From Candidatus Campbellbacteria bacterium (GTDB lineage: Bacteria > Patescibacteriota > Minisyncoccia > Phycocordibacterales > EsbW-18): 64,000 bases of DNA. Positions 1 to 64,000 of the stretch are shown here, one piece after another. The position numbers were made by a program, and so were the translations under genes. Numbering within the stretch: the first letter of the stretch is position 1; every line of letters starts with the position of its first letter. Below the pieces are notes generated by a model. The model saw nothing but the letters and a program-made list of their open reading frames with translations. It was not told the DNA's origin and did no database searches. Where the stretch lies: positions 8,647 through 72,646 of the forward strand of contig BTUR01000003.1 in assembly GCA_045863475.1 (NCBI GenBank). Reading direction: 5' to 3'.

Positions 1-118
1 AACCTAATCAACCGGATATCAACCGTTTGAATATTCATGGGTGTATTGTAGCGCGGGGCACGTGTCGTATACTAGTGGTGTGGTGTTTATAATTCGTTAA
101 TCGTTTTTTCACAAAACT

Positions 119-769
119 ATGCATCTATCAATCAAAGAGATGTTTCGTGCATCCTGGGCGACGTTCAAGAAAAACGCTTGGATGTTCGTTGGTGCGACCG
201 CAGTCGTCGGCGTAGCCTCGGTCGTGTTGGACTCATTGTCTGACAACACAGACGGTCTTATCGAAGCTATCATCAGCGTGTTCACTGCAGTAACGCTTTG
301 GTGGCTGTACATGGGCTTCTTGCGCATGGCGCTGACCGCGTACGCCGGCGGCATGCTCAAATTTGAGATGTTGTTCTCAGGCCGCTGGCCGATGCTTTTG
401 CAGTTTGCAATCGCATCACTGCTTACCGGTATTATCGTTGCAATCGGTATCGTACTCCTCATTGTTCCGGGCATCATTGCGCAAATGGGTCTCCTGTTCG
501 CCGCGCTCTTTGTTGTTGATAAAGGGATGAAGGGTATTGATGCCATGAAGGCCAGCTGGAAGCTGACGAAGGGACACCGATGGAATCTGTTTCTCGCATT
601 CCTCGTTCTTATTCTTTTCAACGTTGCCGGTGCACTCGCATTTGGTGTCGGCTTACTCGTTACCGTGCCCATGTCGCTTGTTGCACTTGTGTACTTGTAC
701 CGAGAGTTGGACCGGGGTATTCAGCCGCAGGTCGTGTCTGCTGCACCCGCAGCTGCACCGCAGGCATAA
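119..769 (+). CDS. polytopic membrane protein with Pro/Ala-rich C-terminus, function unknown
   Basis: 216-aa ORF with several hydrophobic helices. The antisense ORF 109..672 is less plausible. Confidence 0.5.
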   Translation: MHLSIKEMFRASWATFKKNAWMFVGATAVVGVASVVLDSLSDNTDGLIEAIISVFTAVTLWWLYMGFLRMALTAYAGGMLKFEMLFSGRWPMLLQFAIASLLTGIIVAIGIVLLIVPGIIAQMGLLFAALFVVDKGMKGIDAMKASWKLTKGHRWNLFLAFLVLILFNVAGALAFGVGLLVTVPMSLVALVYLYRELDRGIQPQVVSAAPAAAPQA

Positions 770-893
770 GGTAGACATACAACGAATGAAAAAATTCTCC
801 GCACCGTTTCGTCGCGGAGAATTTTAGTTCATCAGGTATCTTCCAAAAGAGCAGTTTTTTGGGTAGTATAGTGCTGTCCGATCGCCGGACGGC

Positions 894-966
894 GCCGATG
901 TAGCTCAGTTGGTAGAGCACGTCCATGGTAAGGACGGGGTCGCCGGTTCAATCCCGGCCATCGGCT
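894..966 (+). tRNA. tRNA-Thr (anticodon GGT)
   Basis: Cloverleaf: acceptor GCCGATG/CATCGGC, D-arm GCTC-AGTTGGTA-GAGC, anticodon stem CGTCC/GGACG with loop ATGGTAA, T-arm GCCGG-TTCAATC-CCGGC. No encoded CCA. Confidence 0.85.
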
Positions 967-1115
967 CAAGGTTTTCCCTCACCGGCCGGGATTGAACGGC
1001 GAAGGGGGTCGGGGAAACTGTAAGTTTCCCCGTGGAGGAAGGCAGATTGCCGAAGGCAATCGTCGGAAAACCGTGGGTTTCCGAGGTTGTGAAATCCCGG
1101 CCATCGGCTCAGGTC

Positions 1116-1188
1116 GCCACCTTAGCTCAGTTGGTAGAGCACGGCTTTCGTAAAGCCGGGGTCCCGAGTTCGAATCTCGGAGGTGGCT
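1116..1188 (+). tRNA. tRNA-Thr (anticodon CGT)
   Basis: Acceptor GCCACCT/AGGTGGC, anticodon stem CGGCT/AGCCG with loop TTCGTAA, T-loop TTCGAAT. Confidence 0.85.
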
Positions 1189-1339
1189 CAGAAATTGACG
1201 CGCCCGAAAATCACATATACTATTGCCGCGCCACCAGAACAGCGATCGCCCATTGGGCACGCCAGGCTAGTACCCGAGGGTTCGCCCGACGACGGGAATG
1301 CCGCGTTCTGGTGGCTTTTTCGTCTGGTATACTTGAGTC

Positions 1340-2236
1340 GTGGAAAAGGCAGATATTGAGAAAAAAATCGCGCAATTGGAGGCGGTGATGGGAATGCCGG
1401 ACTTCTGGAACGACAAAGAAAGCGCACAGCAGGTCATCCGCGAATATCAAGAACTCAAATTGCAGTCGGAAGGGAAAGAGCGGCACGATTTGGGCAATGC
1501 CATCGTGACCATCTTTGCAGGCGCGGGCGGCACCGACGCCGAGGACTTTGCGCGCATGCTCACGCAAATGTACTTCGCGTATCTCTCGCGTAAGGGTTGG
1601 GAGTACGACATTCGTCATCAAAACGAAAACGACCACGGTGGTGTGAGAAATATCACGTTTGAAGTAGAGGGGAAGGGTGCGTACGGCGAACTGCGACATG
1701 AAGAAGGCGTGCACCGGCTCGTGCGCATCTCACCGTTTAATGCCAACGACCAGCGACACACGTCCTTTGTCATGGTTGAGGTACTGCCGAAGCTTGAAGA
1801 GAAAGGAGAGGTGGAGATTCCGGAAACCGACCTGGATATTCAGTTCGCGCGCTCCAGTGGTCCAGGCGGACAAAACGTCAATAAGCGCGAAACTGCCGTA
1901 CGAATCGTTCACAAACCGACGGGTCTTGCCGCGCACGCGGCAACACAGCGCAGTCAGGCGCAAAATCGCGCATATGCGCTGGAGATTTTGCGCGGAAAGT
2001 TGTATCATAGGCAGCAGGAAGAGAAGTTGCGCGCCGCGCGTGGCATCTCTATTTCAGCGACGACGGACGCGGAGTGGGGAAATCAGATTCGGTCATACGT
2101 CCTGCATCCCTACAAAATGGTAAAAGACCATCGGACGGATGTGGAAGTTCGTGATGTCGACGCGGTGCTCAAAGACGGAGACCTGGACGTCTTCATCGAG
2201 GCACACAAGAAACTCGCAACAGAAGACACTCAATAG
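1340..2236 (+). CDS. prfB: peptide chain release factor 2 (compact form, apparently without programmed frameshift)
   Basis: SPF motif ([15 protein letters not shown]) and GGQ motif ([11 protein letters not shown]). The N-terminus [29 protein letters not shown] aligns with the E. coli RF2 post-frameshift segment [29 protein letters not shown]. The start codon is taken as GTG 1340, which is uncertain. Confidence 0.85.
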
Positions 2237-2240
2237 CACG

Positions 2241-2927
2241 ATGCACATGATTTCATTCGACAACGTCAGCAAGATATATTCAGACGACTCGAGGGCGCTT
2301 GAAGAGGTTACCTTTTCAATCGATCCGGGCGAGTTTGTATCCATCGTCGGTCACTCCGGTGCCGGTAAGACAACACTCCTGAAACTGCTCCTTATCGAAG
2401 AGCGACCGACATCCGGCTCGGTATTTTTGGGCGAGACCGATATCCACTCGCTCTCGCGTCGCGAAATAAGCGATTTGCGCCGCCGCATCGGTATGATTTT
2501 CCAGGATTTCAGACTGCTTCCGCAGAAGACCGCGTTTGAAAACATTGCGTTTGCCATGGAGGCGGCCGGTCGTGATGATGCGGACATTGAAAGCGATGTG
2601 CCGTACGCACTTGAACTCGTGGGACTCTTGGACAAAGCGTGGAAGTTTCCGCACCAAATGTCCGGCGGAGAAAAACAGCGCTTGGCTATCGCGCGCGCCA
2701 TCGTCAATCAGCCCGATGTGCTCGTTGCCGACGAACCGACAGGAAACCTCGATCCGCTCAACACGTACGAAGTCATTCAGATTCTTAAAAAAATTAACGA
2801 CCTCGGCACGACGGTGCTGCTCACGACGCACAACAAAGGCGTTATTGATAGCTTGGGCAAGCGCGTCATCACGATGGATAAGGGTCGCATCACGCGCGAC
2901 GACAAGGAGGGTCGTTACGTCATTTAA
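2241..2927 (+). CDS. ftsE: cell division ABC transporter ATP-binding protein FtsE
   Basis: Walker A GHSGAGKTT, ABC signature LSGGEKQRLAIARA, Walker B VLVADEPTGNLD. The ATG lies 5 nt after the prfB stop and the gene is followed by ftsX. Confidence 0.9.
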   Translation: MHMISFDNVSKIYSDDSRALEEVTFSIDPGEFVSIVGHSGAGKTTLLKLLLIEERPTSGSVFLGETDIHSLSRREISDLRRRIGMIFQDFRLLPQKTAFENIAFAMEAAGRDDADIESDVPYALELVGLLDKAWKFPHQMSGGEKQRLAIARAIVNQPDVLVADEPTGNLDPLNTYEVIQILKKINDLGTTVLLTTHNKGVIDSLGKRVITMDKGRITRDDKEGRYVI

Positions 2928-2936
2928 TACATCACT

Positions 2937-3863
2937 ATGTTGTGGACCAAAGTAAAACGAGTAACGAAGGCGGGGTTTGTGAATTTTTGGCGCAACGGCT
3001 TCGTGTCGTTTGCGTCAGTGCTCATCATGGTGGTGACACTCTTTACGCTCGGTGCGGTCGTATTCCTTGGCGCAGTGCTTGAGTCCTCGCTCTTACAGCT
3101 TCAGAATAAGGTGGACATCAACGTCTACTTCATGACGGATGCTCCTGAAAGCGATATTTTGAGCCTTAAAACGTCACTAGAAGCCCTTCCGGAGGTTTCT
3201 TCGGTTGAGTACATCACACGTGAAGACGCGTTGGCAGACTTCCGCGAGCGCCACGCCGACGACCAGACCATTTTAGGCGCGCTTGAGGAGCTTGATGACA
3301 ACCCGCTTGGTGCGGTCTTCAATATCAAAGCGCGGGAGACGTCCCAGTACGAAGCGGTCGCGGCGTTTCTTGAAAGCGACGCGGCGCTCGGCGCGGGAGC
3401 CCAACCCATCATTCAGAAAATCAACTACTACGACAACAAGGTGGTCATTGAAAAACTCTCCGACATCATCAATTCAACCGAGCGTCTCGGTTTCGCGCTT
3501 TCACTCGTACTCATCTTCCTTTCCCTTATCATCACGTTCAACACCATCCGGCTCGCGATTTACACCGCGCGCGAAGAAATTTCGGTCATGCGACTCGTCG
3601 GTGCATCCAATCGCTATGTGCGCGCACCGTTCGTTGTTGAGGGTGTCATGTACGGTATTGCCGCGGCAGTTGTCGTACTTATCCTTTTTTACCCGTTGAC
3701 GTTGTGGGTGGGACCAATGACCGAGCGTTTCTTCGGTTCCATCAATGTGTTTGACTACTACCTTGAACATTTCGGGCAGATGTTCCTCATTATCTTCTTG
3801 TCAGGCATCGTGCTCGGCGCCGTTTCCAGCTACCTGGCGGTTCGTCGGTACCTAAAAGTGTAG
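2937..3863 (+). CDS. ftsX: cell division permease FtsX
   Basis: 308 aa: an N-terminal TM helix, a periplasmic domain and three C-terminal TM helices. It sits immediately downstream of ftsE. Confidence 0.85.
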   Translation: MLWTKVKRVTKAGFVNFWRNGFVSFASVLIMVVTLFTLGAVVFLGAVLESSLLQLQNKVDINVYFMTDAPESDILSLKTSLEALPEVSSVEYITREDALADFRERHADDQTILGALEELDDNPLGAVFNIKARETSQYEAVAAFLESDAALGAGAQPIIQKINYYDNKVVIEKLSDIINSTERLGFALSLVLIFLSLIITFNTIRLAIYTAREEISVMRLVGASNRYVRAPFVVEGVMYGIAAAVVVLILFYPLTLWVGPMTERFFGSINVFDYYLEHFGQMFLIIFLSGIVLGAVSSYLAVRRYLKV

Positions 3864-3873
3864 ACGTCGTTGT

Positions 3874-4092
3874 ATGGAGCCACGAAGGAACATCCTCAGA
3901 TACTTCGCAAAGGATCTCTCCATCGTCGTGGGACTTGTGCTCGTGTGGCGCGGCATTTGGTACGTACTTGATGGCATTGACCTCGTGTTCTTCGGCGGAC
4001 ACCACGCTGAAATTGCACTCATCTCCATTGTCATTGGTCTGCTCGTGCTGTATCTCCCTGACCACGACCTCAAAGAAATCGAGAAGCTCTAG
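3874..4092 (+). CDS. small two-helix membrane protein
   Basis: 72-aa hydrophobic ORF 10 nt after ftsX. Confidence 0.4.
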   Translation: MEPRRNILRYFAKDLSIVVGLVLVWRGIWYVLDGIDLVFFGGHHAEIALISIVIGLLVLYLPDHDLKEIEKL

Positions 4093-4640
4093 GATATCTT
4101 TTGCAGCACGGCCTCAACCTGTTCGTGGAGTTCCGGCATTGTGCCGTTATTTAAAATATTGAAATCTGCGAACGCAATCGGTCCCCCTTTCTCGATTTTT
4201 TCTATTTCCTCGATATCTCGAGCCGCAGCTTCTTCTTGTGTAAAGGGGCGGACGGGACGGTTTCTTAAGCGTGTGTAACGGATAGCTCTGTCAGAACAAA
4301 CAGCCAACACAAAGACGCGCTTCGGAAACTCTTTATTGAGCAGTGCCAGTTCGCTCCAGCTGTAGAGTCCGTCAAGTATTACGGTATTCGTTGCCAGAAG
4401 TTCTTTGATTACGGGAAGTGAGAGTACGGCAACCCCCGCCATCCCATGCTGTGCGCGCAACTCTTTTCGAACAAGACTCTCATTCTCGGCATTCCGCTCT
4501 AAACCCCTTCGCTCCACCTCTTGTATTATTTGTCCGCCGAAATACACGCTCGGAAACCCCCTTTCTCCAAGATATTTGACCACTTCTCCTTTTCCGGATC
4601 CTGGCATACCGACTATGGCAATGATTTTATTTGTATTCAT
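4089..4640 (-). CDS. P-loop nucleotide kinase (dephospho-CoA kinase/cytidylate kinase-like fold)
   Basis: Walker A IAIVGMPGSGKGEV near the N-terminus; 183 aa. Confidence 0.6.
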   Translation of the reverse strand: MNTNKIIAIVGMPGSGKGEVVKYLGERGFPSVYFGGQIIQEVERRGLERNAENESLVRKELRAQHGMAGVAVLSLPVIKELLATNTVILDGLYSWSELALLNKEFPKRVFVLAVCSDRAIRYTRLRNRPVRPFTQEEAAARDIEEIEKIEKGGPIAFADFNILNNGTMPELHEQVEAVLQKIS

Positions 4641-4654
4641 ACGTGCTATGTATT

Positions 4655-5842
<1,188 letters not shown>

Positions 5843-5912
5843 AGTACGGTCAGTGTACGCCCTCCCAAGCCAGTTTTCTAGTTCCTCAATCTTATTTACC
5901 TATTCGCGCGAA

Positions 5913-7295
5913 TTAGATTCTGCCGCGTATTTCAAATTCAGGTTCAATGTCCACGGGGATGTTCGATAATCCCGCTAACACCGGCTCAAACTCCTCGATT
6001 TTCTTTCCCCATACGTTCACAAATTCAGCTGCTCTTGTGTAGTCCTTTGAAAGCGCAAGTTGTGCGAATGCATCTCCGAGAGATTCCTCTGATGCGCGAA
6101 TTTTCTCCTCGTCAAGAATGAACTTGCCATTCTTAAGCATCAGTCCGCCGTGGGAGAGTAGCCAGCGGTATTGGATAATGGTGCCGATGGCGTGGGCCTC
6201 TTCTTGTCCGAAACGAATCTGACGAAGACCGTCAATTACTTTTGCAATAGCTGCGGCGCGTGCGGTTTCTTGCGGAATGTGTCCACGGTCAGCGAGCCAG
6301 TAGAGAAAGAGCAGGCCGAAGACGTCAGCTTTTCCTTCCTCGAGACCGTGCCCGAGCTCGCGAAGTCCGTCTTTGCAGTAGAGTCCGAGTCCGTGCGCAA
6401 GCTCATGCCCAATGATAAAGAGTGTGTAATCGTCGGCAGAGAATGAGTTAGCAACCTCAGGGGACACGACGAGTTGTGCAATAGGCAGGGTAATGGTTTG
6501 AAACTTTGCGCGGATAATATTGCGCAAGAACACCTGTTTGCTTCCCGCGCGAATTTTTATTTCGGTATCGTTCGGAAGATTGTATGCCATGGGGGTGTAG
6601 CCGGCTTTCGAGTGACCGCCTGCGGCAACCTCGTCAACAATGAGCATGGTACGTGTGCTACTGCCCGGTGTGTAGCCGTATTTCTGTGCAAGCTCATTGT
6701 CGAACTCCCCGGCCCATTTTTGATAGTCAGCAAGACGTGCGTTTTCTTCCTTGAGCACTGTGCTGATTACAATCTCAAAACTTCGTTTTTTGCCCCAAAT
6801 CATGTCCTCGTATTCCTCGTACGGACCAATGGTCAGTTCGATGGGTGCCTCGGAAAGTGGTATCCAAAGCAAATCTCCCGGTGTAAAGTCGTTGTTCTCA
6901 AAATCACTTGCACGGGTCTCAATGAACGTCTTAAGGTTTGGGTGCGAAATTTTTTGTGCTGCCACACGAAGCCCGGCCGAAATTTCCATGAGTTCCCTCT
7001 TATATTCCTCCGAATAGGGAATAGCAGTTAATTGTTCTCCATTTTTACGTACGACAGTAAAATGACTTTCAAGAACGTCTCTTTTCTCCGGATGCTCTAC
7101 AAGATACTTTTCGAACTCTCGTGCGGTGAGCCCATCAGGATAAAACGTTTGCACACCTGCACGTGGTACCTGTTTTCGGTATAGCGCATCAACAAGTGGC
7201 ACAACTCTTTTGAGTTCCTCAAGGGCCTGCTGGTTCTCTGTGGATAGGTCAGAAATGTCCGCGGGAACCGTTATTTTTGTTCGTCGGTGTGTCAT
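5913..7295 (-). CDS. Zn-dependent metallopeptidase, DPP III (M49)-like
   Basis: HExxH (IIGHELAHGLGL) followed by EEGKADVFGL, which matches the HExxxH...EExxAE/D arrangement of M49-type peptidases. 460 aa. Family assignment is tentative. Confidence 0.55.
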   Translation of the reverse strand: MTHRRTKITVPADISDLSTENQQALEELKRVVPLVDALYRKQVPRAGVQTFYPDGLTAREFEKYLVEHPEKRDVLESHFTVVRKNGEQLTAIPYSEEYKRELMEISAGLRVAAQKISHPNLKTFIETRASDFENNDFTPGDLLWIPLSEAPIELTIGPYEEYEDMIWGKKRSFEIVISTVLKEENARLADYQKWAGEFDNELAQKYGYTPGSSTRTMLIVDEVAAGGHSKAGYTPMAYNLPNDTEIKIRAGSKQVFLRNIIRAKFQTITLPIAQLVVSPEVANSFSADDYTLFIIGHELAHGLGLYCKDGLRELGHGLEEGKADVFGLLFLYWLADRGHIPQETARAAAIAKVIDGLRQIRFGQEEAHAIGTIIQYRWLLSHGGLMLKNGKFILDEEKIRASEESLGDAFAQLALSKDYTRAAEFVNVWGKKIEEFEPVLAGLSNIPVDIEPEFEIRGRI

Positions 7296-7468
7296 TGGGT
7301 CATTTTCTTAAACTCCTCTAATGTCTCGGGGATCTCGGTAAAACCGTCGTCTGCGGTGATATGACCGCCGTTGTGCATGACGATAATTTCTGCACCAACG
7401 TCTGTAAAGTTCTTTTTGTTGATTTCGAATGCATTGTAGGGGTCGTTGCGCGATGCAAGCGGTTCCAT
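7292..7468 (-). CDS. small ORF (58 aa) translationally coupled to the downstream metallopeptidase
   Basis: Not in the ORF track because it is under 60 aa. Its TGA overlaps the peptidase ATG (ATGA). It fills the def-peptidase gap. Product MEPLASRNDPYNAFEINKKNFTDVGAEIIVMHNGGHITADDGFTEIPETLEEFKKMTQ. Confidence 0.3.
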   Translation of the reverse strand: MEPLASRNDPYNAFEINKKNFTDVGAEIIVMHNGGHITADDGFTEIPETLEEFKKMTQ

Positions 7469-7471
7469 TGG

Positions 7472-8026
7472 TTATTTCTTCTTTTTCTTCTTTAGAATGC
7501 GTTTTTTAAATTCAGAAAAGGTCATGAGGGTTTTCATGTCTTTCATGCGGTCTACGTAGACAACACCGTTGAGGTGGTCAATTTCATGTTGAAAGATGCG
7601 TGCCCACAGACCCGAAGCTTTCTCGGTAATTCTTTTTCCTTGTTCATTCGTGTACGAAACGGTTATTGACTCTGAGCGGGGAACGGAGCCACGTACTCCT
7701 TTTAGACTCAAACAACCTTCCCAATCAGGAACCTTTTTGTTTGAAAAACGTGTGATTTTTGGATTGACAATAACAATCGGTCCTTTGTGGGGCAATTTCG
7801 GTCGTGTTGGAGTCGGATGCATTTCCATGACAGCGATTGCAAGCGACACATCGATTTGTGGTGCGGCGAGTCCAACACCTCCGACCCGTCGCATCGTATA
7901 AATCATGCGCTGAATAAGGTCTTTGAATTTTCTTGTTTTTAAAAATCCAGGAGATACGCGCTTGGCCTTTTTACGTAGAACAGGGTTCCCAAACTCTGTT
8001 CTCGGAAGAACGTGTTTTTTAGGCAT
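7472..8026 (-). CDS. def: peptide deformylase
   Basis: Motifs GVGLAAPQI, EGCLS, QHEIDHLNG. Start chosen at MPKKHVLP because the longer ORF would overlap the tRNA-Gln gene. Confidence 0.85.
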   Translation of the reverse strand: MPKKHVLPRTEFGNPVLRKKAKRVSPGFLKTRKFKDLIQRMIYTMRRVGGVGLAAPQIDVSLAIAVMEMHPTPTRPKLPHKGPIVIVNPKITRFSNKKVPDWEGCLSLKGVRGSVPRSESITVSYTNEQGKRITEKASGLWARIFQHEIDHLNGVVYVDRMKDMKTLMTFSEFKKRILKKKKKK

Positions 8027-8111
8027 ATTGGAAAGAATACGCCTGTTTTGGAGAGTCGGAAAGGGATTGAAAAAGGGTCCAAAATGGCGTAAAATGCGCT
8101 CCGTACGACGC

Positions 8112-8182
8112 TGCCGGATCATCTAATGGTAGGATACATGACTCTGAATCATGTCATCTAGGTTCGAATCCTAGTCCGGCAA
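8112..8182 (+). tRNA. tRNA-Gln (anticodon CTG)
   Basis: Acceptor TGCCGGA/TCCGGCA, anticodon stem CATGA/TCATG with loop CTCTGAA, T-arm CTAGG-TTCGAAT-CCTAG. Its 3' end serves as an integration site and is repeated downstream. Confidence 0.8.
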
Positions 8183-9637
8183 CAAAGTTGAAATTTCTCG
8201 ATTTGGGGCACCTTTTGCAATAATCGAAAAGGGCTTTTTATATTGTAAATTAACAATTTCTTTATCTTTAAAGTAAACGTTCCAAAGTAGAGAATTCAGT
8301 ATCTTGTATTTTTTCTCATCACTACCATCCAAAAATGTTTTCGTGGCTCTACTGCTTTCTAAAAAGATTTTCTTGGTCTGTTCCAAAGTATCTTTACGAG
8401 ACCGTGCTTTATCTTCAAGATCACTAAGCTGGCTATCAATCTCAACCCTACGATTGCCTGAGACACTCATTTTTGACCTATAAAGCTCGTCTGTGATTAT
8501 TCCCGAGGCGAATCCATCAGTCAGCCGGGACTCACGCTCTAGGAGCATTTTAAGCTCCTCTCGAAGGGCGTCGATGGCTAGATCACGTCTTTCAGAGTCT
8601 ATACCTATTTTTTCTCGAGCAGACTGGTACATGATTTCAATTAAATCTTCGTCGAAGTAAAGAGTCTCGAGTTCATGCCCTAATTTTTTAACGATGTCCT
8701 CCTCACGCATGTACAATGACTTCTGAGAACAATTTCCCTTACCGTTCGTACAGTAGTAATAACGATGACCTTTCTTCAAAGATGCAGTGAGCATACATCC
8801 ACATTCATGGCATCTCATTGGACCACGAAGTGGGAAGAAGAGCGTTTGTCTTTTAGGGCGAGACGTTCCATTTAGAACTTCCTGTGCCCGATTAAAGAGA
8901 TCTTTTGTAATTATGGGTTCATGGGCACCTTGATAAAATTCACCATCACGTTCCATCATTCCGTAATAGAAAGGATTTACGATTACTCGATGAACAACTG
9001 AGCGAAACACCTTTCCTCCGGATGGAGTTCGAAGCCCCTCTGAAAAAAGAATGTTGGCAATGTCTCTAAAAGATTTTGTACCTGTTGCATATAACTCAAA
9101 CATCCTGGTAATCCAGTGAACCATCGTTGGGTTAATAACGACAGACTTTGTAGAAGGATTATTTAGGTAGCCATATGGTGCACGATTTGGCCACTCGCCA
9201 CGTTCTAACTTTGCTCTATTTCCACGCTTAACATTTGTGCTTAAATCTCTGACATATTGATTTGCCATTCCAAGCTCTACAGCCATCATGAGAACATTGT
9301 CTGTCGGGTAGTAATCTCTTTCAAAAGTTTTTATGTGTTTGATGGTGTTTTGTTGTAGCAACCAACTCACGCTTCCACCGTCCATAGGGTTTCTTGCAAG
9401 ACGATCAAGTTTCCAACAAAGAATACCGTCCGCTTTTCCATTAGAAAGTAACCCCATCATTTCATTAAAGTAGGGGCGACCGGGTGCTTTTGCAGACATA
9501 CTCTCCTTAAACGTTCGCACAATTTGAATCTGTTCCTTCTCAGCAACACGAAGAAGTTCTGATTCTTGAGAATCAAGCGACATTATTTGGCGGTCTTCTG
9601 ATTCGGATGATTTTCTACAGTAAAGAATATATCGCAT
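8171..9637 (-). CDS. large serine recombinase (resolvase/invertase N-domain, recombinase domain and zinc ribbon)
   Basis: N-terminal catalytic region YCRKSS...DRQ...SLDSQ, central recombinase domain, C-terminal zinc ribbon CHECGCM...YYYCTNGKGNC. Its stop codon lies inside the tRNA-Gln 3' end. Start codon uncertain; the long ORF runs to 9658. Confidence 0.85.
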   Translation of the reverse strand: MRYILYCRKSSESEDRQIMSLDSQESELLRVAEKEQIQIVRTFKESMSAKAPGRPYFNEMMGLLSNGKADGILCWKLDRLARNPMDGGSVSWLLQQNTIKHIKTFERDYYPTDNVLMMAVELGMANQYVRDLSTNVKRGNRAKLERGEWPNRAPYGYLNNPSTKSVVINPTMVHWITRMFELYATGTKSFRDIANILFSEGLRTPSGGKVFRSVVHRVIVNPFYYGMMERDGEFYQGAHEPIITKDLFNRAQEVLNGTSRPKRQTLFFPLRGPMRCHECGCMLTASLKKGHRYYYCTNGKGNCSQKSLYMREEDIVKKLGHELETLYFDEDLIEIMYQSAREKIGIDSERRDLAIDALREELKMLLERESRLTDGFASGIITDELYRSKMSVSGNRRVEIDSQLSDLEDKARSRKDTLEQTKKIFLESSRATKTFLDGSDEKKYKILNSLLWNVYFKDKEIVNLQYKKPFSIIAKGAPNREISTLLPD

Positions 9638-9644
9638 ACTATAG

Positions 9645-10421
9645 TTAGCATACACCATCGTCTGGAATTTTGAAAAGACGGTGTCGACACTTTCCTAACC
9701 ACTGAGTTTCGTACTCCTGATCAAATTCGGCAGAAGTTTCTTGTACCTGATAGTCATCTAATATCGGCCAGATAGGATAAGTACCCGAGAGAAATCTTGG
9801 ACGGGCGATATTTCTGGAGGCAACATACGCCTTCTTATTCTTTAGTCTCGGATCAATAAATGCTTTTGACATATATTTTGCGAGATAAAAAGAAAGTCTA
9901 TTTGAACCATCTGTTTTCTTTAGGAAGACGTGACCTCTTTTCCAGGATCTTCTAAGTGAACGAGTTTTCCGTTCTTGTACGTATACTTCAGTGGGTAACC
10001 CCCAGAACAAAGCGTGGAAATGAACTGCTCCACGTTTTTGAAACTCCGGGACACAGATATACTTGAAATCTTTTCCGTATTTATATCGGAGAGATTGGAC
10101 AAAAGTCTTGTAATCTCTGTATCCGACGGCAATATCGGTTTCGTTCTCTTTATAGGTAAGAGTAACGAGTAAAGGAGATTGAGATCCTGACAGGTTGCAT
10201 GCCACAATCCTTCTAAAAGCCATATGTGCGCGTTTAGCATTATCCTGTCTTTTCCCCAACTGTTTTTTCGAAAGAGTATCTTGTCCATCAGCTCGAATAT
10301 CCTCACTTGCATGAGTACTGCCATGACTTCTACGGGATCGTCTGGGGATCGGCTTCGGCTCTTTTTCGAATTCAAAGAGTTCCAGGTTATTTCCGTAGAT
10401 GATAATTTTTTTGTATGCCAT
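9645..10421 (-). CDS. HUH-superfamily rolling-circle replication initiator (Rep)
   Basis: Motif I LLVTLTY, motif II (HUH) VHFHALFWG, motif III YLAKYMSK. 258 aa. Confidence 0.7.
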   Translation of the reverse strand: MAYKKIIIYGNNLELFEFEKEPKPIPRRSRRSHGSTHASEDIRADGQDTLSKKQLGKRQDNAKRAHMAFRRIVACNLSGSQSPLLVTLTYKENETDIAVGYRDYKTFVQSLRYKYGKDFKYICVPEFQKRGAVHFHALFWGLPTEVYVQERKTRSLRRSWKRGHVFLKKTDGSNRLSFYLAKYMSKAFIDPRLKNKKAYVASRNIARPRFLSGTYPIWPILDDYQVQETSAEFDQEYETQWLGKCRHRLFKIPDDGVC

Positions 10422-10439
10422 TTTTTCATTTGTATTAAG

Positions 10440-10649
10440 TTAGTTAACTAGCAAGTCAGAAAGAGCCTGGTTCTCGCGCCCACGCACGCGCGGAGAACCA
10501 GGCTCTTCCTCTGCCAACGCCAAGAAAACAGAGCTCAAAACACCAGCATACTCACGAGCAGTATCGATTGAGATCGTTTTCGAGTATCGTTTGTTGAAAT
10601 AATCCTGAATTTTCAGAACTAGTTCTGTTGAATAAATAAACCTCTCCAT
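10440..10649 (-). CDS. hypothetical small protein of the mobile-element module
   Basis: 69-aa ORF in the minus-strand operon between the 210-aa protein and Rep. Confidence 0.3.
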   Translation of the reverse strand: MERFIYSTELVLKIQDYFNKRYSKTISIDTAREYAGVLSSVFLALAEEEPGSPRVRGRENQALSDLLVN

Positions 10650-10696
10650 ACAGGGGAGAGGTTAAAATTCTTATATTACGGTGATCTACCGTACAT

Positions 10697-11329
10697 CTAC
10701 GGTAGATATGCCGGATTTATTCTTACAAAACCTCGATCACTAGAATTAAAAAGGAATAAATCAACAACTTGAACTTCTTTTGCTACTCGTTTTTGAATAA
10801 CGCCACATGCGTCGTAGTACCTTTTCCCCTTAAATGGCTCACCCTTAAAAAAAGTTTCATGTATGTCGATATAGTCAGATGGCTCCTTTAAATCATGAGA
10901 AAACAAGTGTTCAAGCACGTAGCACCCCACCTCTTTTGAATCTAGACTTCCAAACACTATTTTTTTATCTTTGACTTCCAATACTCCATCCTTGAAAGAA
11001 AATCTAATTTTCTCATCGTCATCCGTATCAGTCCCTAAGTTTTTACAAATTGCTGGGTGTGCCTCCAAGTTTATGCAGTATTGTCCAAAAAGTTCCTCAT
11101 CGTTTGAATTTGCCGGAGTCGCCAAGTAGATATCTCCAACACCAATTACTGCGTAGTGTTCACTGATTTTATGTTTCAATATAGAAACACCCGCATCCAT
11201 TGAAAGACCCTGTCTTTTAAAGTTTACCTCTGAAAGAGTAATTGGGAAAAAATCGTCCTCTTGCTTTTGCTCGTGTGCAGGAAGGGCGGCACAAATTAAT
11301 TCCAGTACCTTTCGAACGTCGACTTCCAT
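10697..11329 (-). CDS. hypothetical protein of the mobile-element module
   Basis: 210-aa ORF immediately downstream of the XRE regulator, same strand. No recognisable motif. Confidence 0.45.
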   Translation of the reverse strand: MEVDVRKVLELICAALPAHEQKQEDDFFPITLSEVNFKRQGLSMDAGVSILKHKISEHYAVIGVGDIYLATPANSNDEELFGQYCINLEAHPAICKNLGTDTDDDEKIRFSFKDGVLEVKDKKIVFGSLDSKEVGCYVLEHLFSHDLKEPSDYIDIHETFFKGEPFKGKRYYDACGVIQKRVAKEVQVVDLFLFNSSDRGFVRINPAYLP

Positions 11330-11337
11330 AGGTGCCC

Positions 11338-11550
11338 TTAAAAGTCCACAAGATCATTAACGCGCTTTCCCAAAGCGCGTGCAATTTTCTCCATATTTGT
11401 GAGGGTGATATTTTTCTCTGCACGTTCAATCATTCCGATATAGGTTCTATGAACCTTGGCTAGTTCTCCCAAACGCTCCTGGGAATAGCCCTTTCGCTCA
11501 CGTTCCTCTCGCACCCTTTTGCCAAATTGTATGAGTATTTGTTTGTTCAT
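11338..11550 (-). CDS. XRE-family helix-turn-helix transcriptional regulator (Cro/CI-like)
   Basis: HTH region QERLGELAKVHRTYIGMIERAEKNITLTNMEKIARAL. First gene of the minus-strand Rep/recombinase operon. Confidence 0.8.
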   Translation of the reverse strand: MNKQILIQFGKRVREERERKGYSQERLGELAKVHRTYIGMIERAEKNITLTNMEKIARALGKRVNDLVDF

Positions 11551-11562
11551 ACCTACACCCAC

Positions 11563-11760
11563 AGTGTAGGTAGTTGCTAACTATGGTTCTACATACTATA
11601 GTTAGCATATTATGAACACCTATTATCGCCCCCTTCTTTATTTTATCTGCGGGCTCATCCTAAGCTTTGTTATATTGTCCTGGCTCAAATAAGGGCTGAT
11701 TTGTAACGCCAAACGTGCTACAATTGCTTAAAATATGGCTAATATGCTACTCCAAAACCT
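11563..11760. promoter_or_regulatory. divergent promoter/operator region between the XRE-Rep-recombinase operon and the nucleotidyltransferase operon
   Basis: Perfect inverted repeat CCTACAC-ccaca-GTGTAGG at 11564-11584. Inverted copies of the 9-mer TAGTTAGCA (TGCTAACTA at about 11574-11582 and TAGTTAGCA at about 11600-11609). The 17-mer ATACTATAGTTAGCATA recurs at 9637-9654 at the recombinase start. Confidence 0.4.
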
Positions 11761-12651
11761 ATGGCCACCACGCTTAAAGAAAGCTTTAGACAATTTGCAT
11801 CAAATGTAAATATTACAGATCGTCAAACGACGATTGTCTCAAACTGCAGGAATAACATTGTCAGTAAGATTGGTGCAAAATTGTCTTTGCACTCGGAACA
11901 GCCGTCAAAACTAATTGGTTCGTACGACAGAGATACTTCAACAAGATATCTAAGTGAGGGAGATGTTGATGTGATGGTTGTTTTACATTATGGAGACAAC
12001 GAAGACTGGGATAACAAAGACGGTGTTTCAAAATCGTTGAATCGGTTTAAGTCCATCCTACAAGAAGCATACCCGAAAACTACCTGTAAGATCGATAGAA
12101 ACTGTGTCACGATGAAATTATCCGAATTCCGTTTGGATGTCATTCCAACGTTTAGGTGGAATACCGGAGAATATACAATTCCAGATACACATCGTGGACA
12201 GTGGCTAAAAACTAACCCGGTAAGATTTGCCGAAGAGGTTACACGAATTAATAAACGAATGGATGGGACATTTATTCCCTTGATAAAAATGGTTAAGGCT
12301 TGGAACAGAGAATATACAAACAAACTTAGAGGATTTCACATCGAATGCATGATGATGGCACACTACAAGAATTATGATAAATCATACACGTATGATTCGA
12401 CCCTGAATGTGTTTTTTTCCAATCTTCCAAATTACTTAAATACAGCGTCATATGATCCAATTACAGGAGATAGGGTTGATTTATATCTCGACAACAGTTC
12501 TCTGGGCAACGATAGACAAACTTTTGTAAAGAGGGCTCAAAATACAGCAAAAAAATCTAAAGAAGCATACGAGGATGGAGAAAAATATCCGATCGTAGCT
12601 GTTGATGAATGGAAAGACATACTCGGTGAATTTTTCCCAGCTTATGGATAA
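11761..12651 (+). CDS. minimal nucleotidyltransferase of the SMODS/CD-NTase type
   Basis: Signature GS-x11-[DE]-x-D in GSYDRDTSTRYLSEGDVDVMVVL, plus a downstream third acidic strand motif RLDVIP. About 296 aa, typical for SMODS/cGAS-DncV-like enzymes. Confidence 0.6.
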   Translation: MATTLKESFRQFASNVNITDRQTTIVSNCRNNIVSKIGAKLSLHSEQPSKLIGSYDRDTSTRYLSEGDVDVMVVLHYGDNEDWDNKDGVSKSLNRFKSILQEAYPKTTCKIDRNCVTMKLSEFRLDVIPTFRWNTGEYTIPDTHRGQWLKTNPVRFAEEVTRINKRMDGTFIPLIKMVKAWNREYTNKLRGFHIECMMMAHYKNYDKSYTYDSTLNVFFSNLPNYLNTASYDPITGDRVDLYLDNSSLGNDRQTFVKRAQNTAKKSKEAYEDGEKYPIVAVDEWKDILGEFFPAYG

Positions 12652-13471
12652 TCAACAGAAAGCAATCCAACTAAATCAAATTGCTAGAATGCTTTTTAAT
12701 AATGCATCCATTAAGTGGCAATTGTCTATAGGATTAGAACTACTGGCTGGACTCATTGGAGTGGTGGCAACTCTATTGGCAACCACTTTAGGTTGGCAAA
12801 TTTCTAGTGCCATTTGCGTTGTTGTTCTATTGCTCGTTGCCTATTACCTATGGTACTCATTCGAGAAAGATTACGATAACGCAGAAACAATGAGACGACA
12901 GTCAGTGCTAACAGAAGGACTTGGTTGGCCTATGACTGATGCCCAATTTTCTCATTGGAAAAGCAGGGTTGCGTCAAAACTTTTACAAAAGGCACTATGC
13001 AACAAACGTGATGATGATTACTACACCACAACCGAGAACGTAGGACCAGAACGTTTATTGCAGATGACGCAAGAATCAGTTTTTTGGACTAGGAATCTTT
13101 ATGAAAGGCTTTTTAAATATATACTGGTGTGTTTGGTGTTAGTGGTAATCTCTCTCATTATCACTTTAAATATTGCGGTATTACCTCAAGACGAACAAGT
13201 CAGGTTGAACATCCTACACTTTATTTATCTGGTTATACCGCTACTGCTCACGATTGATTTTTTTGGTTTAGTTCTTCGTTTGCATCGTGCGATTCAGTCT
13301 TTACTGGAAGTCGAAAGAGACTTAGATCGATTAACTAAAGCTGAACATTCCGTCGAGCATATAATGAGATTGGTCGCGGAATATAACTGTATACTTGCTT
13401 CAGGAGTACCTATACCTAACTGGCTATTTTCTCGTCATCATGATGAGATACAGGCGTGTTGGAAAGAATAA
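12643..13471 (+). CDS. multi-pass membrane protein, candidate effector partner of the nucleotidyltransferase (SLATT-like?)
   Basis: Start ATG overlaps the upstream stop (ATGGATAA). Two N-terminal TM helices and two later TM helices. The ORF track gives the start as 12602. Confidence 0.5.
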
Positions 13472-14019
13472 ATATGTTAAACCGAATTTTTAAAAAGAAA
13501 AATACCCCATATTTCATAATAGTCATACTATTGGTTTGGGTTGCGTATCAGTACCTAGCAATTGCTAGTCTTAAGTCAACCGAGCTTTATCTGTATTCTT
13601 ATGTACCTCATGTTGAATTGAGTAGCACAAAATATCAGTCTGGAAGCGAGACACTATTTCACATCACAGGATTTGTAAAATTTAACAACACTACAGACCA
13701 ACCACGAAGACTTTGGCAATATCAGATTATTGAACCTTCAAACAAAATTGATGGGAGTGGAAATCGTATATACCTACTGACAGACATTATAAAATTGGAC
13801 TATGTACCACCGAGATATTTTGAACCAGTAGAAATCAAAGAGGTTCAAGATACAGGTTCTCTCGTTACCTTCACTGATGAGGCTGGCAACATATTCAGAA
13901 TCAACAAACTAACCGAAGAAGTATCGGTACAGGACACAACAGGAGATTCAACAACCCTTATAACAAATGAAAATGACTATAAGGACTTTATGAGAGAGTT
14001 TCTTCGGGGAGAGCAATAG
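13456..14019 (+). CDS. membrane-anchored protein, third gene of the nucleotidyltransferase operon
   Basis: Start overlaps the preceding gene by 16 nt. Single N-terminal TM helix (YFIIVILLVWVAYQYLAIA) followed by a beta-rich soluble domain. Confidence 0.45.
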   Translation: MLERINMLNRIFKKKNTPYFIIVILLVWVAYQYLAIASLKSTELYLYSYVPHVELSSTKYQSGSETLFHITGFVKFNNTTDQPRRLWQYQIIEPSNKIDGSGNRIYLLTDIIKLDYVPPRYFEPVEIKEVQDTGSLVTFTDEAGNIFRINKLTEEVSVQDTTGDSTTLITNENDYKDFMREFLRGEQ

Positions 14020-14062
14020 TGGTTCCAATATCGTCCCATAATGCCAACTCGATAACTATAGT

Positions 14063-14770
14063 ATGCAGGTAAAAACTTACTTGAACACCACCAAGGAAGA
14101 GGTGGAAGCAAAAGAACATAACATTTGGATTGGGATAAGTCTCGGAAACAAATATTTCACCAAAGAAAACATCCACGCATACATTTTGTGGGCACTTAAG
14201 CATACGAAAGATGATGTGCTTGTGGCAATTATTGACGATATCTATGCAATAAATCTCGAGGTTTTTGATAAGCGATCAAAGGACTCTTCACTTCGTAGGG
14301 CGCGCAGAAAGGGCGATACAAAGGCCGTCGAGGTTCAGGAAATTGTCGATGGTTTGTCTGGTAGGGATAAGGCGCGGGTTCATATAGTTCGGTGGATTGA
14401 CTTAATCAACTCAAAATACCACTCATACAGAACCAAGATACTGTATGACGAGTTTGAATCAAATAAAGCTTTTCACGACTACATTCTCGAGATTATCAGG
14501 GAAGGAAGAAGTGATAGGTTGCAAGAGCTAGACGAAGCGGGGATAGAAAAGTTGGCGGAGTATGTTCTTAAGGAGATACCAGTTTTCATCAACGGGGCAA
14601 AATACAAGACAAAAGATGGGTGGAAAACATACTCACTTATTCCATATCCAGGTCTTACAAAACTCGACGAATTGTTTATTGGTTTGCAGAATAAGGATCT
14701 TTTCTCCGAACTTGCGGAAAAACTAAAGATAACTGATAAGATTGCTATACTCGAGGCTTATCCTCGTTAA
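14063..14770 (+). CDS. tRNA-dependent cyclodipeptide synthase (CDPS)-like protein
   Basis: GISLGNKYF matches the AlbC catalytic-serine pocket GISAGNSYF, and AEYVLKEIPVF matches the AlbC YVLAEAPLF region containing the conserved Tyr/Glu. Size of 235 aa and a basic RRARRK patch also fit the CDPS family. Confidence 0.6.
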   Translation: MQVKTYLNTTKEEVEAKEHNIWIGISLGNKYFTKENIHAYILWALKHTKDDVLVAIIDDIYAINLEVFDKRSKDSSLRRARRKGDTKAVEVQEIVDGLSGRDKARVHIVRWIDLINSKYHSYRTKILYDEFESNKAFHDYILEIIREGRSDRLQELDEAGIEKLAEYVLKEIPVFINGAKYKTKDGWKTYSLIPYPGLTKLDELFIGLQNKDLFSELAEKLKITDKIAILEAYPR

Positions 14771-14820
14771 ATAAGGCGACGGTTCCAACATCGTCCCATA
14801 ATGCCAACAATGGAAAATTT

Positions 14821-14855
14821 GGCGGCTTCTGCCGCCTGAAATTTTGCATATTTTG
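14821..14855 (+). terminator. rho-independent terminator after the CDPS-like gene
   Basis: GGCGGC-TTCT-GCCGCC hairpin followed by TGAAATTTTG. Confidence 0.4.
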
Positions 14856-14916
14856 CGCCGGACTAGGATTCGATGGCCGCAGGCGCGCCATTGGTCCAAG
14901 CGCCGAGGCGGGGTCG

Positions 14917-14986
14917 AGAGTACTTTGCATTTTGTCGTGTACGCGAGCAAAATGCTTAGTAACTCGTGACAGAATCCTGGTCCTAT
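14917..14986. repeat. attC-like imperfect palindrome plus tRNA-Gln-3'-end-like core, copy 1 (copy 2 at 21532..21598)
   Basis: CGAGAGTACTTTGCATTTTGTCG-loop-CGAGCAAAATGCTTAGTAACTCG followed by GAATCCTGGTCC. It is about 90% identical to 21532-21598. Confidence 0.6.
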
Positions 14987-15048
14987 AGGGTTTACGGATC
15001 GAAGGAGAATCCTAGTCCAATAACATTAAGATTTAATCCAATTCATAA

Positions 15049-15678
15049 ATGATATTTCTCACCTCAAGTGTCGGTTCCGTTGCCACACATCTCTACAAGA
15101 ACTTTCTTGCCGACAAAGGGTTTATATCGGTGCTTTTTATTGATACTGCGGCTGAACCAGAAATCGGCAACGGAGAAGATGATGGGTGGCTTCAAAATGA
15201 CCTTCAGTCTCTTCGGGATCAGGGGTACAGAGTGGATCGGTACACAATAACAGGGAAGGAGCGAGGTGAGATTGAAAGGAAGCTCGATGAGTATGATGTT
15301 ATCTACATGTCTGGTGGCAACACGGCTTATTTACTCGACCAGTTGCAGAAGACAAACTCCTTCACTCTAATCAAGGAAAAGGTTGGTCACGGCAAGCCGT
15401 ATATCGCTACGAGTGCAGGTTCGATTATCGCCGGCCCCAGAATTCCCGAGTATCTTAGGGAGGGGGAGCCTGCTCTCGATGATTACACCGCATTCGGTTT
15501 TGTTAATTTTGTAGTGGCCCCGCATTGGGGTTCGGATATATTTAGAGATGAGTACATAGGAGGAAGAATTGAAACCGCATACAGGCTTGATCAGCCGCCG
15601 TATGTTCTTTTGAACGATATGCAGTATATCTTCGTCAACGACGACGGTTTAGTTAGAATCGTAGAGACAAAACCATAA
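15049..15678 (+). CDS. peptidase family S51 (dipeptidase E / cyanophycinase-like)
   Basis: MSGGNTAYL (GGNT motif) and the nucleophile-Ser motif ATSAGS, plus a downstream His (PHWGSD). 209 aa. Confidence 0.7.
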   Translation: MIFLTSSVGSVATHLYKNFLADKGFISVLFIDTAAEPEIGNGEDDGWLQNDLQSLRDQGYRVDRYTITGKERGEIERKLDEYDVIYMSGGNTAYLLDQLQKTNSFTLIKEKVGHGKPYIATSAGSIIAGPRIPEYLREGEPALDDYTAFGFVNFVVAPHWGSDIFRDEYIGGRIETAYRLDQPPYVLLNDMQYIFVNDDGLVRIVETKP

Positions 15679-15716
15679 CTCGAATCCTAGTCCGGGGTAT
15701 TTTAATTTTTTCAACC

Positions 15717-16883
15717 ATGAAAGTTCTACTCACCGGTGTTGCTGGAACGGGAAAATCGACGCTCACAAAAGCCTTGGTGGGAAGAGGAATTGCAGCGATA
15801 GACCTCCACGACATCCCCGGTCTGTGTTATTGGCAGGACAAAAAGACAAAACAAAAAGTTGAATATGTTCCAACCAACTCGCGAGAATGGTTTGATACGG
15901 TGGACCGCTTATGCGACATCGAGCAATTGAAAGAGGTTCTTAATCAACAAGACAGCATTATTGTCGCAGGTACAGCAGGCGAGAGTCAGAGCGAATATCT
16001 TCCGCTTTTTGATAAAGTTATACTTTTGCAATGTAGTCCAGAAACTGTTGTACGCCGTATGCAAACACGGACCAATAAATCTGGATACGGAAAAACAAAA
16101 GCAGAACAGGATGACACCGTTGAGTGGCAGAAAGGATTTGACTCAGAACTTCTCTCACGTGGTGCGATTCCTCTTAATACGGAAGGTGATGTTGATGAAA
16201 CCGTAGACAGAATTATTGAGATAACAAAAATACCCTCGCGGTCCTGGTCCAGAAACAAAAACATGAGTGCAACAAAGGAAGAAATTGAGGTTATTTTTCT
16301 TGAAATCGACAAAGACGAGGTGGAGAAGAAACTCGCCGCTCTTGGCGCCACAAAAACACGTGATTTCTTTTACCGGCATGCCTCATTCGATTATCCAGAT
16401 TATCGGCTCAATAAAGACAACAGCTGGATACGCTTGCGTGATGAGGACGGAGAAGTGCGATTGGCATTCAAGAAGCGTCTTGGCGTTACATCGCAGGACG
16501 GCAGCACGAACGACGAGGGTATGGAAGAAATTGAAACCACCGTGGGAAATTATGAAAATACCAAAATCCTTCTAGGAAAGGTTGGGTTCATCGAGAAACA
16601 CGAAGCAGAAAAGAAACGGACACGGTGGCAGTTGGGGGAGACAGAATTCGATATCGACACATGGCCGGGCATCCCGACGTTCCTTGAAATCGAGGCACCG
16701 TCATGGGAAGCGATTGATGAGGCAACGCAATCCCTCGGGTTGGACCCGAAGAGCAGAAAAATCTGCTCGGTGAACCAGGTGTACCGCATGTACGGTATGG
16801 ATGTTGATGATTATCAGAAACTCAGCTTCAACGGATTGGTCAAGAAACAACCGAATCTTAGTCCGGCAACAAATAAAAAATAA
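15717..16883 (+). CDS. fusion of a P-loop (uridine-kinase-like) kinase domain and a CYTH domain (CyaB/thiamine-triphosphatase fold)
   Basis: N-terminus LLTGVAGTGKSTL Walker A. C-terminal half carries IRLR and the terminal EFDIDTWPGIPTFLEIE motif typical of CYTH domains. The N-domain is paralogous to ORF 18978..19478. Confidence 0.6.
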   Translation: MKVLLTGVAGTGKSTLTKALVGRGIAAIDLHDIPGLCYWQDKKTKQKVEYVPTNSREWFDTVDRLCDIEQLKEVLNQQDSIIVAGTAGESQSEYLPLFDKVILLQCSPETVVRRMQTRTNKSGYGKTKAEQDDTVEWQKGFDSELLSRGAIPLNTEGDVDETVDRIIEITKIPSRSWSRNKNMSATKEEIEVIFLEIDKDEVEKKLAALGATKTRDFFYRHASFDYPDYRLNKDNSWIRLRDEDGEVRLAFKKRLGVTSQDGSTNDEGMEEIETTVGNYENTKILLGKVGFIEKHEAEKKRTRWQLGETEFDIDTWPGIPTFLEIEAPSWEAIDEATQSLGLDPKSRKICSVNQVYRMYGMDVDDYQKLSFNGLVKKQPNLSPATNKK

Positions 16884-16888
16884 TTTGT

Positions 16889-17020
16889 ATGCATAAGGCA
16901 GAACCATCTGAAGAGCTGTTGCAATGTTATGACGAGGAAGGAAATCATTCCGAACCGCCAATTGCAGAGCTATCTGGAAATTGTAATTTTCATACTCCAT
17001 ATATTGACTTTCCAATATAA
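16889..17020 (+). pseudogene. truncated duplicate of the 5' end of the Nudix gene
   Basis: MHKAEPSEELLQCYDEEGN... is highly similar to the Nudix N-terminus at 20030 (MHKAEPPQELLQCYDDQGS), then diverges and stops after 43 codons. Confidence 0.5.
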
Positions 17021-17158
17021 AGATGATATAATCCCCATCGGAGGCATCAGGAGGTGCTTCTTCCAAAACAACCATTTCGGAGGGAGGTCTCCTTGAAAAA
17101 CGAATATCCTGATTCACGCTGGTTGAGCACTGCGCTCGCCCTGCCTGCCGGTCAGATC

Positions 17159-17896
17159 ATGGCTGAGAAGTTCAGTGTGGGCACAACCTCGGTTTGGAAG
17201 TCCGACCGGACTCCCGTCACCGAGGCCGACACCCAGATCAACGAGCTCGTCCTCAACGCACTTCGCCGCCACTACCCCCACATCCACGTGATCTCGGAGG
17301 AAGGCAATGGCGAGGTGGACGGCGCCGAGTATCGCATCCTCTGCGATCCTCTCGACGGCACGTTTGCGTTCATGTACGGGCTTCCGATTTCGTCGTTCTG
17401 CATCTCGGTGCTCCGCGAGAACACGGTCCTGTCGTCGGTCATCTATGACCCGTTCTGCAAGAGAATGTGGTCGGCGGATCGAGGCAAGGGCGCGTTCCTC
17501 AACGGAGCTCCGACGCGGGTCAACGTGATCGACGGCATCACGAAGCCCAATCCGGTGAACGTGTGCATCGTGTGGTGGCAGGGATGCTACTACAATATGC
17601 ACGCAGTCGCTGGTGAGGTCATGGCCGCCAACATGCACGTCATGCAACCCATGACGATCGCACTATGTGGAGGCCTCATCGCTTCGGGCACGCTCGAGGC
17701 GACTGTGTTTCCCGGTCAGAGAGGTTGGGAAACGGCTGCGATGGGTCTGATTGTGGAAGAGTCCGGTGGCAAGGTCACCGACATCCACGGCAATCCCGTC
17801 CAGTACGGACCGACCGCCGAGATCGAAGGGCACATCATCAGCAACGGCACCCTCGTTCACAACTCGCTTGTCGATATCGTGCGGAGGTGTCAGTAA
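17159..17896 (+). CDS. inositol monophosphatase family phosphatase (SuhB/CysQ-like, possible 3'(2'),5'-bisphosphate nucleotidase)
   Basis: DPLDGT metal-binding motif and WETAAMGLIVEESGG (WDxAAG-like). GC is clearly higher than in neighbouring genes. Confidence 0.75.
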   Translation: MAEKFSVGTTSVWKSDRTPVTEADTQINELVLNALRRHYPHIHVISEEGNGEVDGAEYRILCDPLDGTFAFMYGLPISSFCISVLRENTVLSSVIYDPFCKRMWSADRGKGAFLNGAPTRVNVIDGITKPNPVNVCIVWWQGCYYNMHAVAGEVMAANMHVMQPMTIALCGGLIASGTLEATVFPGQRGWETAAMGLIVEESGGKVTDIHGNPVQYGPTAEIEGHIISNGTLVHNSLVDIVRRCQ

Positions 17897-17967
17897 CAGG
17901 AATCAGGCAGAAGACAGGGACCCAATGGCCACGAGCCAGTGGGTCCCTTTTGCTATATACTTTTTAC

Positions 17968-18933
17968 ATGGATATACTCTCAGCTTTTAAAGAGGGAAAG
18001 GTAGATGGAGAAAACTCAACACCTGAACATATTGTTACGGGTATTTCAAACATTTTTGTATTTGAAACAAAGGCATACAAACTCTATAAGAGTGACAGTC
18101 AATTTTTTAACGAGAATTTCAACGACCTGTCTAAGAAAGAAAATAGATTCTCTTTCACGAGGAAAGATTTTGAATGGAATAACCGTCTGAGTCCTGAGAT
18201 TTACACTCAACTAAAAGGGGTGGTGGTTAGTGATGGTCGAGTTAAGTTTGTCGATCCAACAGATTCTGTTGAAGAGCTTGTGATTGTTATGAATAAGATT
18301 GACATGTCAGATCAGGTCATCCGAAAGCTTGTAGACAATCAGCTGTCACTTAACGATTGTTATGAAATCGGAAAGCAGTTCGGCGAACGCTCTTTAAAAC
18401 TTCCTCCGGCAAGTGTGAATATAACTGCGTACAAAGATTTCCTCACTCGTCATCACGATGAAGCTGCTTGGATAAAGAGTGTGAAGGAGGTGCCGGAAGA
18501 TGAAGCCGACAAGTATCTTACGTTCGTTAAAGATTGTATCGAGAAATACCGCGAGATCCTTGAAAGTTCTAACCAAATAGGGCTCTGTTTAGATGTGCAT
18601 GCTGATAACGCAATTTATACGAATGGCACCTTTTTGCCCATAGATACGTATGCACCAAAGGAAGCCTGGCTGTATGGATTCAAAAATATAAATATCTACA
18701 GAATTGCGACGGATTTCTATGTCTTCCTGGGTGAGGAAGCTTTTAATGAGGTTATTCGTGGTTATGAGGATGCAACTGGTCAAAAGCTTCCAAGGGACTG
18801 GGATACTTTCATGGTTGTTTATTGTGAGATCATCATGTGGCCGTATCAATACATGCTTGCCGAAAAACAACCTTGGAGAAAAGATATCGCAGAAAAGCAT
18901 CATACATTTTTGAGGTCGTTGGTGCTTAAGTAA
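17968..18933 (+). CDS. hypothetical protein with possible kinase-like (APH/protein-kinase fold) catalytic region
   Basis: 321 aa. LDVHADNAIYTNG resembles an HxDxxxxN catalytic loop and IDTY a metal-binding Asp. The start is set at ATG 17968 because the long ORF overlaps the previous gene. Weak assignment. Confidence 0.4.
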   Translation: MDILSAFKEGKVDGENSTPEHIVTGISNIFVFETKAYKLYKSDSQFFNENFNDLSKKENRFSFTRKDFEWNNRLSPEIYTQLKGVVVSDGRVKFVDPTDSVEELVIVMNKIDMSDQVIRKLVDNQLSLNDCYEIGKQFGERSLKLPPASVNITAYKDFLTRHHDEAAWIKSVKEVPEDEADKYLTFVKDCIEKYREILESSNQIGLCLDVHADNAIYTNGTFLPIDTYAPKEAWLYGFKNINIYRIATDFYVFLGEEAFNEVIRGYEDATGQKLPRDWDTFMVVYCEIIMWPYQYMLAEKQPWRKDIAEKHHTFLRSLVLK

Positions 18934-18977
18934 AATTCCCAGCATCGTCCCATAAGGTCAACAAAAAAATTCTTACC

Positions 18978-19478
18978 ATGAAAATTTACGTAACCGGTAT
19001 TTCCGGATCAGGTAAAACTAGTATCGCTCGACTTCTTAATGAGCACGGTGTATCGGCCGTCGATATTGATGAAATTAGCCACTGGGAAAATAAAGGGACA
19101 AAAGAAAGAACGGGATGGGACCACGATAAGAGCGACGAATGGTACGCGACACATGAGTGGATTTGTGATATTCAGAAACTGAAAGAGGTGCTTCTGTCAT
19201 CAGAGCATATTGTGGTTGTTGGACACGCGGCCAATCAAGAGGAGTACTTTCCTCTTTTCGATAAATCGTACGTGCTCCTGTGTAGCCCTGAGACCATTGT
19301 TGCGCGTCTAAACGCGAGAACGGATAATGATTTTGGAAAACACCCTGCCGATCAAAAGAGAATCCTTGGTTGGCAAAAAAGCTTTGAATCTGAAATGATC
19401 GAGAAGGGCGCAGAGCCACTAGACGCGGAGCGACCCTTAGAAGAAGTTATTGCGGATATCCGTTCAAATTTTTCATAA
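18978..19478 (+). CDS. stand-alone P-loop kinase, paralog of the kinase domain of 15717..16883
   Basis: Walker A GISGSGKTS. Shares W..C[DI]I[QE]KLKEVL and PLFDK..LL.CSPET.V.R motifs with the kinase-CYTH fusion. Confidence 0.6.
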   Translation: MKIYVTGISGSGKTSIARLLNEHGVSAVDIDEISHWENKGTKERTGWDHDKSDEWYATHEWICDIQKLKEVLLSSEHIVVVGHAANQEEYFPLFDKSYVLLCSPETIVARLNARTDNDFGKHPADQKRILGWQKSFESEMIEKGAEPLDAERPLEEVIADIRSNFS

Positions 19479-19521
19479 AAACGACGATTTCAAAACGATT
19501 CTGTAGGGCTAGTAAGTAAAT

Positions 19522-20022
19522 ATGTCAAAACTTTACATCATGAGTGGCGTTGGTTTTTCTGGAAAGTCGACGCTCGCAAAGAAAATCGCAGAATATACTG
19601 GAGCTATTCTTGTCAGTCAAGACGGGCTTTTCTTTGAAAAGGAGAAGGAGTTGGGTATCGACCAAGATAGTGATGAACAGTGGCGCATGCTTCTTGATAT
19701 GTGTCTCGAACGGATCCGTCAACTTCTCTCGGAGGGAAAATCGGTGGTGTTTGATAACACAAACACTCGTCACCAGCATCGCGAAGAAGTTCGGCAAGTT
19801 GCTCTGGCTACTGACGCAGAACCCATTGTTGTTTTTCTCGATACACCAATCGAGGTTCAGAAAGAGAGACAGGAAAGAAATCGAATCACTAAAGAGCGGC
19901 ACGACGTGAAGCAGGAATATCTCGACCAAGCAATCGCAGAACTGGAGGTTCCCGGAGAAGATGAGAACGTGCGAGTCTTTAAGCCAGACACAAAGTTGAG
20001 CACTTTTCTTGAAAGTCTCTAA
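19522..20022 (+). CDS. P-loop kinase, polynucleotide-kinase/AAA_33-like
   Basis: Walker A SGVGFSGKSTLAKK and a DNTNTRHQHR motif (DxTN as in T4 Pnk-type kinases). 166 aa. Confidence 0.55.
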   Translation: MSKLYIMSGVGFSGKSTLAKKIAEYTGAILVSQDGLFFEKEKELGIDQDSDEQWRMLLDMCLERIRQLLSEGKSVVFDNTNTRHQHREEVRQVALATDAEPIVVFLDTPIEVQKERQERNRITKERHDVKQEYLDQAIAELEVPGEDENVRVFKPDTKLSTFLESL

Positions 20023-20029
20023 TAATCCT

Positions 20030-20578
20030 ATGCATAAGGCAGAACCACCACAAGAACTCTTGCAATGCTATGACGATCAAGGAAGCCCGATTGATTCGAA
20101 AACACGAGCAGAGATAAAAGCTAACCCAGGAACATATTGGTGTGGTGTTGTGAACGTGTGGGTGGTAAATAGTGAGGGACAACTTCTTTGCTCAAAGCGT
20201 TCGAAAGGTCTTTCTGGTAATCCGGGGAAGTGGCAGACATATTTTGGAGGACATATTCCTGCCGGGCTTGGTTTTCGAGAAGCGGCGGTGAAGGAGTTGG
20301 GGGAAGAGACTGGTATTCATTTTGAAGAGAATAGTCTCTTTTTTATCCATCGAGGAAAAGACGATGTGAACAAGAAGTTTTTTGAGAGCTACGCAGTTCG
20401 CTTCAATGGTCAACCGAGCGATCTGGTTTTTACTGACGGAGAGATAACAGAGGCGAGGTGGATGCCTATTGAGGAATATGTTGCTGACGAGGCACAGAAC
20501 CCAGAACGGTGGTGTAATGGGTGCAAACCTGAACGCCGAAAAGCCATTCAAGAGTGGGTTAGTACCTTTCAAAAATAA
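20030..20578 (+). CDS. Nudix hydrolase
   Basis: Nudix box GGHIPAGLGFREAAVKELGEETGI. Confidence 0.8.
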   Translation: MHKAEPPQELLQCYDDQGSPIDSKTRAEIKANPGTYWCGVVNVWVVNSEGQLLCSKRSKGLSGNPGKWQTYFGGHIPAGLGFREAAVKELGEETGIHFEENSLFFIHRGKDDVNKKFFESYAVRFNGQPSDLVFTDGEITEARWMPIEEYVADEAQNPERWCNGCKPERRKAIQEWVSTFQK

Positions 20579-20598
20579 AAACCGTTTCATTAAACATC

Positions 20599-21000
20599 AT
20601 GATCTACCTCTCCTTTTTGTTGAACCTTCCATGGACGCTCATTGGGATCATCTCTGCTTTATTTTCTGTCCCGAGGAGTGTTGAGTTTTCAAAAAATCCT
20701 TTCACGATCACTTTCCGTGTTCGTAGTTTTTGGTGGTACAGATGGCTTCCTGGAAAGCAAGGAGTGCGGGCAATGGTACATGGAAATGTTGTGCAGCTTG
20801 CACCGACGGCAGATGAAAAAGACTTGGAGCACGAACTTGTTCATGTAAAACAGTACGAACGAGCACCACTTATTCACCCACTTCTTTATTTCATTGAAAC
20901 TCTTCGATATGGGTACAAGCAGAACAAGTACGAAGTAGAAGCTTATGAAAAGGCCGGTAATCTTTATTGCTGCCTTAAACCCCCTGCGGTTAAATCTTGA
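20599..21000 (+). CDS. small membrane-associated protein with HExxH motif (putative metalloprotease-like)
   Basis: N-terminal TM helix. EHELVHVKQYE contains HExxH. 133 aa. Confidence 0.35.
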   Translation: MIYLSFLLNLPWTLIGIISALFSVPRSVEFSKNPFTITFRVRSFWWYRWLPGKQGVRAMVHGNVVQLAPTADEKDLEHELVHVKQYERAPLIHPLLYFIETLRYGYKQNKYEVEAYEKAGNLYCCLKPPAVKS

Positions 21001-21069
21001 CAGGTATTCACAGAATGCTACATTGAGCGCGGAGTAACTGAATCCAGAACGCAAACCAGGAGGAATCGC

Positions 21070-21438
21070 ATGAGCCAGCCAGTCGTCGATCTCAACAGTC
21101 TCCCGTTTCGGCCCTCTCGTTCGACCGGTACCGGTCGGACCCACTTCTTCTCGGGACAAGTCGGTCTCAAGGAAGGGAAGCTTGTCGAAGGGGGGTTGGA
21201 AGCGGAGCTTCGGCAAGCGCTCGAGAACATCAAACAGCTCCTGGACGAGCTGAAGATCTCTCGAAGCCAGGTGTGCGACGTGACGGTGTTTCTCGTGGAC
21301 ATGAACGACTACGCGAGGATGAATCACGTGTACGCCGAGTTCTTCGAGGGTCACTACAAGCCCGCACGCACCTGCGTTGCGGTTGCCGCACTTCCGCTTG
21401 GTGCGCGCATCGAGCTCAAGGTGGTGGCAAGCAGCTAG
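21070..21438 (+). CDS. RidA/YjgF/TdcF-family reactive-intermediate deaminase
   Basis: Motifs VTVFLVDMNDYARMNHVYAEFF and PARTCVAVAALPLGARIELK. GC-rich. Confidence 0.8.
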   Translation: MSQPVVDLNSLPFRPSRSTGTGRTHFFSGQVGLKEGKLVEGGLEAELRQALENIKQLLDELKISRSQVCDVTVFLVDMNDYARMNHVYAEFFEGHYKPARTCVAVAALPLGARIELKVVASS

Positions 21439-21531
21439 AAGTTCCCGGAGCTTCACAGAAAAGGAGTCGCACCCAAGACTTATTCTGTGAGGCTCCTTTT
21501 CGTTTTTACGGGCATATTTGGGGCGGGGATC

Positions 21532-21598
21532 GAGAGTACTTTGCATTTTGTCGCGCAGGCGAGCAAAATGCTTAGTAACTCGTGACCGAATCCTAGTC
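21532..21598. repeat. attC-like imperfect palindrome plus tRNA-Gln-3'-end-like core, copy 2
   Basis: Second copy of the 14917-14986 element, ending in GAATCCTAGTCCG. Confidence 0.6.
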
Positions 21599-21716
21599 CG
21601 AGGGTTTCCGAGTTCCGTATGTCCGGCACCCCGAATCGAAGAAGAAAGGCGTACTCGCGGTCCTGGTCCGGCAACGTTGTTAAATAACTAGACGTTAATA
21701 AACTAAAGAGCGAATT

Positions 21717-22286
21717 ATGATAGAGGGGAATTATATAAATCCAATTTTTGTGGCTGGCCCGATAGACCGAGAAAATTTTTATAAACAATTCATGGCTCGT
21801 TTCTCTGAACTTATGCAGAAAACAAAAAGTGGAGACACGATAACTGTATTAATTAATTCTGGAGGAGGAGAAACTCATACCGCACTTGCTATATACGATT
21901 TACTTAAGTCGACAGACAGAACCTGCGTCGGAGTAGTAGCTGGTGTTGCGCAGTCTGGAGCATCATTGATACTTCAGGCTTGTGATAAAAGATTGATTAC
22001 AGAAAACAGTCATATGATGCTACACAGAAGTAATGTTCAGGTATCTGGAAAGATTGTAGATGCTCAATCCAATCTCAATACCTTCAAATCTTTGGATGAT
22101 AAATTTTATGAAATTTATGCACAAAAGGCTGGAGAGCGAGTAGAGAAGATTTCAGAAATGGCCAGCCAAGACAAACACTTTAATGCGGTCGAAGCACTAG
22201 GCGCTGGTTTGGTGGATGAAATTATCAAAGCAGAAGTAAAAAATAAAAAAGCTCTCACATTTATTAACCAAGCCTCAAATAAATGA
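21717..22286 (+). CDS. ClpP-family serine peptidase (S14), stand-alone
   Basis: INSGGGE...AIYD and VAGVAQSGASLIL (catalytic Ser) ... MMLHRS (His). 189 aa in an AT-rich tract. Confidence 0.65.
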   Translation: MIEGNYINPIFVAGPIDRENFYKQFMARFSELMQKTKSGDTITVLINSGGGETHTALAIYDLLKSTDRTCVGVVAGVAQSGASLILQACDKRLITENSHMMLHRSNVQVSGKIVDAQSNLNTFKSLDDKFYEIYAQKAGERVEKISEMASQDKHFNAVEALGAGLVDEIIKAEVKNKKALTFINQASNK

Positions 22287-22500
22287 AACAGAATTTTCCA
22301 GCGCGCTTCAAGATTACTGATGGCAAGGACGTGTATTTTTTGTGTATAAACCACGCCTTACCACAGGGTGTGGTTCCGGACGGCGTAATAATAGAAGAAA
22401 TTCCGGATGAAGCAGGGATACCTTGCAGAAACTGTTCCTCAGATTTTATTGGTAGGTAAGCTGTTTAAAAAGGCTTCAACATCACCCTAAGAAACTAGCA

Positions 22501-23280
22501 ATGAGCTTCAGAAAATATCTTTATATTTTTCTCACCATCCTCCTGATTTCCTTTTCAGGGTTTTGTGTTTTTTTGACTTGGGAGTGGGGTTTTACTCTAG
22601 GAGAAATACAAGGACTATTCAACATAATCGGGTCTGCTTCGTTGGGAATAGCGTTAGCTGCATATTTTTATAAAAAAAGACAAGATGAATTCTCTCTGGC
22701 ATCCGAAATTGTCTCATTTTTTCGAGAAAAGATAGTATACGAAGGCGACTTGGTTAGAAAAAAAATTTACGAAAAGGACAAAGGTTTTATTATTTCTCGA
22801 ATAAAAATTCCCAAAAACTGTACAATCCGTTTACTAAAAGATGACGCAGAACAGTCAGAAAATTTTGAGCGTCAATTAAGAATCTTTTTTGATTCCAATA
22901 AAAATTATCCAGATATTGTTTTGGATACTACAGTCCTCGATAGACAAATTTTTTTATTGAATATGCTGGAAGAGTTTGCTCTTAAAGCACTTACTTTTGA
23001 GGACTACAGTTTTAAGTTTGGGGGATACCATCCGTTAGGTTCACTCAAAAATGCCTTCGTTGAAATAGTAGAGCAAAATGCGGTCGCTCTATTTTTTATG
23101 AGAGATGTGCAAGTCGGAAGTGAAATATACTCATCAATCTTACGTCTGTACGAGATGTGGCACCCTTTGATACCAGGTAATAGTAGCCGTATTAAAAGGC
23201 TTGCGGTTAGTGGGTTGATAAATAAAAAACAGAGAGATGATCTTTACAAAAAAAGAGATAAAAAATTCAACCTGATTTGA
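22501..23280 (+). CDS. hypothetical membrane protein
   Basis: 259 aa, two N-terminal TM helices, AT-rich codon usage. Confidence 0.4.
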   Translation: MSFRKYLYIFLTILLISFSGFCVFLTWEWGFTLGEIQGLFNIIGSASLGIALAAYFYKKRQDEFSLASEIVSFFREKIVYEGDLVRKKIYEKDKGFIISRIKIPKNCTIRLLKDDAEQSENFERQLRIFFDSNKNYPDIVLDTTVLDRQIFLLNMLEEFALKALTFEDYSFKFGGYHPLGSLKNAFVEIVEQNAVALFFMRDVQVGSEIYSSILRLYEMWHPLIPGNSSRIKRLAVSGLINKKQRDDLYKKRDKKFNLI

Positions 23281-23322
23281 AATATTAAGATTTTTCAAAT
23301 CCTGCTTTCTTACCCCCCCCCA

Positions 23323-24198
23323 ATGCCCCTCCTGAAAAAACACATTTTCCTTATCGTTGCACTTACCGTTTTTACGGCCGGCGCGTTGTTCTTTGTACAA
23401 AAAACTCCGTACGTACCCGAGAAATTCCTTACAAACGAGGCACCGACTGTTGCAGAAGACGAAGTTACCACTGTTGCCTCGGTAGAAAAAGAAGTTTCAA
23501 CAGCAACACCGCTTCAGGGAAGCTTTGCGCCGTCAGACGGAGAGCTGACGGTATTTGGAACGATTTTGGAGACGAATAAACATCGCGCTCTCTTTTCTCT
23601 GCCACCACTCTCGTTTAACGCAAAACTCGCCGCTGCGGCGGATGCAAAAGCGCGTGACATGATTGCCCGGCAGTATTTTGAACACGAGTCCCCGGATGGG
23701 ATAGGACCGGACGGTTTGGCGGACGCCGCTGGGTATGACTACCTGGCTGTTGGAGAAAATCTCGCGCTCGGCAACTACGAAGACGACGCGGAGCTTGTTG
23801 CCGCGTGGATGGATTCACCCGGCCACCGCGAAAACATTTTAGGCACGCAGTACACGGAAATCGGTGTTGCGGTTGTGGAGGGTTCGTTTGAGGGTCATCG
23901 CACATGGTTTGCCGTGCAAGAATTCGGACGTCCCGCATCCGATTGTCCGCCGCCGGATACCGTACTTGAAGCGCGTATTGATTCATCGGAGCAGACGCTT
24001 GAGGAAACGGAACGTTTTCTTGAGGAAATGCTCGAAGAGATTGAAAATACCCAGCCGAAACGCGGTTCTGCCTACAATGAAAAGGTGGAGGTGTACAACG
24101 AACTGGTTACCAGCTACAACAAGCTGCTTACCGAGACCAAGGAGCTTATTGCGATATACAACGGGCAGGTGGATGAGTACAACGAGTGCGTGCAGTAG
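23323..24198 (+). CDS. membrane-anchored CAP/SCP (PR-1-like) domain protein
   Basis: N-terminal TM helix. CAP core PGHRENILGTQYTEIGVAVV and HESPDG. C-terminal coiled-coil tail. Confidence 0.75.
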   Translation: MPLLKKHIFLIVALTVFTAGALFFVQKTPYVPEKFLTNEAPTVAEDEVTTVASVEKEVSTATPLQGSFAPSDGELTVFGTILETNKHRALFSLPPLSFNAKLAAAADAKARDMIARQYFEHESPDGIGPDGLADAAGYDYLAVGENLALGNYEDDAELVAAWMDSPGHRENILGTQYTEIGVAVVEGSFEGHRTWFAVQEFGRPASDCPPPDTVLEARIDSSEQTLEETERFLEEMLEEIENTQPKRGSAYNEKVEVYNELVTSYNKLLTETKELIAIYNGQVDEYNECVQ

Positions 24199-24287
24199 GG
24201 TTTTACGTGGGATTGCTTTTTCTGGTTTATAGGGTACTTTGTCGTTCAGAATTCAGCTTGTTCACTAAACTTGAATAGGAGGTCTAG

Positions 24288-24710
24288 ATGCCCGTTATCA
24301 AGTTGTGGTGCTTGCCCGCAGACCAGTCAGAAGACGACCTGCGGAAGGTACATAAGGCAGTAGTCGCGGCAGTGGTCGCCATTCCCGAGCTCTGTCTCAA
24401 GGACGAGACCCAGATGACCTGCCTCTTTCCACCCGACATGATGACCTACGGGTTGGGGGAGGAGATCGTCGTCGAGATTGGCGGGCTCTTCAAGAGAACG
24501 AGTCGAACACCAGAGGTTTGCCAGCGGCTCGCCGAGAGCGTTGGGACTGCGGTGCACAATCTGTACCCCGACGCCAAGGTGGAGTGCTTCGTCCAGACCT
24601 TCAGTCCCAGTGAGGGATTCTGGGAATCGCAGGTCGACCCGAACCCCCATCGTGCTATTCGGCAGATGGAACGATTGTTCCCGAGCCTGAGAGACCAAGG
24701 TGGCAGCTAG
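24288..24710 (+). CDS. hypothetical protein (possible tautomerase-superfamily, Pro1 after initiator Met)
   Basis: MPVIKLW... start and a 140-aa size compatible with a duplicated beta-alpha-beta unit. Weak. Confidence 0.3.
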   Translation: MPVIKLWCLPADQSEDDLRKVHKAVVAAVVAIPELCLKDETQMTCLFPPDMMTYGLGEEIVVEIGGLFKRTSRTPEVCQRLAESVGTAVHNLYPDAKVECFVQTFSPSEGFWESQVDPNPHRAIRQMERLFPSLRDQGGS

Positions 24711-24752
24711 CCGCCGAGAGAGCCGTGCGCTCTCTCGGCGGCTCTTTTGTTT
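24710..24752 (+). terminator. rho-independent terminator
   Basis: GCCGCCGAGAGAGC-CGTGC-GCTCTCTCGGCGGC followed by TCTTTTGTTT. Confidence 0.7.
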
Positions 24753-24779
24753 CTGTTATACTAAACCCCACAAAAACCC

Positions 24780-25709
24780 ATGCTTACCCAACTCTTTATC
24801 TTCGCCGCAGCGCTGTTTCTCGTCGTGAAAGGCGCGACAATGTCCACAAAGCACGCCGAGCGCCTCGCAAAATCTTTCAATCTCTCGGCCTACACGGTGG
24901 GCTTCATTGTGATCGCCATCATCTCCATTCTCCCGGAGACGTTCATCTCCATTAACGCCGTGTTGGAGGGAATTCCTTCGTTTGGTCTCGGCACGCTCCT
25001 CGGCTCTAACGTCGCCGACCTCACGCTCGTGTTCTTCCTCATTGTCTTGCTCTCAGGCAGAAATCTTAAGGTGGAGGGGAAAATTCTTACCGACGACGCG
25101 ATGTATCCGTTTTTGCTTATTATGCCGCTTGTGCTCGGCCTCGACGGATATTTTTCACGGGTTGAAGGTGTCGCGTTGGTGGCGACCGGTGTCTTTTTCT
25201 ACTACCTTGCGCTGAAAAACGGTCATCGTAACGAGGTGTCGGTGCGCAACAAAAAGGAGCAGGTACAAAGTGTCGTTATGCTTCTCATCGGCATGGCGCT
25301 CCTGCTTGTCGGTGCGCACTACTCGGTGACGTCGGCGACGTACTTCGCGGAGCTTTGGGGGGTGAGCCCCGTGCTCATCGGTATGCTTATCGTGGGTCTT
25401 GGCACTGTCATGCCGGAGTTTCTGTTCTCACTGCGCTCGGTGAAAGATCATGACGACGATCTTGCCATTGGGGATTTGCTCGGCACAGTACTCGCGGATG
25501 CGACCATTGTGATAGGTATCATTGCGCTTATGCAGCCGTTTGCGTTTTCCAAGACGATTATCTACGTTGCAGGCGTTTTCATGGTCGCGGCGTGTTTTAT
25601 TCTCTTCTCGTTTATGCGCTCAGGCAGGGCACTGACGAAGAAAGAAGGGTATGCGCTCTTCGTGTTTTGGCTGACGTTTGTGCTTATTGAGTTCATCATC
25701 AATCATTAG
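24780..25709 (+). CDS. Na+/Ca2+ (CaCA family, YrbG-like) exchanger
   Basis: Two alpha-repeats: ISILPETFISI ... GLGTLLGSNVADLTLV and GTVMPEFLFSL ... GDLLGTVLADATIV. About 10 TM helices. Confidence 0.8.
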   Translation: MLTQLFIFAAALFLVVKGATMSTKHAERLAKSFNLSAYTVGFIVIAIISILPETFISINAVLEGIPSFGLGTLLGSNVADLTLVFFLIVLLSGRNLKVEGKILTDDAMYPFLLIMPLVLGLDGYFSRVEGVALVATGVFFYYLALKNGHRNEVSVRNKKEQVQSVVMLLIGMALLLVGAHYSVTSATYFAELWGVSPVLIGMLIVGLGTVMPEFLFSLRSVKDHDDDLAIGDLLGTVLADATIVIGIIALMQPFAFSKTIIYVAGVFMVAACFILFSFMRSGRALTKKEGYALFVFWLTFVLIEFIINH

Positions 25710-25725
25710 TTTTAATCCACACACT

Positions 25726-26448
25726 ATGTCCGCACGACTCTATTCATTTCTTGGAATGTTCACGCTTGTCGCCGTTCTCTCGTTTTCACCGCTGACATCA
25801 CTGCGTGCGCAGGCCGCGGACGCAGTTCTCACCGAAGCACAAAAAGTTGCCCAGCTTGAGCAGTTGATTGAGTCTCTCATTGCGCTTTTGGAGCAGTTGT
25901 ATCCGCAGATAGATTGGAGCGCGTTTGGGACGTCGGATGACGAGGATGAGGATGAGGATGAGGATGATGAGGATGAGGACGAGGACGACCCTGAGCTTTC
26001 AGTGGGCGACCCGGAAGCCGAAGGTTCAGACGGAAACGAGGCGCGAGTGAGCTATACGATTCCGTTTTCTGTCCGCGCATTTGGCGAGGATATGTACGTT
26101 CCGGTGGGTACGACGCGTGCGGATACGGCCTCAACGGCAGTGGGCGTGACGTACGTCATCGAAGACGATACCGGAACGACGTACGCGGGAGGGACTGCGC
26201 TGTCTTCATTTGACGGTGACGGCGAAACAGGGGACACCAATGACTACTACAAACTCAGAAAGGATAAGAGCCGTTTGTTTACGCTCAAGGTTTCGTTTAA
26301 TAATGAGGGAGGAACCATCGGATACTATCGGGCACGCATTGTGGGTATTACCTTTGACGAAGACACGTCGGCGGGCGGGGAATACGCACTGACAGCCGGT
26401 TTGCGAGATTACCGAACGCCTTCGATATACGTCGGCGATACGGAATAA
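25726..26448 (+). CDS. secreted acidic protein (signal peptide, poly-D/E tract, DGDG-type putative Ca-binding motif)
   Basis: Signal peptide MSARLYSFLGMFTLVAVLSF, the run DDEDEDEDEDDEDEDEDD, and FDGDGETGDTNDYY. Confidence 0.5.
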   Translation: MSARLYSFLGMFTLVAVLSFSPLTSLRAQAADAVLTEAQKVAQLEQLIESLIALLEQLYPQIDWSAFGTSDDEDEDEDEDDEDEDEDDPELSVGDPEAEGSDGNEARVSYTIPFSVRAFGEDMYVPVGTTRADTASTAVGVTYVIEDDTGTTYAGGTALSSFDGDGETGDTNDYYKLRKDKSRLFTLKVSFNNEGGTIGYYRARIVGITFDEDTSAGGEYALTAGLRDYRTPSIYVGDTE

Positions 26449-26454
26449 AACACA

Positions 26455-26488
26455 TAATAAAAAACCCCGGCATGCCGGGGTTTTTTAT
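26455..26488. terminator. bidirectional rho-independent terminator between convergent genes
   Basis: AAAAACCCCGGCATGCCGGGGTTTTTT. Confidence 0.7.
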
Positions 26489-26501
26489 TGCTGTGTCCGT
26501 A

Positions 26502-27374
26502 TTAGCGGAGTGCTGCGATTTGTGCCTGGAGCTGTGCAATGAGTTGGAGAATGAGTTTGACGAGCTCAGAGCGAACCTTCAAAACAGCGTCGCTGTTTCC
26601 GGGTCCGGTGTTGTCGTCATCATCCTCATCATCGTCATCGTCAGAATCATCGTCGTCTTCGTCCTCGTCATCATCTTCATCGTCGTCATCATCTGAGTCG
26701 TCGACGTCGAGTTCATCGAGTGCTTCCTCGGCGAGCTCTTCAGCTTCGTCAGCGAGGTCTTCGGCTTCCGCCCAGTCGCCGTCATCAAATGCGTCTTGCG
26801 CGTCTGCAAGAACGTCATTGGCTTCGTCGATGAGGTCTTCTGCATCACCCGTCTCTTCATCGTCGTCCTGCGCGTCTTCAAGCGCCTCTTCCGCGTCGTC
26901 TATCTTGTCCTGCGCGTCGTCAATCGCGTCCTGCGCGGAATCCTCGTCGCTCTCGTCGTTGTCTTCGTCATCGTCGTCGTTGGAGTCTTCGTCCTCAACG
27001 AACGTGACGTCAACGCTGTCGGAGTCGACTTCATCGTCGCCGTCAAAGACGGTGAGTGTGATTTCGGCATCAAACTCGTCGTCCGGATCGTGCGCGATGA
27101 GTGTAATCATCCCCTCATCGTCGTTGTTGTAATTGGCAAACACCTCGTCGTTATCGGTGCAGTCGAAGTCTTCGTCTCCGTCAACTTCGATCTCTGCATC
27201 TTCGGAACACGAGATGGAGAGTTCAACGTCGTACTCTCCGTCGAGTTCCCATGAGACCTCAACTTCACGATCGTTGTTTGACTCCGAGTCGGCATCAAAA
27301 TTCGTGATGCCTGCGGCGCTGACAAACGCAAACGGTGCGAGTGCGAGCGCAAGGAGTAATCCTAGTTTTTTCAT
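26502..27374 (-). CDS. secreted highly acidic low-complexity protein
   Basis: Signal peptide MKKLGLLLALALAPFAFVSAAG, then more than 40% Asp/Glu with VDGDEDFD and FDGDDEVD motifs. The antisense Ser-rich ORF 26539..27132 is a mirror artefact. Confidence 0.55.
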   Translation of the reverse strand: MKKLGLLLALALAPFAFVSAAGITNFDADSESNNDREVEVSWELDGEYDVELSISCSEDAEIEVDGDEDFDCTDNDEVFANYNNDDEGMITLIAHDPDDEFDAEITLTVFDGDDEVDSDSVDVTFVEDEDSNDDDDEDNDESDEDSAQDAIDDAQDKIDDAEEALEDAQDDDEETGDAEDLIDEANDVLADAQDAFDDGDWAEAEDLADEAEELAEEALDELDVDDSDDDDDEDDDEDEDDDDSDDDDDEDDDDNTGPGNSDAVLKVRSELVKLILQLIAQLQAQIAALR

Positions 27375-27539
27375 AGTGGTAAACGTTACTAAGCTACTAA
27401 ACGTACTAATGGCGCACAGTATAGCAAATGGCTATCAGCTCAATGTGCGCGGTGTGGATTCTGCTATACCCCGTGAGATAAAGGGTGTGTAATGGTAGTA
27501 ATAAACATGGTGTCCGGTTATCTCACGGGGTATACTTGA

Positions 27540-28949
27540 ATGGCAATGAAGCAATTTTACGTTACAACACCCATATATTACGTGAACGATAAGCCGCATA
27601 TCGGCCATGCTTATTCGACGCTCATTGCGGACGTTTTTGCGCGCTATTATCGGGGCGTATTGGGCGCAGATAACGTCTTTTTCCTCACCGGCACCGATGA
27701 ACACGGGCAGAAGATTGCCGAGGCGGCGGCGGCGGCCGGAAAGGACCCCCAGGCCTTCGTGGACGAGGTCTCCCGGGCGTTTCAAGCTGCCTGGAAGACT
27801 CTCAACATCTCCTACGACCACTTTTTCCGTACGACCGAGCCGCAGCATGAAGCACTCGTGAAGGAGATTCTCCAACAGGTATACGACAAGGGGTTCATCT
27901 ATAAAGACATCTACAAAGGACTCTACTGCGTCGGCTGTGAGCGCTACATCCTGCCCGATGAAGCCGTTGAGGGACATTGTCCATTGCATCCGAATAAACC
28001 GCTTGAGGAGCGGGAAGAGGAGAACTATTTTCTGCGACTTTCAAAGCTCGCACCGCGGGTTCTTGAGGCGCTTGAAAACAACGAGTACTTGGTACTGCCG
28101 CCGGAGAAGCGCAATGAAATACTCTCAAAGGTTCGCGGCGGCGTGAAGGACATTTCCATCTCGCGTGCGGGTGTTGAATGGGGAGTGAAAGTTCCGTGGG
28201 ATGAATCGCATACCGTGTACGTCTGGATTGACGCGCTGTTTAACTACTACACCGCAACGCGCATCGTGCCGGGACGCGAACGATTCTGGCCTGCGGATTT
28301 GCATCTGCTTGCCAAAGACATTTTGTGGTTCCACGCATTCATCTGGGAGGCGCTGCTTTTGGCCGCTGAGATTCCGTTTCCGAAAGCGGTGTTTGCGCAC
28401 GGATTTTTCACTATCGACGGACAGAAGATGAGCAAGTCCATCGGCAACGTCATCGACCCGCACACGCTTGTCGAGAAGTACGGCGTGGACGGCGCCCGCT
28501 ACTTGCTTTTGTCGGCGTTTCCGTTTGGCAATGACGGCGACATCACACTCTCACGATTTGATGAGAAGTTTAATGCGGACCTCGCCAACGGTATCGGCAA
28601 TCTCGTGTCGCGTGTCGCAACGCTGTGCGAAAAAGCGCAGCTCACCGGACTCCCGAAACCTGAAGCGCCGACAGAGGCCTCTGCCGACGCATTTGCACGG
28701 TTCTATCCCGATGAGGCACTCAACCACATCTGGGAGGAAATTCGTGGTCTTGATCGGAAGATAAATGATGATGCACCGTGGAAACTTGAGGGCGAGGCGC
28801 TTGCGAAAACAATGGCGGTGTATGCAAAAGTGCTCCTGCGCGTCGGTGTTGATGTAGCACCCTTTATGCCCGAGACCGCGGAGCGTATCATTGAGATATT
28901 CACAAAGCCGGCGATCACAAAGCCGCATCCGCTCTTCTCGCGTATATGA
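27540..28949 (+). CDS. metG: methionyl-tRNA synthetase
   Basis: HIGH motif (KPHIGHAYS), KMSKS motif, zinc knuckle CVGCERY...CPLHPN. Confidence 0.9.
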   Translation: MAMKQFYVTTPIYYVNDKPHIGHAYSTLIADVFARYYRGVLGADNVFFLTGTDEHGQKIAEAAAAAGKDPQAFVDEVSRAFQAAWKTLNISYDHFFRTTEPQHEALVKEILQQVYDKGFIYKDIYKGLYCVGCERYILPDEAVEGHCPLHPNKPLEEREEENYFLRLSKLAPRVLEALENNEYLVLPPEKRNEILSKVRGGVKDISISRAGVEWGVKVPWDESHTVYVWIDALFNYYTATRIVPGRERFWPADLHLLAKDILWFHAFIWEALLLAAEIPFPKAVFAHGFFTIDGQKMSKSIGNVIDPHTLVEKYGVDGARYLLLSAFPFGNDGDITLSRFDEKFNADLANGIGNLVSRVATLCEKAQLTGLPKPEAPTEASADAFARFYPDEALNHIWEEIRGLDRKINDDAPWKLEGEALAKTMAVYAKVLLRVGVDVAPFMPETAERIIEIFTKPAITKPHPLFSRI

Positions 28950-29449
28950 GCATCTTCAATCGCATCCGCAACCCTGAAATCGTCCGCAACCTCGTATTCG
29001 GAACGGAAGACAGTTTGGTGTCGACCATCGGGTTTGTCTCCGGCATCGCATCAGCCGGTGTTGCGTCACGCACCATCATTCTCTCCGGCGTTATTCTTAT
29101 CCTCGTGGAGGCGTTTTCGATGGCGATCGGTTCGCTTGTGTCGAGTAATTCAGCCGACGAGGTGATGAAACAAAAAGCGGTGGCGTACGGCCGTTCTACC
29201 GGGTATGCGTTCATCATGTTTTTCTCGTACATCGTCGCCGGTGCACTCGTGCTACTCCCGTATTTCGTCGTTCCCGTTGCCGCCGCGTTCCGTGCGTCCA
29301 TCTGCATCGCGCTTATCCTTCTGTTCTCGCTTGGCGCGCTCTCGGGTTACTACGCGCGCATCTCTCCGTGGCGCAAAGGTATTTCCATTACGCTTATCGG
29401 TGGCATCGCCATTGTAATTGGTGTTGTTGTCGGCAGCGCTTTTAATTAA
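28946..29449 (+). CDS. VIT1/CCC1-family (Fe/Mn transporter-like) membrane protein
   Basis: VFGTEDSLVSTIGFVSGIA matches the VIT-family N-terminal motif. About 5 TM helices. Start overlaps the metG stop. Confidence 0.65.
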   Translation: MSIFNRIRNPEIVRNLVFGTEDSLVSTIGFVSGIASAGVASRTIILSGVILILVEAFSMAIGSLVSSNSADEVMKQKAVAYGRSTGYAFIMFFSYIVAGALVLLPYFVVPVAAAFRASICIALILLFSLGALSGYYARISPWRKGISITLIGGIAIVIGVVVGSAFN

Positions 29450-29464
29450 TCACCTAACCACACT

Positions 29465-29908
29465 ATGAAAAAAACAGCACTCATTGTCGGAGTACTTATT
29501 CTTGCGGGAATCGCCTGGTATGCATACCGAGCGCCGCAGGAACCTTTGGCAACGCTTACTGAAGAGCGGGGAGGGGTTCCGTACGAGATGATTACCGTGG
29601 ACTCGCCCCGGCCCGACAGCGTCGTTACGTCACCGCTTACGGTTACCGGTCGCGCACGCGGCTACTGGTTTTTTGAGGCGTCATTTCCGGTCTCACTCGT
29701 AAACTGGGATGGACTTATCATTGCGCAGGGAATTGCAACCGCGAAAGATGATTGGATGACGGAAGAGTTGGTGGAATTTGAGGCAGTACTTGCATTTGAG
29801 AAGCCGACGCTGTATCCGGAGCGCGGGGCGCTCATTCTGCAAAGAGACAACCCGTCAGGACTTCCTGAGAACGACGCGGCGCTTGAGATACCGATTCGCT
29901 ACGAATAA
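29465..29908 (+). CDS. secreted Gmad2-type immunoglobulin-like domain protein
   Basis: N-terminal TM/signal, then SPLTVTGRARGYWFFEASFPVSLVNWDG. Confidence 0.45.
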   Translation: MKKTALIVGVLILAGIAWYAYRAPQEPLATLTEERGGVPYEMITVDSPRPDSVVTSPLTVTGRARGYWFFEASFPVSLVNWDGLIIAQGIATAKDDWMTEELVEFEAVLAFEKPTLYPERGALILQRDNPSGLPENDAALEIPIRYE

Positions 29909-29911
29909 CAC

Positions 29912-30862
29912 ATGAACGACATACCAGATACAGTAGCGCCGGCGGCTCCTGCCACGAAAGCAGTCCGGACACGAAAGAAAAAGTATTCCACGGAAGTTCT
30001 GTACGCCGCGGCCGGAGGGACGTTTCTTATGGGTGTTTTACTCATGGGAGTCGCGGTCTCGTCGGTGCGCAAAGATATCGAGTCAATGGCACTGCGTCTC
30101 AATGCGCTTGAAAACATGGCGGTGACAACAAGCGAGCAGACGGCTTCAATTCTGTCGTCGATGTCGGAGGACGAACGGGAACGGTACGAACAGGAGCTGG
30201 CGTTTCAGGAACAACTCGCGGCACTTTCAAGCAATCTTTCAAGTCAGCAGTCGCAAATTACAACTGTTGTGCAGACGACTGATGTCAGCGCCAGAATAGC
30301 CGCGTGGAGCCCGTTTGTGTACACGATTGAATGCCGCTTCACACTCGCAAACGGGGAGGATGACACGGACCGCGGTTCCGCGACCTTAGAGCGCACATCA
30401 TTCGGCGTGCGTCTCATCACCAACAAGCACGTTATTGAGCGCACTGACTCAGGTGTGCTTGAAGAATGTACGCTGTCGAAACCAGATACCGACACGGAAA
30501 TTGAAGTTGATGCGGAAAGCTTCGTGAAAAACGAGGACGCCGATTACGCGTATGCGTTTTTGAGCGCGAATGCTGACGCCATGCTCTTTACACAGCGTTG
30601 CGCGCAGAAACCCGCCATCGGTGACACGGTGCTCATCCTCGGGTATCCGGGTATTGGTGCGAAAGAGTCCATCACCGCAACGGAAGGTATTATTTCCGGA
30701 TTTGATGAGGATTACTACACGACGTCCGCGAAGATTGAGAAGGGAAACTCCGGCGGTGCGGCGATTGATGTGAAGCGAAACTGTTTTTTGGGACTTCCGA
30801 CACTCGTATTCTCCGGTCGCGTGGAATCACTCGCGCGTATCCTGCCCGTGCTCGGGCTCTAA
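29912..30862 (+). CDS. membrane-anchored trypsin-like (S1) serine peptidase
   Basis: Catalytic triad context TNKHV (His), DYAYA (Asp), GNSGGA (Ser). N-terminal TM anchor. Confidence 0.7.
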   Translation: MNDIPDTVAPAAPATKAVRTRKKKYSTEVLYAAAGGTFLMGVLLMGVAVSSVRKDIESMALRLNALENMAVTTSEQTASILSSMSEDERERYEQELAFQEQLAALSSNLSSQQSQITTVVQTTDVSARIAAWSPFVYTIECRFTLANGEDDTDRGSATLERTSFGVRLITNKHVIERTDSGVLEECTLSKPDTDTEIEVDAESFVKNEDADYAYAFLSANADAMLFTQRCAQKPAIGDTVLILGYPGIGAKESITATEGIISGFDEDYYTTSAKIEKGNSGGAAIDVKRNCFLGLPTLVFSGRVESLARILPVLGL

Positions 30863-30881
30863 TATGGTATACTGACCGCAT

Positions 30882-31175
30882 ATGTTTGAGACCGTACAAG
30901 CAATAGACGTATTTTTTATCGTCATGGCGCTCTCGATTGCGATTGCGACGATAGTTGGGGCGCTCATCGGCTGGCACGTATTCGGCATCGCACGCGACGC
31001 ACACAAAGTGGTGAGTGCGGTTCGCGACGAAGGTGAAGCGGTCGTGCACGAAGCCGCAGTGGCCGTGAAGCACATTGTTGAAGAAAAAGCGCAGGAAATC
31101 CGCCAAAAAATCAGCGATATAAAACCGCAGAAACCGCGTCGTAAGAGCACAAAGCGCAAGCTCGTTACCGGCTAA
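30882..31175 (+). CDS. hypothetical small membrane protein
   Basis: 97 aa, one TM helix, basic C-terminus. Confidence 0.35.
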   Translation: MFETVQAIDVFFIVMALSIAIATIVGALIGWHVFGIARDAHKVVSAVRDEGEAVVHEAAVAVKHIVEEKAQEIRQKISDIKPQKPRRKSTKRKLVTG

Positions 31176-31188
31176 TCTCCGTTGCTGT

Positions 31189-31575
31189 ATGCGAAAGATA
31201 CTCATCACACTTGGAGTTGTCATCATCCTTTTGGTAGCCGGTTTTTTCATGTTCAAAAACAAGGATGCGGCTGAACCTGAAACGTCGGTTGATATTCAGG
31301 AAGGACAGACGTTGACTGATGAGGACGTTCAAGAAATCATCCAAATGGTCGGTCGACATATACAACTGCCGGATGAGATGCCGGAAGTCGGTGTAGTCAC
31401 CGATATTGAAATACTCCGTTCAACACAGCCCTTTTACGCGAATGCGGAGAACGGCAATGTTCTTCTGCTGTATCCGAGCATCTCGCGCGCCATTCTTTTT
31501 GATCCGGACCAGGACGTCATCATCAATGTCGGCCCGATTGTGTTTGAAAACCCGGAAGGAGGACCGACTGAATAA
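31189..31575 (+). CDS. hypothetical membrane-anchored protein
   Basis: 128 aa, N-terminal TM helix, followed by a strong terminator. Confidence 0.4.
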   Translation: MRKILITLGVVIILLVAGFFMFKNKDAAEPETSVDIQEGQTLTDEDVQEIIQMVGRHIQLPDEMPEVGVVTDIEILRSTQPFYANAENGNVLLLYPSISRAILFDPDQDVIINVGPIVFENPEGGPTE

Positions 31576-31585
31576 CGCAAACTAC

Positions 31586-31618
31586 AAAAAACCACTCCGG
31601 CACGCCGGAGTGGTTTTC
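31586..31618. terminator. bidirectional rho-independent terminator
   Basis: AAAAAACCACTCCGGC-ACG-CCGGAGTGGTTTT. Confidence 0.7.
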
Positions 31619-31629
31619 AGTTCGTTTGG

Positions 31630-31905
31630 TTAGATGCCGAGCAGTTGGCGGATACGCCCCTCATCAAACCCGATGATGATTTCTTCGTGGCCGGCCTGTC
31701 CTTCAGGAACTGAGGGGTCAACGATTGCAATGACCGGAACACCGAGCTGGTTGGTCTTTTGCACCATTTCCATTCGCTTGGCGACGTCTTCGGCGACGTT
31801 GTAATCAGTGAAGGTGACGTTTTTCTCAGCAAACAGATCTTTCGCCATGTGGCAGAAGTGGCATGTCGGGGTGGAGTAAATGGAGACCGTTTTTGTCTGG
31901 GCCAT
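31630..31905 (-). CDS. glutaredoxin-like protein (NrdH/YruB-type)
   Basis: Redox motif TPTCHFCH, then the thioredoxin-fold pattern GVPVI...I.G. Confidence 0.65.
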   Translation of the reverse strand: MAQTKTVSIYSTPTCHFCHMAKDLFAEKNVTFTDYNVAEDVAKRMEMVQKTNQLGVPVIAIVDPSVPEGQAGHEEIIIGFDEGRIRQLLGI

Positions 31906-31979
31906 AGGTCAGAAAATAGTGAATGGTGAATAGTGGAGGAAGTATACCACGGGGGAATGTGCGGAAAAGTTGCAGACGG

Positions 31980-33137
31980 TTATTTTGTGTCGCGTAATCG
32001 AAGCGTCGGTATAAGCCCGCTGAGCACGAAGAGACCGAGTACCAAAAAGATGAACCGCATGTCTATAAAGGTCAAAAATACCGAGAAAATAAGCGGCGCG
32101 ACAATATAGCCCATGGGTTCAACGATGCGGTACAGGCTTACCGTCTCAACGTCGTCTTTGCTGACGTGCTTGAAAAAGTACGTCTCCGTCATGATCTCAA
32201 CGGCCGCGGCGCCGATGCGGGTGGCAAGGAGCACGAGACTCCAGACAAGCACGCTGCCGCTCGTGACCCAGGTTACAAGCGCGGTTGCAAGGGCAGTCAT
32301 GAGAAACCCGCCGAACATTATTTCTTTTTCTCCAAAGCGCGTATCCGCAAGACGTCCGAGCGGGTACTCAAGCACCGCAAACGGTATGAGCATGACGGTA
32401 AACGCGATGCCGATTTTCTCCCACGACATACCCATACTCTGGTGCAGGTACAGTCCCGTGTAGACGACCATGGCCGCGTAGAACATTCGCAGTACGAGAT
32501 TTGCTGAGAAGATGTTTCTGAGTGCCGGGTGCCGCCAGACGGAGCGTAGTGCGGGAATGAGTTGCAAGCGCGTGTGTGTGGAGTCCTTGAATCCTCTGAA
32601 TGAAAAGAGAAGCAGAAGAACGGCGGGAACGAGCGCAAAGAGCGACGCGAAGAATATGCGCGTGTACTCGGTGCCGTCATCCAGCAAGAGACCGACGAAG
32701 AGTGGCGAGAGGAGGAGTGCGGTGTTGCCGGCGGCCATGAAGATGCCGCGGAGCCGCCCTGTCTCGGCATCAAATGAGAGTGTCTCAAGAATGATGTCAG
32801 TGTCGAAGAACAGCACACGCACGAGTACGTAGTGAGCGATGAACGACAGTGCAATGAGCGCGACGGAAGGAGCAAACGTCAGTCCGAAGAGCGCGAGACC
32901 CTCAATAAGGAGGGCCAGCGCGGTGAAGCGTATACTGCCGAATAGTTTGAGTGCGTGCGGCAGGTACAGGAGAACGGGTATGGAGAGAAGCGCTGCGAGC
33001 GAGAAGAGCAACCCGACACTCCTCACTGACATATGCTCCTCAAGGATGCTTCCGTTGATGTAGAGGAAGAGATATGCGTGAAACGAAAGCAGGAAGGTGA
33101 GGAGGTATGTGTTGGAGAGCAGTATGGAGCGCTTCAT
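31980..33137 (-). CDS. MFS-family transporter
   Basis: 385 aa, about 12 TM helices. Confidence 0.65.
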   Translation of the reverse strand: MKRSILLSNTYLLTFLLSFHAYLFLYINGSILEEHMSVRSVGLLFSLAALLSIPVLLYLPHALKLFGSIRFTALALLIEGLALFGLTFAPSVALIALSFIAHYVLVRVLFFDTDIILETLSFDAETGRLRGIFMAAGNTALLLSPLFVGLLLDDGTEYTRIFFASLFALVPAVLLLLFSFRGFKDSTHTRLQLIPALRSVWRHPALRNIFSANLVLRMFYAAMVVYTGLYLHQSMGMSWEKIGIAFTVMLIPFAVLEYPLGRLADTRFGEKEIMFGGFLMTALATALVTWVTSGSVLVWSLVLLATRIGAAAVEIMTETYFFKHVSKDDVETVSLYRIVEPMGYIVAPLIFSVFLTFIDMRFIFLVLGLFVLSGLIPTLRLRDTK

Positions 33138-33258
33138 CCCGTTAGAGGCAAACCGCGGTGCTTCGCGGAGTGCGGTGGTTAGTCTGCCAAAGAATCTGTC
33201 CCATAAGTACTATTGTAACGCATACCTACTCACGATCTCTAACGGGATTCATGGTTCT

Positions 33259-35301
33259 CTAGACGCCGATGACGACAGGAATAACGATAGGGGATTTACC
33301 CGTTTTTTGGAAGAGGAACTTTCGTATGTCGTCGGTGATGACTCCTTTCACGATGTCGAAGTTAATCGGATGCATGCCGCGCGTCGTGTTTTCAGCGGCC
33401 TTCGTGACTAATGAGCGTGCTCCTGAGATGAGTTCCTGCTGTTCTTTGAGGTAGACGAATCCGCGCGAAATGATGTCGGGGGACTTGCGCAATTTGCCGG
33501 TTTTCGGATTTACCGATACGACGATAACGAAAATACCGTCCTCGGAAAGCGTTTGGCGATCGCGCACGACGACGTGTTGCTGTTCACCGACGGAGAAGCC
33601 GTCCACCATGATGGACCCTGCCGGTGCCTTCTCCTTGCGTACGGCAATTTTGTCTCCGCCCTCGGAAATTTCAATGATGGAACCGTTGTCCGGAATGACG
33701 ATGTTTTCTTTCGGTGCGCCGAGATGTTCGGCCATTTCCGCGTGGATGCGGAGCATGAAGTGGTGACCGTGGAGCGGCATGAAGTACTTGTAGTCGAGCT
33801 GTTGGTGAATCCAACCGAGCTCGTCGCGGTTACCGTGGCCTGAGGCGTGCACGGTGGAATCCTGGTACGTGATGATACGCGCTTCCTGACGGTACAGGTT
33901 GTCTTTGAGTTTTGTGATGGCGCGCTCGTTGCCCGGAATGACGGATGACGAGAAGACGACCGTGTCGGTGCGGGAAAGCGTGATGTACTTGTGTGTCTTG
34001 TTGGCGATGCGGTCGAACACCGAGTATTCCTCGCCCTGTGCGCCGGTTGCCAGCACGATGATGCGGTTTGCCGGATAGTCTTCCATCTCCTCAATCGGGA
34101 TGATGTTGTCGAATTTCACGAGCTCGAGTTGTTTGACGATTTCAACGTTGCTCTTCATGGAGCGACCGTCGATGGCGACAACTTTGTTGTATTTCTGCGC
34201 GAGTTTGATGAACTGAATGACGCGCTCGACTTGCGATGCAAAGGTGCCGATGATGAGGCGTCCGGGGACGTCTTTGAGAATTCCTTCCATGGTTTCCATG
34301 GCTTTTGATTCAGGGAGCGAAAATCCCGGTTTTTCAACTGATGTTGAGTCGAGTGTGAAGAGGAGGATTTTTTTGTCAGCAAAATGCTTCCAGTGCTCTT
34401 TTTCTTTGTCCGTCGGTATACCGTCGACGTGGTCAACGCGAACGTCCTCAACGAATGCAACGGTGCCGATTGGCGTGTCGATAAGAAGACCCATTGAGTC
34501 GGGGATTGCGTGCGAGATAGGGAAGAAGGAGACCGAGAAGTTCTTGCCGATTTTGATGGTCTCCGTGCCGCGCACGGTTTTCATATCAAGCGGTGCAACA
34601 TCCGGAAACTCGAGTTGGCGCTTCTGGATGATGAGCGAGCCGAATTCGCGCGAGTAAATCGGCGGGTTACCGATGTCTTCAATGATATACGGAATAGCGC
34701 CGATGTGGTCGTAGTGTCCGTGGGTGATGAACAACGCTTTCACGCGGTCTTTGCGTTCTTTCAGGTACGTTACGTCCGGCAGAATGTAGTCGATGCCCGG
34801 TGTTTCCGCTTCTGAGAATTGGAAACCGGCATCAACAACGATAATTTCGTCGCCGTACTCCAAAAGCGTCATGTTCTTGCCGATTTCCTCAGTTCCGCCG
34901 AGCGGAACGACGCGAAGTACACCTTCGGCAGGAGGCGGAATGTGGGTGCTTCGATTACCCGGAGAAGGAGATGTTTTTTGAATACGGGTTTTGTCCGGGC
35001 GACGCATGCGAACCGGTTTACCGGATCCTCCTCGTCCTCCGCGGCGTCCGTCGCCGGCGTTATTGCCGCGGCGAAAATTGCCCCCGCGCTGGCGTTCATT
35101 CCCTCCGGTGCGCCTTGGGCGCGCCTGTGCTTCTCCCGTTGACTCGAGTGCTGAGAACACGCGTCGCTTGCGTGGTGCGCCGTTTCCGGTTTTTGCCAGT
35201 GGCACCGAGCCCTGTGCGGGTGCCTTGTGGGTGGGAGCCGTCTGTGTACGCATCACGCGGATGCGTCCTCGCGAACGCCCATGACCTGAGTGTCGTTCCA
35301 T
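33259..35301 (-). CDS. rnj: ribonuclease J with Arg/Gly-rich N-terminal extension
   Basis: Metallo-beta-lactamase motif HGHYDHIGAIPY, beta-CASP region, RNase J start VVPLGGTEEIGKNMTLLEY. It is preceded by an R/G-rich extension of about 125 aa. Confidence 0.9.
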   Translation of the reverse strand: MERHSGHGRSRGRIRVMRTQTAPTHKAPAQGSVPLAKTGNGAPRKRRVFSALESTGEAQARPRRTGGNERQRGGNFRRGNNAGDGRRGGRGGSGKPVRMRRPDKTRIQKTSPSPGNRSTHIPPPAEGVLRVVPLGGTEEIGKNMTLLEYGDEIIVVDAGFQFSEAETPGIDYILPDVTYLKERKDRVKALFITHGHYDHIGAIPYIIEDIGNPPIYSREFGSLIIQKRQLEFPDVAPLDMKTVRGTETIKIGKNFSVSFFPISHAIPDSMGLLIDTPIGTVAFVEDVRVDHVDGIPTDKEKEHWKHFADKKILLFTLDSTSVEKPGFSLPESKAMETMEGILKDVPGRLIIGTFASQVERVIQFIKLAQKYNKVVAIDGRSMKSNVEIVKQLELVKFDNIIPIEEMEDYPANRIIVLATGAQGEEYSVFDRIANKTHKYITLSRTDTVVFSSSVIPGNERAITKLKDNLYRQEARIITYQDSTVHASGHGNRDELGWIHQQLDYKYFMPLHGHHFMLRIHAEMAEHLGAPKENIVIPDNGSIIEISEGGDKIAVRKEKAPAGSIMVDGFSVGEQQHVVVRDRQTLSEDGIFVIVVSVNPKTGKLRKSPDIISRGFVYLKEQQELISGARSLVTKAAENTTRGMHPINFDIVKGVITDDIRKFLFQKTGKSPIVIPVVIGV

Positions 35302-35329
35302 AACTGTCTGTAGGTAGCCTACGTTGTTG

Positions 35330-37024
35330 CTAATTGACTAAAAAGGTAAAAATTCGTTGTGTGTTCACGTACCACGTGTGTGCGTCAAGAAAACGTTCGC
35401 TCGGTTCTTGTACTGACCCTTCATAGACACCCAAGATGTTCTTCGGAAGGACATAGACCATGTCGGGGACATAGAGAAACAGCGACGGTATGTCTGACTG
35501 CCACTCATCCAAAAACGAGCCGTACAAAGCTGTTCGTTCGTCGTGAGAAAGGGTGGTTCGTAGCTTCTCCAATGTAGCATCGGCGCTTGCGTTTGTATAG
35601 AGCGCAACATTGAGTCCCGGGTCGTTGCGCTGACTTGAGTGCCAGAACGGATAGAGGTCGCCTTCGCGGGAGAGAACTTGCCCGAACAAGAGCGCGTCGT
35701 AGTCGCGTGTGCGGATGACGCTTTGGTTGAGGGCAGCGAGGTCAAAGAGTTCAACGGACACGGATGCGCCCAGATCGTTCCATTGCTTCTGCAGAAGTTC
35801 GGCGGCGAGCTTGAGTGCGGGGCTGTTGACTGTTTTTATCGAAAACGAGAGTTCCATACTCTTTTTCGTGTACACACCTGTTTCGGCATCGCGCGTCCAT
35901 CCGGAATTTTCAAGTAGTGCACGCGCGTCATCGACTGTTTTTGCCGGTGTTGCCGTCGCGCTGTAGAGATGCGGCGGGAGCGGAGTTGTAATCGGCGTGC
36001 CGAAGCCGCCGAGGACGTTTTCAATGATTTCGTCGCGGTTGACGGCGTAGGAGAGCGCTTTGCGAACCGCTTGGTCGGTGAATATGTCGTTGTGGTTGTA
36101 ATTGAAGAAGACACCGAAGGTGCGCGGGAGTGGGTAGCGCTTCACGGCCTCCGCATCTTCAATAAATTGCTGCATTGAATACGGGTCGGTTCCGCGGAAT
36201 GCGTCGATGTCACCGTCTGCGTACGCATCAAGCATTTCTCGTTCGTTTCCGAATATGTGCAGGAAGATGCGGGAGAGGTACGGTTCGCCGAGGCCGTAAC
36301 GCTTAAACGGGCGCAACAGATAATTCGTTACGACACCGTCGTTCTCCCGGATGCGTTCAAGCGCAAACGGTCCTGAACCGACAGGGCGCTCATTAAACGT
36401 TGAACCGCGAAAATCCTCGGCCGCGATGTCTTCCCAGATATGTTGCGGCATGATGCCGAGTGTCGTGTTGTTGAGAAAGCCGGCGTATGGTCGTGAGAGT
36501 GTAAACACAACGGTGCGCGCACCTTGCGCCTCGACGGTAACGCCGTCCCAGGTGCCCGCTCTCAAACTGCCGATGCGCGGGTCTTGTGCGCTTTTGACGG
36601 TGAAGACGACATCGCGTGCGGTCAGCGGCGTGTTGTCGTGAAAGTACAGTTCGGGCCGGAGCGTGAATGTGTACACCGTTTTGTCGTCTGACACGGAGTA
36701 CGACTCGGCAAGATCGGGAATGAGTTCGCCTCCCGGGAGTGCACGCATGAGCCCGGCATACATCAGTATGGTGAGGTCGCGGTCCGCGTCGGTTTGTGCC
36801 AGAAGGGGATTGATGAAACGCGGGGTTCCGACGATACCCTCATGGAGCGTGCCGCCCGGTGCGGGGACAACAACGGTGAGTTTTCCGTGCCACAACAGGA
36901 GCATCCACGAGAGGCTGACAACGGCAATGGCGGCAAGAACGACAAGACCCGCGCGCTCAAGAAAAGAGAGCGAGGCGAACGTGGAGCGCACGTACTCACG
37001 AAATCGGTGAGGTCGGCTATGCAT
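35330..37024 (-). CDS. ABC transporter substrate-binding protein, family 5 (peptide/nickel type)
   Basis: 564 aa, N-terminal TM anchor. SBP_bac_5-like features DLAESYSVSDDKTVYTFTLRPELYFHDNTPLTARDV. Confidence 0.75.
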   Translation of the reverse strand: MHSRPHRFREYVRSTFASLSFLERAGLVVLAAIAVVSLSWMLLLWHGKLTVVVPAPGGTLHEGIVGTPRFINPLLAQTDADRDLTILMYAGLMRALPGGELIPDLAESYSVSDDKTVYTFTLRPELYFHDNTPLTARDVVFTVKSAQDPRIGSLRAGTWDGVTVEAQGARTVVFTLSRPYAGFLNNTTLGIMPQHIWEDIAAEDFRGSTFNERPVGSGPFALERIRENDGVVTNYLLRPFKRYGLGEPYLSRIFLHIFGNEREMLDAYADGDIDAFRGTDPYSMQQFIEDAEAVKRYPLPRTFGVFFNYNHNDIFTDQAVRKALSYAVNRDEIIENVLGGFGTPITTPLPPHLYSATATPAKTVDDARALLENSGWTRDAETGVYTKKSMELSFSIKTVNSPALKLAAELLQKQWNDLGASVSVELFDLAALNQSVIRTRDYDALLFGQVLSREGDLYPFWHSSQRNDPGLNVALYTNASADATLEKLRTTLSHDERTALYGSFLDEWQSDIPSLFLYVPDMVYVLPKNILGVYEGSVQEPSERFLDAHTWYVNTQRIFTFLVN

Positions 37025-37045
37025 GCATGAATTTTAAGACCGTAA

Positions 37046-37267
37046 TTAACGGAGCAAGAGTGCTGCGATTGCGGATGCAATAAACAGGGTAGCGACGGTA
37101 ATTGTCGCGTAAAAGACGATGCGCTCGGCGCCGCGGCGCGTGCGCTGGATACCGCCGTCATCACCGCCGAAGGCGGCTCCCATACCGGCGTCCGACTGCT
37201 GCATCAAAATAAGCACGATGAGCACGACGGCAAGTCCGATCTGTATGAATGGAATGTATGTAATCAT
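37046..37267 (-). CDS. secG: preprotein translocase subunit SecG
   Basis: 73 aa. LMQQSDAGMGAAFGGDD...RRGAER matches the SecG signature. The longer ORF runs to 37618. Confidence 0.75.
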   Translation of the reverse strand: MITYIPFIQIGLAVVLIVLILMQQSDAGMGAAFGGDDGGIQRTRRGAERIVFYATITVATLFIASAIAALLLR

Positions 37268-37334
37268 GACGAATACGAGTATACCACAGTGGATTTCCGC
37301 GGTGAAGCAGCGTGGTACACTACAAAGACACACC

Positions 37335-39017
37335 ATGGCACTCCAACTTGAGGGACTTAAAAAGGATTTTTCTGGGGATATTGCCACTGATGACACGACG
37401 CTTACAGAGAAAAGCATTGATACGTCGCTGTTTTCCGTGCGCCCCGCGGCGGTTGTGTTTCCAAAGGATACACAAGACGTGCAGAAGCTCGTTGTATTTG
37501 CGTCACAAAATCCTGGCGTGACACTGACCGCGCGTGCAGCCGGAACGGGCATGGACGGCGGTGCACTCGGCGAGGGGATTGTTGTTGATTTTTCAAAATA
37601 CTTCAAACACATCAGCACGGTGACGTTTGCACAGGACTCAACACCGCTGATTTCCGCTCAGCCGGGTGTTTTTTATCGCGATTTTGAAAAAGAGACGCTG
37701 AAACGCGGGTATCTCATGCCCTCATACCCGGCGTCGCGCGAATTGTGTTGCCTAGGCGGTATGGTTGCGAACAATGCCGCAGGAGAACTGACGCTCAAAT
37801 ACGGAAAGGTTGAACAGTTTGTGAAAAAAGTAAAAGTCGTGCTTTCAGACGGCAAGGAATACGAGTTTGAGCCGCTCCGTGGCGATGCACTGCACCGCAA
37901 ACTCGTGCAAAAAGATTTTGAGGGTGACATCTATCGCCAAATGTTCAAACTCATCAATGATAATTACGAAATCCTACAGAACGCGCGCCCGAAAGTTTCC
38001 AAAAACTCCGCAGGCTACTACCTCTGGAACGTGTACGACAAAGAAAAGGATGTTTTCGACCTCACGAAACTCTTTGTCGGATCGCAGGGAACACTCGGGC
38101 TCGTAACGGACACGACGTTTTCACTCGTCCGCCCGGCTCAGCAATCACAAATGGTCATTGTGTTTCTCGATTCACTCAAGAATCTCGGCGACCTCGTTCG
38201 TATGGTGCTTGCACATGAGCCCACAACGTTTGAGTCGTACGACGACAAGACACTGAAGCTTGCGCTTAAATTTTTCTGGGATTTTGTGAAGCGTCTCGGG
38301 GTGCGTAATGTCTTCTCGCTCGCCTGGAACTCGCTTGGCGAGGCATTTTCAATTGTGCGCCACGGCATTCCGAAGCTTGTACTCCAAATAACATTCGATG
38401 GTGATGATAAAAAGGAGCTAGTGCAGAAAGCAAAAAAACTCGCAGATGATCTCAAACAGTTTTCCCCGCGCTATGTAGAGGTCATTACGAGCGCGCGCGA
38501 GATGGATGAGTACTGGCTTATCCGCCGCGAGAGCTTCAATCTACTGCGACACAAAGTGAAAGGCATGAAGACCGCGCCGTTTATTGACGACATTGTTGTG
38601 CCGCCGTCTGTTCTTCCGGAATTTTTCCCGCAGCTCTACGCCATTCTTGAAAAGTACGAGAAGCACATGATTCACAACATTGCGGGGCACATCGGCAACG
38701 GCAACTTCCACATCATTCCGCTCATGGATCTCACCAAGGAGGAGAACCGTGCGGTTATCCCCGAGATTGCGCAGCAGGTGTACGATCTTGTGTTTCGCTA
38801 CGGCGGTTCCACAACCGGTGAACACAACGACGGTATTGTGCGCACGCCGTTTCTCAAACAGCAGTATGGAGAGACAGTCACCGAATTATTTGCACAGACC
38901 AAGAAGATTTTTGACCCGAAGAATATATTCAACCCCGGGAAAAAGGTTCCAACCTCTCACACAGCAGGTCCGAATGGGTCGATGGCGTACGCACTCGCGC
39001 ATATAAAAAAAATCTAA
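37335..39017 (+). CDS. FAD-linked oxidase (GlcD/D-lactate dehydrogenase-like)
   Basis: FAD_binding_4-type N-domain (VVFPKDTQDVQKLVVFASQNPGVTLTARAAGTGMDGGAL) and a C-terminal FAD-oxidase domain. Start placed at ATG 37335, since the upstream part of the ORF overlaps secG. Confidence 0.75.
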   Translation: MALQLEGLKKDFSGDIATDDTTLTEKSIDTSLFSVRPAAVVFPKDTQDVQKLVVFASQNPGVTLTARAAGTGMDGGALGEGIVVDFSKYFKHISTVTFAQDSTPLISAQPGVFYRDFEKETLKRGYLMPSYPASRELCCLGGMVANNAAGELTLKYGKVEQFVKKVKVVLSDGKEYEFEPLRGDALHRKLVQKDFEGDIYRQMFKLINDNYEILQNARPKVSKNSAGYYLWNVYDKEKDVFDLTKLFVGSQGTLGLVTDTTFSLVRPAQQSQMVIVFLDSLKNLGDLVRMVLAHEPTTFESYDDKTLKLALKFFWDFVKRLGVRNVFSLAWNSLGEAFSIVRHGIPKLVLQITFDGDDKKELVQKAKKLADDLKQFSPRYVEVITSAREMDEYWLIRRESFNLLRHKVKGMKTAPFIDDIVVPPSVLPEFFPQLYAILEKYEKHMIHNIAGHIGNGNFHIIPLMDLTKEENRAVIPEIAQQVYDLVFRYGGSTTGEHNDGIVRTPFLKQQYGETVTELFAQTKKIFDPKNIFNPGKKVPTSHTAGPNGSMAYALAHIKKI

Positions 39018-39093
39018 GAGCGCTTGTGTCAAGTATATTTTCGAGCGTATACTTGTGCTCGCTTTTAGTAACTCTTAATAATCGTTTTTGGGT

Positions 39094-39414
39094 ATGAAAA
39101 AGAAAACCAATGCGAAGTCGGGTATTCAACCCTTGGGCGACCGGGTGCTGTTGCGTCCGCTTGCTTCCGAGGAACGCGCAACAAAACGTGCATCCGGCAT
39201 CATCATTCCCGAAACCGTTGACCATGAGCGTCCGGAGCAGGGAAAGATTATCGCGGTGGGACCGGGCCGGTACGAGGACGGGAAGCTTATTCCTGTGCGC
39301 GTAAAAGTCGGCGACACCGTCGTATTCTCGAAGTACGGGTTTGACGAGGTAAAGATAGACGGCGTTGAGTATTACATCCTTAAAGAAGACGCCATTTTGG
39401 CGGTTATCAAATAA
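39094..39414 (+). CDS. groES: co-chaperonin GroES
   Basis: IQPLGDRVLLRP...GIIIPET...GKIIAVGPG. Confidence 0.9.
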   Translation: MKKKTNAKSGIQPLGDRVLLRPLASEERATKRASGIIIPETVDHERPEQGKIIAVGPGRYEDGKLIPVRVKVGDTVVFSKYGFDEVKIDGVEYYILKEDAILAVIK

Positions 39415-39452
39415 CTGAAAACCAAGGAGCGGAGCGACTATGGTTTTCGTTA

Positions 39453-39508
39453 CCCCGCCCTCAAAAGAAAACTAGGATTAAAAAAGTATATAAACACAGA
39501 GGGCGGGG
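39453..39508. repeat. 10-bp perfect inverted repeat (CCCCGCCCTC...GAGGGCGGGG) in the groES-groEL spacer
   Basis: The arms are separated by 36 nt and lie in a 141-bp spacer. Confidence 0.5.
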
Positions 39509-39555
39509 TGATGATTTTCTAAAGCTCGTCCCTGCTCGCTAAGAAAATCAATCAT

Positions 39556-41181
39556 ATGGCAAGCAAAAAAATCTTGTTTGATACGGAGGCACGCGAAGCG
39601 CTCAAGCGCGGCATTGATAAAGTTGGCAACGCAGTGCGTGTCACGTTGGGACCTCGCGGTCGCAACGCCGTTTTGGAGAAGGGGTACGGTGCGCCGATGA
39701 TTACGAATGACGGCGTGTCCATTGCAAAAGAAATAGAACTCCCGGACCGTTTCGAAAACATGGGTGCCGAGATTGTGAAGGAAGTTGCAACAAAAACAAA
39801 CGATAGTGCAGGTGACGGTACGACGACCGCAACGGTTCTTGTGCAGGCGCTCGTCAATGAGGGATTGCGTCATGCGACACTGGGCGTGAACGCGATGTCA
39901 CTGCGCCGCGGCATGGAACAGGCGAAGGACGACGCAGTCGCGGCGCTCAAAGGAATCGCAAAGCCGATTAAAGGTAAGGATGAGATTAAACAAGTTGCGA
40001 CCATCTCCGCGGAATCGGAAGAACTCGGAGGAATTATTGCCAAGACCATAGAAAAAGTCGGCAAAGACGGCGTAGTCACCGTTGAGGAATCGCAGACGCT
40101 CGGTATTGATTCAGAAGTCGTTGAGGGACTTGAATTTGATCGGGGGTATATTTCCGCATACATGGTGACAAACGCGGAGCGCATGGAGGCGGAATATCGC
40201 GATGTGCCGGTGTTGGTTACCGACCGAAAAATTTCAGTCGTCAAAGAAATACTCCCGCTGTTGGAGGGTCTTGCCGCTGCGGGTACGAAAGAACTCGTCA
40301 TTATTGCAGATGACGTTGACGGCGAAGCGCTTGCGACATTCGTTGTTAACAAACTGCGCGGCGGATTCAACGTGCTGGCGGTAAAGGCACCGGGATTCGG
40401 CGACCGCAAGAAAGATTTGCTTGCTGACATCGCTGTGACGGTCGGCGCGAAGGTTATTTCAGAGGAAACGGGAACGAAACTCGAGAGTGCAACGGTTGCA
40501 ATGCTGGGACGCGCACGCCGCGTGGTCTCCAAGAAAGATGCAACGGTCATTGTTGGTGGCAAGGGTAAAAAGGGGGAGATTGAGGCGCGCGTTGCCCAGC
40601 TGCGCAAACAATTTGAGAATACGGATTCAAAGTACGACCGTGAGAAACTCCAGGAGCGCCTTGGTAAACTCACGGGCGGTGTCGCGGTTATCCGCGTGGG
40701 CGCTTCCACCGAAACCGAGATGAAATATTTGAAACTGAAGATTGAAGACGCAGTGAATGCGACGAAGGCCGCGATTGAAGAGGGGATTGTTCCGGGAGGC
40801 GGCTCAGCGCTCGTTAAAGCAGCGAAAAAACTCGAGGGCAAAAAACTCGGAACGGATGCAGAGTCAGTCGGGTACGGAATCGTCATTCGCGCACTCCACG
40901 CGCCGCTCGCACAAATTGCGATTAACGCGGGCAAAGAAGACGGACTCGTTATTGTTGACCGCGTGAAAAACGGCGGCAAGAACTCTGGATACGATGCCGG
41001 AAAAGACGAGATCGTTGAGGACATGCTCTCCGAGGGAATTGTTGACCCGGTGAAGGTGACGCGCACCGCACTGCAAAACGCAGTGTCCGCGGCCGCGATG
41101 CTCATTACGACGGAAGTCGCAATTGCCGAGGAACCGAAAGAAGAAAAAGAGGCCCCGCATCAGCACGGGGGAGAGTACTAA
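39556..41181 (+). CDS. groEL: chaperonin GroEL
   Basis: 541 aa. The N-terminus MASKKILFDTEAREALKRGIDKV, the GDGTTTATVL motif and a C-terminal tail are present. Confidence 0.95.
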   Translation: MASKKILFDTEAREALKRGIDKVGNAVRVTLGPRGRNAVLEKGYGAPMITNDGVSIAKEIELPDRFENMGAEIVKEVATKTNDSAGDGTTTATVLVQALVNEGLRHATLGVNAMSLRRGMEQAKDDAVAALKGIAKPIKGKDEIKQVATISAESEELGGIIAKTIEKVGKDGVVTVEESQTLGIDSEVVEGLEFDRGYISAYMVTNAERMEAEYRDVPVLVTDRKISVVKEILPLLEGLAAAGTKELVIIADDVDGEALATFVVNKLRGGFNVLAVKAPGFGDRKKDLLADIAVTVGAKVISEETGTKLESATVAMLGRARRVVSKKDATVIVGGKGKKGEIEARVAQLRKQFENTDSKYDREKLQERLGKLTGGVAVIRVGASTETEMKYLKLKIEDAVNATKAAIEEGIVPGGGSALVKAAKKLEGKKLGTDAESVGYGIVIRALHAPLAQIAINAGKEDGLVIVDRVKNGGKNSGYDAGKDEIVEDMLSEGIVDPVKVTRTALQNAVSAAAMLITTEVAIAEEPKEEKEAPHQHGGEY

Positions 41182-41193
41182 GTTTTCTCAAAA

Positions 41194-41224
41194 AAGCAGG
41201 GAATAGCATTCCTTGCTTTTTTGT
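41194..41224 (+). terminator. rho-independent terminator after groEL
   Basis: AAGCAGGGAAT-AGC-ATTCCTTGCTTTTTTG. Confidence 0.7.
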
Positions 41225-41272
41225 GTGTTTGTGTCATAATCCGCAACGGACAACTCACAGGAGGGAAACTTG

Positions 41273-41416
41273 ATGCATGTGTGGATTGGAAACGGCCTGC
41301 AGGATGCATGGCGCATTCTCCGGGAGACTCCAGTGAGCACCACGGTGGTGTTCATTCTGCTCCCGGTATCTCTCGTGGGAAGCATCGTCTACGCGGCAAT
41401 CTGTTCTTTTCATTGA
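41273..41416 (+). CDS. small hydrophobic ORF (47 aa)
   Basis: Not in the ORF track. Strong SD (CAGGAGGGAAACTTG) before the ATG, one TM helix, and a terminator GCGGGCAC-gtc-GTGCCCGC at 41433-41458. Confidence 0.35.
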   Translation: MHVWIGNGLQDAWRILRETPVSTTVVFILLPVSLVGSIVYAAICSFH

Positions 41417-41502
41417 ACATCGCGTAGGGAAAAGCGGGCACGTCGTGCCCGCTTTATTGCGTCTGTGGTATACTTTTCGTATACGAATCTAACTTTTTTC
41501 AT

Positions 41503-42054
41503 ATGTCATTCGAAACGATCCTACTCATTGTTGTCGCCGTCGTTGTTGTGTGGGCGATACTCATGTACAACCGCTTCGTGCGTCTCAACAACCACGCTGA
41601 TGAAGCATGGTCGGACATCGATGTGCAACTGAAGCGCCGGTACGACCTTATCCCGAATCTTGTTGAAACGGTGAAAGGGTACGCGACACACGAGCGCGAG
41701 GCGTTTGAAAACGTCACGAAGGCGCGGGCCAATGCGATGGGTGCACAGAGTGTTGAAGACCATGCGAAGGCGGAGAATATGCTCACCGGTGCGCTGAAAT
41801 CACTCTTTGCAATTGCCGAGGCATACCCGGACTTGAAGGCTAATCAGAACTTTTTGGAGCTTCAGCGTGAACTCTCTGACACGGAGAATAAAATCCAGGC
41901 GGCACGCCGCTTCTACAACGGCAACGTCCGCGACCTCAACATCGCTGTTGATTCGTTCCCGAATAATCTCATTGCACGAGCATTTAAATTTGTGAAGCGG
42001 GCATTCTTCGATGTCGAGGAAGGACAGCGGGAGCCGGTCAAAGTGCAGTTCTAG
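41503..42054 (+). CDS. lemA: LemA-family protein
   Basis: N-terminal TM helix followed by WSDIDVQLKRRYDLIPNLVETVKGYATHE. Confidence 0.85.
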   Translation: MSFETILLIVVAVVVVWAILMYNRFVRLNNHADEAWSDIDVQLKRRYDLIPNLVETVKGYATHEREAFENVTKARANAMGAQSVEDHAKAENMLTGALKSLFAIAEAYPDLKANQNFLELQRELSDTENKIQAARRFYNGNVRDLNIAVDSFPNNLIARAFKFVKRAFFDVEEGQREPVKVQF

Positions 42055-42059
42055 TTTCC

Positions 42060-42245
42060 ATGCCGAGCGTCTATTCCCACTACAACCGCAATGTCAGTTC
42101 GGTATGGTACCTGATAGTGGTTTTTATGTGTGTGGTTGGAATTGTAACGTGGCGCGCGTACGTTGCGGTGCAGGAGATTGATTTGAATAACCGCGACATG
42201 GTTTCGCGCATGGAAGACCTTATGACACAAAACCAACCCCGCTGA
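42060..42245 (+). CDS. short ORF resembling the N-terminus of HtpX (partial tandem duplicate)
   Basis: MPSVYSHYNRNVSSVWYLIVVFMCVVGIVTWRAYVAVQE is similar to the HtpX start MATLYSHRDANINRTWLLMLGFLLVIIAVGWVFARAYES. Confidence 0.4.
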   Translation: MPSVYSHYNRNVSSVWYLIVVFMCVVGIVTWRAYVAVQEIDLNNRDMVSRMEDLMTQNQPR

Positions 42246-42256
42246 CGCACACGAGT

Positions 42257-43174
42257 ATGGCAACACTGTATTCGCATCGAGACGCAAATATCAACAGAAC
42301 CTGGCTGCTCATGCTTGGGTTTCTTCTCGTTATTATCGCCGTTGGCTGGGTATTTGCCCGCGCGTACGAATCGCCCACGATACTGTACATTGCGGTGCTC
42401 TTCTCACTCGGTATGAACATCGCGAGTTACTGGTACTCGGACAAGCTCGCCCTTGCCGTCTCAGGTGCACGGCCGGCCTCACGCGAGGAATTTTTTGACC
42501 TCTACACGGTGACTGAGAATCTTGCCATTACTGCGGGCATTCCGATGCCAAAACTCTACGTCATTCAGGATCCCGCACCCAATGCGTTTGCCACTGGGCG
42601 CAATCCTGAGCACGCCACCGTTGCGGTCACCACAGGACTTCTTGAGCGGCTCTCGCGCATTGAGCTTGAAGGTGTTATTGCACACGAGATTTCGCACGTG
42701 AAAAACTGGGACATTCTGCTCGCCACGGTCGTTGTTGTGCTCGCGGGTTTTTTAAGCCTCGTCTCTGATTTTTTTCTCCGTTCTATGCACTTCCGCGGCG
42801 GTGATGATAACCGAAGCAATGCGGCGTTTATCCTTGTTGGTGTTGCGCTTGCTATCCTTGCACCGATTGCAGGTGTTATTATCCAACTTGCCGTATCGCG
42901 CAAACGCGAGTTTCTTGCTGATGCCTCAGGCGCACTTTTAACCCGCTATCCCGAGGGATTAGCATCTGCGCTTGAGAAAATCTCAAGCTACGGTGCCCCG
43001 ATGAAGCGTGTGCACAACGCCACTGCACACCTCTTTATTGCCGATCCGCGCGCAAAAGCCGTTTCAGGAGGGAAGGGTAAGACGAGCTGGTTTGCGAAGT
43101 TGTTTTTAACACACCCGCCGGTTTCCGAGCGCGTTACCGCGCTGCGCGGTGTTGATAATGCACCACACGCATGA
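42257..43174 (+). CDS. htpX: zinc metalloprotease HtpX (M48)
   Basis: HEISHVKNWD (HExxH), 4 TM helices. 305 aa. Confidence 0.85.
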   Translation: MATLYSHRDANINRTWLLMLGFLLVIIAVGWVFARAYESPTILYIAVLFSLGMNIASYWYSDKLALAVSGARPASREEFFDLYTVTENLAITAGIPMPKLYVIQDPAPNAFATGRNPEHATVAVTTGLLERLSRIELEGVIAHEISHVKNWDILLATVVVVLAGFLSLVSDFFLRSMHFRGGDDNRSNAAFILVGVALAILAPIAGVIIQLAVSRKREFLADASGALLTRYPEGLASALEKISSYGAPMKRVHNATAHLFIADPRAKAVSGGKGKTSWFAKLFLTHPPVSERVTALRGVDNAPHA

Positions 43175-43923
43175 AAAAAGAACTAACACCGATTACACCC
43201 GAGACGCTGTCGTACGCCTTGCAGCATCTCCGCTCACTCATTCTTGTGGATGAACAAGTCTTTGACGACCTTGGAAATCTCAAAACCACACTCCACGAGT
43301 TAAAAATTGTCTTTGATGAAAAGGAACACGGACCGTCCCTTGAGGCGTTACGTAACGAGCTCCGTCTGCTCAAACAGCTTGTGTACAAAGACGAGCTGAC
43401 CGGCATTCTTAACCGTCGCGGCGTGCACGAAGAGTTCAGCGGCTTTTTTCGCGAGGCACTGTTCTATAAAGAACACAAAGACCTGCGCAAGGGAGTTGTT
43501 ATCAGTGATTTTTCCGTTATCTTCATTGATTTGGACAACTTTAAGAGCATTAACGACCGGTTTGGACACGACGAAGGCGACCGTGTTCTGAAAGAATGTG
43601 CGGTGATTTTGAAAAAGCATGCACGCGAAACGGATGCGGTGGGGCGATTGGGCGGAGAGGAGTTTGTCATGGGGCTTTTGGGCGCATCCGAGTCGGAGGC
43701 GTATGAAAAAGCGGAAGCCTTACGCGCAGACCTTGGAAAAGGGATACGAGTCGGTGGGAACCCGATCACGGCCTCTCTGGGGGTTGCCTCATTGCATGCT
43801 TCAAACGTACAGACGCTCGAAGCGCTCATTCACGCAGCTGATATGGCGATGTATGACGCGAAGACTAACCGCGGAAAGAATACGACAACCAAGTACAGTG
43901 ATGTGGTTTCCTCAAAAAAATAA
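43171..43923 (+). CDS. GGDEF-domain diguanylate cyclase
   Basis: RLGGEEFVMGL active site, IDLDNFKSINDRFGHDEGD. N-terminal coiled-coil. Confidence 0.85.
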   Translation: MKKELTPITPETLSYALQHLRSLILVDEQVFDDLGNLKTTLHELKIVFDEKEHGPSLEALRNELRLLKQLVYKDELTGILNRRGVHEEFSGFFREALFYKEHKDLRKGVVISDFSVIFIDLDNFKSINDRFGHDEGDRVLKECAVILKKHARETDAVGRLGGEEFVMGLLGASESEAYEKAEALRADLGKGIRVGGNPITASLGVASLHASNVQTLEALIHAADMAMYDAKTNRGKNTTTKYSDVVSSKK

Positions 43924-43925
43924 TC

Positions 43926-44309
43926 ATGTCGTATATACCATTTGTATCAACGTCATGGAGAGAGGGAAGAGTATGGGACGCGTGGATGCTCGTCCACTTT
44001 CTCTCCGGTATGGCGATCGGTTTCGCTAATTCGTATCTGGGGCTCTCAACGGTGTTGCTGTTCGGTATTTCGGTGCTCGGCATGATTGTTTGGGAAATTG
44101 TTGAAATCGCTGGAAATGTCCACGAAGTTGCCGAAAACCGCCTGTTGGATGTTGCCATCGGGCTTGTGGGCCTGTACCTCTCAAGCGAATTCATTCTGTC
44201 CCGCGTGTCGGAACCATATGCACACACGCTTTTTTACTTGAGCCTATTGCTACTTGCAATCTTTTGTTACTTCGGTTGGAGCGCGTACCGTAAACGGGTG
44301 GGTGCTTAG
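43926..44309 (+). CDS. hypothetical membrane protein
   Basis: 127 aa, 4 predicted TM helices. Confidence 0.4.
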   Translation: MSYIPFVSTSWREGRVWDAWMLVHFLSGMAIGFANSYLGLSTVLLFGISVLGMIVWEIVEIAGNVHEVAENRLLDVAIGLVGLYLSSEFILSRVSEPYAHTLFYLSLLLLAIFCYFGWSAYRKRVGA

Positions 44310-44446
44310 ATTACACGTACATCTGGACAAAGAAGTACACCTGCGACCGCCGGTTCTTTGTATCCACAGATAACGATAAATATATATTGACAAACAATAA
44401 GTCGTAAACTAAGCTGAAGGCATTGATAATTTAGGTGTAACCATCT

Positions 44447-44932
44447 ATGAAAAGAAGCTCAACAGTATTCCTTCAGATAGTTATCGTGGTTCTTGGTGTC
44501 GGTGCTCTCGCCCTTCTGTTGTGGGGGCCTCACCTTGAGGGGAGGAATGTAAATGCCACGCTTTTTGAGATTTACTTCAAAGATCCCTTTTTGGCGTACG
44601 CGTACGCCGCCTCAGTTGCTTTTTTTGTCGCGCTTTACCAAGCGTTCAAACTGTTGGGGTACATAAGACGAAATGAAGTATTTTCGCACGCAGCTGTAAA
44701 AGCATTACGGACGATAAAATACTGCGCGATGACTCTCGTCGCTTTTATTGCGGGAGCAGAAGTTTACTTCTTCACTGCTTCGCGCAGAGTGGAGGAGGAT
44801 ATCGCGGGCGGTGTCATGATAGGTCTTGTGATGATTTTTGTCTCTGCCGTTGTCGCTACTGCCGCGACTGTATTTGAAAGGACCCTGCAAAATGCCGTAG
44901 ACATAAAGTCCGAGAACGATCTAACCGTGTAA
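44447..44932 (+). CDS. DUF2975-like membrane protein
   Basis: Four TM helices. Paired with the downstream YozG-like HTH gene, a common arrangement. Confidence 0.55.
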   Translation: MKRSSTVFLQIVIVVLGVGALALLLWGPHLEGRNVNATLFEIYFKDPFLAYAYAASVAFFVALYQAFKLLGYIRRNEVFSHAAVKALRTIKYCAMTLVAFIAGAEVYFFTASRRVEEDIAGGVMIGLVMIFVSAVVATAATVFERTLQNAVDIKSENDLTV

Positions 44933-44937
44933 TCAAT

Positions 44938-45141
44938 ATGACAATCATCATCAACATTGACGTCATGTTGGCGAAGCAGAAAATGAGTGTTACTGAACTC
45001 GCCGAAAAAGTCGGCATCACCATGGCCAACATTTCCGTGTTGAAAAACGGAAAAGCAAAGGCAATCCGCCTATCGACCTTAGAAGCAATCTGCAAGGCGC
45101 TTAGATGTCAGCCCGGAGATATTTTGGAATACCGAAATTAG
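44938..45141 (+). CDS. XRE-family HTH transcriptional regulator (YozG-like)
   Basis: MSVTELAEKVGITMANISVLKNGKAKAIRLSTLEAICKAL. Confidence 0.8.
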   Translation: MTIIINIDVMLAKQKMSVTELAEKVGITMANISVLKNGKAKAIRLSTLEAICKALRCQPGDILEYRN

Positions 45142-45351
45142 ACAGTGATGTAAAAACTTCGTGCGGAGGCGGAGAGACCACGAGTACGTTTTTCTCCCGC
45201 GACTAAAAACTCGTCGTCACTCGCTTTTGTCGTGTCCGCGGCTCGCGACCCCGCCTGTTGGCGGGGTGCCCGCTCCGCCTTTCGAATCCCCCCGCGCTAC
45301 TCGCAATAATACTCCATTCGGATGGTTCCCATCCATCCTCATGGATTATTG

Positions 45352-45436
45352 CGGAGGCGGAGAGATTCGAACTCTCGGTGCCTTGCGGCACGCCGCCTTT
45401 CCAAGACGGTGCACTAGACCGCTATGCGACGCCTCC
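45352..45436 (-). tRNA. tRNA-Ser (anticodon GGA)
   Basis: Minus-strand class II tRNA: acceptor GGAGGCG/CGCCTCC, anticodon stem CCGTC/GGCGG with loop TTGGAAA, long variable arm CGTGCCGCAAGGCAC, T-arm GAGAG-TTCGAAT-CTCTC. Confidence 0.75.
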
Positions 45437-45460
45437 GTGCGCTTTGTTTATAGCACAGAA

Positions 45461-46354
45461 TCAGGAAGTCAGGAATTTTTTCGAAAGTGTTTTGATTTTC
45501 GAAAATTCTGATGGAGAGAACCAGTGGATGTCGGGGTGTCGTTTAAACCACGTCATTTGGCGTTTTGCGTAGTGTTCAATGTCTTTAGCAAGACGCGCTA
45601 ACACCTCTTCCTTTGTTATTTTTTTCTGCAGGTACTGCGCGATATTTCGATACTCAAGACCGAAATCCTCCAATTTTTTCCAGGATAACCCACCGGCACG
45701 AAGTTTCCTCACTTCAGCAACCATTCCTTGCCGCATCCTTGAAAGCAGACGTGCGTATATCTTTTTGTTCAACTTTTCTTTCGGGAGCGTGAGACCGATG
45801 AAGAGTGCCTCAAAATCGCTTTTTGGTTTTTGCCGCGGAACTACGCCGAGGCGCGCGGTGATTTCAAGTGCGCGTATGAGCCGGCGTCGATTGTGCGGGT
45901 CAATGTTTTTCGCGCGGCGAGGGTCTTTTTTCTTGAGGAGCATAAACAATTTTTCAGTCGGCATTTTCTCAAGCTTCGCGCGCAGTCTCAGGTTTGGCGG
46001 CACCTCAGGCAGGGACGTGCCGCGTGCGAGCGCGTCTATGTAGAGTCCGGTGCCGCCAACGACAATCGGCACGAAACCTTTTTTTCTGATGGACGTTGCC
46101 GACTTTTTTGCATCACGCACAAAATGGGCAACACTGTATTGCTGCCTAGGCGAGACAACATCAAGCAGGTGGTGGGGAACACCGTGCATCTCGCGCTGCG
46201 TGATTTTTCCGGTGCCAAGATCCATGCCGCGGTATACCTGCCGCGAATCAGCGGACACGATTTCTCCGCCGATGGCTTTTGCGAGGCGCACTGCCAGACT
46301 GCTCTTGCCCGTGGCCGTTGGGCCCAGAATGATGATGAGTTTTGGCTTTTGCAT
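45461..46354 (-). CDS. miaA: tRNA dimethylallyltransferase
   Basis: P-loop GPTATGKS. ADSRQVYRGMDLGTGK motif. Confidence 0.9.
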   Translation of the reverse strand: MQKPKLIIILGPTATGKSSLAVRLAKAIGGEIVSADSRQVYRGMDLGTGKITQREMHGVPHHLLDVVSPRQQYSVAHFVRDAKKSATSIRKKGFVPIVVGGTGLYIDALARGTSLPEVPPNLRLRAKLEKMPTEKLFMLLKKKDPRRAKNIDPHNRRRLIRALEITARLGVVPRQKPKSDFEALFIGLTLPKEKLNKKIYARLLSRMRQGMVAEVRKLRAGGLSWKKLEDFGLEYRNIAQYLQKKITKEEVLARLAKDIEHYAKRQMTWFKRHPDIHWFSPSEFSKIKTLSKKFLTS

Positions 46355-46449
46355 ACCAGCCTATCCTGCAGTCGTTTTTCATCGCTTGCAAGGGGAAGAG
46401 ACAAAATATCGCTCACGCGGGAGTTTTCTGATAAAATCGGCTTGAAACC

Positions 46450-46532
46450 GCCGGGGTGGCGGAATGGTAGACGCACAGGACTCAAAATCCTGCGGTGGCA
46501 ACACCATGAGGGTTCGAGTCCCTCCCCCGGCA
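46450..46532 (+). tRNA. tRNA-Leu (anticodon CAA)
   Basis: Acceptor GCCGGGG/CCCCGGC, anticodon stem CAGGA/TCCTG with loop CTCAAAA, long variable arm, T-loop TTCGAGT. Confidence 0.8.
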
Positions 46533-46602
46533 CCGTAAACGAGCAGGTGGTTTGGTGTTAGAATAAAGCTGTAACGAATCAAGGAGTACTTCCTACGAGC
46601 AC

Positions 46603-47544
46603 ATGAGTTTTCACAATAACGCTATTTTCTGGGTTGAAGTTGAGAAGATTGTACCGAATCCGTTTCAGCCGCGGCGTTTTTTTGATGAACAAAAGCTCAA
46701 AGAGCTTTCGGACTCCATTCGTCAGTACGGCATATTGCAGCCGCTTGTTGTAACGCGTCGAGAACGGACACGCGAAGACGGCGGATTGCGTGTTGAGTAC
46801 GAGCTCATTGCCGGAGAACGCCGACTACGCGCCGCAAAACTTGCGGGTGTCTCAATGGTGCCGGTTATTATCCGCGATGAAGAGGAGAGTGAGCAGATGA
46901 AGCTTGAGCTTGCCATCATCGAGAACCTCCAGCGCGAAGATATCAATCCGATTGAGCGTGCACGCGCGTTCCATCAGCTCGTCGATCAATTTTCACTCAC
47001 GCACGGCGATGTTGCGCGAAAAGTCGGCAAGAGCCGTGAGTACGTGTCCAACACCATTCGCTTGCTCCGGCTTACTGACGAGATGCAGCAGGCGCTTTCG
47101 GAAGGAAAGATTACGGAAGGACACACGCGACCACTCTTGATGCTTATTGATAAACCGGATGAGCAGTCGGTATTGTTCAAGGAGATTATTCTCAAGAAGC
47201 TCAACGTGCGTGACGCGGAGCAGATTTCGCGACGCATCGCCGTTGATCGTATCCGCAAGCACGATCGCGCCTACGACCCGGAGATTCTTGAGCTTGAAAA
47301 ACAGGCATCCGCACGCCTCGGTGCGCGAGTGCAAATTGAGCCGCGCGAAGTCGGCGGACGCGTGTCCATTGAATTTATGTCTGAGGAGGATTTGCGCAAA
47401 ATACTCTCAATGCTTAACACGCAGGAAGAAGAAGCCCGCATGGCGACCATGGTTGATGAAGCGCTCTCAGAAGAACCGTCAAAAGAACCATCTGAGAAAA
47501 AAAGTGACGACGATCTCTACTCAGTGACGAACTTCTCCGTCTAA
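46603..47544 (+). CDS. parB: chromosome partitioning protein ParB
   Basis: ParB box (ILQPLVV...GERRLRAAKLAG) and HTH region. Confidence 0.9.
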   Translation: MSFHNNAIFWVEVEKIVPNPFQPRRFFDEQKLKELSDSIRQYGILQPLVVTRRERTREDGGLRVEYELIAGERRLRAAKLAGVSMVPVIIRDEEESEQMKLELAIIENLQREDINPIERARAFHQLVDQFSLTHGDVARKVGKSREYVSNTIRLLRLTDEMQQALSEGKITEGHTRPLLMLIDKPDEQSVLFKEIILKKLNVRDAEQISRRIAVDRIRKHDRAYDPEILELEKQASARLGARVQIEPREVGGRVSIEFMSEEDLRKILSMLNTQEEEARMATMVDEALSEEPSKEPSEKKSDDDLYSVTNFSV

Positions 47545-49037
47545 TTTTTTTCCAGCGCAGTCCGAATCTTTTTTCGCGCAGCACCGGTCTTTACCCACTC
47601 GAGCCATTTGTGCGACGGCTTCGAGTTTTGTTTTGTCTCAATAAGCACGACGTCACCGTGCTTGAGCTTTGTGGACAGCGCGACGAATTTCCCGTTGACG
47701 CGCGCGCCGGCGGCGTGGTCGCCCAAGTCAGAGTGAATGGAGTACGCAAAATCAATCGGTGAGGCATCAGCGGGCAGGTCAACGACTTCGCCGTTGGGCG
47801 TGAAGACGAAGATGCGCGCATTGAAGAAGTCACTCTTGAGGTCGCGGATGAATGAAAGCGGGTGTGCGACGTCGCTCTGGGTTTCCGCCATGTCGCGTAT
47901 CCACGCCGCGACGGGGGAGACGCCCCCGACGCGTTTTGTTTCTCTTCCGAACATCTTCTCTACCCACCCCTCGCTTGAATCAACGCTTGTGCCGCCTTTT
48001 TCCTTGTACCCGACGTGCGAGGCGATACCGAATTCAGCGGTGCGGTGCATGGCCTCGGTTCGTATCTGAACCTCAACGAGCGCGCCATCGCCGGTGAATA
48101 TCGTCGTGTGGAGGCTCTGGTACCCGTTTTTCTTCGGTGTTGCGATGTAGTCCTTGATGCGTCCGGGAAGCGGTTTCCAGGTATTGTGAACGAGTCCGAG
48201 CGCGAGGTAGCACTCCTCAACCGTCCCGACAATGACGCGTAGCGCCGCGATGTCGTAGACGCGGTCAATGTTCATGTCCTTCTCTTGGAGTTTCTTGTAC
48301 AGGGAATAGAGGTGTTTAACACGGTAATCCATCGACGAGACGGTGATGCGGGCTTGTCCGAGCAGTTTGCTCAATGCGCGCGAAAGCGCGCGTAGCTGCC
48401 GTACGTTCTCGCGACTTTTCTCTTCGCGCAGTGCAAGGGTCGCCGTGTATTCCTCCGGCAGTGCAACTCGGAATGCAACGTCTTCAAGTTCTCCTTTGAT
48501 ATTTCCGATACCGAGCCGGTGTGCAATTGGTGCGTAAATTTCGAGCGTTTCATTGGCGATACGTTCCTGTTTTTCGCGGGGCAGGGCATCAATGGTTTTG
48601 AGATTATGGAGACGGTCGGCGAGTTTGATAAGAATGACGCGCGGATCCGCGGCAGTCGCCAAAAAAAGTTTGCGGAGCGTTTCAACGTGCCGTTTGAGTC
48701 CGCGGTATTTGAGTTTGCCGAGCTTGGTGACACCATCAACGAGAAACGCGACTTCGTCGCCGAATTCCGTGCGAATGTCTTGAATTGTCAGTTGTGTATC
48801 TTCGACGGTGTCGTGAAGAAGTCCGGCGGTAATTGTCGTTGCGTCAGCGCCAATCTTCGCGAGATTCTCCGCCGTTGCGGCTGTGTGTGAAAAATATGGC
48901 ACGCCGGATTCTCGGAGGTGACCCTCATGCGCTTTTCGCGCGTACTCGTACGCGCGCTCGATTCGCTTGCGCTCATCGGGTGAAAGTTTCTTCTGCGAAC
49001 TCTGTATGATGTGCTGTACGGATGGGACGTTTGCCAT
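47541..49037 (-). CDS. rel: bifunctional (p)ppGpp synthetase/hydrolase (short Rel/SpoT)
   Basis: HD domain (HLRESGVPYFSHTAATA...LHDTVEDT), RelA/SpoT synthetase domain, TGS domain. 498 aa. Confidence 0.85.
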   Translation of the reverse strand: MANVPSVQHIIQSSQKKLSPDERKRIERAYEYARKAHEGHLRESGVPYFSHTAATAENLAKIGADATTITAGLLHDTVEDTQLTIQDIRTEFGDEVAFLVDGVTKLGKLKYRGLKRHVETLRKLFLATAADPRVILIKLADRLHNLKTIDALPREKQERIANETLEIYAPIAHRLGIGNIKGELEDVAFRVALPEEYTATLALREEKSRENVRQLRALSRALSKLLGQARITVSSMDYRVKHLYSLYKKLQEKDMNIDRVYDIAALRVIVGTVEECYLALGLVHNTWKPLPGRIKDYIATPKKNGYQSLHTTIFTGDGALVEVQIRTEAMHRTAEFGIASHVGYKEKGGTSVDSSEGWVEKMFGRETKRVGGVSPVAAWIRDMAETQSDVAHPLSFIRDLKSDFFNARIFVFTPNGEVVDLPADASPIDFAYSIHSDLGDHAAGARVNGKFVALSTKLKHGDVVLIETKQNSKPSHKWLEWVKTGAARKKIRTALEKN

Positions 49038-49091
49038 GGTGGGCGGGTTTCGCGTACGTCAATAGTAGTACATGCATGCCAGGCGGCATGA

Positions 49092-49610
49092 TTGACAAAA
49101 CTTCTAAAATTCGTACAGTCAGGGCAGACATCGGTTCAAAAACCAACCTCGGGAAAGGGGATAGCGGTGAAAATCGACGTGGAGGGGATGCAGCGTGCGT
49201 TTCAGGCGGTTAGTGCACACCCGTTTTACTTCGGATCACTCAATCCTCCAGACGAACACATCGAGGACATTCAGGATCCGTTCGTGCTCACGAGGCTTCT
49301 CGAAGAAACCCGGGAGCTTCAAACCAGGAATCTCATTCTTACCACGCTTCGTGTGCGGGTAGAGGCGTTTCTCAACAGGAAGCCCGGCCTCCGTGAGTGT
49401 CTCGACTGGTACTGCATCCTCCCGGAGAACAGCGAAGCAGAGAGACTGGTTGCTTTCCACATCGTGAAGCTGCTGCGGGAAAAGGTTGCGGAGTCTTCGG
49501 ACTTCAAGTCGGTGTACGCGGTGTTTTCGGAGGAATCCACGGACCTGAAGTTCTTTCACGAGACGCTCATGCGTCTCATCGGGGAGAAATTTTTCCCGAA
49601 GAAGGGTTGA
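49092..49610 (+). CDS. hypothetical protein
   Basis: 172-aa ORF with a non-ATG start in the ORF track. No motif recognised. Start uncertain. Confidence 0.3.
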   Translation: MTKLLKFVQSGQTSVQKPTSGKGIAVKIDVEGMQRAFQAVSAHPFYFGSLNPPDEHIEDIQDPFVLTRLLEETRELQTRNLILTTLRVRVEAFLNRKPGLRECLDWYCILPENSEAERLVAFHIVKLLREKVAESSDFKSVYAVFSEESTDLKFFHETLMRLIGEKFFPKKG

Positions 49611-49661
49611 CCGCTTTCGGCGGTAAGGGCCCCAGACACGGAGTGTCTGGGGCCTCGTCTT

Positions 49662-51857
49662 TTATTTTTTCTTTTTTGCTTTTGCCTTGCGTGCGAATCC
49701 GCGGCGCTTTTTCGGCTCCTTCAGAATTTCCAGGGCGCGTTCCAGAGTAATTGCGTATACATCGTCGGTTTTGAGCGACCGGAAATCACCGTCGTGTCCG
49801 ATGTACGGACCAAAACGTCCTACGTTGGCGATGATTTCTTTTCCGGTGTCGGGGTGATTGCCGAGCGCCCTTGGGAGCGAGAGGTAGTGGAGCGCGTCTT
49901 CTACCGTCACGGTCGCGGGGTCTTTTTCTTTCGGGATGGAGGCACGCCGCGGTTTTTTATTCTTCGGGGTTTTTAGTCCGAGCTGTACGTACGGGCCGTA
50001 GGGTCCGTCGAGCACGAAAATAGGTTCATTCGTCTCCGGGTGAAAACCGATTTCCTCGGGGTCGGTCACCTCTTTTCCTTCCTGCGTGCGCGCGCCGTCG
50101 CACTCGGGGAATTTCGAGCAGCTCATGAACGTGCCGCGGCGTGAGAGCTTCATAACCATACTGCTTCCACACTTGGGGCACGGAAACTCCGCGGGTGCAT
50201 CGCCGAGGTCGGTGATTTTCTTCGCGTCTTTTGATTTCTTGGCGACGTCTTTGAGGAATGGCGTGTAGAAATCACGGAGTGTTTTTTCATATTCGCGTTC
50301 GCCGCGCGCGATTTCGTCGAGCTCGTCCTCCATCTCCGAGGTGAATGAGTCCGAAATATAGTCGGCAAAGTTTTGCTCCAAAAATGTTGAGACAACATCA
50401 CCGGTTGCAGTCGGCGTGAGTGTCCGGTTTTCCCGCGTCACGTATCCGCGGTCTTCAAGTGTCTTGATGATAGAGGCGTATGTCGACGGGCGTCCGATGC
50501 CGCGCTTCTCAAGTTCTTTGATGAGACCTGCTTCGGAGTAACGTCCTGGCGGCTGCGTCTGCTTTGCTTCTGCATCAAGCGAAGTGAGTGAGAGCGGGTC
50601 GCTTTTTGCAAGCGCGGGAATCTCAACATCTTCACCGCGTGATCGCGGGTCTGCCGCAAGCCATCCAGGGAAAATGACGCGTGAACCGGTTACTGAAAAC
50701 GGAGGAACGGTTTTTGCGTCCGTTGCGGCAGTCACTTTCGTCTGAATAAGTTTTGCGGGTGACATCTGCGAAGAAACCGTTCGCTGCCAGATGAGTTCAT
50801 AGAGTCGTTTTTCGTCATCGGTATTTCCAGCGGTTCTTTTGCCGGCGTTTGTCGGGCGGATGGCTTCGTGGGCTTCTTGTGCGTTTTTACTCTTGCTCTT
50901 GTAGAACGTTGGGGAGGCGTACTCTGCGCCGAAATCCTGATGGATAATCGCGAGAATTTGTTTCTGCGCGACGGAAGCGAGGTTTGTTGAGTCGGTGCGC
51001 ATGTACGTGATGTGCCCCTTCTCGTAGAGTTTCTGCGCCGCGCGCATCGTGCGTGACGGTGAGAAGCCGAGGCGCGTGCTTGCTGACTGCTGAATAGTCG
51101 ATGTGGTGAACGGCGGTCGCGCGCGGCGTGATACCTCTGTTTCTTTTATGTCCGCAACGGACCATGACGCCGCGTTGCCGGCAGCAAGAATTTCATCAAC
51201 GCGTTTTTGATCACGCGGTTCCTCTTCGCACGTGAGCGTCAGCGCGTCTTTTTTCGCCGTTTTCACCTGTGCGGTAAGCACCCAGAAATCCTCCGGTATA
51301 AATTCGCGTATCTGTCGTTCGCGCTCCATCAAAATACGCAGGGCGGGGGACTGCACGCGTCCGGCGGAGAGCCCGTAACGAACTTTTTTCCAAATGAGAC
51401 CCGAGAGGTCGTAGCCGACGAGCCGGTCAAGAACGCGCCGCGCTTCCTGCGCGGCCTTCAGGTGCAAATCGATGTCGCGCGGATGTTTGATGGCTTCGGT
51501 GACGGCACCCTCGGTAATCTCGTGAAATACGACGCGCTTCGGTTTGCGTCTGCCTTTTGAAAGCCCCAGTGCCTCGGCGAGGTGCCACGCGATTGCTTCA
51601 CCTTCTCGGTCGGGGTCGGTTGCGAGCAATACCTCGTCTGCTTTTTCCGCGGCAGCTTTCAACTCAGCGATAACTTTTTTCTTCTCCGGAACGATTTGAT
51701 AGTTGGGAATGAAACCGCCGTCGATATCAATCGCGTTCTTGTTGCTCTTCGGCAAATCACGGACGTGACCGACGGAAGCGAGCACGGTAAAATCACCGCC
51801 GAGATATTTCTCGATGGTCTTTGCTTTTGCCGGTGATTCAACAATAACGAGTTTCAT
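49662..51857 (-). CDS. topA: DNA topoisomerase I
   Basis: TOPRIM start MKLVIVESPAKAKTIEKYLG, active-site Tyr region, C-terminal Zn ribbons (CPKCGSSM), Lys-rich tail. Confidence 0.9.
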   Translation of the reverse strand: MKLVIVESPAKAKTIEKYLGGDFTVLASVGHVRDLPKSNKNAIDIDGGFIPNYQIVPEKKKVIAELKAAAEKADEVLLATDPDREGEAIAWHLAEALGLSKGRRKPKRVVFHEITEGAVTEAIKHPRDIDLHLKAAQEARRVLDRLVGYDLSGLIWKKVRYGLSAGRVQSPALRILMERERQIREFIPEDFWVLTAQVKTAKKDALTLTCEEEPRDQKRVDEILAAGNAASWSVADIKETEVSRRARPPFTTSTIQQSASTRLGFSPSRTMRAAQKLYEKGHITYMRTDSTNLASVAQKQILAIIHQDFGAEYASPTFYKSKSKNAQEAHEAIRPTNAGKRTAGNTDDEKRLYELIWQRTVSSQMSPAKLIQTKVTAATDAKTVPPFSVTGSRVIFPGWLAADPRSRGEDVEIPALAKSDPLSLTSLDAEAKQTQPPGRYSEAGLIKELEKRGIGRPSTYASIIKTLEDRGYVTRENRTLTPTATGDVVSTFLEQNFADYISDSFTSEMEDELDEIARGEREYEKTLRDFYTPFLKDVAKKSKDAKKITDLGDAPAEFPCPKCGSSMVMKLSRRGTFMSCSKFPECDGARTQEGKEVTDPEEIGFHPETNEPIFVLDGPYGPYVQLGLKTPKNKKPRRASIPKEKDPATVTVEDALHYLSLPRALGNHPDTGKEIIANVGRFGPYIGHDGDFRSLKTDDVYAITLERALEILKEPKKRRGFARKAKAKKKK

Positions 51858-51918
51858 GCGTGACTCCAGTAGTACCACGATGTTGTGCAACAACGCAAAT
51901 CGCGTACGGTGCGAGATA

Positions 51919-52782
51919 CTACACGCATCGTTCAATTTTGCCAAGTCGAACCGAAATAACTCTCTTCAATTCAAGCATTGAGACGAGCATGTTGATGTGC
52001 GAAACCGGTATGCCGATCTCGCTTGAGAGTTCGTCTGCCGTCTTCGGAGAGGAGAGGGCTTCGAGAATCACGCGCTCATCCGGAGAGACGTTTGCGGGCA
52101 GTACCGGCATGTCGTGTGCAGTTTCAATATGCAATGCTTGCAGTACGTCTGCACCACACGTAACGGCTTGGCCGCCTTCTCGCAGGAGACGGTTGGAGCC
52201 CGTACCGTTGGGTGAGGTTATGGGGCCGGGGACGATGAGCACGTCGCGGTTGTATTCCAGCGCGAGCCGTGCGGTGATGAGCGTTCCGGATTTCTCGTGC
52301 GCCTCAATAATAAGTGTTGCGTGGCACAATCCCGCCATGATGCGATTGCGTTTCGGGAAACTCCATACGGTTGCTTCATCCTGCGGTGCGCACTCAGATA
52401 GAAGTGCGCCGCCTTCCTCCAGAATTTTTCGCGCGAGTCCCACGTGCGCGCGCGGGTACAGCGCGGTGTCATCTATGCCTGAGCCGGGTACCGCGACGGT
52501 GACAAGTCCGGAGTTGAGTGCTGCTTGGTGTGCCACGGCATCAATACCGAGTGCGAGGCCTGAAACGATGACCACGGGATAGCCAGCGAGCTCCTGTATG
52601 AGTTTCCGGCAGGCAGAGGCGCCGTACGACGAGAATTTTCGCGAACCGACCACACACAGCCACACGAGGGTATCGTCCGGGAGCGTCCCGCGCACAAAGA
52701 GTTTTTGGGGCGGATCCGGTATCTCGCGCAGTAGCGCGGGGAAGTCGGGATGGTAGAGCTCGGTTAGGGGTTTTTCGGCCAT
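51919..52782 (-). CDS. dprA: DNA processing protein DprA (Smf)
   Basis: Rossmann-fold region LCVVGSRKFSSYG...VVIVSGLALGIDAVAHQAAL. Lies upstream of topA on the same strand. Confidence 0.85.
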   Translation of the reverse strand: MAEKPLTELYHPDFPALLREIPDPPQKLFVRGTLPDDTLVWLCVVGSRKFSSYGASACRKLIQELAGYPVVIVSGLALGIDAVAHQAALNSGLVTVAVPGSGIDDTALYPRAHVGLARKILEEGGALLSECAPQDEATVWSFPKRNRIMAGLCHATLIIEAHEKSGTLITARLALEYNRDVLIVPGPITSPNGTGSNRLLREGGQAVTCGADVLQALHIETAHDMPVLPANVSPDERVILEALSSPKTADELSSEIGIPVSHINMLVSMLELKRVISVRLGKIERCV

Positions 52783-52900
52783 AGAAAAACCCTGCCATAG
52801 GGTATATAAAGAATGTATAAATAAGGTATACCCCATGAGATACAAACTGTAGGTATTGCACGTGCTTAAAAATAGCTATCTCATGGGGTATAGTAGAGCC

Positions 52901-54172
52901 ATGCTTGATATCAATTTCATCAGAGAAAACAAGGACGTCGTCATTGCGGGTGCAAAAAAGAAGCATGTTGACGTCGATATTGAAGCGCTCCTCGCACTTG
53001 ATGATAAACGCCGTGAACTCATGGGCGTTGTTGAAGGCATGCGTGCACAGCAAAACGCGGTAAGCGAGAAAATGCCCAATGCCAGTGCAGACGAACGTGC
53101 GGCACTCATTGCGGAGATGAAGGATGTGAAGGAGACACTGCAGCAAAAAGAAGACGAACTTAAGAAAGTTGTTGAGGAGTGGAAGACGCTCATGCTCCGT
53201 GTGCCGAATGTTCCCGACATCTCCGTTCCGGAAGGCGACAGTGACGCGGACAACCAAGAGGTAAAAGCGTGGGGTGAGAAACCGAAGTTTGATTTTGAGC
53301 CGAAAAACCACATCGAGATTATGGAGAATCTCGACATGGTCGACCTTGAGCGTGGTGCGAAGGTTCACGGATTCCGCGGCTACTTCCTCAAAAACGACGG
53401 CGCGCGATTGTCCTTTGCGATTTGGAACTACGCGCTGGATTTTTTCATGAAGAAAGGTTTTCAGTTCATCATTGCGCCGGCCATCGTTAAAAAACAACTG
53501 CTCTACGGCACAGGACATCTTCCCAACGATGTTGAGGATATTTTCCGAACGCAGGATGACGATTACCTCGCAGGTACTGCGGAGATTCCTATCATGGGGT
53601 ATCACAGTGATGAGGTGCTTGATGTAAAGGAGTTGCCGAAAAAATATCTTGCGTTCTCACCGTGCTATCGACGAGAAGTCGGCTCATACAGCAAAGACGT
53701 GAAGGGGCTTATTCGTGTGCACGAATTTTACAAATTTGAACAGGTCATCATCTGCGAAGCAAATCACGAAGAGTCAGTGAAATGGCACGAGTGGCTCTCA
53801 AGAAACGCGGAAGAATTTATTGAGAGTTTGGGTATCCCGTATCGCACCGTCGCCAACTGCGGCGCGGATCTAGGACTCGGACAGGTGAAAAAATATGATG
53901 TTGAGTTGTGGGTGCCGATGGAGCAGAAGTACCGCGAGATTGGTTCCGCGTCCTACTTCCATGACTTTCAGTGCCGACGATTCAATATTAAGTACACGGA
54001 CGAGAATGGTGAGCGCCGATTCGCACACTCGCTGAATGACACTGCAATCCCCACGCCGCGCATTCTTGTTTCACTTGTGGAAAACTATCAGAACGCAGAC
54101 GGCTCAGTAACAATCCCCGAAGCGTTGCGCCCGTACATGGGTGGTCAAGAAAGGATAGAGAAGCAAGTCTAA
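52901..54172 (+). CDS. serS: seryl-tRNA synthetase
   Basis: N-terminal coiled coil, class II motifs (FRGYFLKNDG, GLIRVHEF, GSASYFHDFQCRR). Confidence 0.9.
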   Translation: MLDINFIRENKDVVIAGAKKKHVDVDIEALLALDDKRRELMGVVEGMRAQQNAVSEKMPNASADERAALIAEMKDVKETLQQKEDELKKVVEEWKTLMLRVPNVPDISVPEGDSDADNQEVKAWGEKPKFDFEPKNHIEIMENLDMVDLERGAKVHGFRGYFLKNDGARLSFAIWNYALDFFMKKGFQFIIAPAIVKKQLLYGTGHLPNDVEDIFRTQDDDYLAGTAEIPIMGYHSDEVLDVKELPKKYLAFSPCYRREVGSYSKDVKGLIRVHEFYKFEQVIICEANHEESVKWHEWLSRNAEEFIESLGIPYRTVANCGADLGLGQVKKYDVELWVPMEQKYREIGSASYFHDFQCRRFNIKYTDENGERRFAHSLNDTAIPTPRILVSLVENYQNADGSVTIPEALRPYMGGQERIEKQV

Positions 54173-54178
54173 CGCGTC

Positions 54179-54997
54179 ATGTTTCGAAAGTTCACATCTG
54201 AACGCGTGCGCCGTGTGCGCCGTCGCCGTCTCGCCATTTTCTCCGTCATCTACGGCCTACTGACACTCTCGGTATTTCTTGTGCTCTGGCAACTCTCCCT
54301 TGCACCGTTTTGGCGCATCGATGTGCTTGAAATTTCCGGAACGCGGGCGATACCGCATCAAGATATTTTTGATTTCGTCACCGAGCGTCTTTACGGGGGA
54401 TACGGCGGCGTATTTTCAAAACGCAACGCGCTTATTGCACCGCGCGCATCGATACAGAATGGGCTTGTACGTGAATTTCCGCGCATACGAAAAGTTGACG
54501 TGGACGCAAAAGATTTCCACACGCTTGAAATAGAAATCACGGAGCATGAACCGGAGGCGCTGGTGTGTAATACGGGTTCATCGACGTGCTATTTCGTAAA
54601 TGAAGAGGGGTACGTGTTTGATGAGGCGCCGAGATTTTTGGGCGATTCGTACGTCACGTATTCGGCGCATCTCGTCGATGATCCTCTGGGAAAATGGTTT
54701 CTTGCGCACACGGGTGGATTTGCGCAGTTGCACGCCTTTGTGGAATCACTTGAGCGGCTTTCGTTGTTTCCGCGCACGGTTGTTGTTGCGGAGAGCTCGT
54801 TTACGGTTTCCGCACGCGTGCGCTTTCAAGATATACAGCTCTTGTTCAGTCGCTCTCTGCCGTACGACGAGTCGTTCTTGAACTTAGAGGCGATACTGCG
54901 CGAAGAAGATTTTTCCGTGGAATCAGTCGCAAGTATTGATTTACGATTCGGCAACAAAGTATTTTTCAAACCGCGTGCAGAGGTCGGCGGGGAGTAG
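54179..54997 (+). CDS. FtsQ/DivIB-like POTRA-domain cell-division protein
   Basis: Basic N-terminus, single TM helix, POTRA region WRIDVLEISGTRAIPHQDI. Confidence 0.55.
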   Translation: MFRKFTSERVRRVRRRRLAIFSVIYGLLTLSVFLVLWQLSLAPFWRIDVLEISGTRAIPHQDIFDFVTERLYGGYGGVFSKRNALIAPRASIQNGLVREFPRIRKVDVDAKDFHTLEIEITEHEPEALVCNTGSSTCYFVNEEGYVFDEAPRFLGDSYVTYSAHLVDDPLGKWFLAHTGGFAQLHAFVESLERLSLFPRTVVVAESSFTVSARVRFQDIQLLFSRSLPYDESFLNLEAILREEDFSVESVASIDLRFGNKVFFKPRAEVGGE

Positions 54998-55056
54998 TTG
55001 GAATAGAAAAAGGGCCCTGTCTCTGGACGGGGCCCTCGCGGTGCGGGGAAGGTACA

Positions 55057-55257
55057 TCAGGAGGTGCCGAGACTGTGCTCCGGCCAGCCTCCTGGGAGAC
55101 TGTCTGCGAGCCGGCGCCGCTGTTCCTCCTGCTCGAGTTGTCGCGAGAGCGTCATCATGGACTCACCGCCTTCAATCGGCGCTTCGAGTCGCACGGTCTG
55201 TGTCGGTTGTTCCGGAATTGGCTCCCGGGGCTTCGGCTTGATTTGAGCCTTTTTCAT
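55057..55257 (-). CDS. hypothetical small protein
   Basis: 66 aa with a strong SD (AAAAGGAGGAACCACCTG ATG). Confidence 0.35.
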   Translation of the reverse strand: MKKAQIKPKPREPIPEQPTQTVRLEAPIEGGESMMTLSRQLEQEEQRRRLADSLPGGWPEHSLGTS

Positions 55258-55472
55258 CAGGTGGTTCCTCCTTTTAAAATCTTATCGGATACTACTCCTT
55301 ATGGTGTGTCGTCGCAAGCAAACAGACGGGAAATAAAAAAGCGGCCGCAAGGAGCGACCGCTTCGGTGTCTCGGAAGACGTCGTCTACTCGTCGTAGAAA
55401 GGCGCCGCGGATCCGTAGAGGCGGTGGCTCCAGAGGTTGCTACCGTCTCGTTCATGTGGAGTGCGTTTCCAG

Positions 55473-55772
55473 TCAAGACGTCTTTTCCGGGAGCGCCTCT
55501 TCTTGCGCCGCGCGTGTATATGTCCATCGCGTGCGGAGACCGTAGGCGAATTTCTCGTCGGTACTTTCGGCTCCATGCCACCCTCTCTTTGGAATGGGAA
55601 GTGACTCGATTGCGACATTTACGCCTTTTTCCGGAAGGCATCCGTTTGGTACCACGGTGTAGGTTTTACATTCAATACAGAAGCTTCCGGCGGGGACCCC
55701 TCCTGGGTAGAACGTATTGCAGGTGATGCAAACACTGTCGAGCGGTTCCAGGTCATTCTGGCGATGGAGCAT
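55473..55772 (-). CDS. hypothetical Cys-rich (putative zinc-ribbon) protein
   Basis: SD GGGAGG before the ATG. The motif is CITCNTFYPGGVPAGSFCIECKTYTVVPNGC. Confidence 0.3.
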   Translation of the reverse strand: MLHRQNDLEPLDSVCITCNTFYPGGVPAGSFCIECKTYTVVPNGCLPEKGVNVAIESLPIPKRGWHGAESTDEKFAYGLRTRWTYTRAAQEEALPEKTS

Positions 55773-55825
55773 GATACCTCCCATGACGCTTTGTCTGGTC
55801 CGTAGTATAGTACGCACAAACCTCC

Positions 55826-56773
55826 ATGTCATTCTGGAAAAAACTTAAAAAACCATTCTTCTGCCTCGCACCCATGGCCGATGTTACGGACCCGGCATAC
55901 CGCCGGCTTATCGCGAAGTACGGAGCTCTCGATGTCTTATGGACGGAGTTTGTGTCTGCCGACGGACTGTTTCGTGGCGGATTTGACGCGCTCTCAAAGG
56001 ATTTACAGTTTTCTCGCGAGGAGCGCCCGATCGTTGCTCAATTTTTTACCGCGCATCCGGAATATGTGGAAAAAGCGGCAGCGCTTGCGCGTGATATGAA
56101 ATTCGACGGCATAGATATCAACATGGGATGCCCGGATCGAGCGGTCATCAAGCAGGGAGCAGGTGCGGCGCTTATCGGCAACGCACAACTCGCACAAGAA
56201 CTCATCGAAGCGGCGAAGCGCGGCGCAGGGGAGTTGCCGGTATCGGTAAAGACGCGCATTGGGGACACAAAAAATGAACTCGCAACATGGCTGCCCGCGC
56301 TTCTTGCAACGAAGGTTGCTGCAATCACCATTCACGCGCGCACGAGAAAAGAGATGTCGAAGGTTCCTGCACGTTGGGACACAATTGCCGAGGCGGTTGC
56401 CATTCGCGATGCATTTGAAAAGGGAAGCGACCACCACACGCTTATCATCGGCAACGGTGACGTACAAGATTTTGATGATGCGCGCGAAAAAGCGAGAGCT
56501 AGCGGCTGTGACGGTGTTATGCTCGGTCGCGCGGTTTTCGGCAATCCGTGGCTGGGAAATCCACGGCCCGAAGCGCTCTTTGAGCGACTCTCGGTGCTCG
56601 CCGAGCACGTACGGCTTTTTGACGAGCTTCTGCCGCACAAATCCTTTGCTATCATGAAAAAGCACTTCAAATCCTACCTTCACGGCGATGGCTACGACAA
56701 AAAACTCTTGCTTGCCCTCATGGATACCAAGACTGCGGAAGAAGCCCTCTCTGTTCTTAAAAAAGGGGGCTAA
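55826..56773 (+). CDS. dus: tRNA-dihydrouridine synthase
   Basis: CLAPMADVTDPAYRRL, a TIM-barrel FMN site, catalytic Cys (INMGCP). Confidence 0.85.
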   Translation: MSFWKKLKKPFFCLAPMADVTDPAYRRLIAKYGALDVLWTEFVSADGLFRGGFDALSKDLQFSREERPIVAQFFTAHPEYVEKAAALARDMKFDGIDINMGCPDRAVIKQGAGAALIGNAQLAQELIEAAKRGAGELPVSVKTRIGDTKNELATWLPALLATKVAAITIHARTRKEMSKVPARWDTIAEAVAIRDAFEKGSDHHTLIIGNGDVQDFDDAREKARASGCDGVMLGRAVFGNPWLGNPRPEALFERLSVLAEHVRLFDELLPHKSFAIMKKHFKSYLHGDGYDKKLLLALMDTKTAEEALSVLKKGG

Positions 56774-57210
56774 AGGGTAGGTACTTGACAAATATTTTGT
56801 GCCTGCTATGATTGTCGCAGGTAAAGGGTTGGGGAGGAGACGCTTAGGAGGCCCTACTCCAGGGTTAGCCTGAGTGGCCCCATCTAATAACTCCAGGCAT
56901 ACGCCTGTTCAGCTTCATTCCGAGTGTAGGTCGCGCAAGTGGCCGAACAACGAGGCGCTGACGGGGCGCCTACAAGGGAAGCGGTGCTTCCCGGAGACTC
57001 GGACCCACGTTCTTCGGAAGCGATTCGCGCCGCGCGGACCGCCTTCACAACAATCACCGGCGCTTCTCGCGCCACGACCATGAAAGGAGCTACAGTGCGG
57101 ACACGAGTCTCACTGGCTCCGCCTCCGGGCGCAAGTCCGTAGGGCGAGGGTCCTCTCTGCGATTCGCGGGGAGGGCCTTTTCTTTTTGTCTTTGTTACAA
57201 TACCCGTTGT

Positions 57211-58245
57211 ATGACACCCGACCACGTTGCGCTGTACAGAAAATACCGGCCGCAGACATTTACGGATGTTCGCGGGCAAGACCAGGTTGTCTCAGTGCTC
57301 TCAAGCGCGCTTGCAAAAGGAAACATAGGCCACGCATACCTGTTTGCCGGCAGCCGCGGCACGGGCAAGACATCCGTGGCGAGAATTTTTGCGCGTGAAA
57401 TCGGAACGCATGACACCGACCTCTACGAGCTCGACGCGGCGTCCAACCGTGGTATCGACGACGTGCGCGCGCTCCGAGAAGCGGTGAACACGCTGCCGTT
57501 TTCATCCCCGTACAAGGTGTACATCATCGACGAGGTGCACATGCTCACGAAAGAGGCGTTCAATGCGCTGCTCAAAACGCTCGAAGAGCCGCCGTCACAC
57601 GTCATTTTCATTCTCGCAACCACTGAAACGGAAAAAATTCCCGAGACGATTATTTCCCGGTGCGAAGTGCACACGTTCAAGCAGCCCTCACGGCACATCC
57701 TCAAAGAACACATCATTGATATTGCAAAGAAGGAGGGATTTACGCTTGAGCACGCCGCAGCCGATCTCATCGCGCTTTTAGCAGACGGTTCGTTCCGCGA
57801 CGCGCACGGCATTCTGCAGAAAATCATTCACTCATCGTCTGATAAAAAGGTGAGTGTTGATGAGGTGTCGCTTATCACCTCGGCTCCCCGCGGCGAGCTT
57901 GTCAACGATGTGCTGCGTTCAATTCAGGAGAACGACGCAAGCCGCGGCATCACGGCACTCTCAGCGGCCGCAGATGCGGGCGTTGATATGAAGGTATTCG
58001 GAAAACTGCTCTTGGAGAAAGTGCGCGCGGTACTGCTTCTGCGGTACACATCTGACGTGCACGAGCGTTTTGCGGAAGAATTCTCCCCGGAAGATCTCGC
58101 GTTTCTTACTGAACTTTCGGCAAAAGACAGCCGCATCACATCGGCGGTACTCTCACGATTTTTGTCTGCATACGCCGCCGTGGACCGCGCGCACATCACG
58201 CACGTGCCGCTGGAACTCGCGCTTTTGGACTGCATTGGCTCATAA
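57211..58245 (+). CDS. dnaX: DNA polymerase III subunit gamma/tau (short form)
   Basis: [13 protein letters not shown], Walker [19 protein letters not shown] motif (ISRCEV). Confidence 0.9.
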
Positions 58246-58246
58246 C

Positions 58247-58459
58247 ATGCGGTACGACGTCACGGTCAAACTGCGCAACGATTTTGTGCAGGAAGAAAAC
58301 GGCAAACTCGTCGTCGGTATCCGCACTGTTCCCGAAAAAGGGAAGGCAAATGAAGAGGTTGTTCGCAAGATAGCGAAATACCTCAAAGTGCCGCAGAGCT
58401 CCATCCGCATCATCGCGGGTGCGACATCACGCAAAAAAGTTATTGAGGTGCAACGTTAG
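58247..58459 (+). CDS. DUF167/YggU-family protein
   Basis: VRKIAKYLKVPQSSIRIIAGATSRKKVIEV matches the YggU C-terminal signature. The ATG is 1 nt after the dnaX stop. Confidence 0.65.
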   Translation: MRYDVTVKLRNDFVQEENGKLVVGIRTVPEKGKANEEVVRKIAKYLKVPQSSIRIIAGATSRKKVIEVQR

Positions 58460-59172
58460 AGCGATTTCACGTTGAACACGATGCGGTACGCCGTCTCATC
58501 AAACGGCTGGCTTGCCATGCGCGCCGGTGCGACGGACACAATGGAGATTTCGAATGTATCAAATGCAACCGGTTTCTGGTCGTTGATGTTGAGTGTCTCT
58601 TTGTCCGTGTCGCTTTGCAGCGTGACATTTGCGGTTACGGAACCTGCCTGGATACAGACCGCGTCAATCGGGCATCGGTTGTCGGAGACAACGCTGTTGA
58701 AGGTTATGCGCACGCGGTTGATGAGCTTGGTTTCTCCCAGCGCGACGGTGCCGATGGTGATGTCTGCGTCGGTTGCCTCCTCAAGCGTCTCTACGCGGTA
58801 ACGGTTGCCCTCAAGAAACTCTCCGTAGACGACGACGTTTTTACCGACGAACTCTTTCAGCGCGTTGGAGACGCGGATTTCAAGCGGGAGTACGTACGTC
58901 ACTTCCTGTGTTGTTGCGTCAGGAGAAGGAATGATGAGCTGAAACTCTCCGCCGGCTGTTTGCTGCAGTTCGCCGACAAACTTGTCTTGGGCAGGGCAGG
59001 AGAGAAACTCGCAGTCAGGGCCGGAGCGTCCGACGCCTGAGCCGTCAGGGCACATGAGGGCGTCCATGGTGCAAAATACCTGTTCGTCCGCGGGTTCTTT
59101 TTGTACGACGTAATAAATACCGGCTGACGCGGCGAGAATAACGAGAATCGAAATGACCGTTTTTGATGGCAT
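58456..59172 (-). CDS. hypothetical membrane-anchored secreted protein
   Basis: 238 aa, N-terminal TM helix, Cys-rich stretch near the N-terminus. Confidence 0.45.
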   Translation of the reverse strand: MPSKTVISILVILAASAGIYYVVQKEPADEQVFCTMDALMCPDGSGVGRSGPDCEFLSCPAQDKFVGELQQTAGGEFQLIIPSPDATTQEVTYVLPLEIRVSNALKEFVGKNVVVYGEFLEGNRYRVETLEEATDADITIGTVALGETKLINRVRITFNSVVSDNRCPIDAVCIQAGSVTANVTLQSDTDKETLNINDQKPVAFDTFEISIVSVAPARMASQPFDETAYRIVFNVKSL

Positions 59173-59239
59173 GGAAATATTTGTGGTTGTAATGCTGTCA
59201 GTATACTAAAACGGCCTTAAAATGTTACAATCCGGCCAT

Positions 59240-59310
59240 TGCCGGGTCGTCTAATGGTAGGACACCTCCCTTTGGAGGAGGGTATCTTGGTTCGAGTCCA
59301 AGCCCGGCAA
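59240..59310 (+). tRNA. tRNA-Gln (anticodon TTG)
   Basis: Acceptor TGCCGGG/CCCGGCA, anticodon stem CCTCC/GGAGG with loop CTTTGGA, T-arm CTTGG-TTCGAGT-CCAAG. Confidence 0.8.
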
Positions 59311-59343
59311 CAGTCATGTGATAGACCGAGACCCATCAAAAAT

Positions 59344-59814
59344 ATGGACTACACACTTAGAAAAGCGAGAGAGCAAGATATACCTCAAATCATAGAATTG
59401 AGCGGACTTCTTGCTGACCATCACCATGTTTTGGATTCATATTGGAAGGCAGGATCTGAAACAAAGAATACATTTGGCGAATTCATAAAAAGTGAGTTAG
59501 AGAAGACAAATGTAATGTTGCTTGTTGCGGAGGTAAACCAAAAGGTTGTAGGTTACTTTTCTGCTGAAATAAGCCCTACAAAACCTGTTATTTTTGTTCC
59601 CTATATAGGTCATATCTCAAATGGCTTTCTTCTTGAAGAATATAGAGGCAAAGGAATTGCCAAAAAAGCCGTAGAACAATTCCTCAGTTGGTTTAAAAAA
59701 CAAAATGTAAAAGTTGCTGAACTTACTGTTGATTCTAGAAACGTTGAGGGCGTCAGAGCCTGGGAAGGAATGGGATTTAAGGAGTACATGAAAAGAATGA
59801 AAATGGATATTTAG
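59344..59814 (+). CDS. GNAT-family N-acetyltransferase
   Basis: Acetyl-CoA binding motif YRGKGIAKKAVEQ. AT-rich. Confidence 0.7.
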   Translation: MDYTLRKAREQDIPQIIELSGLLADHHHVLDSYWKAGSETKNTFGEFIKSELEKTNVMLLVAEVNQKVVGYFSAEISPTKPVIFVPYIGHISNGFLLEEYRGKGIAKKAVEQFLSWFKKQNVKVAELTVDSRNVEGVRAWEGMGFKEYMKRMKMDI

Positions 59815-60104
59815 GGCCAGATCGAGACGGGTCGGAATCTCTAATAATTCCTTCCACGATATCCTTACGGGGTCTTGCCACAGAAATCTGAGACCGTGAC
59901 ACACAACAGCCATGTGAGATAGACTGAGACGCCTAAATCAGTCATACTTCTCAAAGTATTTTTTGGACGAGTCATGGGCTCGAACCGCACGGAGAGGGTG
60001 TCCTAGACTCCCTTGAGTCTTGTCGAAAATTTCATATCCGGTGGACAAGGCGTCGAAGCAAAAGACATTATTACTAAGGGTAATTTTTTGCTAAAATTGT
60101 ATAT

Positions 60105-60692
60105 GTGAATAATGAGGACACGAAATTAATACACACAGCAAAGCAAGATCCTCGCGAGTTTGAAGCGGTTTATAGAAAGTATGCGGATAAAGTGTTCAAC
60201 TATTTTTGGTATCGGACTGGACACGACAAGGCTCTTTCCGAGGACCTCATGCAGGAGACGTTCTTGCGCGCCTTTCAGCATCTTAAAAGATTCCAGGTCA
60301 GGGGCTATTCGTACCTGACGTACCTTCTCACCATCGCGCGGCGGCTTCTCATTGACCACTACCGAAAGCCATCTTCAGTACCCCTCGAAGACGCAGAGAA
60401 CGTACCGTACGAGGTAACAGAAGATATTGAACGCAAATCAAACGCCGAAGCGTTGTGGCACGCGATCCAAACCCTGCCACCGTCGAACCGCGATGTTCTC
60501 CTCATGTATTACCAAGACGAGAAGCCGGTAAAAGATATCGCGGTCATTACCGGTTCGTCAGAGAACGCCGTCAAGCTTAACCTTTCGCGCACCCGAAAAA
60601 AGCTCGCTGCCCATCCGTATTTGAAAGATATGGCAGATTTCAGAGGGAAGCAGCGCTCATACACCAAGCCGAAGTTCCTCAAACGGCCCTGA
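60105..60692 (+). CDS. ECF-type RNA polymerase sigma factor (GTG start)
   Basis: Sigma-70 region 2 (FNYFWYRTG..LSEDLMQETFLRAF) and region 4 (DVLLMYYQDEKPVKDIAVITGSSENAVKLNLSRTRKKL). Confidence 0.8.
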   Translation: MNNEDTKLIHTAKQDPREFEAVYRKYADKVFNYFWYRTGHDKALSEDLMQETFLRAFQHLKRFQVRGYSYLTYLLTIARRLLIDHYRKPSSVPLEDAENVPYEVTEDIERKSNAEALWHAIQTLPPSNRDVLLMYYQDEKPVKDIAVITGSSENAVKLNLSRTRKKLAAHPYLKDMADFRGKQRSYTKPKFLKRP

Positions 60693-60783
60693 CACCTTTT
60701 ATGTACCATTCCGTTAAATAGGAATGACCGAAGGGTCTGTGTTTTAACCGCACATAGCGTGGTCGTTTTGATACGAAAATATC

Positions 60784-62010
60784 ATGCAAATAAATAAAAA
60801 TCTTGCTAAGCATGTTGCCATAACGGTCGTAGTTGCTCTCATCACCTCCGTTTTGACCGGAGCCGTTTTTATCACATGGGCAAAGAATAACCCGTCCTCG
60901 TTCGCACAGTTGGTTGCTTCAGGCCCAACAAACAATCAGAACGCATCTTCAACCGCTTTCCTGTATCCGGTCGAGTCTTTAGTGGTGAATACGGTCAAGA
61001 AAACGAACCCAGCGGTTGTCGCTATCACCGTCTCAAAAAACGTTCCGGTCTATGAGAGATATTTAGAGAGAGTCCCAAGTCCCTTTGAAGATTTCTTTGG
61101 CGGGTTCACTATTCCGCAGTTGCGCCAGAATGGTACGGAGCTTCGTGAGGTTGGCGGCGGCTCTGGATTCCTTGTCTCGGCCGACGGCTATATTGTGACC
61201 AACCGCCACGTGGTTGCCGACGAAAGTGCGGAGTACACGGTCTTTGCGAATGACGGCAAAAAGTACGACGCCAAGGTTATCGCTCGTGACCCTGCACTTG
61301 ATCTGGCGATCATAAAAATAAACGGTTCCGGCTTCCCGCACCTCACATTCGCTGACTCCGACAAGCTCGAGGTCGGCCAGAGCGTAATCGCTATCGGCAA
61401 TGCGCTCGCAGAATTTAGGAATACCGTGTCCGTAGGTGTTGTGTCCGGCCTCTCTCGCTCCATCGTTGCATCAGACTCGCTTGGCAGAAATGCCGAGGCG
61501 TTGGATCAGCTCATTCAGACCGACGCCGGTATCAATCACGGCAATTCCGGTGGGCCTCTTTTGAATCTTTCTGGAGAGGTTATCGGCGTGAACGTCGCCA
61601 TAGCCGAAGGCGCAGAGAATATTGGTTTTGCGATCTCTGGCAACAGCGTAAAGAGCGTTGTCGAATCCGTGCAGAAGACAGGCAAGATAGTTCGGCCGTA
61701 TCTTGGCGTTCGGTATGTGGAGATAACGGAAGAAATCAAAGAAAAGAATAAGCTTTCAGTTGATCATGGCGTACTCGTTCAGCGCGGCGCGGCCGTATCC
61801 GATCTCGCGGTCATTCCCGGCTCACCGGCAGATAAAGCCGGAATAGTTGAGAACGACATTGTCTTGGAGATCGACGGCATAAAACTCACGCCGGAGCAGA
61901 GTTTGGCATCCATTATCCGAACAAAGAAAGTCGGCGATTCTGTACGATTGAAAATAAACCACAAAGGCGAAGAAAAGACGGTAACGGTCAAACTGGAAGA
62001 AATGAAATGA
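60784..62010 (+). CDS. htrA: HtrA/DegP-family serine protease with PDZ domain
   Basis: TNRHVV (His), DLAII (Asp), GNSGGPLLN (Ser), C-terminal PDZ. N-terminal TM anchor. Confidence 0.9.
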   Translation: MQINKNLAKHVAITVVVALITSVLTGAVFITWAKNNPSSFAQLVASGPTNNQNASSTAFLYPVESLVVNTVKKTNPAVVAITVSKNVPVYERYLERVPSPFEDFFGGFTIPQLRQNGTELREVGGGSGFLVSADGYIVTNRHVVADESAEYTVFANDGKKYDAKVIARDPALDLAIIKINGSGFPHLTFADSDKLEVGQSVIAIGNALAEFRNTVSVGVVSGLSRSIVASDSLGRNAEALDQLIQTDAGINHGNSGGPLLNLSGEVIGVNVAIAEGAENIGFAISGNSVKSVVESVQKTGKIVRPYLGVRYVEITEEIKEKNKLSVDHGVLVQRGAAVSDLAVIPGSPADKAGIVENDIVLEIDGIKLTPEQSLASIIRTKKVGDSVRLKINHKGEEKTVTVKLEEMK

Positions 62011-62350
62011 CACCTTTTGACCCCTACCTCGTTAAATAAGTTGAAGGTAGCCTGGCCAGCTGCTGAACGTAAGTAAGTTATTGAGCGACCTAATGAGCAA
62101 TATAAGCGCAAGGCATGGACATACTAAATGGCTTAGGAAATTCATTCGTTCAATATCCGATGCGGTTTAGCAAAACTCCTGCCGTATCACAACTGAATAG
62201 GGCGTAAGTAAATCGCTAGCGCGATATTTGAAGAGGGTGGATACTCTCTTGGTCTGGAGGGGCAACCAGTTCGGCATCTCCAGACTGGTTTATGTATAAG
62301 CATTACCCTTTGTGGAAAGGTCGAATGCAAAGGAGCATTACCAGAAGTTA

Positions 62351-62863
62351 ATGCTAACTCCTATGAAAAATGAACTCCAGAAGAGGGGTGATCAAAATCA
62401 AGCTCTCTCACGGCGCGATGACTTCGTGAGCCCCTTCTCTCTCATTGACAGATTCTTCGACGATTCTTGGGACCCGTTCAACATGATGTCACCGAGTTTC
62501 TTCCGTAATCGTGGGCTCGGTAATGTCTCCACATTGTTCCCCAAGGTAGATGTCGAAGAGACGGACAATGAAATTCGGGTGACTGCGAATGTTCCCGGCA
62601 TTGATCCGAACAGCATCAATGTAGAGGTTGGGGATGACTATCTCTCGCTCTCCGGCAAGATCGATAAGGAAACCAAAGACGAAAAGAGAGGCAAGGTCTA
62701 CCGCTATGAGCGCGAGTACGGTGAGTTCAGACGAGAGTTCGCTCTCCCTGCTCGGGTCAACAAGGATGGCATCGTTGCAAAATCAAAGAACGGCGTCCTT
62801 ACGATTACTCTACCGAAGTCGGAAGAGGAATTGAAGAAACGCGTTAAGATTGATGTTGAGTAA
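62351..62863 (+). CDS. Hsp20/alpha-crystallin small heat-shock protein
   Basis: Alpha-crystallin domain VDVEETDNEIRVTANVPGI...VLTITLPK. The ORF track starts at 62312 (GTG); ATG 62351/62363 is preferred. Start uncertain. Confidence 0.8.
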   Translation: MLTPMKNELQKRGDQNQALSRRDDFVSPFSLIDRFFDDSWDPFNMMSPSFFRNRGLGNVSTLFPKVDVEETDNEIRVTANVPGIDPNSINVEVGDDYLSLSGKIDKETKDEKRGKVYRYEREYGEFRREFALPARVNKDGIVAKSKNGVLTITLPKSEEELKKRVKIDVE

Positions 62864-62900
62864 AACAAAAGACCGCTGAGCCTTCAGCGGTCTTTTGTTT
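62864..62900. terminator. bidirectional rho-independent terminator
   Basis: AAAACAAAAGACCGCTGAG-CCTTC-AGCGGTCTTTTGTTT. Confidence 0.7.
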
Positions 62901-63024
62901 AAGCCATACCAGAGTCATGTGCGACCGAGACGGTTCGAATCCTTTTGCGGCAGCCAAGTCGTGCGAGGTTATCGCGCACGAGACGCGTGCTTAGCAAAGT
63001 CGCCAAAAGCGATACAATAGAAGT

Positions 63025-63657
63025 ATGTTCGAGAAGCAGATCAATCAATTCATAGAGGACCTGGCAAGGCATCCGCTTACTCCCAATGTTAAGAATCCAT
63101 GGGACTACTCTCGTTCAGAAAATGAGATTAGGCGAAAGAATCTGCTGGGCTACTTTAAGAAAATGTATGAGCTTAAGCCGAAGATTCTACTAGTCGGTGA
63201 AGCTCCGGGATATCGAGGTTGCGGCAGAGTAGGCATGCCCTTCTCTTCAGAAAAGTTAGTTTTGAGCCACTCTTTCTTTGCAGAAAAAGATGTTTTCGAT
63301 ATCGAAAACAAGGAAGCGCCTATTGCTGAAGCGAGCGCAAGCATTGTATGGAAGACATTTGATACGTTAGATTTCTACCCCCTCATGTGGGCGACATATC
63401 CATACCATCCTCATAAGCCTGGAAATGGTCTAACTAATCGAGCACCGAAGCCAGATGAAATTAAAATCGGTAGACAGTTCATAACTCGCCTCATAGATAT
63501 TTACGGAATCCAGAAAGTGGTCGCGGTAGGTCGAGTTGCAGAGGGAACGCTAAAAGAGCTGAATATTGAAGCTCCTGCAGTGCGCCATCCTTCTCATGGA
63601 GGGGCTACGCTTTTTGCTCAAGGGTTAGCTGATTATAAAAACAGCTTACGCGCATAG
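63025..63657 (+). CDS. uracil-DNA glycosylase superfamily protein (family 4/5 type)
   Basis: GEAPG motif (ILLVGEAPGYRGCGRVGMPF) and the C-terminal HPSHG motif. Confidence 0.8.
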   Translation: MFEKQINQFIEDLARHPLTPNVKNPWDYSRSENEIRRKNLLGYFKKMYELKPKILLVGEAPGYRGCGRVGMPFSSEKLVLSHSFFAEKDVFDIENKEAPIAEASASIVWKTFDTLDFYPLMWATYPYHPHKPGNGLTNRAPKPDEIKIGRQFITRLIDIYGIQKVVAVGRVAEGTLKELNIEAPAVRHPSHGGATLFAQGLADYKNSLRA

Positions 63658-63715
63658 CGCACGAGACGCGTCGTTTTGATAAGCTAAAAGGAAGTCAAAC
63701 GGAGTAAGCAGGCCT

Positions 63716-64000
63716 TGGCCGACCACGGTTCGAACACGAGACGGCCAACATGCAACTCAACCAAGCTCTTGCATTGCCTGGGGATGGGACACTCTGCACA
63801 TCCGTGGTTTGGTAATTCGTAGCGACACCACGGGGTTCGCTTACTTCGACGATGTGGAACTTGTTTCCGAGACCGTTCCACTTCTGTGGCCGCTTGAAGG
63901 TGGCTATCCGGGCGGGACAATCCTCAGTCCTTTCGGGGACGACTGGGTCAGAAGCTGTAACGGTCTCATCAAGAAGCATGCGGGGGTCGACGTCGCCGCG
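63716..64000 (+). CDS. M23-family peptidase-like protein (3'-truncated by window end)
   Basis: The reading frame is open to the window end. Motif TILSPFGDDWVRSCNGLIKKHAGVDVAA has the HxGxD signature. Start uncertain and no in-frame ATG is seen. The minus-strand ORFs here are considered spurious. Confidence 0.4.

Follow-up and report, generated by a model that had tools for sequence, protein, structure and literature searches.

A 4.9-kb block with genes for four kinases and three phosphohydrolases, in a genomic island of Candidatus Campbellbacteria (a tiny symbiotic bacterium), is probably a mosaic, assembled through repeated rounds of site-specific integration and recombination targeting the 3' end of a tRNA-Gln(CTG) gene, rather than a co-evolved pathway. 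The clustering itself is real; accretion at an integration hot spot accounts for it, and not a conserved operon. The seven features that an earlier note had described between positions 15717 and 20578 were all found in place on the plus strand, domain searches (AAA_18, CYTH, Inositol_P, AAA_33, NUDIX) agreed with its domain calls, and it had rightly seen a cassette block within an island.

Island layout and tRNA-Gln remnants

The following features of the window (the whole 64,000-nucleotide stretch that was analysed) carry the argument.

8112-8183, +: tRNA-Gln(CTG), integration target (attL side); ARAGORN, Rfam tRNA 62.5 bits
8171-9658, -: integrase of the youngest element, a large serine recombinase; phrog_95 integrase, E 2.7e-83
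9645-10421, -: rolling-circle replication initiator (Rep); Pfam REP_ORF2-G2P E 4.7e-21, phrog_3419 E 8e-31
11761-12651 and 12602-13471, +: SMODS cyclase and 4TM effector; Pfam SMODS E 8e-26, PADLOC cyclase E 9.3e-65, 4TM effector E 2.7e-22
14858-15020: remnant cluster of tRNA-Gln 3' ends, where the youngest element ends on the right (14858-14871, inverted; 14974-14983; 15007-15020)
15049-15678, +: single-gene unit flanked by remnants 15007-15020 and 15682-15695, coding for a peptidase S51; Pfam Peptidase_S51 E 4.4e-28
15682-15695, +: core remnant, exact 14-mer GAATCCTAGTCCGG, 4 nt past the stop codon of S51 and 21 nt ahead of the kinase start
15717-16883, +: 388-aa kinase-CYTH ORF; AAA_18 E 1.5e-14 (residues 3-123), CYTH E 6.1e-11 (residues 189-339)
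15717-16229, +: AAA_18 P-loop kinase domain (Pfam), inserted cargo gene
16235-16256, +: att-type remnant CTCGCGGTCCTGGTCCAGAAAC, encoding the 11-aa inter-domain linker IPSRSWSRNKN
16263-16850, +: CYTH (triphosphate tunnel) gene (Pfam CYTH), resident downstream of tRNA-Gln, with its own ATG (M183)
16853-16873, +: tRNA-Gln 3'-end remnant in place of the CYTH stop codon, encoding the C-terminal extension QPNLSPATNKK
16889-16945, +: Nudix stub of 19 codons (MHKAEPSEELLQCYDEEGN); 86% DNA identity to 20029-20084, tblastn E 2e-5
17004-17032, +: near-consensus promoter ahead of the IMPase gene (TTGACT, 17 nt, TATAAT, with TG); 11/12 positions match
17054-17896, +: IMPase-family phosphatase; Pfam Inositol_P E 4e-37
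17968-18933, +: 321-aa small-molecule kinase (p321) of APH/choline-kinase fold; AlphaFold model (pLDDT 93.7) and fold search
18978-19478, +: stand-alone AAA_18 kinase, paralogous to the kinase domain in the fusion; 40% identity over 166 aa, E 2e-44
19522-20022, +: AAA_33 (polynucleotide-kinase-like) P-loop kinase; AAA_33 E 1.3e-22
20009-20578 (ORF), 20030-20578 (gene), +: Nudix hydrolase, IDI-like subgroup; NUDIX E 2.9e-15, box Gx5Lx7KELxEExGI
21526-21675, +: right-hand junction cluster with a 74-nt repeat (copy of 14910-14983), core remnant 21588-21601 and variant remnant 21654-21675

The island has a GC content of ~0.40 versus 0.53 in the host, and its GC3 jumps gene by gene. At its left side, an intact tRNA-Gln(CTG) adjoins the recombinase ORF, whose 3' end covers the last 13 nt of the tRNA; this ORF has a GC content of 0.405 compared with ~0.53 in the flanking core genes. 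The 14-nt tRNA-Gln core matches the window six times, all within the island, where 0.22 matches are expected. One weaker copy and one variant pair were also found, and these displaced 3'-end copies, core matches included, stand at gene boundaries; the two members of the pair (16235-16256 and 21654-21675) are identical at 20/22 positions, with 0 such matches expected by chance. The same tRNA is a recurrent site in relatives, being followed directly by CYTH (L013), by a Nudix homologue (L064) or by His_Phos with a p321 homologue (L045). The S51, kinase and CYTH units are each the size of a single gene, which is tidier than one would expect from entire elements decaying at random, an observation that counts against the mosaic reading.

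A kinase-CYTH fusion read through an integration scar

The relative L013 is collinear with the window through two tRNA-Thr genes, prfB, ftsE, ftsX and tRNA-Gln, and there a stand-alone CYTH orthologue (72-75% identical) begins 17 nt past tRNA-Gln. In the window, ~8 kb of foreign DNA lies between the two genes, in the order recombinase/Rep/CBASS/CDPS element, S51 peptidase unit and AAA_18 kinase unit. The remnant at 16235-16256 aligns with the 3' end of the tRNA-Gln directly preceding CYTH in L013, and in alignment A6 this remnant, the 6-nt spacer after it and the ATG correspond to the L013 tRNA-Gln/CYTH arrangement. Given this empty site in L013, the fusion arose from a kinase gene that was inserted and reads through an attR-like scar into a resident CYTH gene.

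Both the linker and the C-terminal tail of the chimera are encoded by integration scars. The C-terminus of the kinase domain is complete or nearly so, yet there is no stop codon, and CYTH homologues terminate at ...GLVKK, lacking the extension coded by the remnant at 16853-16873. The kinase is the last of the inserted genes; its reading frame runs on through the 22-nt attR-like remnant into CYTH, where a second remnant has taken the place of the stop codon, giving the 388-aa product. Base composition differs between the two parts (GC3 0.37 for the kinase; 0.56, near the host value, for CYTH). The kinase domain is 61-66% identical to stand-alone or Nudix-fused kinases, and stand-alone CYTH orthologues occur in 32 CPR species (45-77% identical). 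No full-length homologue was present among 12 matches of a word-indexed search, and none of the best 150 of 2917 matches in 1.84 billion cluster representatives covered both domains; outside this genome, the exact 388-aa protein was seen in just two assemblies, at this locus in both. The earlier note had cited eukaryotic uridine-kinase-like proteins as the main known kinase-CYTH fusions; the plant uridine-kinase/TTM fusions are not comparable with this one, which is specific to its lineage and results from read-through of an integration scar.

The kinase domain was modelled with a pLDDT of ~90, with hCINAP/AK6 and adenylate kinases as the nearest folds, and the CYTH domain matched SaTTM, Pyrococcus CYTH proteins and CyaB at E 3e-9 (Foldseek). 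Linker residues 173-187 (pLDDT <50) are predicted to be disordered, and the pTM is 0.47. The kinase domain would be a nucleoside- or NMP-type P-loop kinase. The CYTH domain contains a WxRxR motif and is predicted to be a triphosphate-tunnel hydrolase of that (thiamine-triphosphatase-like) type and not a cyclase. Class IV adenylate cyclases require an HF motif in the published scheme (PMC8233210); lacking it, the CYTH domain is, as judged from its motifs, unlikely to produce cyclic nucleotides. Three assemblies carry the chimeric ORF intact, with catalytic motifs kept in both domains, which counts against a mere mosaic. The two domains probably act as independent enzymes on one chain.

Genes downstream of CYTH

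The truncated Nudix copy noted earlier is real, although it is only an N-terminal stub that corresponds to the beginning of the complete Nudix gene, whose true start is probably the ATG at 20030. The phosphatase belongs to the Inositol_P family as proposed; its narrower assignment as a pAp-phosphatase or CysQ-like enzyme is tentative, the protein scoring far under the cut-offs for HisN (116 vs 275 bits), FBPase/IMPase (101 vs 264 bits) and CysQ (97 vs 229 bits). The 321-aa protein had no sequence match in Pfam, NCBIfam or PDB; its model matches glucosamine kinase, aminoglycoside phosphotransferases and choline kinases (Foldseek E ~1e-6), and the Brenner-type residues D209, N214 and D226 together with K38 are invariant in 25 homologues, which confirms the original kinase-like call. 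Phosphatase-kinase pairing involving p321 was seen again in L044, the P0018 locus, L045 and L046. A homologous promoter region also lies upstream of the IMPase gene in L044, and the GC3 mismatch within the pair (0.76 vs 0.40) recurs there. This pair, with its own conserved promoter, is the only conserved module of the block.

The fusion kinase has one stand-alone paralogue and not two as had been suggested: p321 has a different fold, and the AAA_33 kinase is remote (24% over 80 aa). The description of the latter as PNK-like stands at the level of its family and of a weak similarity to the bacterial Pnkp kinase domain and a phage polynucleotide kinase family (phrog_505, E 1.4e-12); it has >120 CPR homologues (51-91% identical).

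Further events would have added the Nudix stub, the IMPase and p321 genes under their own promoter, and also AAA_18, AAA_33 and the full Nudix gene. Each gene most likely acts alone. The order of events past CYTH (remnant 16853, Nudix stub) is only partly explained, and the genes of the block are all co-oriented and tightly spaced; both observations count against the mosaic reading. Their folds and CPR biology suggest that the block supplies additional copies of enzymes for small-molecule or nucleotide phosphotransfer, salvage or house-cleaning, which would be useful to a symbiont scavenging nucleotides, cofactors and sugars. The fall-back reading of the earlier note, plain salvage enzymes carried by the island, comes closest to these results.

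Linkage of the genes in other genomes

Elsewhere, orthologues of the CYTH, Nudix, AAA_33 and kinase genes stand alone, mostly in housekeeping contexts. No neighbour is conserved across 32 CYTH loci, and 34 Nudix-related loci share no neighbour with the island genes. AAA_33 orthologues (83% and 77% identical) lie in two distinct places, among spoU, holA, polA and tsaE or among pth, S1 and gyrA, and one kinase orthologue lies among mraZ, rsmH, murE and a sigma-factor gene. Such scattering was half of what the note had named as evidence against its own proposal; the other half, a C-terminal domain without a CYTH match, was not found.

Two observations count against the mosaic reading. The AAA_18 kinase family shows a recurrent affinity for nucleotide phosphohydrolases, relatives being fused to Nudix (P0005, P0006) or to a 2H phosphoesterase (P0140; LigT/2',5'-ligase-type, E 2.7e-12). 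In L001-L006 a kinase-Nudix gene overlaps a different CYTH gene by 4 nt, with an S51 peptidase nearby; there may therefore be selection favouring joint retention of these activities.

Alternative explanations

The earlier note had proposed that the kinases, CYTH, Nudix and IMPase proteins could cooperate with the SMODS enzyme in the synthesis, modification or breakdown of a nucleotide messenger, or in NTP/NAD depletion, as a defence. The block does share an island and a strand with the CBASS cyclase, Nudix, CYTH and phosphatase enzymes could in principle act on nucleotides, and the P-loop kinases gave sub-threshold PADLOC matches (VakA, mad8, PDC-M51B; E 2e-4 to 6e-4). These last are generic P-loop similarity; the block gave no PADLOC match better than E 1e-4. 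SMODS and the 4TM effector are a complete, self-contained type I CBASS in the youngest element, a different insertion unit separated from the enzyme block by att-like remnants. No SMODS homologue was found at ~80 loci of CYTH, Nudix, p321 and AAA_18 kinase relatives; for the AAA_33 loci (L082-L085) and L086, SMODS proximity was judged by called genes and Pfam. Five of the seven proteins have no PHROG family, and the kinase, CYTH and p321 have no relatives in 2.9 million viral contigs. With the orthologues unlinked and the HF motif missing, we consider a signalling or defence role very improbable. An RNA-end healing or RNA-nucleotide repair toolkit made of the two AAA_18 kinases, AAA_33, CYTH and Nudix (5'-OH kinase, triphosphatase, pyrophosphohydrolase), acting for example against RNA-cleaving toxins, is also quite unlikely. 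The AAA_33 kinase resembles polynucleotide kinases, with weaker similarity to the kinase domains of TIGR04075 and C. thermocellum Pnkp, and one relative carries a fused RNA-binding ASCH domain (P0284); the 2H phosphoesterase fusion fits as well, and some CYTH enzymes are RNA triphosphatases (PMC8233210). Against this, the window contains no ligase, Hen1 or phosphoesterase partner, the genes are unlinked elsewhere, the nearest kinase folds are AK6 and adenylate or nucleoside kinases (a fold that does not discriminate substrates), and WxRxR points to small organic triphosphates and not to RNA ends.

A further alternative concerns assembly and is compatible with independently acting genes: an active integron-like array, in which the serine recombinase inserts or shuffles single-gene units at sites like the 3' end of tRNA-Gln, or excising elements take along the gene that flanks tRNA-Gln, so that the block is a cassette library and not a set of decayed elements. 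Three consecutive single-gene units (S51 ~675 nt, kinase ~555 nt, CYTH ~615 nt) have att-like repeats 1-30 nt from the ORF ends, a second repeat class flanks CDPS on both sides, and the families found directly past tRNA-Gln(CTG) in the three relatives are consecutive in the window. A single-gene array separated by repeats also adjoins the closest Nudix orthologue (L047), but those repeats resemble terminator/promoter/5'UTR units and not att sites. No excised circles, polymorphic strains or identical cassettes in other contexts were found, and viral contigs lack the att cores. We regard active gene capture as unlikely; the same pattern can arise when tandem integration, by a known process, is followed by deletions. 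In the tycheposon islands of Prochlorococcus, tandem integration at tRNA genes leaves scattered partial tRNAs (bioRxiv 10.1101/2020.12.28.424599), a precedent for the remnants scattered through the Campbellbacteria island.

Gene content of the block

We assigned the genes of the block at 15717-20578 from the ORF list and from Pfam, NCBIfam, PADLOC and PHROG scans. Every item that the earlier note had listed for this region was recovered, among them a kinase and a CYTH domain on one ORF (AAA_18 and CYTH, both matched by Pfam), a truncated Nudix copy and a stand-alone paralogue of the fusion kinase.

Genes of the block, with the basis of each assignment
15717-16883, + strand: 388-aa ORF, N-terminal AAA_18 P-loop kinase and C-terminal CYTH domain (Pfam)
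16889-16945, + strand: Nudix stub of 19 codons (86% DNA identity to the 5' end of the full-length Nudix gene at 20030)
17054-17896, + strand: IMPase-superfamily phosphatase (Pfam)
17968-18933, + strand: p321, 321 aa (predicted structure, fold search)
18978-19478, + strand: stand-alone AAA_18 kinase (paralogue, 40% identical to the kinase domain of the fusion)
19522-20022, + strand: AAA_33 kinase with polynucleotide-kinase-like similarity (Pfam, PHROG)
20030-20578, + strand: Nudix hydrolase (Pfam NUDIX)

The protein encoded at 20030-20578 belongs to the Nudix hydrolases (Pfam NUDIX, 56.9 bits). Its Nudix box, as read from the sequence, is G-x5-L-x7-K-E-L-x-E-E-x-G-I against GX5EX7REUXEEXGU, with the core EE kept and two deviations. 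The similarity of the AAA_33 kinase (AAA_33 E 1.3e-22) to polynucleotide kinases consisted of matches to phrog_505 (E 1.4e-12), TIGR04075 (32 bits, domain-only) and the kinase of Clostridium thermocellum Pnkp (E 1e-3). PADLOC also matched the block kinases to models of VakA, mad8 and PDC (E ~1e-4), hits that we set aside as generic P-loop similarity.

The island carries repeated remnants of tRNA-Gln(CTG)

The GC content of the core genes is ~0.53, while the region of ~8.2-23.3 kb averages ~0.40 and shows sharp jumps from gene to gene. The island starts at tRNA-Gln(CTG) (8112-8183). A large serine recombinase gene (phrog_95, E 2.7e-83) shares its 3' end with the last 13 nt of this tRNA; after it come a rolling-circle Rep gene and an HTH gene and then a complete type I CBASS made up of a SMODS cyclase and a 4TM effector (PADLOC E 9e-65 and 3e-22). 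With up to 2 mismatches allowed, the 14-nt core of the tRNA 3' end, GAATCCTAGTCCGG, occurs six times in the 64-kb window versus 0.22 expected, and all copies (8166, 14858 (inverted), 15007, 15682, 16853 and 21588) lie within the island. A weaker copy was seen at 14974, and a variant remnant, CTCGCGGTCCTGGTCCGGCAAC, at 21654-21675 has a second copy at 16235-16256 that matches at 20 of the 22 positions. The region has an integrase gene beside an intact tRNA, direct repeats of the tRNA 3' end and a related genome with an uninterrupted site (locus L013), the hallmarks of a tRNA island.

All of these remnants (8166, 14858 on the minus strand, 14974, 15007, 15682, 16235, 16853, 21588 and 21654) lie within 1-30 nt of ORF ends, and the S51 peptidase gene (15049-15678), the AAA_18 kinase and CYTH accordingly each appear as single-gene units bounded by att-like repeats. 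These units are neater than expected from random decay of whole elements.

The serine recombinase ORF closes with …LLPD and stop, codons that lie in the tRNA-Gln 3' end read in reverse complement (8171-8183), so the integrase gene runs across attL. On the plus strand, the inverted remnant (14858-14871) reads …APD and stop; it could be what is left of the end of a second recombinase gene, since lost. Two further repeats were noticed at boundaries between genes of the island. The first, GGTTCCAAYATCGTCCCATAAKGYCAAC, is 28 nt long and present in three copies (14021-14048, 14781-14808, 18935-18962; 0 expected), which lie 1-10 nt past the stop codons of a 187-aa gene, a cyclodipeptide synthase (CDPS) gene and the p321 gene and, in two of the three cases, 14-15 nt ahead of the next start codon; it was not found in any other fetched locus. 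The second is 74 nt long, with two copies (14910-14983 and 21526-21599, 92% identical) that end in a tRNA-Gln-like core, and contains a hairpin (GCATTTTGTCG / CGAGCAAAATGC) inside it; a recombinase-binding arm and a small RNA are both conceivable roles for this repeat. An Rfam scan of the island matched the tRNA alone, and neither repeat matched an RNA family. Viral contigs contained no match to either att core and a single recombinase match at 27% identity, and a lookup of the empty site through proteins identical to that of the flanking CAP gene returned the same locus alone.

The kinase-CYTH ORF is an integration-scar read-through chimera

Two of the tRNA-Gln remnants lie inside the 388-aa ORF. 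The one at 16235-16256 is precisely the stretch coding for the linker IPSRSWSRNKN, which sits between the end of the kinase homology (…IIEITK) and the native start of CYTH (M183, ATG at 16263). The other, at 16853-16873, stands in place of the CYTH stop codon and encodes an extra tail, QPNLSPATNKK; homologues of CYTH terminate at …GLVKK without it. The metagenome-assembled genome of locus L013 is collinear with the window over two tRNA-Thr genes, prfB, ftsE, ftsX and tRNA-Gln, and in it a stand-alone CYTH orthologue (72-75% identical) starts 17 nt past tRNA-Gln(CTG). In the alignment, the order of remnant, 6 nt and ATG in the window corresponds to that of tRNA 3' end, spacer and ATG in L013. 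This arrangement and the alignment identify CYTH as the resident neighbour of tRNA-Gln, with ~8 kb inserted between the two. The halves of the ORF also differ in GC3 (0.37 for the AAA_18 kinase versus 0.56 for CYTH). The kinase is the last of the inserted genes; having no stop codon, it reads through an attR-like scar into CYTH. We conclude that the 388-aa "fusion" is an integration-scar read-through chimera.

Two other explanations of the ORF were weighed. An assembly artefact is contradicted by the identical 388-aa protein in two other assemblies, found only at the same locus. The other explanation is a fusion of the plant type, and the order of domains does match that of TTM1/TTM2, in which an N-terminal P-loop kinase is followed by a C-terminal triphosphate tunnel domain. 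These plant proteins are a conserved family in which a short, rigid helix links two domains that share an extensive interface, and the TTM domain, where the ExExK glutamates have been lost, regulates the kinase (PMC9582702). In contrast, the kinase of the 388-aa ORF is of the AAA_18, AK6-like kind rather than a uridine-cytidine kinase (UCK): Pfam matched AAA_18, CoaE and SKI but no PRK/UCK model. The linker here is a peptide, predicted to be disordered, that derives from an att scar, and the CYTH domain retains both glutamates and the ExE motif. In the AlphaFold model of the 388-aa protein, the kinase domain is predicted at pLDDT ~90, linker residues 173-187 fall below 50 (disordered) and the pTM is 0.47, and with such a linker and pTM a packed interdomain interface is not predicted. 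No full-length homologue of the fusion was returned by a word-indexed search of 5.8 billion clusters, and no two-domain protein occurred among the best 150 of 2917 HMMER hits from an exhaustive search of 1.84 billion representatives. A conserved plant-type fusion with a structured linker and interface was not found. A bacterial "kinase-CYTH fusion" beside a CBASS cyclase resembles a new signalling or defence enzyme, and recognizing it as a chimera joined by integration scars avoids that misannotation. The ORF is also a clean, sequence-resolved case of a mobile-element integration making a new two-domain ORF.

Predicted activities of the CYTH domain and the kinases

The CYTH domain belongs to its superfamily by Pfam (42.9 bits, cut-off 23.2, E 6.1e-11) and has the tunnel fold in a model of moderate confidence, with Foldseek matches to SaTTM, 1yem, 2dc4 and CyaB (E 3e-9 to 3e-7). 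It resembles the stand-alone CYTH/TTM hydrolases (SaTTM, Pyrococcus), with E 3e-9 in the search that matched SaTTM, 1yem and 2dc4, in its WxRxR (SWIRLRDE) and ExE (LEIEA) motifs and in the tunnel-lining Arg, Lys and Glu, which are invariant (R48, R57, R59, K70, R72, E88-E91, E142, E144). It differs from them in the ExExK hallmark, which reads EIEVI, with both metal-binding Glu present and Ile in place of Lys. This position is V or I in the eight closest species and K in the other 24; since the whole closest subclade shares the change, it is a subfamily trait, and decay of CYTH through loss of this Lys was ruled out. Class IV adenylate cyclases are recognized by HF four residues before ExExK (HFxxxxExExK) and by a small residue in place of the central Arg of WxRxR, the latter motif being a thiamine-triphosphatase-type signature (PMC8233210). 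The window domain, with MSATKEEIEV and no HF, with the central Arg retained (WIRLR) and with a TIGR00318 score of 48.3 bits against a cut-off of 57.95, does not fit this CyaB type. With HF absent and WxRxR present, our best guess for its activity is that it hydrolyses a small triphosphate, organic or inorganic.

In a structure search, the nearest folds to the fusion kinase were AK6/hCINAP, adenylate kinases, deoxynucleoside kinases and nicotinamide riboside kinase. Homologues in the AAA_18 family are fused to Nudix (P0005, P0006), 2H phosphoesterase (P0140) and GrpB (P0010) domains, and six loci (L001-L006) have a kinase-Nudix gene that overlaps a CYTH gene of a different kind, downstream of an S51 peptidase gene. 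Given these fusions and this neighbourhood, these kinases probably have nucleotides, cofactors or RNA ends as substrates, and such genes often move within the same variable regions. These signs of some functional affinity moderate our conclusion about the block without making a case for a coordinated pathway in the window. Other fusions were an ASCH domain with an AAA_33 kinase (P0284) and an IS200-type transposase with CYTH (P0203). Viral contigs gave no match with a trimmed kinase alignment or with CYTH; a first genome-wide scan with the kinase alignment, in which the pattern used was a generic P-loop, returned nothing.

The phosphatase and p321 form a mosaic pair

The kinase-like protein of the earlier note, p321, proved to have the fold of APH/choline kinases. 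Its AlphaFold model (pLDDT 93.7) matched glucosamine kinase, APH(3'), APH(2'') and choline kinases in Foldseek (E 9e-7 to 7e-5, TM ~0.5), and the ATP-binding K38, the catalytic-loop D209 and N214 and the metal-binding D226 are invariant. It therefore shares with the APH/choline kinase/glucosamine kinase superfamily the fold, the catalytic D, N and D and the ATP-binding Lys. Unlike that superfamily, it has no sequence-level family (none matched in Pfam, NCBIfam or PDB sequence searches) and was always paired with a phosphatase, IMPase or His_Phos, in the loci seen. It is 100% identical to a protein labelled AMXMBFR44_4550, had no useful match in viral contigs and gave no evidence for antibiotic resistance.

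The phosphatase at 17054-17896, described earlier as IMPase/CysQ-like, belongs by its sequence to the IMPase superfamily, with HisN, FBPase/IMPase and CysQ as candidate subfamilies; the CysQ model stayed below its cut-off (TIGR01331 96.9 bits against 228.8), and HisN and FBPase/IMPase models scored similarly, also below their cut-offs. Its position immediately upstream of p321 is the sole conserved linkage of the block. The phosphatase upstream of the p321 homologue is an IMPase in locus L044 and in the P0018 locus and a His_Phos protein in L045 and L046. In the window the pair has its own near-consensus promoter, homologous to that of L044. The GC3 values of IMPase and p321 are 0.76 versus 0.40 in the window (17054-18933) and 0.69 versus 0.33 in L044 (4987-6812). 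A mismatch shared by two genomes of different overall GC points to a ready-made mosaic pair that moved between lineages, and the two genes appear to move as one unit. We also considered that IMPase and RidA are native and the low-GC genes alone foreign; this was ruled out for IMPase, since the same combination of a high-GC IMPase and a low-GC kinase is found in the 40%-GC genome of L044. The pair would be more likely to handle a sugar, cyclitol or amino-sugar than a nucleotide. Both this pair, a widely conserved CPR module, and the AAA_18 kinase family, repeatedly fused to other domains and widely conserved in CPR, may bear on metabolite scavenging by symbionts.

No linkage of the block to CBASS genes was found

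The earlier note had proposed that the block could act with SMODS as a nucleotide-signalling or defence module. Genes 11761-13471 match the PADLOC cyclase and 4TM effector models of a type I CBASS. The kinase/CYTH/IMPase/Nudix block does not belong to it: the block lies in a different insertion unit, does not co-occur with such genes elsewhere and has no accessory genes of the Cap2/Cap3 type, and PADLOC returned no significant model for it. In a tblastn screen, none of the CYTH, Nudix, p321 and AAA_18 kinase loci of relatives contained a SMODS homologue. The proposal was not supported.

Apart from the phosphatase-p321 pair, the genes were found on their own. CYTH was stand-alone in 32 full-length loci (one per CPR species), with no recurrent neighbour and with secA, CCA-adding enzyme and dnaB genes among its contexts. 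No homologue of another island protein occurred near Nudix in 34 metagenome loci (38-70% identical), many of them on short contigs. The AAA_33 kinase has more than 120 CPR homologues (51-91% identical), four loci of which, from two distinct places, were inspected; the orthologues there, 83% and 77% identical, stand alone among spoU, holA, polA and tsaE and among pth, S1 and gyrA, respectively. One 65%-identical orthologue of the AAA_18 kinase was inspected and stands alone among mraZ, rsmH, murE and a sigma-factor gene. The AAA_33 loci and the P0007 locus were judged by called genes and Pfam.

Probable assembly of the block by successive integrations

Taking these results together, we consider it probable that the block grew by accretion into a patchwork at a tRNA integration site and holds one scar-generated chimeric ORF; structures of this type are already known. 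Successive integrations at tRNA-Gln(CTG) would have pushed older material inward, as described for tycheposon islands and tRNA islands (bioRxiv 10.1101/2020.12.28.424599; PMC4383910); some tRNA-targeted elements of this sort employ large serine recombinases (bioRxiv 10.1101/2020.12.28.424599; PMC4383910). The island shares with Islander-type islands and Prochlorococcus tycheposons an integrase beside the intact tRNA, partial tRNA 3' ends that mark successive insertions, displacement of older elements by newer ones, and a cargo of metabolic and defence genes. It differs from them in its host, a Candidatus Campbellbacteria member of the CPR, in its target, tRNA-Gln(CTG), in its rolling-circle Rep, in the reduction of older units to single genes and in the two remnants inside one ORF that create a chimeric protein.

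The first gene past tRNA-Gln(CTG) is CYTH in L013 (6619-7296) and a Nudix homologue in locus L064 (5333-6104), and the first genes in L045 (6112-7972) are those of a His_Phos protein and a p321 homologue. By a rough estimate, a gene of a block family thus comes first after this tRNA in ~3 of 67 loci versus ~0.07 expected. In the window the CYTH, Nudix and p321-pair families are consecutive, and a tRNA-Gln scar lies immediately before CYTH and another before the Nudix stub. A general enrichment next to tRNA genes was rejected as too weak (3 of 32 CYTH loci and 1 of 32 Nudix loci within 400 nt, versus ~3% expected); despite this, the repeated involvement of tRNA-Gln(CTG) specifically is notable. 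Speculatively, flanking genes would have been carried along by imprecisely excising elements. The tRNA may be a hot spot that accumulates small metabolic genes in ultra-small CPR genomes.

A stronger version, in which tRNA-Gln(CTG) of Campbellbacteria and other Paceibacteria is an integron-like gene-capture platform where serine-recombinase elements seize the first downstream gene on imprecise excision, seems to us unlikely. As for integron features, the sole recombinase seen by the array is the large serine recombinase, and the repeats, by eye, are tRNA cores rather than palindromic attC-like sites. If such a platform did exist, the identity of the first gene (CYTH, Nudix or the phosphatase-kinase pair) would differ by species, arrays of single metabolic genes with tRNA 3' scars between them would form, genes would move between CPR lineages of very different GC, and new chimeric proteins such as the kinase-CYTH ORF would occasionally arise.

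The closest Nudix orthologue (70% identical) terminates an array of single genes in locus L047 (4279-7610), which are separated by repeats of 80-120 nt. As att sites these repeats were rejected; they resemble units of terminator, promoter and Shine-Dalgarno sequence. One gene of the array, with its terminator, is homologous to window 24288-24710 and the hairpin downstream (24288-24745).

Other genes of the window

The tRNA-dependent CDPS gene at 14063-14770 (TIGR04539 68 bits, cut-off 45; Pfam CDPS E 6e-14) is bracketed by the 28-nt repeats, and the S51 (PepE-like) dipeptidase gene follows 279 nt later. Past the block, a 133-aa protein (20599-21000) contains HELVH, an HExxH motif, and a hydrophobic segment near its N-terminus; a weak PHROG hit was its only family match. 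The high-GC RidA gene that follows (21070-21438, GC3 0.75) comes with a promoter-like site of its own (20997-21024). In the low-GC tail of the island (21717-23280, GC 0.35-0.43) lie genes for a ClpP-like protease of 189 aa and for a membrane protein of 259 aa that matched no family, together with a 58-aa ORF, and host-like GC returns at the CAP-domain gene (23323-24198). Further on, at 25678-27374, two convergent ORFs of unusual composition encode secreted proteins of 256 aa (+ strand) and 290 aa (- strand) with long poly-Asp/Glu tracts.
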